A model generated the notes under the pieces. The model was not told the DNA's origin. It saw only the letters and a program-made list of their open reading frames with translations, and ran no database searches. 64,000 bases of DNA from positions 1,484,581 through 1,548,580 of the forward strand of contig NMRA01000027.1 in assembly GCA_002633005.1 (NCBI GenBank). Reading direction: 5' to 3'. This DNA comes from Phoronis australis (taxonomy: Eukaryota > Animalia > Phoronida). Position 1 is the first letter of the stretch; the number at the start of each line of letters is the position of its first letter. A program made the translations under genes and the position numbers. Positions 1 to 64,000 of this stretch are shown in pieces.

Positions 1-572
1 ACTTACACAATTTCGTAAAGATCCTGCGAACGGTTTAGGAGATACAGCCACAGGCGCAAAAAAAAAAACTGCCACTAGAAGGTGCCACAGTAGCCGAAAT
101 CGTCGGAAAATCATCGTCAACCGTCCTCTACATATTAAGCATATACATGCCAATTTTCACAATCATCCTTTGAGTGGTTTGGTTGATAGAGGTGTGGACG
201 CACAAAAACAGACTTGAAAACACTAAAAATGGCCACTAGGTGGCGCAAACTATGTCGAATGCATCCAAAAATGGGAGGATAGCGTCATCTCACTAATAGG
301 TGCCTACAAACCAAATTTCATGAAAATCCGTTAAGGACTTTTGAAGATACAAAGGTAAGCGTAAAAAACTAAAATTGCCACTAGGGGGCACACCGGTAGT
401 CGGATCCGTCCGAAAGTTCGCACATGCCGTCCCATTCATGAATGGAACATATGTGCCAAATTTCATGAACGTATGTCAAAGGGTTTTGGAGATAGAGCAG
501 CGGACGCCGCCCGGACGGACGGAGATGACGGAATAATGCATCCACATATAAATATGTGGGCACATAATAAAA
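1..572 (-). mobile_element. HINE/DINE-1-like Helentron-associated element, truncated by the window edge
   Basis: Same subunits as the 2529-5362 copy, GGAC microsatellite near 500-525, terminal palindrome ATGCATCCACATATAAATATGTGGGCACAT followed by an A-run. Confidence 0.75.
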
Positions 573-1011
573 TGACTCATTGCAGAAACGAAACAAATGC
601 AAATACCTACAAGAAATCTTCAAAAATGCAGGGTCACCAAATTAGTATTTCTGTGTAAGATTTCAAAACAACAGCAACTGGTCATGGCAAAATATGGATT
701 TTCACGGATTACTGAAAACACACTGCCAATTGAATTGATGGAAGTATTTTGAGAACTGAAAAATGTTGTTCTACAATCTCAGTTTTATGTTTTAATTTTA
801 TGTTTTAATACATTTTTTCCAGTTTAAAGATTTTCTTTGGTTGGCATCATTTTTTTCTCTTGATTTTGAGTACAAGTGAAGAGTACCTCAAATTTTAGCA
901 TTACAACACCTACAAAAGAAATTACTGACAGTTCTGTTTTAATTTGATGCCAAACATGTTGTTAAGAAAAAAAGAAAACAATATAAGGGGACCAAAAACT
1001 TCCTTTCTGAG

Positions 1012-2320
<1,309 letters not shown>

Positions 2321-2528
2321 GTCTGAACAATGTGACACTGATAGTTTAAAGGGGAAACCAAGCGTTTTTGATGTTGCTAATACATTACAGGATGCTGTCA
2401 CAAATTTGAATGGCATCTTAAATAGTTAGATTCTCATTGACTTGGAGGATGAGAATTTCCATAACTTTTTCATGAGGGAAGTCTTTTCAGTACTCTTGTA
2501 TGGATGCTTATCTTCGCTGTTAAGTTTA

Positions 2529-5362
2529 AACAAGAGCAATGCAGAGCGTTGAAATGCGCCCACGAATGCATCACAAATTGTGTGCTTTTAGGGTTGTTTA
2601 TTTGTGTCCTAAAAATGGCCACTAGATGGCGCAAAAACGTACAATCCACCCAAAAACGGAAACCTGTCATTGCTTCTTTAATAGAAAGCTATACACCAAA
2701 TTTCTTAGAAATCCGTCACGGAATTTCAAAAAACAAAGGAAAAAAGAATAAAATGAAATTGCCACTAGGGGACAGACTGTTCATTGGATATGCCTGAAAG
2801 TCGTCATTGCCTGTTGTTAGCTTCATATCAATACACTTACTATCCTGCAGTGGGTTTAGGAGATACAGCTATGAGAGCAAAACAAAAAACAAAACTACCA
2901 CTAGGAGGTGCAACAGTAGTCAAAGTTGTCATCGTCAATTGTCCTCTTCACACTAAGAACATATACGCCAATTTTCAAAACCATAGCATGGTTTGGTTGA
3001 TAGAGGGGTCGACGCCAAAAAACAGAATAGAATAGAAAATAAGAACAAGAGCAACGCAGAGAGTTGAAATGCGCCCACAATTGCACCGCTTTTGGTATCC
3101 TTCTAGGGTTGTTTATTGGTACCATAAAGTGGCCAGTAGAGGGCATATATGTAGTATATTGTACTTTGCAAAATGGAAAGGCATGGTCATTGTCTCCTCA
3201 ATAGGCTAGGGGCAAAATGTGAGTGATCTTCATAATACAAGCACATCCTATACATCAGTTGCTTAAAGCACCACAGAAACATAGAATTAAAAACAAATTT
3301 ACCAACATACGAGATTAGCACAGCATTAGAATGCCAGAAACAAATTTCTACTTGGAACTTTTCCTTCATAGTCACAAAGTAACACAAAGTATACACCTGA
3401 AGACCTATGAAAATACAGAGGTCAATGTAAAATACTAAAATTGCCACTAGAGGCATACCGGTAGTCAGAATCATCCTAAAGTCGTCATCGTCCGTTGTCA
3501 ACATCACATAAATACACTTGCTAAATTTAGTAAAGATCCTGCAAACGGTTTGGGAAATATAGCCATGGGCGCAAAAAAAAACTGCCACTAGGATGCGCCA
3601 CAGTAATCAAAGTCACGGGAAATTCAGCGCCAACCGTCGTCTTCATAGTAAGAACATACATGCCAATTTTCACAATCATACTTATAGCGGTTTGGTTGAT
3701 AGAGGGGTGGACGCCGAAAAACAGACTCAAAAACAGTAAAAATGGCCACTGGGTGTCGCAAAATAGGTCGAATCTATCCGAAAACAGGATGATAGCGTCA
3801 TCGCACTAATAGGTGCCTACATACCAAATTTCATGAAAATCCGTTAAAGACTTGTGAAGATACAGAGGTAAACGTAAAAAAATAAAACTGCCACGAGGGG
3901 GCACACTGATAGGCGGATCCGTCCAAGTTGTCATCGTCTGTTGTTAACATCATATAAATACACTTATTAAATTTCGTAAAGATCCTGCGAACGGTTTAGG
4001 AGATACAGCCATAGGCGTAAAAAAAAAAAAAAAAAAATGCCACTAGGAGGCGCCACAGTAGTCCAAATCATCTGAAAATCATCGTCAACAGTCCTCTACA
4101 TAGTAAGCATATACATGCCAATTTTCACCATCATCCTTTGAGCGGTTTGGTTGATAGAGGGGTGGACGCACAAAAACAGACTCGAAAACACTAAAAATGG
4201 CCACCTGGTGGCGCAAACTATGTCGAATCCATCTGAAAATGGCAGGATAGCGTCATCTCACTAATAGGTGCCTACATACCAAATTTCATGAAAATCCGCT
4301 CAGGACTTTTGAAGATACAAAGGTAAGCGTAAAAAACTAAAATTGCCACTAGGGGGCACACCGGTAGTCGGATCCGTCCGAAAGTTCGCATATGCCGTCC
4401 CATTCATAAATGGAACATATGTGCTAAATTTCATGAACGTATGTCAAAGGGTTTTGGAGAAAAAGCAGCGGACGCCGGACGGACGCCGCCCGGACGGACG
4501 GACGGACAGATGGACGGAGATGACGGCATAATGCGTCCACATATAAATATGTGGGCACATAAAAATGGTCACTAGGTGGCGCAGAATACCTTGATTCCAT
4601 CCAAAAACGGGAGGATAGCATCAACTAACCAATAGATGCCCATATTTAAAATTTAATGAAAATCCGTTGAGGACCTTTGAAGATACAGATGTCAATGTAA
4701 AACTAAAATTGCCACCAGGGGGCACACCAGTAGTCAGATCTGTCCGAAAGTTGTCGTCGTCTGTTGTCATCATCATATAAATGTACTTACTAAATTTTAG
4801 TAAAGATCTTGCAATCAGTTTAGAAGATATAGCCATAGGCTCAAAAAACTGCCACTAGGAGGCACCACAGTAGTTGAAGTCGTCCGAAAATCATCGTCAA
4901 CCGTCCTCTTCATAGTAAGAACATACATGCCAATTTTCACAATCATGCTAAGGGCTGTCTGGTTGATAAAGGGGTGGACGCTAAAAAACAGACTCGAAAA
5001 CAGTAAAAATGGCCACTAGGTGGCGCAAACTATGTCAAATCCATCCGAAAATGGTCGGATGAAGTCGACTCACTAATAGATGCCTATATACCAATTTTTG
5101 TGAAAATATGTTGAGGACCTTTGAAGACACAGAGGTGAAAATAAAAAACTAAAATTGCCACTTGGGGGCACACCGGTAGTCGGATCTGTCCGAAAGTTTG
5201 CTCATGCCGTCCCATCCATGAAAGGAATACATGTGCAAAATTTCATGAACATACAATGTATGCAATCGGTTTTGGAGATAGAGCACCGGACGCCAGATGC
5301 ACGCCATCCGGACGGACGGAGATGGCGGCAAAATGAGTCCACATTATGTGGGCGCATAAAAA
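2529..5362 (-). mobile_element. HINE/DINE-1-like Helentron-associated element (outer copy) with a second copy nested inside
   Basis: Inverted sub-terminal repeats ATGCGCCCAC (2554-2563) and GTGGGCGCAT (5348-5357), short hairpin next to the AACAAGAG end, (GGAC)n microsatellite, internal ~150-bp satellite, A-run flanks (TT target on the minus strand). Confidence 0.8.
3044..4565 (-). mobile_element. Nested HINE copy inserted in the outer HINE
   Basis: Second AACAAGAGCAAC..GAAATGCGCCCAC end at 3044 and second palindromic end at 4530-4565. The outer subunit resumes in register after 4565 (AAAAATGGTCACTAGGTGGCGC). Confidence 0.75.
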
Positions 5363-6360
5363 TTGTGAAGTCCCAAGCTAAACGACCTAGACCTAAATTA
5401 GTGCTAAAAAGTGCAAAACCGACCAAAGTTGCATTATTGTAGTTTTGTAAGAAGGTGAGGCCTTATCTTCTCTTCAATTGGCAAGGGTTGATACCATCAA
5501 GCTAATAGGGGAAGTGCTCATAGGTTTTTCCAGCATGCATGAAGATGACTGCATCTTGACATTTAAATGAATCAATTGCTGCGGCGTTGGTGACCAGTCT
5601 CTTATTGTGGAAAGAAAGAAGGAATATTTGTAGATGTGAGGATTGTAATTTTGGCAGCTCCTGCGAGTTGTCCTAAGTAGTAGTATCTGATGATGAAATT
5701 GGAAAGCTGGCGTGTTGAATTATATAGAAGGTAGTGAGATGGCAAACTTTGCATCTGTTGGCCAAGGGATCCCAGCTTAGGGAACAAGGCATTTGGGTGT
5801 CACTAATCGTACTTCAAGTCTTGGTAAACAAAGCATTTATAATGCTTGTGATTCGATGTTTTTAAGAGTATCGATGACTTGATCTAGATCTTTAACTTCT
5901 TAATCAACCCTGATACTTAAAAAGAAGAACTAAAGCACATCAACAAAAAAATAAAAAATTACCTTTTTGTAGCTCTTACCAATTTCACTGAATGATATGC
6001 AACTGAATCAAAAGGTAAACAAACAAGTGAAGTCAACTGAACAAAATTACAAGCACATGGCTTTTCTGTTCCATTTGCGAACATAACTGTGACAATCAGT
6101 TTACTGACAGCTGCTGATGTATCACTGTATTTTAAATTGATCTTTTCATTCTCCCATTTCATTTACAGTAATAGCAGGGGACATTCTTCATCACACCTAT
6201 TACCAAACTAATGGTGGACTTACGTGCCAGTTTTCAAAAACAAAAAATCCAGACTTGGCTGCAAGTGCAATGTTTAACTGGTAAATTTTACAACAGTACG
6301 CAATGTTTTTTAGGATCCCTCCTATTGTTTCAAGTAGTCACTAAACTTCGAGCAGTTTCC

Positions 6361-9300
6361 TTAATTTGATTTTATTTTGCCATACGCAGCTGTGCCTAGA
6401 AGATGAACAGTGGTTTTATAAATATCAACAATTACACTACATGTACCTTGTGTTTTTTGAAAAACGTGTGTGCCTACTTCTTCCAGTGAGTCAGTGCAAG
6501 TTTCTAATCAGGGCTTGGAATGACCAATGACAAAAAAAGCGGAAACTTTTACGGCCCAAATTATGCGCGCTACCCAGCCTTGAAATGGTCGATGTGAACC
6601 TTTCCCCGACAAAAATCGGGAGGACTAAAAAAAAAAACGTTACCACCATCAGTAGCATGCGTCTGCGTCCTTTTAGCTCGTCCTTATCGTCCTTCCACTC
6701 CCAACCCACACATTTTTGGCTCCAGAGCCGTAGTATTTGTCGCCGCGGTTTGCAATAACACGAGACGCCATTGAAAATCCCACCACGCTTACCCAGATGC
6801 CCCAGCAATGTTGACAATTTACGTTCCTCCGAAACATAAAGAGCAACTTCCGATTTTTCGAGGTGAACGTCGTCGGCAACGCCGCGGTAAGAAAGGAATT
6901 TGCCGCGAAAATTTTATATCAAATCCGATTTTTTTACACGGAAATATTATAAAATGCGCGGAAAGAACATTTGAAAAAAGCGGAAATCGGCGTTTCCGCG
7001 GAAAATTCCAAGCCCTGCTAATCTCGTCGATACGCCAGCTTTAAAAAGGATAAAATACATAATGAGCTGTGTGGATCAAACACTGATTTCAGCAATGATC
7101 AAGTGATTGATTCACCTATTTTTGTCACCTGTACTGTAATTGATACAGGCATTCACACAGCAACACAATGATCTTCTCTACATATTTCTATCTGACTTGT
7201 ATAGTTTTTCAAAACAAATATATTGTAGGCGGTCCGATTCGCACCCATCACAGGCCATAAAATATGTTGCATGTTTTCTCCAATCGTGTCTTGTGAAAGA
7301 CAACCCACTCCAGATTGTATACATTTGTTCGAGCGAGTTCTGAGAATGCTTCCGCCATACCGTTTCTGCATCTCAGCTGGAGACAAAAAATTACCTCTGA
7401 ACATCTCAGCCCGACCCTGTGTTCATCAGCTTGGGATGTAGACCTACCTGCCGTTTCCTCAGATACTTGCTCAACTGGTTCCTGGTCGGGTACTTGCTCT
7501 GCTGGTTCCTGGTCCGGTACTTGCTCTGCTGGTTCTTCCTCAGGAACTTGCTCTGCTGGTTCTTGCTCCACCTCCGACATGGGCGGTACTGACACCCTAC
7601 ATGTATCTTGTTTGTCCACTCTAGTTAAAATATCACAATTCTCATTTTACTAATATAAAGTTGTTACATGGCAGAGCTGATGCAAAACTTGTTTTATAAA
7701 CCTTCTGGGAATGAATGGGATTTTAAAATTCACCGTAGCACAGCTTTGATGACTATTTGATGCCGATGATGACTGCTTGTGTAGTTTGCTGCTTGTGCTT
7801 ACGAACTGACAAATCAAACATCTTCACTGAGGAAAAGGCAGTATTGAAGTTTTGGTCATCAACTGGACTTCCCAATTTTGTCGAGCTAAATTTAAATCAC
7901 CATTAAATGGCAACGTTGCTGTAACCTTTTTCAGTTTTTCACATTGCAACACTGTGTAGAAACAGTAACTTCATTCCTCTTGATCTATTTGACGTTCAGC
8001 GACCAAAATATGAATTCTCTTTATTTTTGTTTACTTGGCGTGGAATACATTTTAGCAGTCTTATAATACTTACTGAAAGTTGACTCCAAAAACTTTACAT
8101 AGTTGTTCTTGAGACGAATAGTTGAACGATTATTTCTGCAATTGGAATTCTACCACATGAAGTTGCTTTATCTCGGTTCCATTTTTACCAAAACCTGTGC
8201 TGTGTGTGACCTCAAAGTTAGTAACAACCAGTTCTGTATTAGCACAAGCGCACATGAAAATACTCTTTGATTGCTTGATACTTCACAATAATTATTATTT
8301 CTACTTATTATTGTCACAAAAATGTGAAGTCAGCAAAGCTCAGTGTAATACAGATGCTCATAAAACACTGAGTGGTTGGCAAAATGGTTATGTCGAAATC
8401 TGTACATTAGCTTTCAGTAAATACAGTCAAACCTCATTACATTGTTTTCTTCCAAAAGACTCTAGCCAACTGAACTATGTGCAAATTGATTTGGTTACAG
8501 TGAACCTCTGTTACACCGTAGGTTTCAGAAGGGTCCCAACAGAGTTCGTTGTAACCAGGTTAGACTGTACAAATCAATTAGAAATGCAATACCTCTGAAC
8601 ATAGAACTTAAGTCCATGGCTTTGGTCGAACTCCAGTATTTCTCTTAGTGTCTTATTGCCATAGGTAGCTGGACGCTTTATCGTTAAACCAGGCATATTT
8701 GTTTGAATCTTTACACTTCCTTCGTCCAGTTTCTTATATGGCACTGCCTGGGGTTTGCCAACTGCTGAACCTATCAAGGTGTTCATGACATTAAACGAAT
8801 ATCAGGGTAATGTGTTTGCATCATTGTTGATTAATACACTTATCATGTTTATGAGGAATATACATCGTTGCAGCTTCAAAGCAGAATCAAAGGCCTAATT
8901 CCACACTCTTCACTGTCTGACAGTTTAATTAATGTACATACACTTTCCAATGCATCACTAAGTTAATTTGCATCATCAAAACTCATGCTTTATACTTTTA
9001 AAACCACTTCTTTCATAGTAATGATGCTAACTGGCTAAGAATAGACTGGAATTATTCCCCCTGGCTATGAGAGCTCTAGCAAGTGAGGAACAACAACCAG
9101 ACTGAGTTGACCTCAAACAGTGACTCAGATTTGATGCAAGCACAGGTCTAAACATACCGGATTAGACACAAGTAGTGAGAGTGAGATCTTTCTCAGGGAA
9201 TATGATCGCTATGTATAACAAAGCCACATTGTTTTCGGAAAATTCAGATTATGAGGTAGAAGACTGGGGAGTCTAGAGACCGATTCATAACAGTATCGCA

Positions 9301-12300
9301 AATGATATCAAGTTGACTGCATTTGAACAACATGCAATGCGATAACCACGTCAATGAACAGAGGCTTGTGCATACATATCGCCGGGTCACATGTGACAGA
9401 TTGCCTGTGCTTTTTCACAAAATTGTTAATTATAGTTTAATTGGAGTTTTTTACTGTCTGTAATGGAGCCGCAACTTTACTGAATAACCACAACTATACA
9501 TACACAATCAGCTTCAACAGATAAGTGATACTGTTTGTCTGATTCAAGTTTTGACTCAACAATAAAAAATGTAGAATGATAAATAAAGTACCGTATTCGC
9601 CCAAATAACCACCCATGCCCCTATAAGCGCCCCCCAGGTGTTTTCAGACTTCGCTAAAATAAGCGCCCAGCACATGAACGTGAGTACGTGCGAAAAATGC
9701 CTTACCTATACAATCCTAAAATTCTACAGTAACACCTTCAATTTATCAATAATATCCGACAGTCCTGAGAAAACGATTGTGTGCAGAATTTGTAGACAAC
9801 GAGCCTCGCCGCTATGTTTAACTTGGTATTTAGCCTTGACTATACACTTCATTCTGCCGTGCCTCAAAACGAACACAAAAAGTTTTGCTGATCTTGCGAG
9901 GAATGTGTCCCACTATGGTCTGACCTTTCAGAACAGACGTAGTGTACTTGTCAACCGGATTGTATTGTAGATATTTCCCGCTTTCAAAAGGAATCTAAAT
10001 TTCTTTGAACACGTGAAAACAGCTAATCGAAGTCTAAGCGCTACATACATGTACCTGTCATCAAAGACATTAGTCGGGAACTATCCATTCATCAAACAGA
10101 TAGCATAGCATGGGCAAGAAATGAATATTGGTACTAATTTCCAACAGTTTCTAATAACTATAAAAAATATTTGCATTATTTTTAAGAGGGGTTGTTTGAT
10201 TAATCATTTTGGTGTTTTTAAGCCAAATGTCCGATACAAGAGCAATGCAGAGCATTGAAATGCGCCCACGAAAGCATCGCAAATGCTGTGCTTTTAAGGG
10301 GGTTTTGTTTGTATCATCGAAATGGCCACTAGATGGCACAAAATACATCGAATCCGTCTGAAAACCAGAAAATGTCATGATTTCTTTAAAAGAAAACTAT
10401 TTACCAAATTTCATTCAAATTCGTCGAGGAACTTCAGAGAAACGGAGGAAAACGAAAAAAAATGAAACTGCCACTAGGGGGAGCAGTGTTTGTCAGATCC
10501 GTCTAAAAGTCGTCGTCTTATCTTGTTAACTTCATATAAATACACGTTCTAAATTTAATAAAGATCCTGCAGAGGGCTTAGGAGATACAGGTATGGGTGC
10601 AAAAAAAAAACAAAGCCACCACTAGGAGGCGCCACAATACTCGAAGTCATCGGAAAATCATCATCAACTGCCCCCTTCATAGAAAGAACATACATGCCAA
10701 CTTTCACAATCATCCTTAGAGTGGTTTGGTTGGCAGAGGGACGGACACCAAAAAACAGACTTGAAAACAACAAAAATGACCACTGGGTGGCGCAAACTAC
10801 GAATACATCCGAAAACGAGAAGATAGCTTCATCTCACTTAATAGATGTCTATGTGCCAAATTTTATGGAAATCCGTTGAGGACCTTTGAAGATACTGAGG
10901 TAAATGTAACAAACTAAAACTGCCACTAGGGGGCACACCGGTACACCGATCTGTTTGAAAGTCGTCGTCGTCTGTTGTCAATTTCACTTAAATATATTAG
11001 CTAAATTTAATAAAGATCCTGTGGAACATTTAGGAGATACAGCCATGGGCACAAAAACAAACAAAACTGCCACTAGGAGGTGCCACTGTATTTGAAATCG
11101 TCGGAAAATCATCGTCGCCTGTCTTTCTCATAGTAAGAAGTAAACATACATGCCAATTTTCACAATCATCCTTTGAGCGGCTTGGTTGATAGAGGGGTGG
11201 ACTCGTAAAAATGGCCACTAGGTGGCGCCAACTACGTCAAATCCATCTGAAAAGGAAAGGATAGCGCCATCTCACTAATAGGTGCCTATATACCAAAATT
11301 TAGGAAAATCCGTTCAAAACTTTTTAAGATACAGAGGTAAACGTAACGAACTAAAATTGCCAATAGAGGGCACACCAGTAGTCAGATCCGTCTGAAAGTT
11401 CGCTCATGCCGTCCTATCCATGGAAGGAACAAATGTACAAAATTTCATGAACATACGTCAAGGCGTTTTGGAGATAGAGCAACAGATGCCGGACGGACGC
11501 CGGACGGACGCCGGACGGACACCGGAAGGATGCGGTACGGACGGAGATGACGGCCTAAATCATTAATGCGTCCACATATAAATATGTGGGTGCATAAAAA
11601 GAAAAGACGAAAACCTGTGGCTCAATTACCCCAACTGTTAGCATGGAAAAATGAAAGTCAAAAATAACATATCTTCAAACTATAGAATGCATCAATCACA
11701 ATCCTAAGTTGGCCAAACTTTTCAGTTTCAAACAGTAATTACAGGAGTTAATTGTTCATAAGCCACACTGGTGTAGAAGAAACTATGTGACAAGAAATAA
11801 CTACCAGGACTCTGAAAATAGGCTGGCAGAATTTGTAAGCAATGGCTAAGAGCAATCAGATCATTCAGAATCTGTCATGTGGCCTCTTCTCTCGAACTGC
11901 AAAACTTGAGTCACAAAATAGAACACAAAAAATGACAAAATAAATTGAAACACATAAAAGGCAATTTAAAACAAATTTGCAGTAACAAAAATAGCACTTT
12001 GTATCCTATTTCGGCGGCACGTAGAAAATCGCACTCAGGCGGTCAGGCCTAGCACTAGCAGCAAATGGCAACAGGCGTGCATGCGGGATCAAACAAAGGA
12101 ATTTCATACATCACTCACATCCCACGATTCCAATCTCATGAATAACCGGTTACGGTTGAATTTCCTTTCATCGTTTTCAGTCGGTCCTCCGACTCCAACT
12201 TAGTCTCTCTCAAAGTTTACAGAGCACAAACCTTGGTTTGTTTAGACACTGGCCGTTTGTTTTATCCACATTCCCCACGAAATATTCAGTCTAATCTACG

Positions 12301-15300
12301 CTCCACGCATTTTTGACCACAGAATCGCACTATTTGTCATCGCGATTTCATACCAAATGCAGACGCCTTTGATGAACCACACTATCCTAGGCACAGGCAC
12401 TTGAATTTATCTGTTCCTCGATTGCCACTGACGTTACTCACTACTAAGTTTCTTATATATGGTTACGAGTCATAGGGAAATTCGAGCGCCTGTGATTCAC
12501 AATTACAATTTTTGTTCCTACGCCGTCGTGAGAAACCAATTTACCATGATAATTTCATGGCAAATCCGATTTTTCCACAGAAATATAACAAAAATACGCA
12601 GATCGAATAAGAAAAAAAGCAGAAATCCGCGTTTCCGCGGACAATTCCAAGCCTTGAATTTAGCAGTAAAGTTTGATAGCAATACACCACGATTTTGTAG
12701 AAAACTCTTTCATAGGTTACGGATACGGCATAGAGCATAAATATGATGAATCTTAGCTTTCGATTGCACCTGTTTCGGAGACCAGGTTTCAACTGACTTG
12801 GGTTACAAGCGCCTCCCCTGAAACAAATTTTTCTAAGCGCCCTGGGCAGTTATTAAGGCGAATACGGTAAACAAAAAACAAAACATATACTCACTGTACA
12901 AGGTTTTGAAAATAGTTCGAATGACCCGGGAATTAGACTGCTTTGGAGGTACAACAGACATTCCTGCAAAGAAAAATAACCATCACTCAAACAGGGCTAT
13001 ACTTGGCCAGTCGCCAATGTGAGTGAAAGTGCTTCTGGGCAAGTAGAAATTGTCTTTCCGGTTGCCCAGGTGGCGAGCGAATTTTCAAAGCTCAAAAGCA
13101 CTCTATCGTTTCCCAGATGAACATGAATAAATTTTCTCCTCCTTGTGCTGTTTTCATCATGAAAACAAAGGTTCAGTTTGGTCAGCGTGACGATTCTCCG
13201 GCAGTAAAAAACATCGGCGCTCCTACCAATTCAGTAGACTGTCACCCCTTACGCGATTTGTCTAGACAAGAGATCACAGTGGTTGGTCGTGCACAAAGGA
13301 ATTTCTGGACTAGTCCGAATTGAAGAAAAAGGGGGGGAAGGCGGAGGACCGGTCCATGTGCTAACAGCAAGTGAAATTGGGAATCTAAAAACAGGGGCTG
13401 GGCGGTTAAAATCAAAATTTTTGAAAAGTCTTGAGTTGTTCCGTACCGCACGGAAGACCGAATTTACCCTCACAGATCTACACTGACGTTGGACTTCAAG
13501 CATATCAGTTAAAAGATAGGTTAATTGGGGATTGAAGTAATGGACTTCCGATGGCCTGTAGTACACGATACAGTGACGTCGTGATCCCGAGCGTGATTGG
13601 GTTTTTACATACCTCGGTGGCTGTTCGTCATTTCTTGGAACTAAGGTATTCATACAGGTAGGCGTGCATTCAGAAGGGTAAGTCCCTTGAGAGAAAAGAC
13701 AGATCAAGCAAGATACCGCTAGTTTGTAGCGTATTTTTAAGGGAAGCACCTTATTTTGTAAAGATTTGCTTTGCTGGACACCTAGGCAACCAAACATGTG
13801 CTAATGATTGACCAATTTCAAACTGAATACTTTGAACTTAGTTTGAACAATGCAACATTTTATATACATTGTATAATTTTTTGGTTCAAAGAGAAAACCC
13901 GCGCTTGTTCAAAGCACGTGCTCAACAATCAGACGATATTACTATTATGCATAGGGGTGCTCTGTCAGCTGCCAAAATAATGAAGAAAACACACATCATG
14001 TAAAGTCACCAGGCAAATCAAAAGTTCAAAAAGTAAGTTTTTGACCACGTGGATGTGAACAGAATGTTTGACTTGCGCTTAATGACAAATTCATTGCTTT
14101 TGGTTGGTCGCTTCCATTTTGGTGTCAGGAGTCCGGAAGAGTGCAGTTTTTAATAAAACAACTTTTGTATCAGATTTTATCTGGTCAGTCTTTTACCCAC
14201 ATCGGCGCCGTAGCTGTAGCCTATTACTACATTGCAGCTTTGCGCCAAGGCAACGTCTTGTGTTGCTGGGAATTCATCGACGTCAGAAGTTTGTTGGTAG
14301 GAATTTATTTTCCAAAAACAATACTAGCCCTAATAGATGGCGACATCAACACACGAAACAATGATTTTGATTGACATTGGCAGCCAGTGACGCAAACGGC
14401 TGAGCGACTGAGTTTCGGGCTGGGCGAGTAGATTTTCTGGCTCACTCGCCCAGCTGGCGAGCGGGGTTTTGAAACCTAGGTATATCCCTGTCAAATAGTT
14501 CACGATTTCTTGGAATTTCAACACTTTTGGCAGATAAATACAAACAGAAAAAATAGTGATTATGTTTTATTTCCATTCATTCAAAATAAGGAATTTGTCA
14601 TGAAAGATACTATGCAAGTGAAGTTTTGTCGCCCTAGTGCAAGTTTGAGCACTATTTAGAATGGCAATGAAAATATATTCATTAGCGAGAATAACAGATT
14701 TGTATTAATTAATTAAAAAGTTAACATAACATGTAGATAAACATTTGGCTTTTCTAATATTGTAATAATTATATAAGAAGAGTAATTTAAAAGCCTTCTA
14801 TTCAAATAATCATTTGAAAACTATGTTATGGGGTAGATTAATGAGAAAAGACCTACCTTGTGAACAATGTTCACGAAACCTAGACGACAAATCATCCGAT
14901 TTGAAATGTTTCAGTGTTTGAGATGTTCCAAAGTATTCGACTGTATTAGTATTACTGTCAAACGACAAGCCACCAATCTCAATCCCTTGTAACTTAAGCT
15001 GCTCAACCTGTAAAAAATATCCAGTTCACCATAATAATTCAAGCGAGACCCTCATTATATGTGCTTATGGTAGAGCAGCTAGATTTAACTAGCATTTTAG
15101 GCCCGCGCTTTTTATTGCAATAACTTCCCGTGAAACAAAGCGAAATCACTGTAAGGGCATACCTGCTAATTTCATTCAAATATTTATCTCGAGGAGGAAA
15201 ACACAGAAACATTTGAAGGATTACTAGAAGGTCTGGGAGGATTAATGAGCGTCATAGTAGAAGGTCTGGGAGGATTAATGAGTGTCATTAACAGTAATTT

Positions 15301-18300
15301 ATGGAAACTGTGGAAAAAGCAATATTTTGAAAAAAAAACAGAACAAAATCACAAAAATCATAACAATTGGCAGGTACTCCCTCATACAACAGTGATTTCC
15401 TAATACTTATATTTTCAATTGCCTTTCAAGGCTTCCAGTAAAAATTAGAGTTTATCAAGGCCTAGATTAAAGTCAAGGACTTTTCAAGACCCAGCCTCAA
15501 ATTCGAGAGCTTTTCAAGTTTGTGCGAAACCACGTGTGTTCCTCTTTAGTTTCAATCCCTTACTTTGAATGCATCAGCAGTGCACGCCCTCTAAACAGCT
15601 GGGCCTCACAGTTATCGTTATTAGTATGCAATAATATCAAGTAGACAAAGTTCACTTCTTTGATTTACAAACAAATGATCACACTAATTGTTTCAACATA
15701 ATTTACTAGTCAAAGAATACTAATTAAAATGTTTACATTGTTTCATATCAATGAGGCTTCATAAAGATAAAATATAAAAAACAAAGGTCTTTGCTTTAAT
15801 ACTTAATCAAATATTTGAGCCTGAGGAATTGGCTTTGTTAGATGTGGGACTCAATAGCTAAGGGTCAGTATAGCGTCCGACTACAGTTCAGGAAACCACA
15901 TGCCCGATTCCACACCAAGATGTCATTGCTTCTATATTTCATTTATAAGTTGTGTTAGACATAGAAATGACTTTTGTCTTGAGTAAAGTGCAGTGGGAAA
16001 GCTGGAACTGTCCTTTGCCAACTTAATTGTGTTGGAATGCACAGGACAGGTGTACTACCGGCCTTTCGGACTATCGACCCATACCCATACCTTTTTACTG
16101 GATACAAGGCTAGTTGTGAAATAAACATTATTTATGGTTACACATGTACCATAACAAGAAATAATGACTTACACAGTTTGAAAAAAGTTTCAATAGCTTT
16201 GCCTTTTTTCTCCGTTTGACATCTTCCCCTTCATCCACCATTGTCGCCCTTTCTCTATACTGCTGTCTCTCTCCCTCCGTCAACTTTTTCCATTCACTAG
16301 CCCATGAATTAAACTCCCCACCTACAGGTTGTTAAAAAGGACATGTCAATAATAGTTACATACACTATTACAATTTTTTGTGAGAATCTGTTGAATTTTA
16401 ATTTTTTTTAAAAAACAAATACCCAAGAATGGCCTAATTTTCTAAGTCTGCAAATATTTTTGATTGTGAAACTCAACTTTAATTCAAAAGATCACATTAG
16501 AATTAAACGTAACCTTAATGTCCTATGTAATAGAATTGTGGCAATCTACGTACCCTTTTCCCTACAAAACTGATTATAAGCACTCCGGCCTTTCACATAC
16601 AACACCTTCTTTCTGTCGTACGTTTTTCCCTGGACTTTCTTTCTATAATTGCTAATCCAGTTCTGTAAGCATAGAATATATTATACGTTATAATATCTAC
16701 ATGTATGCAACAGCGGACTGTTGAGTCTGAGCTATGCAGTAGGAAACTGTACCTTACACGACTATAGCTATAACTAAAGTTCGATTTTGCACTTCGATGT
16801 GGCAAATAAAAAGACCTATGGGCAATCTGGTGAAAACGACAAGTTTTGGTATGACAGAATAACAAAGAAAACAATTTGCCTCACACAAAACAGCTAGAAT
16901 CGACTGGAAATTTAACTTCATTCCTAGCCGTCATGACCTAGATTCCTTATAATGTGCACGACATGCTGGGTGGATGGCAACAGAGCAGTTGGCTACTTGC
17001 AGTGTTTTGGCTTGTATGAAGTTGGCTTAATGGTAACAACATCCAAGCTTGTCCTTGGTTGTCTTCATACTGTCCTGTCAGGAGAGTTTGTTACCAGTTG
17101 CGTAGGGCCAGAACCCTTAGGTGGTCCTGGTACAGGCTTGTCACTGAAATTCGGTTTAATGTAGCTTCGCAGAGCGATTGAAGTCAGCTCAGTCCCTGTC
17201 TGACCTAGTGCATCTGTCTGTCAGAATAGATGACAAGAGTCTCACCATTTTGTTAGGTTGACCTATATTGGAGAGCTTGTATCTCATGTCATCATGCCGA
17301 ACAGAGTCAAAAGCTAACAATATGGGGCACGTAATCTTGCCCTCTTCATGCATGTCTCAAAAATGTACACTGAACTGGTGTGACCAATACTTTTTGTACT
17401 TCTAAATGTGCTTTCAGACCAGAGTTTCACGGTAATAAGTCCTCCAAAGCATTCATGACAGGCTCAGAACAGCAAACAAAAAGTCACACAAGTTAATTCC
17501 TTTAATAATACTACACCCAATTCTATAATATCAATTCTATTTCTATCTATACGTATTACTAGTAACATGTTGTGTTAGTCTGGTGTGACCTAATACTTAG
17601 TGACACCGGTTGTCCTGTTGAATAAGCTGATAAGTTCAAATTTGCCACCAGATGTCGGTCAAAATCAAATTGTTCCAATATAGGTTTAGATGCAAAATTT
17701 TAAGGTCAGAATGACAAAGGAGATCGAATTAGTCCATGCTAAAAGAAGACAGTTGACTCTATGAAGTTTTGTTGTGGAAAGAGTTTTCGTCGGATTTTCT
17801 TAACAATAGATGATACTCCTTTAACGTAAAGTTGGAAGTATTTATTGTTAACTGCCCAACAGTTAAGTAAGATCAGGCTCTGCTTTGATGCTGCGAGCTG
17901 AAGTGCTTTAATTGCCACCCTGATTTAAACCTGGCACAGCAATTTTTAAACTTAACATGTGCCTTGGCGACAAAATCCAAACTTGTAACTGTGACGAGTC
18001 AACAGGTCGTGGAGAACACGAGGAGGATTTCAGGCCAGAAAATTGTCCCATTGAGACGTGTGAGGTCATAGGTTCAGTTTCAGTCTTTATTTTTTAGTAT
18101 CAATGATTGTGTCGGCTTTTTTCTTGAAAAAACGCAGATGAGAGAATAAAAATATGATACGTTTTATGACTATCAATAAACAAACCTTCACTCTCTTCAC
18201 ACTGCAGCCCAGAGACACAGCAACTTGCGCCACCTGCGGGGAGTTCTCCCTCGTCATACCCTGTTCCCATGCTGCCTTCAGTATACTACACTCATCATCA

Positions 18301-19991
18301 CTGAAGAAGAGCTGTAACGATGGAAAGTGAAATTAGTAATTAATATTCTGCACCCCAGGTTTATTGCTCTCTAGAGGTCTTGGATTAAAAATAAACGATC
18401 AACAATGTATGTTCAATTACAACCAGATGAAGCATAAATGCTGCATTCAATCGTTTGTTTGAATTGGGCACTGGCAGCTTGAGTATGGTAGGTTTTAGCA
18501 ACTGGCAAAGATCAATGATCAATTACCTTTTACAGTAAGAGATTATAAATGCATGAGCATTTTAGAGCAAACTTTGTAAGAAAAAATATTTAGCACTTCT
18601 ATTCACGACAGAATCAAATGCAATCAGCAGACACCTGCACAAGGATTGACTTCCCTCAACTCAATATGGTTATGAAGTGTCGACGATCGCGATAACAGTA
18701 AAAAAGTCAATAAAACCAACAACCATCAGATTGAACTGAACTCATAGAAAGTGACCAGGGAGTGTGAAGACAAGCCAAAAATGGACACCTGCACTCATTG
18801 ACACACAACAACCTTGGTTATTTTTTCAAAAACGGAAAAATGAAAATCAGAAGTTTGCTCTAACCTTTGTTTTGCCATAGAATGTGGAATCCATTGCTTA
18901 ATCCCAAGTCTATTGAACAGACTCAACTGTAGAGAGCAGCAAGTTTAAGGGTTGAGATATCAACTATCCCTGGGCAACACCGATGGGTTTTTAAATTTTG
19001 TATTGATTTTTCCAGCAGCAAAGCAGATTGCAGGCCACGTAACATAAACATAATACAGTCGGCTACAATGCAGAACTGCCAAGACGTGAAACCAAGCTAG
19101 ATTGTCAGAAACCAAGAGATGTATGGATTTTTCAGTCACAAAAAGCCAAGGGAAACCCATAATTAAAGTAAAAAAACAGGTGTCATGGCCAAACCGAAAG
19201 ACTTCGCAGTTGGCAGCAATGGGGCATATGCCGATTGGCAGCACAGATAATTGCAATTTATAATTTGAAAATAGTACTCCACAAAGTATAATTTCAACTG
19301 ATCGAGTCACATGAGTTAGGCAAAGGTTTAGAGCACGAGACTGAGTGAAGCGCTTGAGGCTGGCACGTGACACTTGCAAAATAGCACGGCAAGGTATCAG
19401 GTGAAATTTATAAGATTTGTGTCCCTTAGACTTTTTTTTCATCAACATGCATGATTTCACGTAACTTTCTCAAAATGGCACCGGATAAGAGAAACTTGAG
19501 CAAACCGCGACAAATATTCATCGATTTGTTCAAATTATCTTGACGGAATCGTCTCCAAACATATGTGCTTGTGGTCTACGGCTTATAGGCAAACCTATGT
19601 ACAAACCTGACCAGTTTCATGCAGTGCTCAAATTACAAACAGAACAGAAATTCACACAGTCATAAACAATACAAGACTGAAAACAGGTTAAGTCAGAAGC
19701 CTAATGAATCCAAAGATCAGAAATCGCGAAAATGTCGCGACGAGTTATGCAGTAATTTTGTCACTTGTTGTTGTGATAGTCTTGGATCTAGACAAATGGC
19801 AAAAATTGAAAAAGGACAATGATCAAAAGTTATACTTGGAATACAAAGAAAATATGTTTTTGCGCTGAAATCTTCACAAAGAGCCCATTTGGTTATGCTG
19901 CTTTTAAAAACATCAACAGAAATTAATGTAGAATAAAGATACGCAAAATTTGACTCACCCTTTTCCTTGCATCGGACTCTGAGGCTGACAT
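6361..19991 (-). CDS. Multi-exon gene encoding a putative nuclear DNA-binding protein (~340 aa): HDX-like homeodomain + HMG-box-like + GTF2I N-terminal-like + GTF2I repeat + acidic repeat
   Basis: Exons (minus): 19991-19959, 18311-18186, 16662-16554, 16321-16173, 15007-14857, 12963-12895, 8770-8593, 7620-7448, 6395-6361 (last one tentative). All introns are GT-AG with compatible phases; total 1023 nt, no internal stop. Protein: MSASESDARKRLFFSDDECSILKAAWEQGMTRENSPQVAQVAVSLGCSVKRVKNWISNYRKKVQGKTYDRKKVLYVKGRSAYNQFCREKGGEFNSWASEWKKLTEGERQQYRERATMVDEGEDVKRRKKAKLLKLFSNCVEQLKLQGIEIGGLSFDSNTNTVEYFGTSQTLKHFKSDDLSSRFREHCSQGMSVVPPKQSNSRVIRTIFKTLYSSAVGKPQAVPYKKLDEGSVKIQTNMPGLTIKRPATYGNKTLREILEFDQSHGLKFYVQRVDKQDTCRVSVPPMSEVEQEPAEQVPEEEPAEQVPDQEPAEQVPDQEPVEQVSEETAGTAAYGKIKSN*. 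Confidence 0.82.
6509..7017. mobile_element. Non-autonomous DNA transposon, CAGGG termini, 5-bp TSD (hAT5-like)
   Basis: TIR CAGGGCTTGGAAT / ATTCCAAGCCCTG, flanked on both sides by CTAAT. A degenerate relative lies at about 12150-12656. Confidence 0.75.
7448..7620 (-). CDS. Exon 8: acidic low-complexity tail with a 27-bp coding repeat
   Basis: ttaactag|A..GCAG|gtaggt, 173 nt; (EQVPDQEPA)-type unit about 4 times. Confidence 0.65.
8424..8567. mobile_element. Small pogo/Tigger-like MITE
   Basis: TA|CAGTCAAACCT ... AGGTTAGACTG|TA. Confidence 0.55.
8593..8770 (-). CDS. Exon 7: body of the GTF2I repeat
   Basis: ccttgatag|GT..CAGAG|gtattg, 178 nt; SAVGKPQAVPYKKL..PGLTIKRPATYGNKTLREILE..LKFYVQR. 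Confidence 0.8.
9591..12867. mobile_element. Tc1/pogo-like non-autonomous element hosting nested insertions
   Basis: TA|CCGTATTCGCC ... GGCGAATACGG|TA. Contains a HINE (10236-11600) and a CAGGG-family relic (about 12150-12656). An inverted relative lies at about 38475-39823. Confidence 0.72.
10236..11600 (-). mobile_element. Complete HINE/DINE-1-like element
   Basis: ACAAGAG + hairpin CAATGC-AGA-GCATTG + ATGCGCCCAC; 8 satellite subunits; (GCCGGACGGAC)n; terminal palindrome and A-run. Confidence 0.8.
12895..12963 (-). CDS. Exon 6: first helix of the GTF2I repeat
   Basis: tttctttgcag|GA..TACA|gtgagt, 69 nt; ..RVIRTIFKTLY. Confidence 0.8.
12992..14490. mobile_element. Non-autonomous DNA transposon, CAGGG termini, 5-bp TSD (hAT5-like)
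   Basis: CAGGGCTATAC ... GTATATCCCTG, flanked on both sides by TCAAA; sub-terminal GGCGAG repeats. Confidence 0.72.
14857..15007 (-). CDS. Exon 5: GTF2I N-terminal-like region
   Basis: ttttttacag|GTT..CAAG|gtaggt, 151 nt, open frame VEQLKLQGIEIGGLSF..YFGT..FREHC. Confidence 0.85.
15225..15288 (+). repeat. 33-bp tandem duplication
   Basis: TAGAAGGTCTGGGAGGATTAATGAG(C/T)GTCAT occurs twice. Confidence 0.9.
15846..16091 (+). mobile_element. Putative degenerate tRNA-derived SINE
   Basis: tRNA-like head (TAGCTAAGGGTCAGTATAGCG..CCCGATTCC) and a short (ATACCC)n tail. Confidence 0.4.
16173..16321 (-). CDS. Exon 4: HMG-like helices 2-3 and a basic NLS-like stretch
   Basis: cctgtag|GT..TGT|gtaagt, 149 nt; WASEWKKLTEGERQQYRERA, KRRKK. 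Confidence 0.85.
16554..16662 (-). CDS. Exon 3: homeodomain helix 3 and HMG-like helix 1
   Basis: cttacag|AAC..AAGG|gtacgt, 109 nt; NWISNYRKK..GRSAYNQFCREK. Confidence 0.85.
18186..18311 (-). CDS. Exon 2: homeodomain helices 1-2 and start of helix 3
   Basis: ttacag|CTC..GTGAAG|gtttgt, 126 nt; LFFSDDECSILKAAWEQGMT..LGCSVKRVK. Confidence 0.85.
19959..19991 (-). CDS. Exon 1 (coding part) of the homeodomain-HMG-GTF2I gene
   Basis: acaaaATG start, MSASESDARKR, donor AGG|gtgagt, phase 0; RKR forms the homeodomain N-terminal arm. Confidence 0.75.
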
Positions 19992-20999
19992 TTTGTAAAT
20001 TCGGCGCCAGCAGACTAGAGCGACGTCTTTCGTGAAAATGGCAAATTACATATTGACGTTAGTCTCGAAGCTGAATACAGAAAATTGTGGCAACGAGAGT
20101 GTAAATATCGATTTGGTCCTGGGCCGCACTGTAACACGAATGCAGGACACGTTGAGGAGTACCTTTTACTGAGTATAATATATTTTAGTGATATTTTACA
20201 GCGAGTTGCAAGCATGTGTAACGGCTTAGTGCGTTCCAGACTCTTGAACAGAGTTACGGTGTTGGACGGGCGCGCCGTCTATTGATGGAGTACTGAGTTT
20301 AAACTTTTCCGATTCGTGAGTCAAGTCTATGTTTGTTTCCACAAAAGACTAGAGAAAGGGGGTGTGTATTGGTGGATCCCTTATCTGGTACTTCCGACGA
20401 CGAAATTTTCCCGGCTTTGCATTTGGACTAGTTTTCACATTTAACTTAACTGAGACCCCAACTTCAGCTATTGGTACATTCGCGGTCGCGGCGGCCATGC
20501 CAGGTCGCCCGTATAAAAATAGGCTCCACACGCTCGAATCTGCCGGCCGGGTCTTGTTCCTACCCGCATGAAATCTCAGATCTAACTAACTATAGCTTTT
20601 TGGGCCAGGCGAAATTTAATGTTTTTCGGTGTAGTTTTCTTGTATAGCAGGCATGCATTGAGTTATTTTAACAAAGCAAAAATGCCGACGAATAGTTAAT
20701 GGTGAGCTGTGCGGAGTTAGTAGATTTGTATTATATATTTTTAGCACATAATAAACTCAGTTGTTTCACTCTGTATTATAGTTGTCACCATATTTCTCTC
20801 GTATGTCATGCAAACGAGTGAAAAAAGTACACAATGCTGCAATTTCTATCGGCTACGAACAGTCGACTTCTTAAGTATAGATTGGTTGGTGCTGCTTTAT
20901 GGTCGCTCCACCGACTTCCGTTACACTCAAGCTTCGAGGGCGCTAACACCAAACAGAAGTTAGAACAGCGATATGCTCAAAATAATTATAGAGAATAAA

Positions 21000-22560
21000 T
21001 ATCAGTTGTAATATGTTTTTGGTGCATTCGCTTTCTAATTTGATTGATGGTATGCCTGAAGTGTCAATTGAATCAGACCATAAACCTTTAGAAAGTTTGT
21101 TTAAAAAGCCAATAGGCAAGTCTCCGAACGGATGCTGAAATTTCAACATACTCGTTTAATTTTAAGGTGGTGTCAAAAAGGTAATACATTAATTGGTTTA
21201 GCTGATTGTTTGCGGAGATTACCTCACAATGGTGATGACAATTATAATATAATCATGGATGATGAGTTAATGGTTTGTAAGGTTGATACTCCAGCACAGT
21301 GTATGCATAATAAAATTGCTATGACAACATGGGATCGCGATCATGAACTGCAGTGTGTAGAGTAGTTGAATGGTTGGCCAGAACATAGGTCCAAAGTATC
21401 TCAAATCGCATTTCCTTATTGGGATTACAGAGATCAATTGGCTATTGTTTTCAGACCAGATGAGCGTATGTATTCCCTCTACAATCCGTTAGCATAGGTG
21501 TACTACACTAATGGAGGAGGACACGGAAAAAACAAAGAGTTCGATCGCGGTGATAGTACACATTTTGGCCGGGTATATATGAAGAAACAAATTGAACACT
21601 ATGATTAGCAGATGTGCTGCATGTTTGAAACATCGAAATTTCCAGCCAAAAAGGGGAATAGAGTTTGAGAAACCTGTTCTCCCGTGGAACACAGTTGGAT
21701 GTGATTTCATTGTTTGAATATGGAAACAAGCACTCGTGTTGATGCTAGATAATTATTCCTTGAAGTATCACCGTTACTGACATTCCACGAATGCCTCTAC
21801 GGTGATTAAGCAAGTCATAGCTAATATTGCACGTTATGGTATTATGGACAAATTAGTGTCAGAAGATGGTCCTCAGTTTCCTTGTCTAGAATTCAGAGAA
21901 TTTGCCTGACTGAGGAAAACTATGGCGTTATCCGCATAACATCATCTCCGGGTCACCAGTAGACAAATGGTCTTGCAGAGAAATCTGCTCAAGCAATTGA
22001 TAAAGAAAACAAGTGAAACAAATTGTGATATGCATTGTATATTTGGCTTTCAGGAGATGGCATTATTGGGTCTCCAGTTCAAACACTAACGGGTAGACGT
22101 ACCAGGACATTTATTGCCTACTTCGAATGCACTGCTAAAACCCGAAGCAATTAATACTGGCTCCCGTTCAGTAACGCTAGGACCTCACTACAAAGCAACA
22201 CTTCGCGAGATCACGCGAGATATTGTCATGTATTTGAAACGAGAACACGTGACTTTGGCTAAATTTCCACAAGGTCCTAGCCTTACTGAACGCACGCCTG
22301 ATGAAGCGCATTCACAACTATCCACGTATCAATGGAGACATAAGAAGTATTACTACAGAAATACTAAACCATTGCCAGCATTAAAGAATTTTGATTCTGG
22401 ACGAGCTGTGTGTTTGAAAACTAAAAGTGGTTGGGAACCAGCAGAAATGATGAAACAACATTCTGATTCATCTTACATATTGTCAAATCAGGTGACGAAG
22501 AACGAGAGTATCCGCGTAATCGACAAATGTTACTGTCCACTACAGAATCTCCACATTCTT
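21000..22560 (+). mobile_element. Degenerate Ty3/Gypsy LTR retrotransposon pol (RNase H-integrase) relic
   Basis: Frame-disrupted motifs ESDHKPLESLFKKP, LADCLRR, GWPE..PYWDYRDQL, FWPGI, CAAC, PWNTVGCD, RYGIMDKLVSEDGPQF, TSSPGHQ*TNGLAEK, SPVQTLTGRRTRT. Confidence 0.85.
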
Positions 22561-23519
22561 TACAGCTTAATTTGCTCAGTTCAGTTAAGCATGAAATCAA
22601 GCAAACAGACAACAATCTTATTCAACAAACAAGTGGCACTGGTACTGATTCACCCCACAGAATAAATCAAAACCTGTGGTTGCAAGGTCAGTTCATTATT
22701 GCAGGAGACCCAAGTTAAGCTCTAAAACCCTTATGGTTGCCAATACAAGTAGGTAGGGCTCGAAACCGAATGCTAGATAAAGCACTAACCTGGCACATTG
22801 CATTGGCCATTTTTGCTTTTAGCGCAAGAATAACGGAATGATGCAATAATTAAAGTCACTTTTTTCTAATTCTAGATATCATTTCGTATCGAAAGGCACA
22901 AGACCACTTTTATATCTGACAGCAAGAAATCAAAGGTTACTTTACCATTGCAAACTGAGAAAACTTATCTACAAATAACAGAAAGCTAACTTAAAAACAA
23001 AACAAGGTCATCTGCATTCATAGCTTCTACATGTAATTATCCTTCATGCAAAAGAATCGCCGCCAAGATTATAAGCAAAACACCGATTTGCAGTTTGACA
23101 ATAAAGACAGCAAAAGCGGACACTTGTAACCTTGTTGTCAAAACTGACCTCTCAGAAATCAGATCACTTTGGGCTTGTCGACCAGTGGACATAAAGAGGA
23201 ACCAGAGTTCCTTTTATTCAGAATACCTTTATTGAAATGCTAACATTTCATCAATTGAAACCAAACATTGCATAAACAAACAGAACAATTATCTGCGTAT
23301 GCCTTTTGAAATAACAATGTTCACAACTGAAATCATGCCTTCTTGAATTACTAAGATTTAGCAACCATTAAAAATAGTTTAAAACACCTTGAAATGTTGC
23401 ACGCAAAAATGTCCATTGCAAGAACAATGTAAAAATTCAGATAAAATATAAAACTTTCAACTGACCACAATTAATAAACACCGAGGTTCAGCAATGTTCA
23501 AGTGAAGAACATCCTTATG

Positions 23520-23679
23520 TCAAATAAACACATAAAAATCAGGAGCCCCAACCGGGAATCGAACCACAGGTCTCTAGATTGCCGGTCTATTGCTCTTACC
23601 ACTGAGCACAAAACCGGCAATCTAGAGACCTGTGGTTAGATTCCCAGTTGGGGCTCCTGATTTTTATGTGTTTATTTGA
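23520..23679. repeat. 67-bp-arm inverted repeat built from a tRNA-like sequence
   Basis: Arms 23520-23586 and 23613-23679 differ at 2 positions, with a 26-nt loop. The minus strand reads GCTCAGTGGTAAGAGC..GGTTCGATTCCC (A-box/B-box-like). Confidence 0.85.
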
Positions 23680-24826
23680 TATATTTCTCAACTGGCCAAC
23701 CTCAGCGTTTACATATTAACATCCTTATGGCATGCCTCAATGTGGAAAAGGATATTGTTGCAATAACGAGATCACCATCAGCATGCTGCACACATATAAA
23801 TACTGGACCACGGCCCAAGTGGTAAATCACAAAGTGACCAATGATAGAATGTAAACTGTAACAATTATGAGAATAGAGACAATGGACAGCAATTGATATT
23901 GGATGAAATGACACATTACAGAAATAACCCAAATACAAATGCTGCCGACAGATGGTGATTAATACAACCAAAATTACATACAGAGATCCACTGTCTACAA
24001 ACACAATGCCAGTGTCAGCTCTGTCACTTAAAGTGGGACTTGCAGTCTAATTCATTGTCTCAGTGATTGCTTGGTCAAATTGGTTGTGATACGTTTTAAA
24101 TTGCCAAATGTTTTTAAAAGCGAGTTTTGTGTCGAAAATTATCTGCCGTAAGTCACTGAACCACAAGAAGTAAATATCGTGGCATGATGTTGGGGAATAG
24201 CACTGCATGATGCGGGCTATGTGAACCCCCAAGGTAAGTCATTTATGCAAAAGTCACCTATCAGAATTATTAGTTTTCACATTAAAAGTTGTCAGTGAAT
24301 GTAACTGCACTTTGTTCAGCGTAGATAATGTTCACATACATAGCATTGTTTAGTTCCAGCGATACACTAGCATACATGTAGTTAGGAGCCTACATCTTCA
24401 AGGCGGTTTGACATAGTTTTAATTTATCATTGAATTTTTATAAATTCATATTTTGTATTTTTGTCTTTGCTAACTACAAATCTAAAATGCGGGGGTCACC
24501 TTCTGAAACAGCTCTCAAAGCAGCAGCACCAGGTCCTGGATAAATATGAAATTTTCATGGATTACTGAAAAGACACTGCCGAATAAATTGACGGACATCT
24601 TTTTGAGAACAAATTAATTTTCTTCTACAATGCTGTTTTGTATTTTAAAGTTAATTTAAGTACATTTTCTGGTTCAATAATTTTCTTTAGTCAGCATATT
24701 TTCGTGATTTTCAGTACCTAAAATTTTAGCATTATGTCTTCTACACAAAGAATAATAAATGTGTGTTTTGTTGATGCAAAACATATTTTTTGAAATAAGA
24801 AAACAAATTACGAGGGGGTGGGGCTG

Positions 24827-26197
24827 TCACCAACTTCCTTGCTGGGCTATTTTAGCAGTATCATGAGTTCTAGTGTGACCTTTAAGATGATCATTCCGTT
24901 TAAAAGATTTTCCGCACACAGTACACGTGTACGGCCTCTCGCCAGTGTGTGTCCTCATGTGTCTCCCAAGTTCACTACTCTTTTCCTTAAAAGACTTTCC
25001 GCACACGTCACACTTGTATGGTTTCTCACCAGTATGTACCCTTGTGTGTCTTACGAGTTCACTCTTTATCTTGAAGGATTTCTCACAGGTTGTACACTTA
25101 TATGGCCTCTCACCAGTGTGTATTCTGACATGTGTAGTGAAATAACTGCTGCTTAAAAATGACTTCCCACACACAGTGCACTTGTATGGTTTCACACCAG
25201 TGTGTGTTCCCATATGCTTGGCAAGACTACCTCTCTCAGCAAATGACTTCCCGCACTCATTACACGCGTACGGTCTCTCACCAGTGTGTGTTCTTGTGTG
25301 TTGAGTAAGTTGACCATACTGTGTAAATGATTTACCACATGTAGTACACTGGTAGGGTTTCTCGCCAGTGTGCGTTCTTTTGTGGTTATTGAGAGAACAC
25401 TTCTCTGCATATGACTTGCCACACACAGTACACATGTAGGGTTTCTCTCCTGTGTGCATTCTTGTGTGTGTAACAAGAGCTTGCTTCACTTTAAATGAAC
25501 TGCCACACACTCCGCACGAGTATGGTCTTTCACCAGTATGTATTCTCGTGTGCACAGTAAGTCTATCCTTCACTGGAAATGACTTCCCACACACACTACA
25601 AACATACGGTTTCTCACCAGTGTGAGTTCTTACATGGCGTGCAAGAATAGATCCACTAGAAAAAGCTATTCCACAAACAGTACACTTGTATGGTCTCTCA
25701 CCTGTATGCGTTCTCATGTGTGTACCAAGATTGAATTTCAAAGAAAATGACAACCCACACACAGTACACTTGAACGGTTTCTCACCAGTGTGTGTTCTTG
25801 TGTGCGCAATGAGAATAGAATTCGCCGAAAATGATTTCCCACAAAACGTACACTTGTATGGCCTCTCATCAGGGTGTGTGCTTGCCTGAGAAGCATTCAC
25901 ACTGTCATCGGCACACTCCAGTTTGAACTCAGTAGGTACAAATAAATTTTCACCCATGAGATACTCAGCTCCTTCACTACTAGGCTCATCTTCAATCACC
26001 TCCTGTTTGATATAACATCTCTCTCCACTCATGTCACTAGCATTGGTACCTGGGGCAACATTACATTCAGAATCATAAGTTCCATTGAAGTTGTCCACAT
26101 CACGTTCCTTTAACTTAGTCGCATCTAAATCGTCATCACTCCGGTAAGCAAGAATGTCTTCCTTCAATGCCGACCCTGTACATTTGTTTTCAGCCAT
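24827..26197 (-). CDS. Tandem C2H2 zinc-finger protein, 12 fingers, 456 aa
   Basis: Intact ORF with 12 CxxC..HxxxH units and TGE(K/R)PY linkers. Likely start is gtcATGg (MAENK) at 26197; the ORF-track start at 26230 is TTG. Splice acceptors just upstream (26242-43, 26231-32). Confidence 0.92.
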   Translation of the reverse strand: MAENKCTGSALKEDILAYRSDDDLDATKLKERDVDNFNGTYDSECNVAPGTNASDMSGERCYIKQEVIEDEPSSEGAEYLMGENLFVPTEFKLECADDSVNASQASTHPDERPYKCTFCGKSFSANSILIAHTRTHTGEKPFKCTVCGLSFSLKFNLGTHMRTHTGERPYKCTVCGIAFSSGSILARHVRTHTGEKPYVCSVCGKSFPVKDRLTVHTRIHTGERPYSCGVCGSSFKVKQALVTHTRMHTGEKPYMCTVCGKSYAEKCSLNNHKRTHTGEKPYQCTTCGKSFTQYGQLTQHTRTHTGERPYACNECGKSFAERGSLAKHMGTHTGVKPYKCTVCGKSFLSSSYFTTHVRIHTGERPYKCTTCEKSFKIKSELVRHTRVHTGEKPYKCDVCGKSFKEKSSELGRHMRTHTGERPYTCTVCGKSFKRNDHLKGHTRTHDTAKIAQQGSW

Positions 26198-27509
26198 GAC
26201 GACACCTAAAAACACACACAGAGACTTCAACTGTAATATGCCTGAAAAATGAACTTGAAACTTTAAAGGAAAAATACAGCCTTTTTATGTTGCTCTTACT
26301 AAACTTTTGTGTGTCTTTCAGACATTTTAGCATAATTACCTTAATTTCCCCAGGTATATAATTAAGTAGCCCCCAGTCATCAACATTGACAAATTATCTG
26401 CAATACGTAGAAAAACTTGTAATATGGTCGAGACCAACATAACTTGACAAACTCCTGCAGCCTCTACCGGTGACGCAATTAAATAAGCTCGAGCGAAATT
26501 AGTTCTCAATGCTGCGACAGCTCCAGACAAAATAAAACTACAAGCATTATTGATATTAGGTTGATATCCAGTTTTCATCAAATTTCTGTAACTCGGCAGG
26601 TTTTGGCAGTCGGAATGCATTGTCTCCCAGTTCATGATAAACATATGCGAATGATGCCTTTGTGGTTAAAGCTATTGAATTGGTCTGTTTACATGCATGT
26701 TAAGCAGACAGCTGCAGTTGAGGTAGCCACAAATATTGACTTTAGAATCAGTTTCAATGGACTTTGTACATGTACAAGGTTTTTGAAGTTTTTAACCAGG
26801 CAAGTATTCTATTCGTATTTTCAGGTTTTGTACCTCCTTTTGGAACTACTAAGGCCTGATTCTTCAGCAAAAACTTGAATGTCACTTTAGATGTACAAGT
26901 TTAGCGACACGAAAAAAAGTACAGAAAAGGAAATTGTGAGCATCGACCTGGTTGAAGAAAAGAGAAAAATGGCAACTTGAAAGTGATCGCTAGTGTAGAA
27001 TTTCTATACTCCTCCAAACAAAACTCTAATGGACAGAACGATAAGTCGACCAAAACTTTACTATATTTTGGTTTCCAATCGAAGGGCTTGTCAATTGATC
27101 AAATGGCAATTTTCATTTGCTTTAAATAATTAAATTTAAAAAGTGATCAATTAATTATAAAAATAACTGGTTGTTAATGATCATCTAGACTAGCATGCCA
27201 TTTGTTATTGTTGAGAAACAGATTGTCATTCAAGGGTTGGCTTCAACTCGCAATGACAAGGACCAGGGACAGTATTCTGAGTTTTCCTTAGGTCAAGATT
27301 TTTCTTTAATTGTGACTTTTTCTTTATCTAGTTTTTTCTCAAAATTTTCCTTGTCTTCACGAGATTTTCCTTAACTGTTTTCTTATAACTTTAAGTCAGT
27401 CTTAAGTTAAATGAAATTATTGCCTTTTAAAAAACAACATGGTGTTTATTATCACCAAAGAAAAAAAATTGCCATACAATGTTATGTTACCAAGTGATGC
27501 AGAATTCGT

Positions 27510-28945
27510 GATGTAGTGTACGTACCCCCTTTTGTAGTGTACGTACCGGCCCCCATGTTTACAAATGCCATGAAATTAAAATATCACTTGGTAAGTGAGC
27601 AACATTGGTCATAGACAGTTTCCTTCCTTAAAAATGTTTGGTTAAAAGAGTGTTTATTGCAAATACATTTGTTTTGAGTGACATATTAGCATTTTTGTAG
27701 TGTACGTAGAGCCATATTTTAATTTGTGCCTATTCTCAAAGTATGACAGATATGCACATGAATGCTGGGTTTTTCATTTTTTCTCTTTGAACTTATTTAG
27801 TAAATCAACTAATTCTCAGTAGATTCTTAGTATTTAGTTACAAACCTGACATGTCAATGAAATGTAGTGTACGTACCCCTGTGTAGTGTATGTACCCCCA
27901 TGTGAACAAATACCATGAAACAAAAATATTACACGGTAAGTATGCGGCATTTGTCACAGACAGTTTCCTCCATTAAAATGCTAGGTTAAAAGGGTGTTAA
28001 TTACAAATGCATTTGTTTTGAGTGAAATATTAGCATTTGTGTAGTGTACATACCTCTATATTTTAGCATGTGCCTGATTTCAAAGAATGACAGATATACA
28101 CATTCATGCAGTACTTTTTATTTGTTCTCTTTGAATAGATTTGGTAAATGAACTAACTCTCAGTAGATCCTACGTATTTTTATAAACCTGACAAGTCATT
28201 GAAATGTAGTGTACATTCCCCTGTGTAGTGTACGTACCTCCAACCTCTGTGCTATAAAGTATTGTCCACAAGTTTGTATTTTTACATACTGCTGTTCTCA
28301 TGCACAATACTGATATTTTCAGAATGCATCCAGTCTGACAAAAAACAATGGACATTATTAAATTTGTGGGTAATAAAATGCCACACATGACTTGGCTAGT
28401 AACATCCTAGAAGACACGTCATGTGACAACTGATGTTGCTAAGGCAGGTTATCTATCTCTCAAGACAACTTGCAACAAAACAACAAGTAGAGGCAGCACA
28501 AAACTCATGATTATCCCATACATTTGTAACTTAGTCTAAATTTGACGTTCGTTGACTGTGCGTAGTGTATGTACCCCCCAACCATTACCATTTTTACTGT
28601 TTACAACTTGAACACTGGGCCTAGCATTGCTTGAACTATTTTTACCAACTGATTAGTGTGTTGAAAACTAGGCAAATAGCACCAATAAAGTTTTTGAAAA
28701 AAAGCAGTTACTTGTCATTTTCTTTCTGTAAGAATCATATTCCAAGAGAAGTTATCATTATACTGTTTTAAGATATGCAATGTATCATCATCTAGAACAA
28801 CTTGATCAGCACAGTAGTAATTTTTCTTACTATAGTATATGATATGTCTTTAATTTGATCAAGAACTTATTAATTTAACAGCTACCTTATGAATTTTTGC
28901 ATGACAGAAGAGGGCTGTGACCACAAGTTGTAGTGTACGTACCCT
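27510..28945 (+). repeat. Degenerate ~345-bp tandem repeat with a recurring TGTAGTGTACGTACC motif
   Basis: Motif near 27512, 27532, 27696, 27863, 27882, 28040, 28205, 28224, 28561 and 28929; blocks 27530-27880 and 27880-28225 are alignable. Confidence 0.75.
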
Positions 28946-29543
28946 TTTATACAACTGCGATTCATTAGGCCATAAAATTTTATTCGGTGGTTCTTGTGCA
29001 AAAATAATTTAGATTACAAACCTAGAATGATGGTACTTTATAATAATCCAGCTTTTACAGTTATATGAAAACCTTCATTTTTCACCAAAAGTGGCCACCG
29101 AATATGGACCTTGATTGTTAATTTGCCCAAATGGATTTTTGCAGTGTTAATTTCCAATGCTTAAATTGCGACAACATACACTTCAAACAGCCCAATGGTA
29201 ACTAAATAAGAGCACCCCTGGGATGTTGCCATGCTGCATCCACTGTCCATAACACAAAGGGCGGATCCAGGATTTTGAGTTAGATCAGCCACTGTAACAA
29301 ACAATGTGTTTCTCAGTACGGGTAACTAGGAGCTGCTATAGTAATGTAATCAAGTTAGCCCGAACATCAAATGGTGCTGGCGCAAAGATGACGGTCATCA
29401 TATACCACTGAGTTTTAGGTTTCAGCGAAATCTGCCAATCAGTTCCCTATATATGTAATACGTAAGTTATGCTCTTCCCCTAAACAGCTCTTAAAATGCC
29501 CCTTGGTCTTGTCGAAACAAATTGGTGCTGGCACGTGGTCATC

Positions 29544-30443
29544 TAGGCAATGACCATCGCCTCTGTTGGCCCGAACCAGAGGCGATGTAGAGGCTATAGG
29601 CGCTCTGTACGCCGGAAGCTTTTCGGCAAATTATGCCTCGCACCGACTAAACCATCAAAGTCACGTTGTTATAAATACCTTTTGCGCATAGAGGAACACC
29701 TTAGGAGGTTGTCGATGTGATTAATTCCTTCCAACTCGAACAAATACTCCCGTTATGAAACTTTTTCTTCGAGCAGTCCCTATTTCAGTTCCCAAAATCG
29801 TGAACTCAACTTTTTCATTTTTTTAACCAGGCCGAAGGTCAGAAGTTGCGGACCTACCGGCGAACTTTGAAAGCTGAAGTTCCCGCCCTTTGCGTACGTG
29901 CTGCCGGGAACCAGCCGTGCATTTGCCGTGTTGTTAAACATTAAAATGTCAAATATGTGCACAAAGACTATTAAATGTCATATCAACAGCATTTATTTTT
30001 ATCAAATACAAACAATGATTCATTGAAATACAATCAGTTTCAAGTAACGCCAATTAAAGACAAGTATAAGTGGTGGCATTTTGGAAACGAACATTTGACT
30101 GACAAGACCGCAATGGCTCACCTTTGGCCTATTTAAAGATTGAGGTCATGAATTGGAGCGTGCGCAGTATAAAAATGGTGAGTTCACGATTTTGGGATCT
30201 GAAATAGGGACTGCTCGAAGAAAAAGTTTCATAACGGGAGTATTTGTTCGAGTTGGAAGGAATTAATCACATCGACAACCTCCTAAGGTGTTCCTCTATG
30301 CGCAAAAGGTATTTATAACAACGTGACTTTGATGGTTTAGTCGGTGCGAGGCATAATTTGCCGAAAAGCTTCCGGCGTACAGAGCGCCTATAGCCTCTAC
30401 ATCGCCTCTGGTTCGGGCCAACAGAGGCGATGGTCATTGCCTA
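29544..30443. mobile_element. Young 900-bp foldback/MULE-like non-autonomous transposon
   Basis: 265-bp TIRs (29544-29808, 30179-30443) with one mismatch seen; 9-bp TSD GTGGTCATC (29535-29543, 30444-30452). Confidence 0.88.
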
Positions 30444-30709
30444 GTGGTCATCTTATATAACTATGTAAAGTTTCATTGAAATCCACATAGGCAATTGGTT
30501 CTCTAGATTCCATCCAAAAACAGTGAAAACGCACTTCCCCAAACAATGCTTGATGCCCCACGCCATTGACTTGTAAATGGCCACACCCATGTGGCCAATT
30601 TCATCCAGGCAAGGGGTTTTTGAGATATCGCGCAGAAATGTATATAAAAACTGTTAAGTTCCAAGCCAAACAACCTTGACCAGCCCTAGGCCTAGACTCT
30701 GCTAGTGAC

Positions 30710-30752
30710 AGAGTCCACTTACTGCGTAAACTTAACGCAGTAAGTGGACTCT
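30710..30752. repeat. Perfect 18-bp-stem hairpin
   Basis: AGAGTCCACTTACTGCGT-aaactta-ACGCAGTAAGTGGACTCT. Confidence 0.9.
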
Positions 30753-32199
30753 TGCACGGTAAAGTTACCCACCACGACCACGTGCCAAACTGCCAAGGCA
30801 AGCTGCCTAATTATGCAGTTTGTAACAACGTGAGGACTAGATGTTGGAGTTTTTAACCAATTGCGAGACCTAACTAACCTATCTATGGTTGACTTGGCCT
30901 ATACACGATCAGAGCAAACGCACTTTAAAACTTCAGAAAGCTATATACCATAACTAAGCGCCGCAAACAGGCACCTCGCAAAGTTTGTCTTGATCGGTGG
31001 GCTACCGAAATAACACCACTATCACAAATGTGTTCCCGAACAATAACTAAGTGATCAGTTGGAGAGACCGGGCCGTTCTACTGCAGTCTACGATGCATTG
31101 TAGGTTGTTTTGAATGGGTTTCTTTTCCCGGAAACGGAACTCGACAGACTACTATTGTTCACGTTATCGTTTCAGACCGAGATGAGAGTGAACTAACATT
31201 TTTGGAAAACGTCCTCTGCCCAACCAAACCGAGTTTCACAACTAGTCGGAAACACCCGAATGAAATATTGTACACTATCTAAATTAAAGTGTTTAATATC
31301 AAATTAGTTTTCAAAATATAATGACGAAAAAAATATTTGAAAAAATTGGAGAATAAGTTGGTCATTGGTCTCTAGATCGAGGCTTGGAATAGATCACCCC
31401 TCACTCTGAGTATTGACTAAATCAGGCCGAAACGTCTGCGTCGTGTCAACTTGTGATTATCTTCTATTCTAAAAATTGGTATTGTTATGAATAAAATGTA
31501 TCTAAACTGAAAAGTGGTTCGAAGTTGGACGCCTAGCTTACAGTAGTTATCCGGATAACGACGGTTACTTACGGCCGTAAGACGGTCACCTGGGTCACAT
31601 GAAACTCAAAAAAAAATCGTCCTTGTTTGCTCAAAGAGATTCAGAAATATTGTAAAGCTGAGAATTAATACTAATACTACGTGTTTGGATACAATGATTG
31701 TACAAAGTGACGTGTCGGGCGCTGAGGCTTAGCTGTAGCTACTTTAGTAATTAACGGTTCTCATTTCAGTGACGGCCGGCGGAAGCCGGCCGCTTACTAG
31801 GTTTCTGACAAACATTTACAACCTCTGATCTTGAATTGTTGCCGTCGAGTGAGCTAGCAACCCAACCCGGCGCTAATAAAACTGATAGTTAATAAAACCA
31901 CGCACGCACAGGGGACGTGGCTACTCCACATAAGGGGTTATAAAACAATTAACTTCTCAGCCAGGGCCATAAATCCTTTGTTAACCTATAGTATACACAG
32001 GCCAACTGGGACAGTTGTATAACTATTAAGAGTAATGGTTCACAAGGACAGCTTCATATTCACTGACCTGCCGCATCAATTTCAAAAGGCCTATTGTGTG
32101 TGAATGACACTGTTGTGACGATTTACGTACGCAAATTCATGTGCCCAACTGAACATGCCAACTGTGCGGCCATTCCTGACTATAGGCCTATGAATGCAA

Positions 32200-33935
32200 T
32201 TTTGAAATGCCCACAAAAACACATGCATTGTTTTGCTCTGAGCTGTCTCATAGTATACGTCTGTCACGCGATCGGTAAGGTCTATCGATTTTTCGTCTCA
32301 GTTGGGCCGTCGACCCATAGACGACACGTCAATTTGAACTAGGCATTCCGTTCAGTTACCCGGACCGACGGTTAAATAGTCAGGTATATGCTGAGTATGA
32401 AGTAAACAGAGGAACTTTGCTATTAAAATTTATTAAAATATTCACCAACATTTCCGACGAACGGTAGGTCTACACTTTTTAAAGGGTAATTTTCTTCACT
32501 TGAAGACAGTGAATGAATACTTCCATTTTACAAAATTATAGGCCCTGCGGTACGACAACCCCTCGGCCGGATTTTGGTGCCCCGTGCCTGAAACTGAAAG
32601 CTGCTGGCCGAGGCCCAGCATTGAACTGAAAAATACAATGTGGCATCAGTTACATTTCAAATACCAGCAAAGATACTCGATCTATATATACATTTGCAGC
32701 CAATAAATAATAACGCACAAGTGCAAGTATTTATGAGAAAAGCTGTTTGCAACAGAAAAATATTTTGACATGTCATAACTGGTCCATTTTTAACTTCTAA
32801 TTACTCAAATTTGACCTTAGTGCCCAGTAAAAGTTTGGCATGATTGATCTTTACAAGTAGTTGCTAACCTCTTTTGTCTACAGTACAAGTTCTACAGAAT
32901 TATAACTCTGAACATACCTTGCGACAGCTTCAAAAACGTCCGGTGGGGCAATGCCTTGACTGTTCTTGTTCCTTTCCAAAATAAAAATACCAAGAAGTTC
33001 GGGGAGCAGTCGGTCATTGAGACTCCGTGACGTCACTTAATTTCAAGTGGCGCCCTCTGTTCATTTGACGTGTTTGTGTCGGTGACTAGTCTATTCGACA
33101 ATTGAAAGTTGAGCCTCCAGGGTTATATGTTTTTTGGTAACCCACTTAATCATTTGTCAATTTACGTGTTCATTCAACACTTGGCACTTATTTATCCGGA
33201 GATAACTGTAAAGTTGTCTCTATTCAAGAGGGGTGCGCAGATGTGCGTTTTGATAGAGAAATTTACATCCTCTTCTGAAGTTCAGTACGGCGAAGTGTCT
33301 ATTTTCACGGTTATCGTAAACAGAAAGAGAAAAAAAAAACACTTAACAAAAGGCGCTATAAAGACAAAGCATTCAAAAATGTATTATATACACAAACTAA
33401 ACATTCTACTTGGTATTTTCAGTGGCGGATTTACAGGGGGCCAAGGGGGCCATGGGACCCCCTTAAATTCTCCCAGGTTCCATTTGGCAGTCCGCGGATA
33501 CGATCATCTGACGGCAAAATCCTGGCTAATACTCTATCCTGCCCCCAACTCAAACTTCTGGATCCGCCCCTGATTTTCAACAACTGTGCAACATTAACGA
33601 GATATCAATTAATTCTTCAATGGAAAAAATATGTACGACGAGTTTTTATAAGCAGACTGACACAGAGACCATGAAAACGCCTTATAGCATACATGAAATT
33701 TATACATAAAACTATAAACTAGCGACTTCAAACACACAAAAGTGAAACAAGATAACCATTCTACTAAACGTAAAACTAGTTAAGGTCCTATTGAAACAAA
33801 ATGACATAACTAGTAGTGTTCTAGTTACATTCGCATATTCCCACGTAATATTACGATTGATCAAGCCACTGTAGTGACAAAGTGGCAAAATAAACTGGCA
33901 AAGGTAATTTGAATTCAAGGCGCTCGACCTCGCTC
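32200..33935 (+). repeat. Duplicated upstream segment; second copy split across about 37740-37925, 40065-40383 and 43578-44705
   Basis: High similarity visible by eye, e.g. 32778-33935 vs 43578-44705 and 32450-32778 vs 40065-40380. Confidence 0.88.
33420..33572. mobile_element. MITE CAGTGGCGGAT..ATCCGCCCCTG with 5-bp TSD ATTTT (duplicated copy 44203-44348)
   Basis: Terminal inverted repeats with ATTTT on both flanks in both copies. Confidence 0.7.
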
Positions 33936-34069
33936 ACACATAAATATGTGGGCGCATATATACATGTGTTCGGAGTGCAACACTAAGTGATTAAAAAGGT
34001 CGCCGTATGCAGCGACATCTTTGAAAACGGTTGTTTCATTTAGTTCAAGTTCTGATCTGTAGGCCTATA

Positions 34070-34945
34070 TCCAGTTAGCACACTTAATAAAACATATTAA
34101 AACCATGAAGTTCAATGATGACATCAACAGGTAAACTCATAACCATGCAGCAACCTCAGTTCCAGTTTGCAGTTTCAACTGGACCTAATTGGTACTGGAT
34201 AGTCCTCAAGTATTTTCACCACTGTTCTGTCTTATAAGACGTTCCATCCACTAACAGCTGTGTACTTCTATACAAACTCTCACCAGTGCTATTACTGCTC
34301 ATTAATTCTTGAGTGACTTCTAAGATGATCGCTTCCTTTAAAAAATTTTCCGCACATAGTACACTTGTACCTGTATACCTTCTCACCAGTTTCATTTCAA
34401 ACACACCCGCAAATACTATATAACGATATGCTAATTAGCTGATTTCGAGTTATGAGTATTTATTGGTCGATGAATACTGCGAAATATCAGGACTACCAAT
34501 TACAGCATTAGCCATCCTCCATTGTTTAGTGTGAAACCAGCATATTGCTGCTGTTTTCCCGGCGAGACGTTGCGTTTTGGTAGTTGTGACAACTCAGTAT
34601 TTGACCACGCTGTGGCTCTTCACTTTCCAACGGCACACTAGACAAGCGTGAATATGAGACAAGTTTGCGCAAGAAGTTCTCGTGTTGGTGGATATTGCAC
34701 ATTGGCGCTGGATACGTCTCTAAGTACACTAATGACCGACGGAATAAGAGCTTTTAGTCAGTTCGTGCTTTTCATTTCAGATTTGTCACCAATTATGCAC
34801 ATGCACATGGCAAAACAGGATAGGTTGAAATGATCAAGAGATTTTTCACATTATTGTACATTTTGTGTGGTCTCTCACCATTGTGTTCTTGTGTCTGCGG
34901 TCCATTGGTTAAAAATGACTTCCCACACACGCACACACACAATGC
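34070..34945 (-). pseudogene. Partial decayed copy of the 3' end of a ZNF gene (last fingers plus 3' flank)
   Basis: Relics CGKSFLTNG..HNGERPHK and TGEK..YKCTMCGKFFKGSDHLRSHSRI; 34070-34215 aligns with 35030-35180. An insert at 34400-34769 is flanked by the direct repeat TTTCATTTCA. Confidence 0.72.
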
Positions 34946-35336
34946 TCTTGAGATCGCTTCATGTAAATGCATTTTTGGAAACAATTGTTTTGGTTCAATT
35001 TCTAGGATAAGAGCGATTTGTATGTTTTTTAGTTAGCACTCCTAATAAAACATGATAAAACGATGAAATGCGATAATGAATTCAACAGGAAAACTCATAA
35101 CAACCTGATTTATTCCAGTTTGAAGCTACTTCAAATGTACCTAATTGGTGCTGCACGATCTTTATGCATTTTCAGCATGATTAGAACCCTAGTAGAGCCC
35201 TAATTACTGCGCATTCTTATGACAATTAATAAAAACATTTCGTTTATGACACCTTTCCCTAGTAACAATACACCTCTGTGACCTCCCACCAGTGAGTGTT
35301 CCTTTTTGACTTAAAAATGTCAGGTAAGACAGGCAC

Positions 35337-36689
35337 CTAGTCGAATGTCTCACTACTGTGAATTCTTGTGTGACTTTTAAGATGATGATTCCGTTTAAAA
35401 GACTTTCCGCACATAATACATTTGTATGGCCTCTCGCCAGTGTGTGTCCTCATGTGTCTCCCGAGTTCACCGTTCTGCTTAAACGACTTTCCACATACAG
35501 CACACGTGTACGGTTTCTCACCAGTATGTACTCTTGTATGTCTCAAACGATTACTGCTCAATTTAAAGGATTTTCCACATGTTGCACACTTGTATGGCCT
35601 CTCACCAGTGTGTGTTCTTGTATGTGCAGTGAGACCACATTTGCTTAAAAAAGACTTCTCACACACAGTGCACTTGTATGGTCTCACACCAGTGTGTGTT
35701 CTCATGTGCTCATCAACCTGAACCTTCTCAGCAAAGGACTTCTCACACACATTACACTTGTAGGGTCTCTCACCAGTATGTGCTCTAGTATGCTTAGCAA
35801 GATTACTATAGTGTGAAAATAATTTCCCACACACAGTGCAGTTGTAGGGTTTCTCACCAGTATGCGTTCTTATGTGAATAGCAAGAGAACGTTTCTCCGA
35901 AAATGACTTGCCACATACAGTACACAAGTAGGGCTTCTCGCCAGTGTGCGTTCTTGTGTGCGAAACAAGAGCATGCCTCAGTGTAAATGATTTCCCACAC
36001 ACGGAACAAATGTATGGTTTCTCACCAGTGTGTGACCTCATGTGTACAGCAAGTTTGTCCGTCACTGGAAATGATTTACCACAAACAGTGCAAACATACG
36101 GTTTCTCACCTGTGTGAGTTCTTACATGGCGTACAAGAACACTCCTGTGGGAAAAGGTCATTCCACAAACAGTACACGTGTAAGGCCTCTCACCCGTGTG
36201 CGTTCTTGTGTGTGTGGCCAGGTTAAATTTCATTGAAAATGACATGCCGCACACAACACACTTGAATGGTTTCTCACCAGTGTGCACTCTTGTGTGCGCA
36301 ACGAGAACTGAATTCTTCAAAAATGATTTCCCACACACAGTACACTTGTATGGCCCCTCAGCAGAGTGCGAACTTGTGCGAGAAGCATTCACGCTGTCAT
36401 CAGCACACTCCAGTTTGAACTCGGAAGGTAAAAATAAATTTTTGGGCCAGAGACACTCGATAAGATCACTGTTAAGCTCATCTTCAATCGTCTCCTGTTT
36501 GACATAACATCTCTCTCCACTCCGGTCACCACCATTGCTACCTTGGGCAACATTGAATTCAGAATTATAATTTCCATTCATGCTGTCCACACCACGTTCC
36601 TTCGACTTAGTCGAATCTAAATCCTCATCACCTCTATTAGCAAGAATGTCTTCCTTCAATGCTGACCCTGCACAGTTGTTTTCAGCCAT
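35337..36689 (-). CDS. Tandem C2H2 zinc-finger protein, 12 fingers, 450 aa
   Basis: Intact ORF, 12 fingers colinear with the 24827-26197 paralog. Start gtcATGg (MAENN) at 36689; acceptor cctcAG at 36730-31. Confidence 0.92.
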   Translation of the reverse strand: MAENNCAGSALKEDILANRGDEDLDSTKSKERGVDSMNGNYNSEFNVAQGSNGGDRSGERCYVKQETIEDELNSDLIECLWPKNLFLPSEFKLECADDSVNASRTSSHSAEGPYKCTVCGKSFLKNSVLVAHTRVHTGEKPFKCVVCGMSFSMKFNLATHTRTHTGERPYTCTVCGMTFSHRSVLVRHVRTHTGEKPYVCTVCGKSFPVTDKLAVHMRSHTGEKPYICSVCGKSFTLRHALVSHTRTHTGEKPYLCTVCGKSFSEKRSLAIHIRTHTGEKPYNCTVCGKLFSHYSNLAKHTRAHTGERPYKCNVCEKSFAEKVQVDEHMRTHTGVRPYKCTVCEKSFLSKCGLTAHTRTHTGERPYKCATCGKSFKLSSNRLRHTRVHTGEKPYTCAVCGKSFKQNGELGRHMRTHTGERPYKCIMCGKSFKRNHHLKSHTRIHSSETFD

Positions 36690-37319
36690 GACGATACCTA
36701 AAAGTACAGGTGGAGACTTCAATTGCAAACTGAGGAACTAAACTTTAAAAAGAGAAAATCAAGCATTTTTGATGTCATCCTTAATACACTATTTCTGAGT
36801 GGCGTGCCCGACGTTTTTGCATAATGACTTTTCCCTTGTATACATTTAAATAGCCAATAGTCATCAGCACTGAGAACGAATCTGCAAAGATCTTTTCATG
36901 ACTGTTGAAACCAACCCATAACCCATTCAAATGACCTGGAGCGAAACCACAATACTCTCAATATTGTGACAGCTGCAGCCAAAATCAACCACAAGCATTG
37001 TTAATCTTTAAAGTTTTATAGTTTGATTTATTCAGGGCTCTCCCTTAGCACCAATCCATACTTGGTACAATTTGTGCATTGAGCTTACAGGGCCAATCTC
37101 CCTTTCGCTAATCAGAGAAAGTAATATGAGTTACACAATCGTTACACTTGTTTAGGATATCACATGCGACAGAAGCATAATAATAGATACCTATACAAAA
37201 AGCAGACAGAATCCAGGGCTTTCAAATATATCTCCAAATTTTAAACATGACCAACAAGTTTCCAAAGACTGCTCAAGATTTCCCAACATGGTCAATGATT
37301 AAGACCACTTACCATTGTT

Positions 37320-37460
37320 AGAGTGATTTGGCTAATACTGAGATACCAAAAAACAAGACTTAAAAATACTAAAAATGGCCACTAGGTGGCGTACACTATG
37401 TCAAATCCATTTGAAAACGGGAAGGTGTCTTCGCCTCTATTAGTAGTAGGTACCCCAAAT
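37320..37460 (-). mobile_element. HINE satellite fragment
   Basis: AAAATGGCCACTAGGTGGCGTACACTATGTCAAATCC matches a HINE subunit. Confidence 0.6.
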
Positions 37461-38474
37461 GGCTACTAATCGCTTGGAAATGGCTAGTTGACTAGACAAA
37501 ACAAAGACTTTCAAATTGTTCCTATGAGTTTGTTTTACTTCATTTACCGCTAAAATAGCCAAAAAGACCTAATCCATAATCTTTTTAACTAAGTATATAA
37601 AGACAAAAATATTGGCACATTAATGTAAAGCTCTGTGTTTACACATATTGAGTACAAACATGCAGCTGAGTTCTTCAGACATCGATACACACAGTTTTCA
37701 AACTATATTTTCCTGCGTCCGTGGGCCGTGTTTATGAGTATACGTCTGTCACGCGATCGAGTAAGGTCCATCGATTTTTCGCCTCGTTGGGCCATGACCC
37801 ATTGCACGTTAAACAGACGACACGTCAATTAAAACAAGGCATTCCTTTCATGCAGTAACCCAGACCGACGGTTAAATAGTCCTGTATAGGCCTATGCTGA
37901 GTGTGAAGTAAAAAGACGAACTTTGGCATATGGGTCAGCAGGTTCAGAACTGCTATAGGGGACCATTATCTCTTATATGATTTTGTATACCTTACCCTAT
38001 TGTGCCTGCATTGACTTTCATAATAAAGGGCTATTGTGGAGATGTTTAAACTGTAGGCTTGGGTAACAATAGGCATTCCTCTGCCTGTTACTAAAGACCA
38101 AGCTACACCACAAGGGAAAGCACTACTTTCAGCCTTTAGCTGGCCAAGCTTAGATATCTATGTCCATTTCAGTTGGCAGTGTTTTCGAAGAACTTCGGCC
38201 CAAGTATAAATATTACACTTCATTTCTCTCTGATAGCATGAAGCGCGCATACCCCGAGTAAGAGATGATGGCTGTTGGAAGTTTAAACATTTGAAATGTT
38301 CGTTGTAAAAGGATGTTTTACGAATACCATAATCATAGCTAGGGCCATGAAAACAGAACAGTATTTTTAAAGTCATAAGTTTTTTACTATTCAAAGGCCA
38401 CCTATTCTGATAGTGTTTTTGAATTCCAAGTTCGTACGCCACATGATGCATCGTCTGAGCAGTCTCAAAACTCC

Positions 38475-39823
38475 TGAGAAATAACCCAAGGCGGTTGAAA
38501 CCCGGTCTCCGAAACGGGTGAAATCGGAAGCTAAGATTCATAAAATTTACGCTCTGTGACGTATATGTAATCTATGAAAGACTTTCAACAAAACTGTGGT
38601 GCATTGCTATCAAACTTTGCAGCTAAATTACGACCATTTTACAGAAAATTGTGCTGAAATTCCAGGGCGAAAACTCGCCGACTGACTGCCTCGAAATCGC
38701 CGTCTTCGATATGGCGATTTCAATGCTTGAATAAAAATGGTTTTGACTCAAGCAAATTACCTGAAATCCTCATTAAGTTTTATAAGTAGCATCTCTAAGA
38801 TTTTTAAGTTCCCGTGGAGTCTGGATTAACGGCAGGTTTAAGTACAAATCTGTGCATCTACATGTATGATCGGCAACACGGCGAGAAAAATGTCTGGACG
38901 AACAAACATGTTGTTGTCACGTGACGTTTGTTTTGAAGTTCGTCTGCGAATAAGCGAGCGCGTGCGTGTCACCTGAGTTCATTTGCCAAAGCAGAGACCG
39001 TCTTTTGGCCAGAGGCACGCAATCTAACTAGCTAGATGTGTCTAAAGAAATTTGCACAGGCAGTAGGCCTAAACCAGAGCGTGTTTCATTCAGCACTTGC
39101 CGGTCTCGTGCTAAAAACTTTCGACATTTGTCTAGGTAAGGCCCATATTAGTCGCCGTGTAGCTGGATGCGTACGTAACTATCTGACACTATATGATAGT
39201 TATTTTTCGGTGTAAGGGTGTGTAAGCATTCACTGTCAGTTGTCACTTTATCGGATGTTCGGCTTAAAAACACCAGTTATGGTTAATCAAACAATACATC
39301 TCAAAAATAACGCAAACATGTTTTATAGTATTAGAAATTGTCGGAAATTAGTGCCAATATTCATTTCTTATCGATGCTATGCTACCCGTTTCATGAATGG
39401 AAAATTCCCGACTAATGTCAGGTTCATGTATGTAGCGCGCGCGCTTCCTGGCCACGTGCGTTTAACACCGAGTTATTTTTATTCATGAGACAGTCGATGT
39501 GTCTACCGAAAGGTCAAACCATAGAGTGGGACACGGTCGTCGCGAGAGAGTAGCAACGCTGTTGCGTTCTTTTTGAAGCGCTGCGTTACTTTGAAGTGTA
39601 AAGTCACGGCTAAATACAAACGTAGCAGTGCCGCTGGTGGTCTAGAAGACCCGTGCAAAACTTTTTTGATAAATTCAAGACGTTACTGTAACCGAGTTTT
39701 AAGACTGTAGGTACGTCATTGTTCCCGTGTACACGTTCATGGACTGGGCGCTTATTTAAGCAAAGTCTGAAAACGCGTGGGGGGCGCTTATAGGGGCATG
39801 GGCGGTTATTACAGCGAATACGG
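38475..39823. mobile_element. Inverted, partial relative of the 9591-12867 Tc1/pogo-like element
   Basis: Ends GCGAATACGG|TA. 39240-39420 is the reverse complement of 10066-10235, and 38475-38630 of about 12660-12810. Confidence 0.7.
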
Positions 39824-40387
39824 TAATCGATTTTGATCAATAATTTTCAATATAGCACAAAAATTTTTAACGCATGCATAAATAGTTGTATCTGAAACTT
39901 CTATTCTGGTGTCTGCCCAAGGCCTAGTTAATGCTTACGTAATACTGCACAAGCGATTTGTGTGGTTGGCTGGCTCACTATAGGGCTATTGTTAGGACGG
40001 CTTTGTCATGAGCGACAGCGAGCAACTGTGATAGCGAAGCGGTCGCTCGCTGAGAGGGCTGACCCAACATTTCGAACGGTAGCCGGCCTGACACTTTTTA
40101 AAGGGTAACTTTCTTCACTTGAAGACAGTGAATGAATACTCCCCTTTTACAAAATTGTGGGCCCTGCGGTACGACAACCCCTCGGCCGGATTTTGGTGCC
40201 CCGTGCCTGAAACTGAAAGCTGCTAGCTGAGGCCCAGCATGTGCCTCAGTTACATCAAAGATACACTGTACTCGATCTCTATATACCTTTGCAGCCAATA
40301 AATAATAACGCACAAGTGCAAGTACTGTATATGAGAAAAGCTGCTTGCAAATGATCAGAAAAACATACTGACATGTCATAAGTAATT

Positions 40388-43300
40388 TAGTCGGTGGGCC
40401 AGAATTTGTAGGGCCTCTAGAAAATGGTTTTTGTGAGTACTTTAGGGGGGCAATTTTATTTTGGTGTTTTTTAATTCATTTATTAGAGTATTTTCAAAAT
40501 CTAAAAAGTTCCCACATATAAAGTTGCACATTTTTGAGAAATTTGAGTTTGAAGTTACCTAATAATCACCAAAGAGCTTAGTAAACTTATATTTGTAAAA
40601 ACAACAGTTTTGGTGACTTTTTTGTAAAACAAGTAATATGGTCCCATCAGTGCCATTGTATTGAACAATATTACACTCACATTACATGTTTTACTATTGT
40701 AAATTAATTGTAAACAGTGAAATTTAAAAAACGTAAAGAGACACCTAGTGGCAAAAATGCAAACTAAGTCTGAATGTTACTAGGAAGTTATTCTGGCATT
40801 GTCAGGCAACAAAAATAACACAAAACACTTGAGACTGGGCAAAATTTGTGCCTCAATGACTAAAACATTGACTAATGGTGTAAAATACAGCTTGTTTGCA
40901 TAATACACCAGAAATATGTTATAGTACAAAAACAATATAGTTGAATGATCTCTGTGAATGTGCACACAGACTGTATGAAAATAATAGATTATTTTGACAG
41001 CGTTTATTAAGCAGTATGAGACAAATACATGACAATGATCAAAGTATGTACTTTCTATGACTTAATCAACAAATAAAATTAACTTTTTAATACAAAAAAC
41101 GAAATAACAGGGTTAGAGGTCTATTTAGGCTTGACTTGTCAAAGAACTATCCAATGTTATGCAGTCAGTGTTGCTGATGTTACTACAGTTGTCACAGCTG
41201 CACATTTCTGTACAGTTTGACCCAGCATTGCAGCACAAACTCAGTTTCCCAGCACACATGTTCTTTTTGCACTTGCAGCGTTCATCGTTTAGTACTGTCA
41301 ATGGAGATGCGGGCATTGCCATACATTTTAACTGCAAAGCTCCACTGCCAAGGAGCCAACTATGGTCGATTAGAGAGGGTACAGCACTGCACACTGGTGA
41401 CTGGCCCGCAGGCAATGAAGGGTCAAACACTAAGTCCTTGTTTGGAGGCGGGTAGAATTTGGGCAAACGTTTGATTCAAAATCTGTTATAATGGGCTGTG
41501 TTAATTAGAGTCAGCAAGTGAATTATTGAACACTAGCCTCAATTCACTTTCGTATATCTTAGTCGGGCACAAACTACAATAGTGAGTAGCTTCAGCAATA
41601 TTTCTTAAGATTGCCTGTCCAAATAACTTCATGCACACCAGCTTTCTGAAGAACAGCTTCAAAGTCTTGCTTTAGTTTGGAAAGGCAAATGACATCTTCA
41701 TGTGTTAGAAGCTTTGATTCAATGAACTCCAAACAAAACTGTAGAAAAACATCTATGAAAACTGCGGATTCGTCACTCTTCACAGTCGTTGTCTTTCTAT
41801 TTTTTATAGCATGATGATCTGTGGTACTTGGCTTCTAAGACGGCAAGGTCTTTATCTTTGAATTTCATTTGCGTATTCAGGGCTCTGGACTGAGCTTTTG
41901 CTTGCAATACAAGTCCAACTGAAAAAAACCCGAACTGTTAACACTAATTTAACATTCAACTATGAGTGAGTTGGCATGCAACTTTTTCAGATAGACTTAT
42001 CAGGAACTGATCCACCACCAGCCTAACAAATTTACATGGCATCTGATCTGTCGCCTAAAAATGTTGATCGTCTAAAAATTAGATTAGTTGATGCAACTAA
42101 AAATAAATCAGCTGATATACCAGTGCAGTGATTGAAATTTAATTTTTTAAATCAGATGCTCAATCGATTTACACTTAAGGTAATCGACCTTTGACGAAAC
42201 GGAGAGTGGCTTCCATTGTTCTAAAATTACGACGGCGACGATGGCCGCTTATGCACTTTAATTTAATTATCATTGCAGCTACCTAAGTAATTAATGTTTA
42301 CAAGAAATTGAGAAGAGGTTCCCCCTATCCCAGGACTATGGCAGGGGATGACGGCCACTTGGGCATGTGGTTTGCAACCATCTACTCTATTTAACCTTCT
42401 CAAAAATGTTTGACTTAAAGTGCTTTAAAATCACACTCACAGTATAACGCCGTATGAATATCCCTGAGCGCAAGCAGTGTCGATGTGGCAACTGAGCAAT
42501 GGCATGTTCGAAAAACAGGAGTATTTGTTTAAACTGGGAACAAATGAAAACATTAACGACTTCCTCAGAGGCATCTCTCTATGTGGTACTTCTAAATTTA
42601 TAGGAACATAATTTGCCGAAAAGCATCCGGCATATGGAGTACCTATGGTATGACCACCGTCTCTACTGGGTCAGCAGTATTGTCTAAGGCCTAGGCAGCC
42701 AATGGGCTGAACAAGTTAAAAAAACAACTGGTGATAATACTGAAACAAACATGGAAAATACCAAGATGTACCTTTCAAAAACACGTACCTGTTTTTGAAA
42801 GCTATACTTCTTTCTCATTCTTGAAATATGGTCCACAATATACTTTTCCTGCTAACAAATGATGCACTCATGTTTCAGAATGTTCCTATCTTGTTCAGGT
42901 TAATTGGGTGTTTCAGATTTTGGAAGTACTATTGATTTTCTTGGGAAATCTTGGATAACATCTGTATCACTTTCAGCAACTTCAGCTTTAGTACTTCTGC
43001 TGGTGCCTTGAAACGTCGGTATGCCGTTCTATGTCCTTTCAATTTTTTGGTCTGACACTTGGGTCTTCTAGTCTACAGCACTAAGGAGTATAGGGCTAGG
43101 GCGCTAGGCCTACTGTGTAGGCTATACCAGGACATCCAGCTGTTTTCTGCACAAACGTTTGTGACACATCTTCTTCTTTTTGATCTGGTGACCTACATAG
43201 TTCCACAGTCCATCAGCTTTCGTCAGGAAGCTTTCCTAAGCTTCTGTAGGCTCTGACATCACAATTTTGTGCTGTTTGATAAACCTTGAATACAACAGGC

Positions 43301-43577
43301 ATCACACTCCATGGGAGCAGCCATATTGAAGTAACTAAGCACAACAATACAATCTGGCTCTCTGATTGGTCAATTCAATAGAAAAGCGCCACCAAGTGGC
43401 AGGAATGTGCATCATATTTTGTGCAACAAAAACAGCTTTTTTAAAAAAAATGTGCAAGTGTAGACGTGGGAACTTTTTGGAATTTGATTTATAGGTATAT
43501 TATCTAGCCACATAGAAAAAACTAGGTTGCCCCCCGAAAGTACTCACAAGGATGAATGAGATCTGGCCCACCGACTA
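40388..43577 (-). mobile_element. Internally deleted Academ-like DNA transposon
   Basis: TIR TAGTCGGTGGGCCAGA, 3-bp TSD ATT, absent from the paralogous segment at about 32778. Relic ORFs include a Cys-rich tail CKCKKNMC..CC..NCTEMCSCDNCSN (41125-41466) and 41592-41783. Confidence 0.75.
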
Positions 43578-44702
43578 ATTGGTCCATTTTTAACTTCTAA
43601 TTACTCAAATTTGACGTTAGTGGCATTGAAAAGTTTGGCATGATTGATCTCGTCTACAAGTAGTTGCTATCCTCTTCTGTCTACAGTGCAAGTTCTACAG
43701 AATTATAACTCTGGCCATACCTTGCGACAGCTTCAAAAAACGTCCGGTGGGGCTGCCTTGAGTGTTCTTGTTCCTTTCCAAAATAAAAATACCAAGAAGT
43801 TCGGGGAGCTGTCGGTCATTGAGACTCCGTGACGTCATTTAATTTCAAGTGGCGCCCTCTGTTCATTTGACGTGTTTGTGTCGGTGACTAGTCTATTCGA
43901 CAATTGAAAGTTGAGCCTCAAGGGTTATATGTTTTTTGGCAACCCACTTAATCATTTGTCAATTTACGTGTTCATTCAACACTTGGCACTTATTTATCCG
44001 GAGATAACTGTAAAGTTGTCTCTATTCTAGAAGGGTGCGCAAATGTGCGTTTTGATAGAGAAATTTACATCAGTACGGCGACGTGTCTATTTTGTTATTG
44101 TAAACTGAATGAGAAAAAAAATCACTTAACAAAAGGTGCTATAAAAACAAAGCATTCAAAAATGAATTATATACACTAATTAAACATTCTACTTGGTATT
44201 TTCAGTGGCGGATTTCAAGGGGGCCATGGAACCCACTTAAATTCTCCCAGGTTCCATTTGGCAGCCCGCTGATACGATCATCTGAGGGGCAAAATCCTGG
44301 CTAATACTCTATCCTGCCCCCCAACACAAAATTCTGGATCCGCCCCTGATTTTCAACAACTGTGCAACATTAACGAGATATCAATTAATTCTTCAATGGA
44401 AAAAAACTATGTACAACGAGTCTTTATAAGCAGACTGACACAGAGACCATGAAAATGCCTTATACCATACATGGAATTTGTACATAAAACTATAAACTAG
44501 CGACTTCAAACAAACAAAAGTGAAACAAGATAGCTATTCTACTAAACGTAAAACTAGTTAAGATACTATTGAAACAAAATGAAATAACTAGTAGCGTTCT
44601 AGTTACATTCGCATATTCCCACGTAATATTACGATTGATCAAGCCACTGTAGTAGCAAAATAAACAGGCAAAGGTAATTTGATTTCAAGCCGCTTGATCT
44701 CG

Positions 44703-44705
<3 letters not shown>

Positions 44706-44780
<75 letters not shown>
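44706..44780 (+). repeat. (TA)n microsatellite
   Basis: About 37 uninterrupted TA units. Confidence 0.97.
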
Positions 44781-44784
<4 letters not shown>

Positions 44785-47700
44785 GTTGTCATGTCTTGAA
44801 ATTTATACAAACTGAACCACTAGCTCCCCCTACCAACAACGCCGATCTGGAAATTCGTGTAGCTGTGACTCCTATTCAAACGTAAACATTTTTTAATCTG
44901 AATATGTTACTTTAAAAAATTGAACACTCAAATAAATTAAATAATGGAATTCTTACAGGGTAAATTCACGACTAACGACACGTTATGACAGACGAGTGAA
45001 CTTTTAATGATTTTCCAATTTCCCCACGTGTTTTTGATGGGAGACTTGCAGCATCAAATTAATGTTCTACCATGTTCAAGTTCTGTATAGCATTTTCGAC
45101 ATAGTTTTCCATTTCAATGCTATACCTTAAAAAGGTGGATTTTTTGTTCATAGTATTTTACCGTACAGCAAAGAGCGTCTCACTCGAGGCCAATTATATG
45201 TATACTAATAGTGATGTAGAACTTGCGCAAGTAGTGTTAAACCGCAATGAGAGATGTCACCAGAGTAAGGCTAGTGTATTCACTGAGGGGTCGAGTGTAC
45301 AAACTAGAGCAATCCGTTAACCGTGTAGTTTAGGTACCTTGATATAGGGCTATAGGCGGTGCTGCACTGTATACTGCCATATGTTACTCGACTTGGGGAT
45401 TCGCGTGAGCACAACGATTATTATCAACCGATTCAGTAGGCCTACGTAATTTCCCCGGGTAATGCATGGTTTCATCTAATTCTAAGCGTAATAGCGTAAT
45501 AACTATTCAGCTCATACAAGGAGCAAACTCATCATAAAAAAATTTTCAAGAAACGCCAATAAATTACCTAAGGCGAACTTTTCTTCTCCAAAGCACTACC
45601 GCGGGAACAGCTGACCATTTGGCTCGAGTTGCCAAATGGTCAAACTGCACGTTATCGGTTACATTCATTTGTTTTGATTTTAAATGACGATAATAAAAAA
45701 TAAAAGAAAAAATACGTACAGGCAGTAGAAGGACCTCATACTTTAAGAAAAATTCTAATTAAGTATCAGAGAGTATGTTTCAATGGTTTTTAGTATGCAT
45801 ATTCAGGGTGCTTTTAAAACGGATTATATATGACTTTGACGCAGTTTGTTTCTGAAATTAAATACCTCGTGATAAGTTCAGTACATCGTTTCTTGGAGGA
45901 AGAAATATGATACAACTTGAACTCATCAAAACGCTGCGGCGGATTTTTATTTATTGACAAGTTTTGAGTCGATGCGTGTTTACATTAAAAGGAAACAAAA
46001 CCCTGCGTGCCTTCATGATTTAAACCAACCATCGTTCTGTCACCTGCTGATGCAGCCATTGGTGTCAATCTTGAAACATCAGGCATGAGGTAAACTAAGA
46101 CTCATGCTCCTTATGTCGTAGATTGGATGTTATGGTGGATTTCCCCCACAGTTGCTCTGCAGTTCCCTAAACGCCTAGGTCACGCATGCCCGTTTAGCAG
46201 ACTTTCCTCCAAACCTTTGAGGGTTTTCGAGGGTTACAGACCATGGTTTTGTTTCAGACTATTGGATGGGAACGTCGTTTTTAAAATCTATTAATAACCA
46301 AAATCGGATTTGGTATCATTTTATTCAGTCAGCGCGGTAGAAGATTGGCGCTAGACGATATACGCAGCTGGATTATACTTGCGATGAAGCCGCCAGACAT
46401 GTGAATCGGTATCCATACCGTATCGCAGCACAAATCTTATTTTTATAAGTTGTCCTAAAGACCAGGCTTCTCTGGGGTGTTTTGAAATCTTCTGTCTCGG
46501 TATAAAGATTTAACCAGCCAGAATGCAGCGTGAGGAGCGATTACACTTTCCGAATGACAAACGTTCGCGACAACTGTAAGAACGAAGTGCTGGCATCGTT
46601 TTCAAGCTTTCTCTTGATCACGGCCAGAGGAAAGGGACCCGGGCCCCCTGAGCCACCCCCTGAATCCACCTATGCCCGAGAATAGCAGAACATTTGCCAC
46701 AATAGTGTAATCGGCCTTACTACATTCCACGCACTATAAAAACTCTTGACACTACATGTCCTTGACTGAACCTTCAAGGGAAACTCCTTACCGCGGGTAC
46801 TTTTTCAAGTCCACAATTAACTATGCATAGGAGGTACACTGCATACAATAGAGTCCACTCTCAACATGGATGGTACATGCTGGAGTCGATTCACAACATG
46901 GGAGCTAGTATACAGTCGAGTTCCCCCTCCCTAATCCCTCAATTTTCACTAAGGTACACTTGTAAAACGTCCCATAGTAAGCATGCTCTTCGGTCCCGTA
47001 GCAAGGGCGTTGCGAGGCCAGTGGCAAGGGCCGATTATCGGAACTCCAAGTACTATGTATCATACCCCCGTTTTCCATATTTGACTGGCGACTATGGTCA
47101 CCTCCTAAAATTTCTTTTGCGTCGTTCGGGTGGGCAGCTGTGATCAAACTCTGGTTTGGCTTCATTACTACCCTCCCCACCCTCCCCAAAACAGTGTTGG
47201 GAGAACGGTGCATTTTTTCGCCTTGAAAGCTTCACAACGAATTGTTCCGAGTCATAACGAATTGTTCGAGCAACGTTATGTACCATTCTAGCTGAGCCAC
47301 GGTTTGTGGTGCAATAACCAAAAGAATTATTTCAGTAAAGTGATCTACGCCCACATCGCAATAATGCCATTATGTGACTGATATCTAAAAAGCATACACT
47401 AATGACTTTAAGCGGATAAAACTATTCACTGATGTTAAAGTGCGCCTACTTGAACAAAAACAAATCCTTAAGAGAAAACATGTATTCTGCTTACCATTAT
47501 AACACAGTTTTCAACCTTAAATTACAAATCAGCAGACGAGCTGAGGTACATACAAAAATATGAACAGCAAAACTGCCTATGAAACAATACAGCAACATCA
47601 ATGACTAGTACGCAAGAAGAGCATTCAGAGGAGAGATGGTCAAGTCTGGCATGATTCCGGTATTTATTAATCAATGATGACACAGAAACAATTGTTGGCT

Positions 47701-49094
47701 GACATTCAAGTTGTAGCAGCAGGTGTTCCTTCATCAGTGTCATAACTGTGACCGATCATTTTGCCAATGTATGAACAGTGACCACATCCCACAGTTAACT
47801 CTTGTACTGGATTTGAGAAAATTTTCCTTGACATTCAACATTCAACACATTTTTAATGACTTCCATAAGAAATGTGAGCTGGAGGCAGGCTTGCTCTAAT
47901 AAAAATATGTATACATATATAATGCAAGTTGAACACTTTCAGTCTCACAGTATTTGAGAAACATTTGTCAATTTTCTTCTAGTTTATCTCAGCACTAATG
48001 TTACATAAGTATATAAAACCCCCACAAACTATTTTCTGGTGTTATCAACATCAATTTTCCTCACAGACCTGTTTGCTGGTCTAAAGCAATGCTATGGCAT
48101 TCTTATCCATTTCTGAATCAAAATTGGTCACCATAACTCCTTGGAATTACCCTGACGACCATTCTTCCTTGGTTACTGACACGCCAACTACAACACCAAT
48201 AAAGTTAATGGACCTGGCAACAAAATAAGATCTTATGACAGCAAGTGGCCTACATCAAACATTGGTTTTGGTTAGAGTTCAGTTTAGTGCTGTGGTGGTA
48301 AATTTAGAGGTATGTATATGTGCAAAGCCCAGGGTATCATCTTGTGTGTCTTGTGAATGTAGACAGCTTTTTGATTTTTGACTTTATAAATGTCTTTCAT
48401 TGGGTAAATAAATTAATTGCAAAACAATGGTATCAATAAAGTGACCAAATTTCATTTAAAATGTTCAAGATGAAGTCTCAAAAAGGCGTTGCAGTTTTCT
48501 AAATTGTTTCATTTTCATTTGCTTCATGAAAATCATAAAACTTCTATTTTTATGATAGCCCCTCAGGCAACAGTGGAGCATTTTACATAACAATTGCTAA
48601 CAGCGCGTTTGAGAATAGTGCATGAAACATAATATCAGACAGTTACAAATGAATTCAATTGGCCATTTCTGACAGACAGGCTCCTGCATAACTTCAATGC
48701 TCTTTACAGTAGTTTCTATTCTATACGTTTTATCCACAACTTGTAACCGTTTAAATTACCACTCTCTCTCTAAGTACCCCAGAAAATGCAATTTTAATTC
48801 GTTATTTACACTAAGTTGAAATGTGAGGAATTCTGTACGACTGAGACACCAACCAGAGACAGATACCCAGACAATTAAGGTGCTCAATGCACAACCCTAA
48901 CATTCAAACAAGAGTAACACTGTGGCTAATAACGCAAGACAGAAATAATATGTAAGCCGAACATAAACACCACTTTACTTGGCACTGCCATTTCTGGGAG
49001 TATTTTCACAGAAAAGATGCTAATGTAGAAGAGCTTGTTATTTCAAACCTACACTCCTAATAAATTAAAAACCAGAGAAACAGTTCCAGAGTAA

Positions 49095-49875
49095 TAACAT
49101 GCAAGCGCAATGCAAAACATTGAAATGCGGTAAGCTTATAGAAGTGTTTACCATTAAAAATCAAAATCACCACTAGATGGTGCAGAATACGTCCTCACTC
49201 TAATATTAAAACTGTATGCCCAAACCATGAAAATCCCTCAAGGAACTCCAAAGATGGAAAAGTAAAAACAAAAAATAATATTGCCTCTCAGAAGCACATG
49301 GGAAGCCGGATGTGTCTGAAATGAGTAGTCATCTGATGTCGATCTCACAGGAATAAACTAGCCAAATTTCTAACAGATCCTGCAAATGGACTTAGGCAAT
49401 ATATCAGCAGGTGCAAAAAGTCCCTCAGGGATGCCACAGAAGTAGAACCCTTCTGAAAACCAATGTCAGTTGTGTTACTATAAGTAGGTAGACATCGGCC
49501 AATTTTCAAAATGACCTAGAGTGGTTAGGTGGATACATAATAGATTAAAAAATAATAAAAATGGCACAGAATATATGGAATCAGTCCAAAATTGGAATGG
49601 CATCATCATGTCCTCAATACACATATTTGCTAAATTTCATTTTAACCAACGAAAATACTCCGAAGACAGAGGCAAACATAAAAAATTGCCACTAGGAGAC
49701 ATAGCAAAACTCACTGCTATCTGTGTTAGCTTCAAAGGAACAAATCTGCCTAATCTCATTAAGATCCTGCAAGGGGGTTTAGGAGATTCACCAATGATTG
49801 ACAGATACCAGATGCCTGGAATCCTAGACAAAGACGATGGCAATATGCACCAACTACATGCAGACACATAAAAAA
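49095..49875 (-). mobile_element. Old, degenerate HINE copy
   Basis: GCAATGCAAAACATTGAAATGCG end, CACCACTAGATGGTGC and TTGCCACTAGGAGAC subunits, ..CACATAAAAAA end. Confidence 0.6.
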
Positions 49876-49944
49876 GTATTACCGGCATTAGGCTAAAGCC
49901 TCTGTTCCTTGAAGACATTGAAATTACGCAAGAGAAACCCGAGA

Positions 49945-50760
49945 GTTAGGGAGTGTGTATTCTTTTGTACCTCGCAAGATTGTGGCTTTGTTTAAAAGAA
50001 TCCCGAAGAGTTGTATGCTATCTCGCCAATGTGTCTTCACATGAGTGAAAAGAGTGGCATTCAATGAAATTGACATTCCACAAGCGGCACATGATTATTA
50101 TTCATTGAAAATTACCTCCCAAACACATTAAACTTGTCGGTTTTCTCACAAGAGTGTTCCTGAGCATGTATCAACATTCCAACTTCATGAAAATTACCTC
50201 CCACACAGAACACCTGTAGTGTCTCTCACTAGAGATGACTATTCAGTTTAAAGGGTTATCCATACCCAGCACGCTTGTATGGTCCCCTTACGGTGTGCGT
50301 TCTTATGTGATCAACATGACATAGCATATTTCTAGTATCTCTTCAGTGTGTACTCTTCTGCGAGAAACTTTATCATCGGTTTACCAATGCATGCAGATTT
50401 TCAACACGCAGCACTCTTGCTTGGTTTCTCATTCACGATTGATTCATCAGTTCCACTACCCATGGCACCATCTTCCATTACATCATCCTCACATTGCAAT
50501 TCAAAGTTTGTAGGTATGAATATATTGCCAACAATAGGAAGAAATCCAACATCCTCTGGCTCATCAGCAAAATCTTGAATCACCTCCTGCTTGACATAAC
50601 ATTCCTCTCCATTCTCGCTGTGAGCATTACCACAGTTACTGGGTGCATTACTCAGGTCAGTGACAGGCATTTGTTTAAATGCTGCCGCACGACAGTTGTC
50701 TTCATTTGTACGAACACCTAAAGCAGAATACACGAATGAATTGAAACAGCAATCATACAG
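49945..50760 (-). pseudogene. Older ZNF pseudogene of the same family
   Basis: CYVKQEVIQD..NIFIPTNFELQCEDD module, then heavily decayed fingers (HIRTHTVRGPYK, HVKTH, HNLARYKRIHT) with stops and frameshifts. Confidence 0.8.
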
Positions 50761-53720
50761 GACAATCACATCAGTAACACAGTGTTAATATACAGTACAA
50801 GCCTAAAGTTCACTGTCATCAAGGCTTCACGGACTGAATTCATACTGGGAATGAAGGGGAGTTAACAGGAAAGTTTGTAGTGTGGCTAAGCACTATGAAA
50901 AGCCAAGTTATAAAAACCGTTCTTGAGCAACAACAAACTGTCAGTTATTTCAAAGTCTTGAAATCACCTTCGGTTTGATGAAGAACAAGTTTGAACCAAT
51001 TTCATAACAGGGAATTGTCTACAATCAAGATTGGTTTTGAATTGAAAGGCTAACTTCTTGTTGCTTCAATACTTCAAATATTCAATTCTCATCAGAGAAA
51101 GTAACACATTCAAGTTAACTTATCTGTAAGGGCTGCAGCAGTAACAGATCTGCAAAAGTTGATGAATCTGGAAGATATTGTGGAGCAACAAAATTAAAAC
51201 TGCCACAAGAGACCACAGCAGAATTACAGATTTGTTCAAAGGACAACACCAGATGTTTTCTCAACAAGTACACTTATGCCTGACTTCACGACAATCCTTG
51301 AAGAGCTTTGGCTTTGTATAAATGAAAATAGATGAATTTTGCCGAAACTTGATGCAGAGGTTTGTGGTGGGAATGCACCAGCACCGGTCAGTTTTAGAAC
51401 AGATTTGCATATCGGGGCACCACATGATGGCCATTTTATTATTGACGAGAACTTTATTGTCCACTAGGTTGTGGAAATACCACAAGATGAATTTTTACGA
51501 AACTTGACAGAGATATGTGGTAATGCTTTAGCACCAGTTGATTTTCAGGCATGCCGTTATGTCCCACCATTAATTGTTTTAGTACTAGATATTTCTTGTC
51601 CATCCAAGTCTTAATTGGCTAAACACTTTGACAAAGTTAGCCAAAACCTGACATAGGGTTACGTGGTGAGAATACCCCAGCACCAGTCCAATTTGGAAAA
51701 CATGGCGACGGTATCTGGCTACTATCGTGTTCAATTTGATGGAAAACAAATCTTTAATTAAAAGTTTAAGCAGTCATCAGGGTGTACCGCAATTCTCAAA
51801 TCTATTCCAAGTCGACTGGTGCCAGTGCCCTCAATGGAACCATATTTGGCCCTATTGCACAATGACAAAAATTTAAAAATTATACAAAATTATTATCCAG
51901 GCCAAAAAATTCCCACCAATTAAAAGATTCCACTCAAGATCGGGGTTAGAATCACTTGTTTATTCATAGCGATGTAAAACATTGCCAATTAACAGCAGTG
52001 ACTGGGTGGTAGAAAAGCATTGACCTGGGGGAGATTTTACCCTCAATTAAAAAACTCCCTTCCAAAAGATACTGTCAACTTTCCCCTCGTGTAAGCAAAG
52101 ACTTGGTTCATTGAAGCTGGAATCAGGGCTACCTTACAACATGCATACATCATTGCATTTCTGCAAATATCCCACTATTCTAGCAAATTATTATTTGATT
52201 GCTACCTGTTACCTGTAAAAACAATAAAAAAGCCCCAAAATTTCTGGTTTTCAGCAACAAGGTCTTCTTAAGACAACGGTGTTTCAGCAGGCTTTTTAAT
52301 AAGAGCCATATCCAGAACTACATAGCAACTGCATCAAGACTTATGTGGTTTATTACCCGAAGCATTATTTCAACGTCTGTGACCTAAACGCAAAGAGCAG
52401 CATGAACTGCTTAGAATTCTTGTGTCGGCCATATTGCATTTGATGGCTGAAACTACGCCGTTGAGTGAAGTAGTCGTACTAAACTTTGTTTGAAGAAATA
52501 ACACACTATCAGTTCGTGCCCAGCTTAGAAAAAGTTCTAATCTGAGAAAGGAACAACACAATAATACTTACTTTGTAACAGCAAGTGGCCTAAATCAAAA
52601 TTGGATTAGGAAGTTTTTGTTGATTTTTTGACATGCATGGTTTGAATTGAATAATGATTTTTCGTCAGTGTTAGTCAACATATGTACACTTAGATGCATG
52701 GGTCATGTGATTGAGGGTGTCCTCATAGGCGCTTTTAATATACACCTTCTGCAGAGTTAACAGCATACATTTGTCCTGTACTGTTCATATTTATTATTCA
52801 TATGCATAGCAAACGATGATTCGCCATAAAGCCTACATTCACATACTGGCCAATTGGGCTTAGAACAAGACTGCTGGTATAAGTGGCCTTCGCACGTCTG
52901 ATGCATCTCAAAAGACACCAGACTACTTGCACTCTTTCCTTTAGACTGTTACGATGTTCACGTAACAACCAAGTGTTTCCGAGAGTATGAATAACCAACC
53001 ATAAGCTATAGAAAACAGGCACACTATTTCACACTGAGAATTGAGTGCCCCAGGCATTCTTTCACTTTTATTGCTTACCAGCACCACTGTTGCTCCGTGT
53101 CTCATCAGAAGACAATGGTGGTTCAGAGTTTTCAAGACTTGGCAGGTGCACAATACATTTTCTTGTCTTTCCAGATGCTGTCAACTTAGTAAACACAAAC
53201 CCAGGCGGTTTTCTTTTTTCACCAATTGTCATGCTGTAACAGACCGTTTTGTTAAAAGCATGGAAACCTTAAACTGGCCACAATTTCCCTTTTCAAGATA
53301 GTGATTTTGGCACCGAGTTCTTTTTTGTTTATTACAGACAAAAATTCTTGATCCCTCGATTTTGAGGCTGATTATCATCCCCGTTCTTCTGTCAAAAAAA
53401 TCATGTGAAATTCCCTCCAACAGGCAAAAAAATCCCATGGAATTGTCTTGGAACATAACAACTTTGTGGAAGCAAAGGTGTTAGTGTAGAAATTGGCTTC
53501 AAGATGGCGCTCTTAATTTCATGGTAAAGAAACTCAATGTATAAGGTGTCCCAAAAACTTAGCAGCAGAATTATTTTGGTAGTGCAGCAATTTTTTGTCA
53601 GGCAACGTTCCAGGACTCTGTGACAGGAATCTGCAGCATCAGCATACCCATGACTGACAATGTATGACGACTGGCAACGTTACGATTTTCGTTGAACAAA
53701 TCAGTATTTTTCTGTCTTAA

Positions 53721-55338
53721 AGGAGCATGCCACCCAAAAAAACAACCTAATTTGTATCAATTTAGATCGAGTAGTTCTACTCCATAACGACACGTACGGT
53801 TGCGTTACCTGACACCTGATGGCAAACGGAGGTGTTGAAATTATCCAATGACGTCATCGGTTTCACACGCAGTTTGTTCAGCAGTTCACAACACGGGTTA
53901 CTGGTGTCAGCTTATCACTTGAAGTCCTCATTTAATACCAATAAATCATCAAACTTTGATGCAAAACCCTTAAAAATACACCGAGTTCTTATAAAAACAT
54001 GTTGTTATATTTCGCTCTTACGGATTTATTGGTATTTGGACACACCGTAGCCTACAAAGTTCGGCAGGCCAATAAGGTCCGTAGCAGGAGTTTGGGGTCA
54101 GTTTGGAGATAATTTCGAAGTATTTTCCGTGAGATACAGGCAAGAGAACCTAGATCTATGTTGTTTAGACTTGTGCTTTTTTGAGTTCTAAACAAAAAAC
54201 GCTTGTTAGCCTGGCCAGTGGCTCGGAAACTGATCAGACATCACGAACATAAACTAGCCAAAGTTCAGTTGAAACTAAACCTCCAGTCAAGAAAATGCTA
54301 TACTAGTGAGCCAAAGTAATGTGCACCTGATTATGTTTTGGTGAATTAGCCAAGAAACGGCAAATCTACTTACTCGTCGGGGGCCGCGAATTCAGGTTCC
54401 GCTTTGGCCACAGCACCGTCAGGGCAGAAGTTGTACATTGACAATCATTATTTGAGTAATGTAAATGTAAATAAAGATTCCCCTAACACCTGGCCGTGGG
54501 ATGGAAATCGAGTTGTTTCACAACAGTTTCTGCAAGCAAACACTAAATTAGCATGAGCTCACACGACCTAGGTGTCCCGTCAATTAGTTTTAGTGCACCT
54601 AAAGCCGGTAATGCAGTGATTTATTCATTGCTGGCTTCTCAAATCATTTGCACTCACAAACACTCCAAAGGCATTACAAATTGCATCTAATGAGACAGAC
54701 TTTGCTTCAGTTTTATATAAGTATTGGTTAGGGTGAGAATAATTCATTTTGAAACAGAACGCTCAGTAATAAACACCAACATGGCAACTCGCAATTCCGA
54801 CTTAGTACGAGCTAGAACTCATCAGTCCCGACTTCGCAGGTGGATCGTTAAGTTTTACAGGCTATCAATTCGAACAGGAATACAGTGATGAAGAAATACT
54901 AGAGAGGCGCCGTGAACAAGCTCAGACAACGGAATGTATGGAGTTATTTGGTAAACCGGCATTCGCCAGGCACTGTCGACGTCTGCAGGCCACAGACACG
55001 GAGATGTTTCACGGCCTCATACTTGCTATTTACAGCGTACATTTCATTCTTCACTACCATGAGCCACTTCCTAAGCATTTTGGACTTTCGAGGAAGTAAA
55101 AAAACGATATACCCGCTTTCCTCGCAGCTGCTTAGTTCGGACAAGCGGGAACGATGCACCGCAACATAGCGGCATTCACTCTGCATATGAACCAGACGTC
55201 GCTAGCGTCGTTTCTCACCTTCCTCACAGGTTAACGTGACACCTCTTGGCAAGGTAGGGTCGACCGTATGCGAGGCGATGTGGATATAGACCGATTAAGA
55301 TCGCAAAAAAGACTAATTAAATCAGGTGGCATTCTCCT
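53721..55338. mobile_element. Non-autonomous Kolobok-like DNA transposon
   Basis: TTAA|AGGAGCATGCCACC ... GGTGGCATTCTCCT|TTAA. THAP-like relic on the minus strand (54944-55186: FLLPRK..RKWL..LRVC) and a YQFEQEYSDEE relic on the plus strand. Confidence 0.78.
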
Positions 55339-55689
55339 TTAACTGTAATATATTAACGGCGAAAGCAAACTTTTTTCATATCATTTTCCGTAAAAATAAG
55401 GCTCGTTGACTATCCCAGACATATTTTTCAGTTAATCACGGCTTCTCGTAATGTAATTAATTACTCGTGCTATACTCCAGAAGTGACGTTTTGGGAGTCA
55501 AGAATTACGAGCCAATTTGGTTCTGCCTTCGAGTTTACTATGAGGATCTGTACTACTGTTGTTTTTCGTGCTGTTTTCACAAAATTGTCATCACCACTTC
55601 CCATCGACAAGTGTTCTTCGACAAGCTAGGTTGTTAGTGAACTCAATTACACTGGTTTTAGGTATTGTTTAGTTTGTAGTAACCTGAAA

Positions 55690-56320
55690 ATGGCTGGAGT
55701 CAGCGACCCATATCACATTGACAGCGAGTGACGGAGACATTATTCACAGACAATCCGTGGGTGGGAATATGTTTGAGCCCGAGAATAATGAGGCAGAGTA
55801 TGCACAGGTACAGGCAAGTGTTGAGAGGAATGAGGCAGAGACTGAGGAGAGACGTGGTGGGGTTCTTGGTGCAAATGCATGGTGTGCACCATTATGTTGA
55901 CCTCAATGGAATGCCTATGCTGTTCACTGGACGACGAACTGTCCTCACCATGCAGCATTCAGTTCAAGCACGTTAAAATTTATTAAGTGCTGGTTCAATA
56001 ACATGGCCATATTGCTTCATTTGAAACATTGGCAAGGATGGTTTTAATTTAAAAATGTGACACCCACAAAGAATTTTGAACTAAGGTAAGCTAACACGTA
56101 GAGTATTGTCGCATCCACGAGTACAAGAAGGTGTAGATATAAGCCAATGACACACACTGACTGGAAAAACTGCCGTTTAGAATACCTCGGAACTAACTGA
56201 GGAGTTGCAGGTGTTTCTGAAACAGTCTCTCGTTCATACTCCATGCACACTTCTCTAGACATTGTTGCAAGTCCCTCACTAAAAGCACTTTGTACCACTT
56301 CATACCTGGAATACAAAACA
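55690..56320 (+). mobile_element. Possible second Kolobok-like relic (P2X7 C-terminal-like accessory gene fragment)
   Basis: MFEPENNE..LGANAWC pattern with stops; no termini identified. Confidence 0.35.
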
Positions 56321-59300
56321 AAAAATTACACTACCTTATTAAGTATGGGAAACGATACAAAAAACATGCAAGTGCAACGATATTTAGCCACATTGCTAAG
56401 AATTGAAATTTGTGACCAAAATTATTCCCGCAGCTTTTTTGAATTCCCACGTTTGCCCCTTTGTAAACTTTTACAGGCTAGCAAAATTGTGACCGTTTCA
56501 CTCTGCTACCTAATGAGTAACTACAGAAAGCACAAGTTTAATACTGTTGCAAACACTTCATTCCGTCAGCACACCATCTTTGGCCACATCACGTGACCTA
56601 ATGAATATAAGCCTGAAAAGATTTCTACTCTAGATAGAGCATCTGCACGGATAGCACAAGGTCCTGGGTTTGAGAACTTTGAGCCCCGCTCTGGGGGCAG
56701 AAATCTGTTCAGACTCCTCTTCATTAGGTCACGCGATGTGGCCAAAGATGGCATGGTGACGAGACGAAATGTTTGCAACATATTTTAAATGTCATACTGA
56801 CATATTTATACTCATGATACTAGGTTTGATTAATGACGCCTCAGGTGCGATACCTCGGATTATAAGATCGACTGAATGTCAAAATACATGGGATCTGAAT
56901 AAAATTAAGGTGCAACAAGTCATAGAAGACTCACCCAAACATGAGGCATGGCTTAACCTAGTACATAAGCACTGCATCTAGTAAAATTCATGTTTTACCA
57001 CCGCCATGTACAAAAAATAGATGCCCTAGCTGCAGTCGTTATTTAACTTTTTATTCATGCTCCCTATGTCTAGAAGTTATTCAAAACTTTTTCAATTCAT
57101 TAGCACAAATTCTAATGTGAATCCTGGCCAGGTGGATGAACGCTAAGCGATTCCGACATAGACCACTGCATGGTTTGTGTCTCGTATCCCAATTGGCATC
57201 AATTGGCCATTTAATTCAGGGCAAAAATTCCTGGAACTGTAGGAAAACATATGAATTTGCTTTTCCATACCAAGAAACAATGAAATTGATCGAAACTGTA
57301 ACTTTCAATTTAATTTATTAGCACACAGTATAAAACAGCGAATACTGGGAGGATGACTGAGATTGCCAAAATAAATTGATAATGCTCGTCGACCGATTTG
57401 TTATCTGGTGTGCAGATAAAATCATACAAAAATTTTGATGGAAGGAAGTTTTAATTCATATTTTAAAGTCAAATATTTGAATGCTATGCGATTCTAATCT
57501 TACACGGGCTGCTGGCGAGTGTGTGTTCAGCGTATCAAAATCGACAAAATACATAGAAATGCAAGAACACATTAATTTGGTCTTTCCATGTATCAAAAAT
57601 GTTATATTAGGAATTTCATCTTGAAATAATTCACTTCGCATTTCAGAATATTATCAGCAAGTGTCACCACCACTTAAAATAGAATCTATCAACTTAAGAC
57701 AAAGATCCAACATGGCATTGCATTGTGAGTACCTGAGATATATTAAGACTATAAAACATTGTGTTGATTGCATGACAGTGAGTTTGTAATTTAAATGTAA
57801 ATTATATTTATCCCATACGCGTTGAATCTGTCGAGGGAAATACAGCCATGTAATAAAGTTTTCCGTATTCACCTTCCGCACTACTTCAACAGTGACCTCT
57901 TACATGGAAAGTTCAAAAGGTAGGTCAATGTCGACTCGATGTCTTCAGCTGCTTCGATCATCAAACTTTCCGAATATAGTTTAAAGTAATACAGTTGCAG
58001 CAGTGTAACTATCACTCAACATGCAACCAGGCCGTAAACGTAAAATCTGGAACAAAACTGTTAATTATATGACACAGTTGCCGTTGTTTTCATCTTTGAT
58101 GCATCTTTTCAAGAAATAAATCGTTACTTTTAAAACTGTTTCTTTTACAAGAGAAAACTTGCAACCTAGCGTGCAAGTACATACATCGTCATATAGGATG
58201 TAATTCGCCATGTGAACAGTCTGGGTGAAGTATTTAAAAAATCTGCCAAAAAATGTAAGAAACTTAGGAATTTGAAGCGTATGGGATAAATACAAAACGT
58301 ACCTCGATTGGCGTACATGAAGTAATATCCCACTCGCCCTTATTCCGTGTATCGACCGAGACCGAAGGTATGCGGAATAATGTCTCATAGGTTATTACTT
58401 CATGTATGCCACTCTCGGTACCTTTTGTGTATATATTTCAATACAGTTGGCTGTCTGTATCGAAATTCCACCGAATGAATATTACAAGTTTGGCCAGATT
58501 TCCATACGGGCCCGGACAACAACACTGCTTTGAAATATCACTGTTAAGTGTTCCAAGTAATCAATAGAAAACAAGATGAGTAAATGGTGATAATTTTTTT
58601 TGCCGTGTATATTCATTTCAATAAATTTTGTAAGTTTGAAATTTTTTACACCAAATGATTACAAACAAGCTTTTCTAGTATATTTAAAATTATTTCACAG
58701 CTAAATGAATTCATATTTGTGAAGTAATGTTGTTGCATTTCCTCAAATACAAATGACTGGTTGTGTAACACCTGCTTACCTTCAGTTAGACATCAGCATG
58801 CCTTATAAGTTGGAATGAGTAAGGTCACTAGCCAGGATCATTAGCAACTTGTCAACAGACAATGAAATTAGATGATTTTTTGGATGAACTTAACTTTCAC
58901 ATAAACATTTTTGTCAGTGAAGAACGTCCACAGGCGACTAAGTGTACTCCGAGTACAGGAGTATCAAACTTTTTTCAAGCAGTCCTCTGTTACGCTACTT
59001 AACTCGTCTCTACTGCCACTATAGGCTCTTTATTTTGCAATTACGGGCGACAGTACATACCCACAAAAAGTTACTAATTTCTAAATACAGGAAATCAAAT
59101 CAAATGAAACAAGCATATATGCACATGGAGTTATTAGCAACTCATACCATAACAAGTCTGGAGACGATTCAGTCAAGATAATTTGAACAAATTGATGAAA
59201 ATCTGTCGCGGTTTGCTCGAGTTTCTCTTACCGGGTACCATTTTGAGTTAGTTACGTGAAATCCCGCATGTTGACGAATAAAAAGTCCAAGGGACACAAA

Positions 59301-59865
59301 TCTTCCAAATTTCACCTGATACCTTCTCATGCTATTTTGCTAGCCTTTGCCAAACTCACGTGACTCAGTAGACATGTATACTTTGCCGTTATCGCGTGTG
59401 GTGAAAAAGTTAACGGCAACCAAAAAAGTGGAGTTGGATTTCTTTGCCAAAGTCAACTTAATTCTCAAGGACCAATGATGAAAGTAAGCGCTTTTTTAAA
59501 TGATAGTTTTAAGTGTGGAATGTATTTTTGACGAGGTGAAAACTCAAAATCGGTGACTGGATTTGGGTAATTACGGCTCATTTAAAATACATGTAACAAA
59601 ATGGGTACAGAAAGTGAATGGAAGTATTGTAGCCCCTAATGGCCAACCAAGAGGCTACGTATTGCCTAGCTCTTCATGTGCCAGAAGATTTTCGTGAAAT
59701 TATGCTTCGCAACGTGGCTTTGATGTTTTAATCAGTGCCGGGCATAATTCTCCGAAAAGCTTCCAGCGTTTGAAGCACCTATAGGAGCTCCACCGTTTTA
59801 CAGGCAGTGCCAGTAGGGCGGTGATCACGGTCTATACTGCAGGCCTACTAGTGGGGGCCTGTGAA

Positions 59866-60794
59866 NNNNNNNNNNNNNNNNNNNNNNNNNNNNNNNNNNN
59901 NNNNNNNNNNNNNNNNNNNNNNNNNNNNNNNNNNNNNNNNNNNNNNNNNNNNNNNNNNNNNNNNNNNNNNNNNNNNNNNNNNNNNNNNNNNNNNNNNNNN
60001 NNNNNNNNNNNNNNNNNNNNNNNNNNNNNNNNNNNNNNNNNNNNNNNNNNNNNNNNNNNNNNNNNNNNNNNNNNNNNNNNNNNNNNNNNNNNNNNNNNNN
60101 NNNNNNNNNNNNNNNNNNNNNNNNNNNNNNNNNNNNNNNNNNNNNNNNNNNNNNNNNNNNNNNNNNNNNNNNNNNNNNNNNNNNNNNNNNNNNNNNNNNN
60201 NNNNNNNNNNNNNNNNNNNNNNNNNNNNNNNNNNNNNNNNNNNNNNNNNNNNNNNNNNNNNNNNNNNNNNNNNNNNNNNNNNNNNNNNNNNNNNNNNNNN
60301 NNNNNNNNNNNNNNNNNNNNNNNNNNNNNNNNNNNNNNNNNNNNNNNNNNNNNNNNNNNNNNNNNNNNNNNNNNNNNNNNNNNNNNNNNNNNNNNNNNNN
60401 NNNNNNNNNNNNNNNNNNNNNNNNNNNNNNNNNNNNNNNNNNNNNNNNNNNNNNNNNNNNNNNNNNNNNNNNNNNNNNNNNNNNNNNNNNNNNNNNNNNN
60501 NNNNNNNNNNNNNNNNNNNNNNNNNNNNNNNNNNNNNNNNNNNNNNNNNNNNNNNNNNNNNNNNNNNNNNNNNNNNNNNNNNNNNNNNNNNNNNNNNNNN
60601 NNNNNNNNNNNNNNNNNNNNNNNNNNNNNNNNNNNNNNNNNNNNNNNNNNNNNNNNNNNNNNNNNNNNNNNNNNNNNNNNNNNNNNNNNNNNNNNNNNNN
60701 NNNNNNNNNNNNNNNNNNNNNNNNNNNNNNNNNNNNNNNNNNNNNNNNNNNNNNNNNNNNNNNNNNNNNNNNNNNNNNNNNNNNNNNNNNNNNN
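59866..60794. other. Assembly gap (929 N)
   Basis: Run of n, followed by a poly-C tract. Confidence 1.
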
Positions 60795-63700
60795 CCCCCC
60801 CCCCCCCCCCCTAAGTCCGCTTATGGTTTATACTTCCGCAAATTGAGCTGCCGTCTGGCATGATCAATGAGATAAATCATAGCTCATCGGGCACGATTCT
60901 TATGTCCTGGTGAGACTCCATGGCGGCGACATCCCGTTGCTCCCAACTTGTTCGCTTGTACAGCCCAACAACAAGTTGGGAAGTTTACCCCCCGTAGCCA
61001 ATTAACTCCATTCTGGCGTTGATGGTTGGAGGGAATGCGCTCTTTTGTTTGATAATTGCTCTAATCTCCGATCAGATCCTATCTAGCCTGACAGGGGTGG
61101 GTTGATAAAAATGTAAGATAAGACAGATATTATCGCACGTTCAGCACCCCTCACATCTGGAAAAGTTACTGAACGACAGGACGCTGTAATGCGGTCCTGG
61201 CGGGCGTGATCATGATTTACGTTCCTTTTGACGTGCTCAATTATGGCCCTGGACCCGGTGGTCAAAATGTTATACCACGTATAAGGCCCGTAGGAAGGCA
61301 AAAATTATTGGGGGAGCACAAACCATTTCAACGTCTCCAAACCACTTCCCCATGGTCACCACCTCTTTGACGGGTAGTTCAGTTTCTTGTGGCTGGGGAA
61401 AAGGATATTGTGTCCCAAAAATGTGCACTTTTCGTCCAGAACGCCTGGAGTTCAAATTCAGTTCCCGTGGATCACTGAGATTCTGCGCGGGCCAACTGCA
61501 TTGTTACATCTCACTTTAACGTGGGTACGTCAGTCAAGACGTGCACGCGAATCGGGGCAAGCAGCCATGAATTCCGTTTTCAAGAACAAAAATTCATTAC
61601 TCAATACTACTGGAAACTAAAAACACCAAACGCGTGCAAAGACTACCTTTCCAAGCTTTAAGTTTAATTTTATTTATTTAAGGCTTTTTAAACCTTATTT
61701 CTATCTACGGTTTGTGTGTCCGAATTCCATCAATGTGTTTGAGAGTTATTTTAGATATGCAAAAATCGTCTAAGTGTACTTTACTATTTGGGGATCGGAT
61801 TATTGAGTTCTTTCCAACTTCAGGCTGCAATTAAATTCCCTGAAACATCATCAATTCTTACAAGATTAGTTTCTAATTGTCAAGAATATTTTTTGAATCT
61901 GTCGATTTTCGTAGATACGTAAACAAGTATATCAGAAACCAACGAGTTGTTTATCAAAACAGAATGTTTTCCTTATGGATGCTCGAAGACTTTTGACGGG
62001 TAACCGGGGGAATTCATATTAAGGTGTATTTTTGCTCATTTCAGAGGTACCTATAATGGTTTACAATGTAGACTTGGACTTCACTAACAAAATACGGTGA
62101 AGCCTTTGTTTATGATTGCGAGAGTTCTTTGAGTACCCCTTTCGACATGTATGAACACCATCATTACAAGCAGTAGCTCAGACAGCAGTGTTTTCCACAT
62201 GTGGGAATTCCTTACAAACATCTCAACCATTTTCAAACGAGAACTATTCTTCTGATACTAGGGGAAACAGTTTCTGTAACAAAGTTATTTTTTAACTAAT
62301 AATCGGAAATAGTCCTTTTGTGTAATTCACACGTAGTGGTCTTCACATTATTCAAAATTCCACCCTTTCCGTGGCGGCCATCCTAATGTATTTTTCACAT
62401 TTTGGTTGTTTGGGTCAGATGGCTGTGCTGTGATGAAATTGGAATCTTAACTTCCCTCGTGAATACCGGTACTTGGCAGTGTAGGATTTACATATATTGA
62501 GGGACATTTTCCCCCGAACTGCTCCACCGAGAGAGGGTACCGGTACCGTCTGAAATGGGACACCTTAATAACTAAGCTTGGAAAAAAGAGTGACAGTTCA
62601 TTCCGCCGTAGTGTGGTCCCAAAACGATGCAGGGAGTGACCTCCTTCAGCATGAAATCCGGTTGCACGATTTCACCAAAACAGGAGAATAGCGTCAGCGG
62701 CCCCTTAAGAATGTGTCAATAAAACACAAAAAGGTGGCCACTTGAATGTCATCTATATTTCCAAGTATCGGGAAATGCACAGCAATTGATGTTATCTGTC
62801 AGGTCACCAATTTTCTCAAGTAATATGCAGTTTCAAGAAAAAAAATAAAGCGAAAGTTGTCTCCGTTATCTCTTGCCAGAGAGGGACCTCTGGAAAATTT
62901 TATTAATTTTGCATTCACAAAATTGACGTACATGTATTGAATTTAAACATCCGGTAAATCAGTATGCTGCACAAAAACTTCGCTTTACAAATTAATGTTC
63001 TCGATTTTTCGAAATATCATGTGTGCGTTTAAACGACCTCTGCTGCAAAAGCGGAGACCCTAGCGACAATGTCCTGGCCAGGGTCCTCAAAAGGTAATTG
63101 CCAAGCACTGATGCAGAGTTGTTAAATGTTCTCTTGAATATTTTCTCTTATCCGTATTTCGCAGGCTTTCTTTTTCGACAGTCCCAGGCCCCACGCCTAT
63201 GTTGATTGCCACGGTTTAACCCAGTGACGCGACCCGTGCCCCCGCCCCCCGCTTCCTCTACGGCCCTGCAGCAATGACGTCGTTTTATCACGCGTCACGC
63301 TGTAATTGGTGAACAATAAACCTGATGTCAGCGCAACAATTAGACCAGCGGATAATTTTGAAGTTTTATGTAACCCAGCCCTGATGTGATGAATTATAGG
63401 TCCTGGCGTGATAAATTCTGGTCTTGGGTATATGTTTTGGGTCTTGCAGAGATTGTCATTCTTGAATGGAAAATTTGTGTCCTGCATTTTTTCTGCTTGT
63501 ACTTTCCGTAACCACACGTGTTCTAGATTTTTTCAGCTTGGCCTTGTAACTAACGGAAACGAAAGGTGAAAATCTAAACACTCAAGAATTAAAAGCATGT
63601 TACTACTCTGCACGACCATCAAAAAAGAACACTCCGGCCAACCCGCGATCCAGAACGCGCGCGAAATGACTAGGCGATCGAGAACGAGACCTTGCACCAA

Positions 63701-64000
63701 ACCTGAATGGCAGACGACAGTGACGTACCCGGTGAGTTTAAGTGTCATTTTTTTATAAATAGAGGCTACTTTGGTACGAATGCAACACACAGAAAAGCTT
63801 CAGAGTGTAACCTTTGTTGTGGATCTGAAAATATACTTGGATTTTGCTTATGTTTTAAAATAAAGAGCTTATAGAAACTTAATGCGGTTTCGGTAAATGG
63901 CCGGGCTTTGCGCCTCGTAATATTCGAGATATTTAACAATACAAGCAGGTCCTTGCGTGAGACAGCAATTGGGAACGAAGTCATTAATTCTATGGCGACG

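Follow-up and report, generated by a model that had tools for sequence, protein, structure and literature searches.

A stretch of 64,000 nucleotides from Phoronis australis (contig NMRA01000027.1, positions 1,484,581 to 1,548,580; hereafter the window), animal-type DNA with a GC content of about 39%, contains a real, spliced and weakly transcribed gene on its minus strand. The predicted protein combines an HDX-like homeodomain, an HMG-like unit, a putative dimer domain and a single GTF2I I-repeat, and this combination is a family and not a one-off. The reading we favor, with some reservation, is that the gene encodes a homodimeric DNA-binding protein whose family arose from a helper gene of KDZ (Kyakuja-Dileera-Zisupton) transposons and shares an ancestor with vertebrate TFII-I. 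The TFII-I factors are central in Williams-Beuren syndrome and we know of no established origin for them. Our results suggest that this supposedly vertebrate-only family, called vertebrate-specific in PMC9900109, is older than thought. A transcribed gene of an invertebrate that places a dimer-type domain ahead of a single I-repeat, as vertebrates do and seemingly with a matching intron frame, is a candidate for its ancestral form. A literature search, with most subscription papers lying outside it, turned up no description of an I-repeat protein from an invertebrate, of a MADS-like TFII-I domain or of a protein joining homeodomain, HMG box and I-repeat, in agreement with the preliminary description of the locus, which had called the combination undescribed.

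Gene structure and transcription

The preliminary description had proposed nine minus-strand exons with GT-AG boundaries that chain into a frame of 340 amino acids, and the positions, splice sites and frame were all reproduced (8/8 introns GT-AG; intron phases 0,0,1,0,1,1,2,1; 340 codons up to the stop). Exon 1 (19959..19991) carries the ATG and aa 1-11, which supply the basic arm at the N-terminus of the homeodomain; exon 2 (18186..18311; aa 12-53) encodes homeodomain helices 1-2 and the start of helix 3, and exon 3 (16554..16662; aa 54-89) the end of the recognition helix, with W48, N51 and R53, followed by the first HMG-like helix. The remainder of the HMG-like unit and the first half of a long dimer-type helix lie on exon 4 (16173..16321; aa 90-139), and the end of that helix, a beta-hairpin and a further helix of a predicted MADS/NRF1-like dimer domain on exon 5 (14857..15007; aa 140-189). 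Exon 6 (12895..12963; aa 190-212) encodes a linker and the first helix of the I-repeat, exon 7 (8593..8770; aa 213-272) the core of the repeat, and exon 8 (7448..7620; aa 273-329) an acidic linker of low complexity; a 27-nt tandem repeat lies in this exon. If exon 8 is left unspliced, its frame is open as far as a stop at 7248. The proposed exon 9 (6361..6395) consists of 11 codons and a stop, is in frame with GT-AG boundaries and has an AATAAA nearby. Chaining of this kind is weak proof: for the last exon alone a filter script found 21 phase-compatible acceptors 3' of exon 8, so that exons could be chained by chance, and independent support was therefore sought.

Part of this support comes from RNA (three raw-read runs and one contig set, all under the same species label). 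When reads were mapped at 95% likeness over 12870-20060, a region that covers introns 1-5, and joints were listed from 3 reads upwards, two joints appeared, both as predicted. Intron 1 (1647 nt) was spanned by 4 reads with 3 different starts in one run and intron 4 (1165 nt) by 3 reads with 3 starts in a second run, the first mates lying on the plus strand in both cases, as for minus-strand RNA. Two of the five introns tested well thus have RNA support on the correct strand; introns 2, 3 and 5 fell below the 3-read bar in this mapping, where depth was 0-4 per bin. In a wider, repeat-dominated mapping at 90%, which included introns 6-8, the gene's joints were absent among the 15 joints listed of 191. 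Depth over exons is in keeping with the model, in that exon 3 has RNA depth in two of three runs (its joints being absent from a listing that needs at least 3 reads), the exon 5 bin has strand-specific depth in all three raw-read runs and is flanked by empty intronic bins, and exon 6 has reads in all three, with a variant at 12937. Expression is very low, amounting in the best run to about 950 bases over exon 5 in 1,640 million letters. Equal numbers of bases mapped to exons 3-5 at 90% and at 95% likeness, and hence no expressed close paralogue was seen for these exons. Of three RNA variants within exons, two change an amino acid and thus offer no indication of purifying selection. Just 5' of the ATG, 20013-20040 matches two high-depth 31-letter contigs, so that the 5' leader may contain a repeat fragment.

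The 3' end of the gene is less settled. Minus-strand depth was 0.3-3.1 in the exon 8 bin (7484-8004), with the joint to exon 7 absent from the listed joints, zero in all three runs in the bin holding exon 9 (5921-6441) and 0.15, 0.77 and 0 across the three runs in the bin 5400-5920; on this pattern the proposed exon 9 is probably wrong. The last of these bins contains an alternative terminal exon candidate (5837..5898, minus strand; 20 codons including the carried-over base) that has RNA depth in two of three runs and a weak acceptor that failed the acceptor filter.

Further support comes from Capitella teleta. The protein ELU15512.1 (CAPTEDRAFT_228636, 506 aa) is collinear with aa 14-262 of the window protein (22% identity, E 7e-14), that is, exons 2-7 are collinear with a single Capitella protein. 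With the I-repeat left out (aa 9-189), the alignment scored 84 against 34+/-5 for shuffled sequences, and 0/500 shuffles scored as high. Since ELU15512 matches in one piece and beats 500 of 500 shuffles even without the I-repeat, the domain combination is a family. Intron edges, which we read from breaks in mis-spliced database models, provide indirect evidence that is independent of alignment scores. Breaks in the Capitella models coincide in the alignment with window introns 2, 3, 4 and 6. In vertebrate models there are four such places: within the dimer helix, behind the dimer domain, behind the first helix of the repeat and where the repeat ends. The breaks in the dimer helix, behind the first repeat helix and at the end of the repeat share columns with window introns 4, 6 and 7; the one behind the dimer domain is two residues away from intron 5. 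It is thus very improbable that the exons come from two genes or form a chance chain in which the I-repeat alone is meaningful. That introns 2, 3, 5, 6, 7 and 8 are without shown reads, that the homeodomain has no Pfam match and that the HMG unit scores below its cut-off would all fit such a chain, but a single Capitella protein carries this set of units, identically ordered, and its exon edges match. The hidden spliced gene of the preliminary description is accordingly real, by RNA over introns 1 and 4 and by Capitella collinearity over exons 2-7, while its last exon is unsupported by RNA.

Units of the predicted protein

Exon 7 encodes a genuine GTF2I repeat. Alone it matches Pfam PF02946 at 29.4 bits (E 1e-6) against a cut-off of 27, and its stop-to-stop frame reaches 34.2 bits, which upholds the earlier assignment; a tblastn search of the window with the gene model found no second I-repeat. 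A full scan of 1.84 billion representative proteins returned 15 matches. The best was a Capitella teleta protein with three I-repeats. Eleven others carry I-repeats only and are of the vertebrate GTF2I/GTF2IRD1 type (6 of them named as such); 3 were rejected as summed-repeat artefacts, being unrelated repeat proteins with no GTF2I domain. Searching longer proteins by words of exon 7 gave no match, and a metagenome scan gave 472 pattern matches with 0 confirmed. When exons 6 and 7 were compared with individual repeats, the best pairwise score (105) was to the first repeat of a GTF2IRD1-type protein and the next was 96; the repeats had been collected by a regular expression (24 in 6 proteins) that missed some, so that numbering after the first repeat may be shifted. 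In a repeat tree both invertebrate repeats sat unplaced on long branches. I-repeats of the TFII-I family bind DNA sequence-specifically with an RGATTR core (PMC3438194). The misannotation of hAT elements as GTF2IRD2, the topic of PMC10641963, is distinct from the present gene. Two side observations concern the spread of the repeat. In Capitella ELT88798 the I-repeat core exon occurs in three tandem, near-identical copies, an independent multiplication as in vertebrates. The top Atlas feature match of exon 7 scored 0.80, no more than a lead, and is a eukaryote cluster of 79 members. Of these, 11% have PF02946, and the commonest phylum, known for 4 members, is Mucoromycota, a hint of fungal I-repeats.

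The resemblance to the TFII-I family (GTF2I, GTF2IRD1, GTF2IRD2; PF02946) may extend beyond the I-repeat itself to a putative N-terminal dimerisation region that lies directly before the first repeat, in the same relative place and apparently with the same intron edges. The window protein differs in having one repeat in place of several and in the homeodomain and HMG-like unit added in front. The region before the repeat, at about aa 124-189, corresponds to a predicted fourth structured unit that the preliminary description had missed and that lines up with the TFII-I 'leucine zipper' region. Support for this unit comes from structures predicted for its counterparts, and its likeness to the vertebrate region is not significant by sequence: an HMM search gave no match, hhalign against the vertebrate domain produced a collinear alignment of 56 columns whose score was equalled by 19 of 150 shuffles, and the window segment against the Capitella dimer segment alone was equalled by 27 and 31 of 500 shuffles. 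In GTF2IRD1 the leucine zipper region mediates dimerisation (PMC3493543).

Structural models, which for this unit and for the homeodomain were made from Capitella or vertebrate sequences and not from the window protein, point to a MADS/NRF1-like fold. The vertebrate N-terminal region (eight sequences) was predicted to fold as helix-strand-strand-helix-helix with a pLDDT of 83.8, the other four models having 53-63. A VIA search with this domain against 48,161 chains returned SRF first (Z 6.3, rmsd 3.9, 70 aligned), NRF1 second (Z 6.2, rmsd 3.1, 70 aligned) and then MEF2A (Z 4.8) and MEF2D (Z 4.6), the scores of about 6 for SRF and NRF1 falling below the caution line of Z = 8. The first Foldseek row was again NRF1, with E 0.6, and no row reached E<=0.001. 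When Capitella residues 1-78 were modelled as two copies, the pair scored 0.59 against 0.01 for the best control, on a scale whose homodimer threshold 17 of 29 eukaryote homodimers and 0 of 30 single chains attained; contacts agreed at 93% or more between runs and pLDDT was at least 76. In this predicted dimer the strands run antiparallel over residues 33-41, centred on 37:37. The Capitella counterpart is therefore predicted to homodimerise, although its score may come from the model's memory of MADS and NRF1 structures. There is precedent for such an arrangement in NRF1, whose MADS-like dimer domain is joined by a flexible linker to a separate DNA-reading domain and has the antiparallel strand geometry seen in SRF (PMC10810270). 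The predicted fold of the TFII-I 'leucine zipper' and the Capitella dimer geometry thus resemble the NRF1 dimerisation domain and the MADS box of SRF and MEF2, whereas identity in the structural alignments is 7-10%, a likeness of fold only that does not imply membership.

The homeodomain, which the preliminary description had assigned to the divergent HDX type, is supported as HDX-like by profile and model. Exon 2 alone gave no Pfam homeodomain match, and a PDB sequence search with it returned one designed repeat protein, which was rejected. With a profile of the Capitella N-terminus and exons 2 and 3, by contrast with exon 2 alone, 18 of 18 PDB matches were homeodomains, the best (E 0.005) being 2da4, which we take to be HDX. 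The window segment against its Capitella homologue was equalled by 0 of 500 shuffles. An AlphaFold model of the Capitella homologue had three helices (block pLDDT 74-83); with it, 37 of the 39 Foldseek rows shown were natural homeodomains, all with E above 0.001, and homeodomains also occupied the first 31 VIA rows (best Z 6.5). The top Atlas structural row was a highly divergent homeobox cluster, and an Atlas feature search with the Capitella homeodomain gave no usable match. The basic arm and W48, N51 and R53 (standard homeodomain numbering) are kept in the window translation, with one extra residue between F8 and W48. These results point to a divergent homeobox family missed by Pfam. HDX (highly divergent homeobox) is the best match of the homeodomain both in sequence and in Atlas structure, a likeness that carries no claim of orthology; to our knowledge it has no I-repeat. 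One homeobox is seen in the window model, unlike HDX, which carries several (PMC6118893).

The case for an HMG box is weaker, and the unit is better called HMG-like, from a likeness at the level of motif. Exon 4, which encodes half of it, matched Pfam HMG_box at E 0.065 and 14.1 bits, below the cut-off of 25.4; a PDB sequence search with exon 4 gave no match, the Capitella proteins had no HMG profile match at E<=1, and this region of the Capitella model had a pLDDT below 55. Among the three folds proposed earlier, Pfam thus recovers GTF2I above its cut-off, HMG_box below it and the homeodomain not at all.

Origin of the gene

Homologues in other species are pertinent to where this gene came from. 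Protein-database searches, of limited sensitivity, found no invertebrate homologues outside Capitella, so that a full-length homologue was found in one other invertebrate species in all. Capitella has six models, each on a contig of a different length, whose local identity to ELU15512 is 63-97% (gaps counted), and five of the six are broken or fused to unrelated sequence. ELU15512 and its five broken sisters share the window protein's order of units over aa 14-262 and then have a tandem-repeat linker; they differ in being multi-copy and unannotated and in an HMG-like spacing about 10 residues longer. The Capitella protein also has an extra C-terminal domain, with a weak Tudor-like Pfam match (E 0.11) in a sister model, for which no counterpart was found in the window. 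In one of the six gene models, as read from protein models, KDZ CxC1 (36.3 bits, cut-off 26.9) and CxC2 stand directly before the family's first exon. We infer that this multi-copy, KDZ-linked pattern is what a gene borne on a transposon typically shows. Extra genes, TET/JBP among them, are known from KDZ elements (PMC12730594); the paper contains 0 mentions of GTF2I or homeo-. The Capitella model fused to CxC1/CxC2 resembles such accessory genes; the window copy differs from KDZ-linked genes in that no transposase, element ends or duplicated target site were found with it. The preliminary description had proposed an undescribed transcription or chromatin factor with three DNA-binding folds. 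It was right as to undescribed, I-repeat and homeodomain; the HMG fold is weak, and the full-length Capitella homologue with its multi-copy, KDZ-linked pattern, which the description had missed, suggests a transposon helper in place of a plain new host factor.

It is unlikely, though the strongest of the alternatives, that the gene is an old and ordinary host transcription factor, an invertebrate pro-orthologue of GTF2I/GTF2IRD1, whose Capitella copies were captured and spread by a transposon later. Several observations at the window locus agree with such a history: (i) no transposase family was found among 229 window ORFs; (ii) no element-like long terminal inverted repeat pair surrounds the gene among the 25 pairs listed of 173; (iii) the absence of extra reads between 95% and 90% on exons 3-5 argues against expressed close paralogues; (iv) intron edges are common with vertebrates and (v) the gene lies among C2H2 zinc-finger genes. 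The 229 ORFs comprise 137 of at least 54 aa between 2.4 and 24.8 kb and 92 of 98 of at least 62 aa between 26.3 and 59.8 kb (6 overlying a zinc-finger gene were excluded). KDZ, CxC1 and CxC2 were not found in them at E<=0.01, a scan that short exons could escape, and the Capitella CxC part had no tblastn match in the window. However, an old single-copy factor would be expected in many invertebrate proteomes and was found, at limited sensitivity, only in Capitella, and identity between the window and Capitella proteins is only 22%. Missing terminal inverted repeats (TIRs) at the window gene also say little, because Kyakuja elements are without TIRs (PMC12730594).

Still less probable is that the window gene is a copy inside, or a decaying remnant of, a non-autonomous transposon, with background transcription and no host role. 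The very low expression, the uncertain 3' end, the Capitella C-terminal domain with no counterpart found and the TE-rich surroundings are what such a remnant would show. Against this, the frame is intact and the splice sites canonical across at least 8 exons spanning 12.5 kb, even though repeats have inserted into the introns, splicing was accurate in two independent runs, and the homeodomain keeps W48, N51 and R53.

Returning to the helper-gene origin that we favor, a plausible scenario starts from a gene that is transcribed and spliced. Two chains would pair through the helix-hairpin-helix domain, with first strands antiparallel, as predicted for the Capitella counterpart. By analogy with NRF1, the dimer would bring a pair of I-repeats and a pair of homeodomains to the DNA, with minor-groove contact or bending contributed by the HMG-like unit. 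Within a transposon, such a protein would label the ends of the element for the transposase or regulate its promoter. The window copy is likely to have been stranded and kept by the host as a regulator, our reasoning being that no transposase was found nearby, that the introns are long and filled with repeats and that the frame is intact through at least exon 7. DNA binding, a transposon origin and domestication of the window protein are all inferred. On the same scheme vertebrate GTF2I and GTF2IRD1 would be this design minus the homeodomain and HMG units, with the I-repeat multiplied.

A broader version of this scenario, which we put forward tentatively and rate somewhat below an even chance, is that TFII-I, GTF2IRD1 and GTF2IRD2 all descend from a KDZ helper with the order homeodomain, HMG, MADS/NRF1-like domain and I-repeat, that their 'leucine zipper' is of MADS type, that the window gene is an independently tamed four-part copy and that HDX may be a second offshoot. 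The 'leucine zipper' would thereby be recast as a MADS/NRF1-like fold, and a transposon origin becomes testable.

Genomic surroundings

C2H2 zinc-finger paralogues flank the locus at 943-2425, 24827-26284, 35337-36737 and 50401-50784, all on the minus strand. In two of these genes a single long frame contains 12 matched zinc-finger stretches, and both share a distinctive acidic region at the N-terminus. The copy near 1-2.4 kb is split; for the frame at 50.4 kb the resemblance is confined to the N-terminal part. Some 1 kb upstream of the gene start, at approximately 21000-22700 on the plus strand, lies a decayed Gypsy-like LTR retrotransposon pol, which we take to be such from RNase H/integrase-like motifs recognised by eye (a 191-aa frame there has no Pfam match). 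A cysteine-rich minus-strand frame at 41125-41475 has a weak TCR/CXC match (E 0.0016) and presumably resembles the C-terminus of a DNA-transposon protein.

Repeats of other kinds are also present. At 29543-30444 and 56540-56784 there is a MITE-like 276-bp inverted repeat pair (98.6% identity) with a second imperfect palindrome, and at 23516-23683 a SINE-like hairpin with 80-nt arms, 93% complementary, around an 8-nt loop, the arms looking tRNA-derived by eye. A run of N at about 59866-60794 marks an assembly gap or a mask. Heavily transcribed interspersed repeats with internal units of about 400 nt occupy 1-570, 2530-5366 and 10236-11600, the last within intron 6, and RNA depth over this family is 126-254 per bin.
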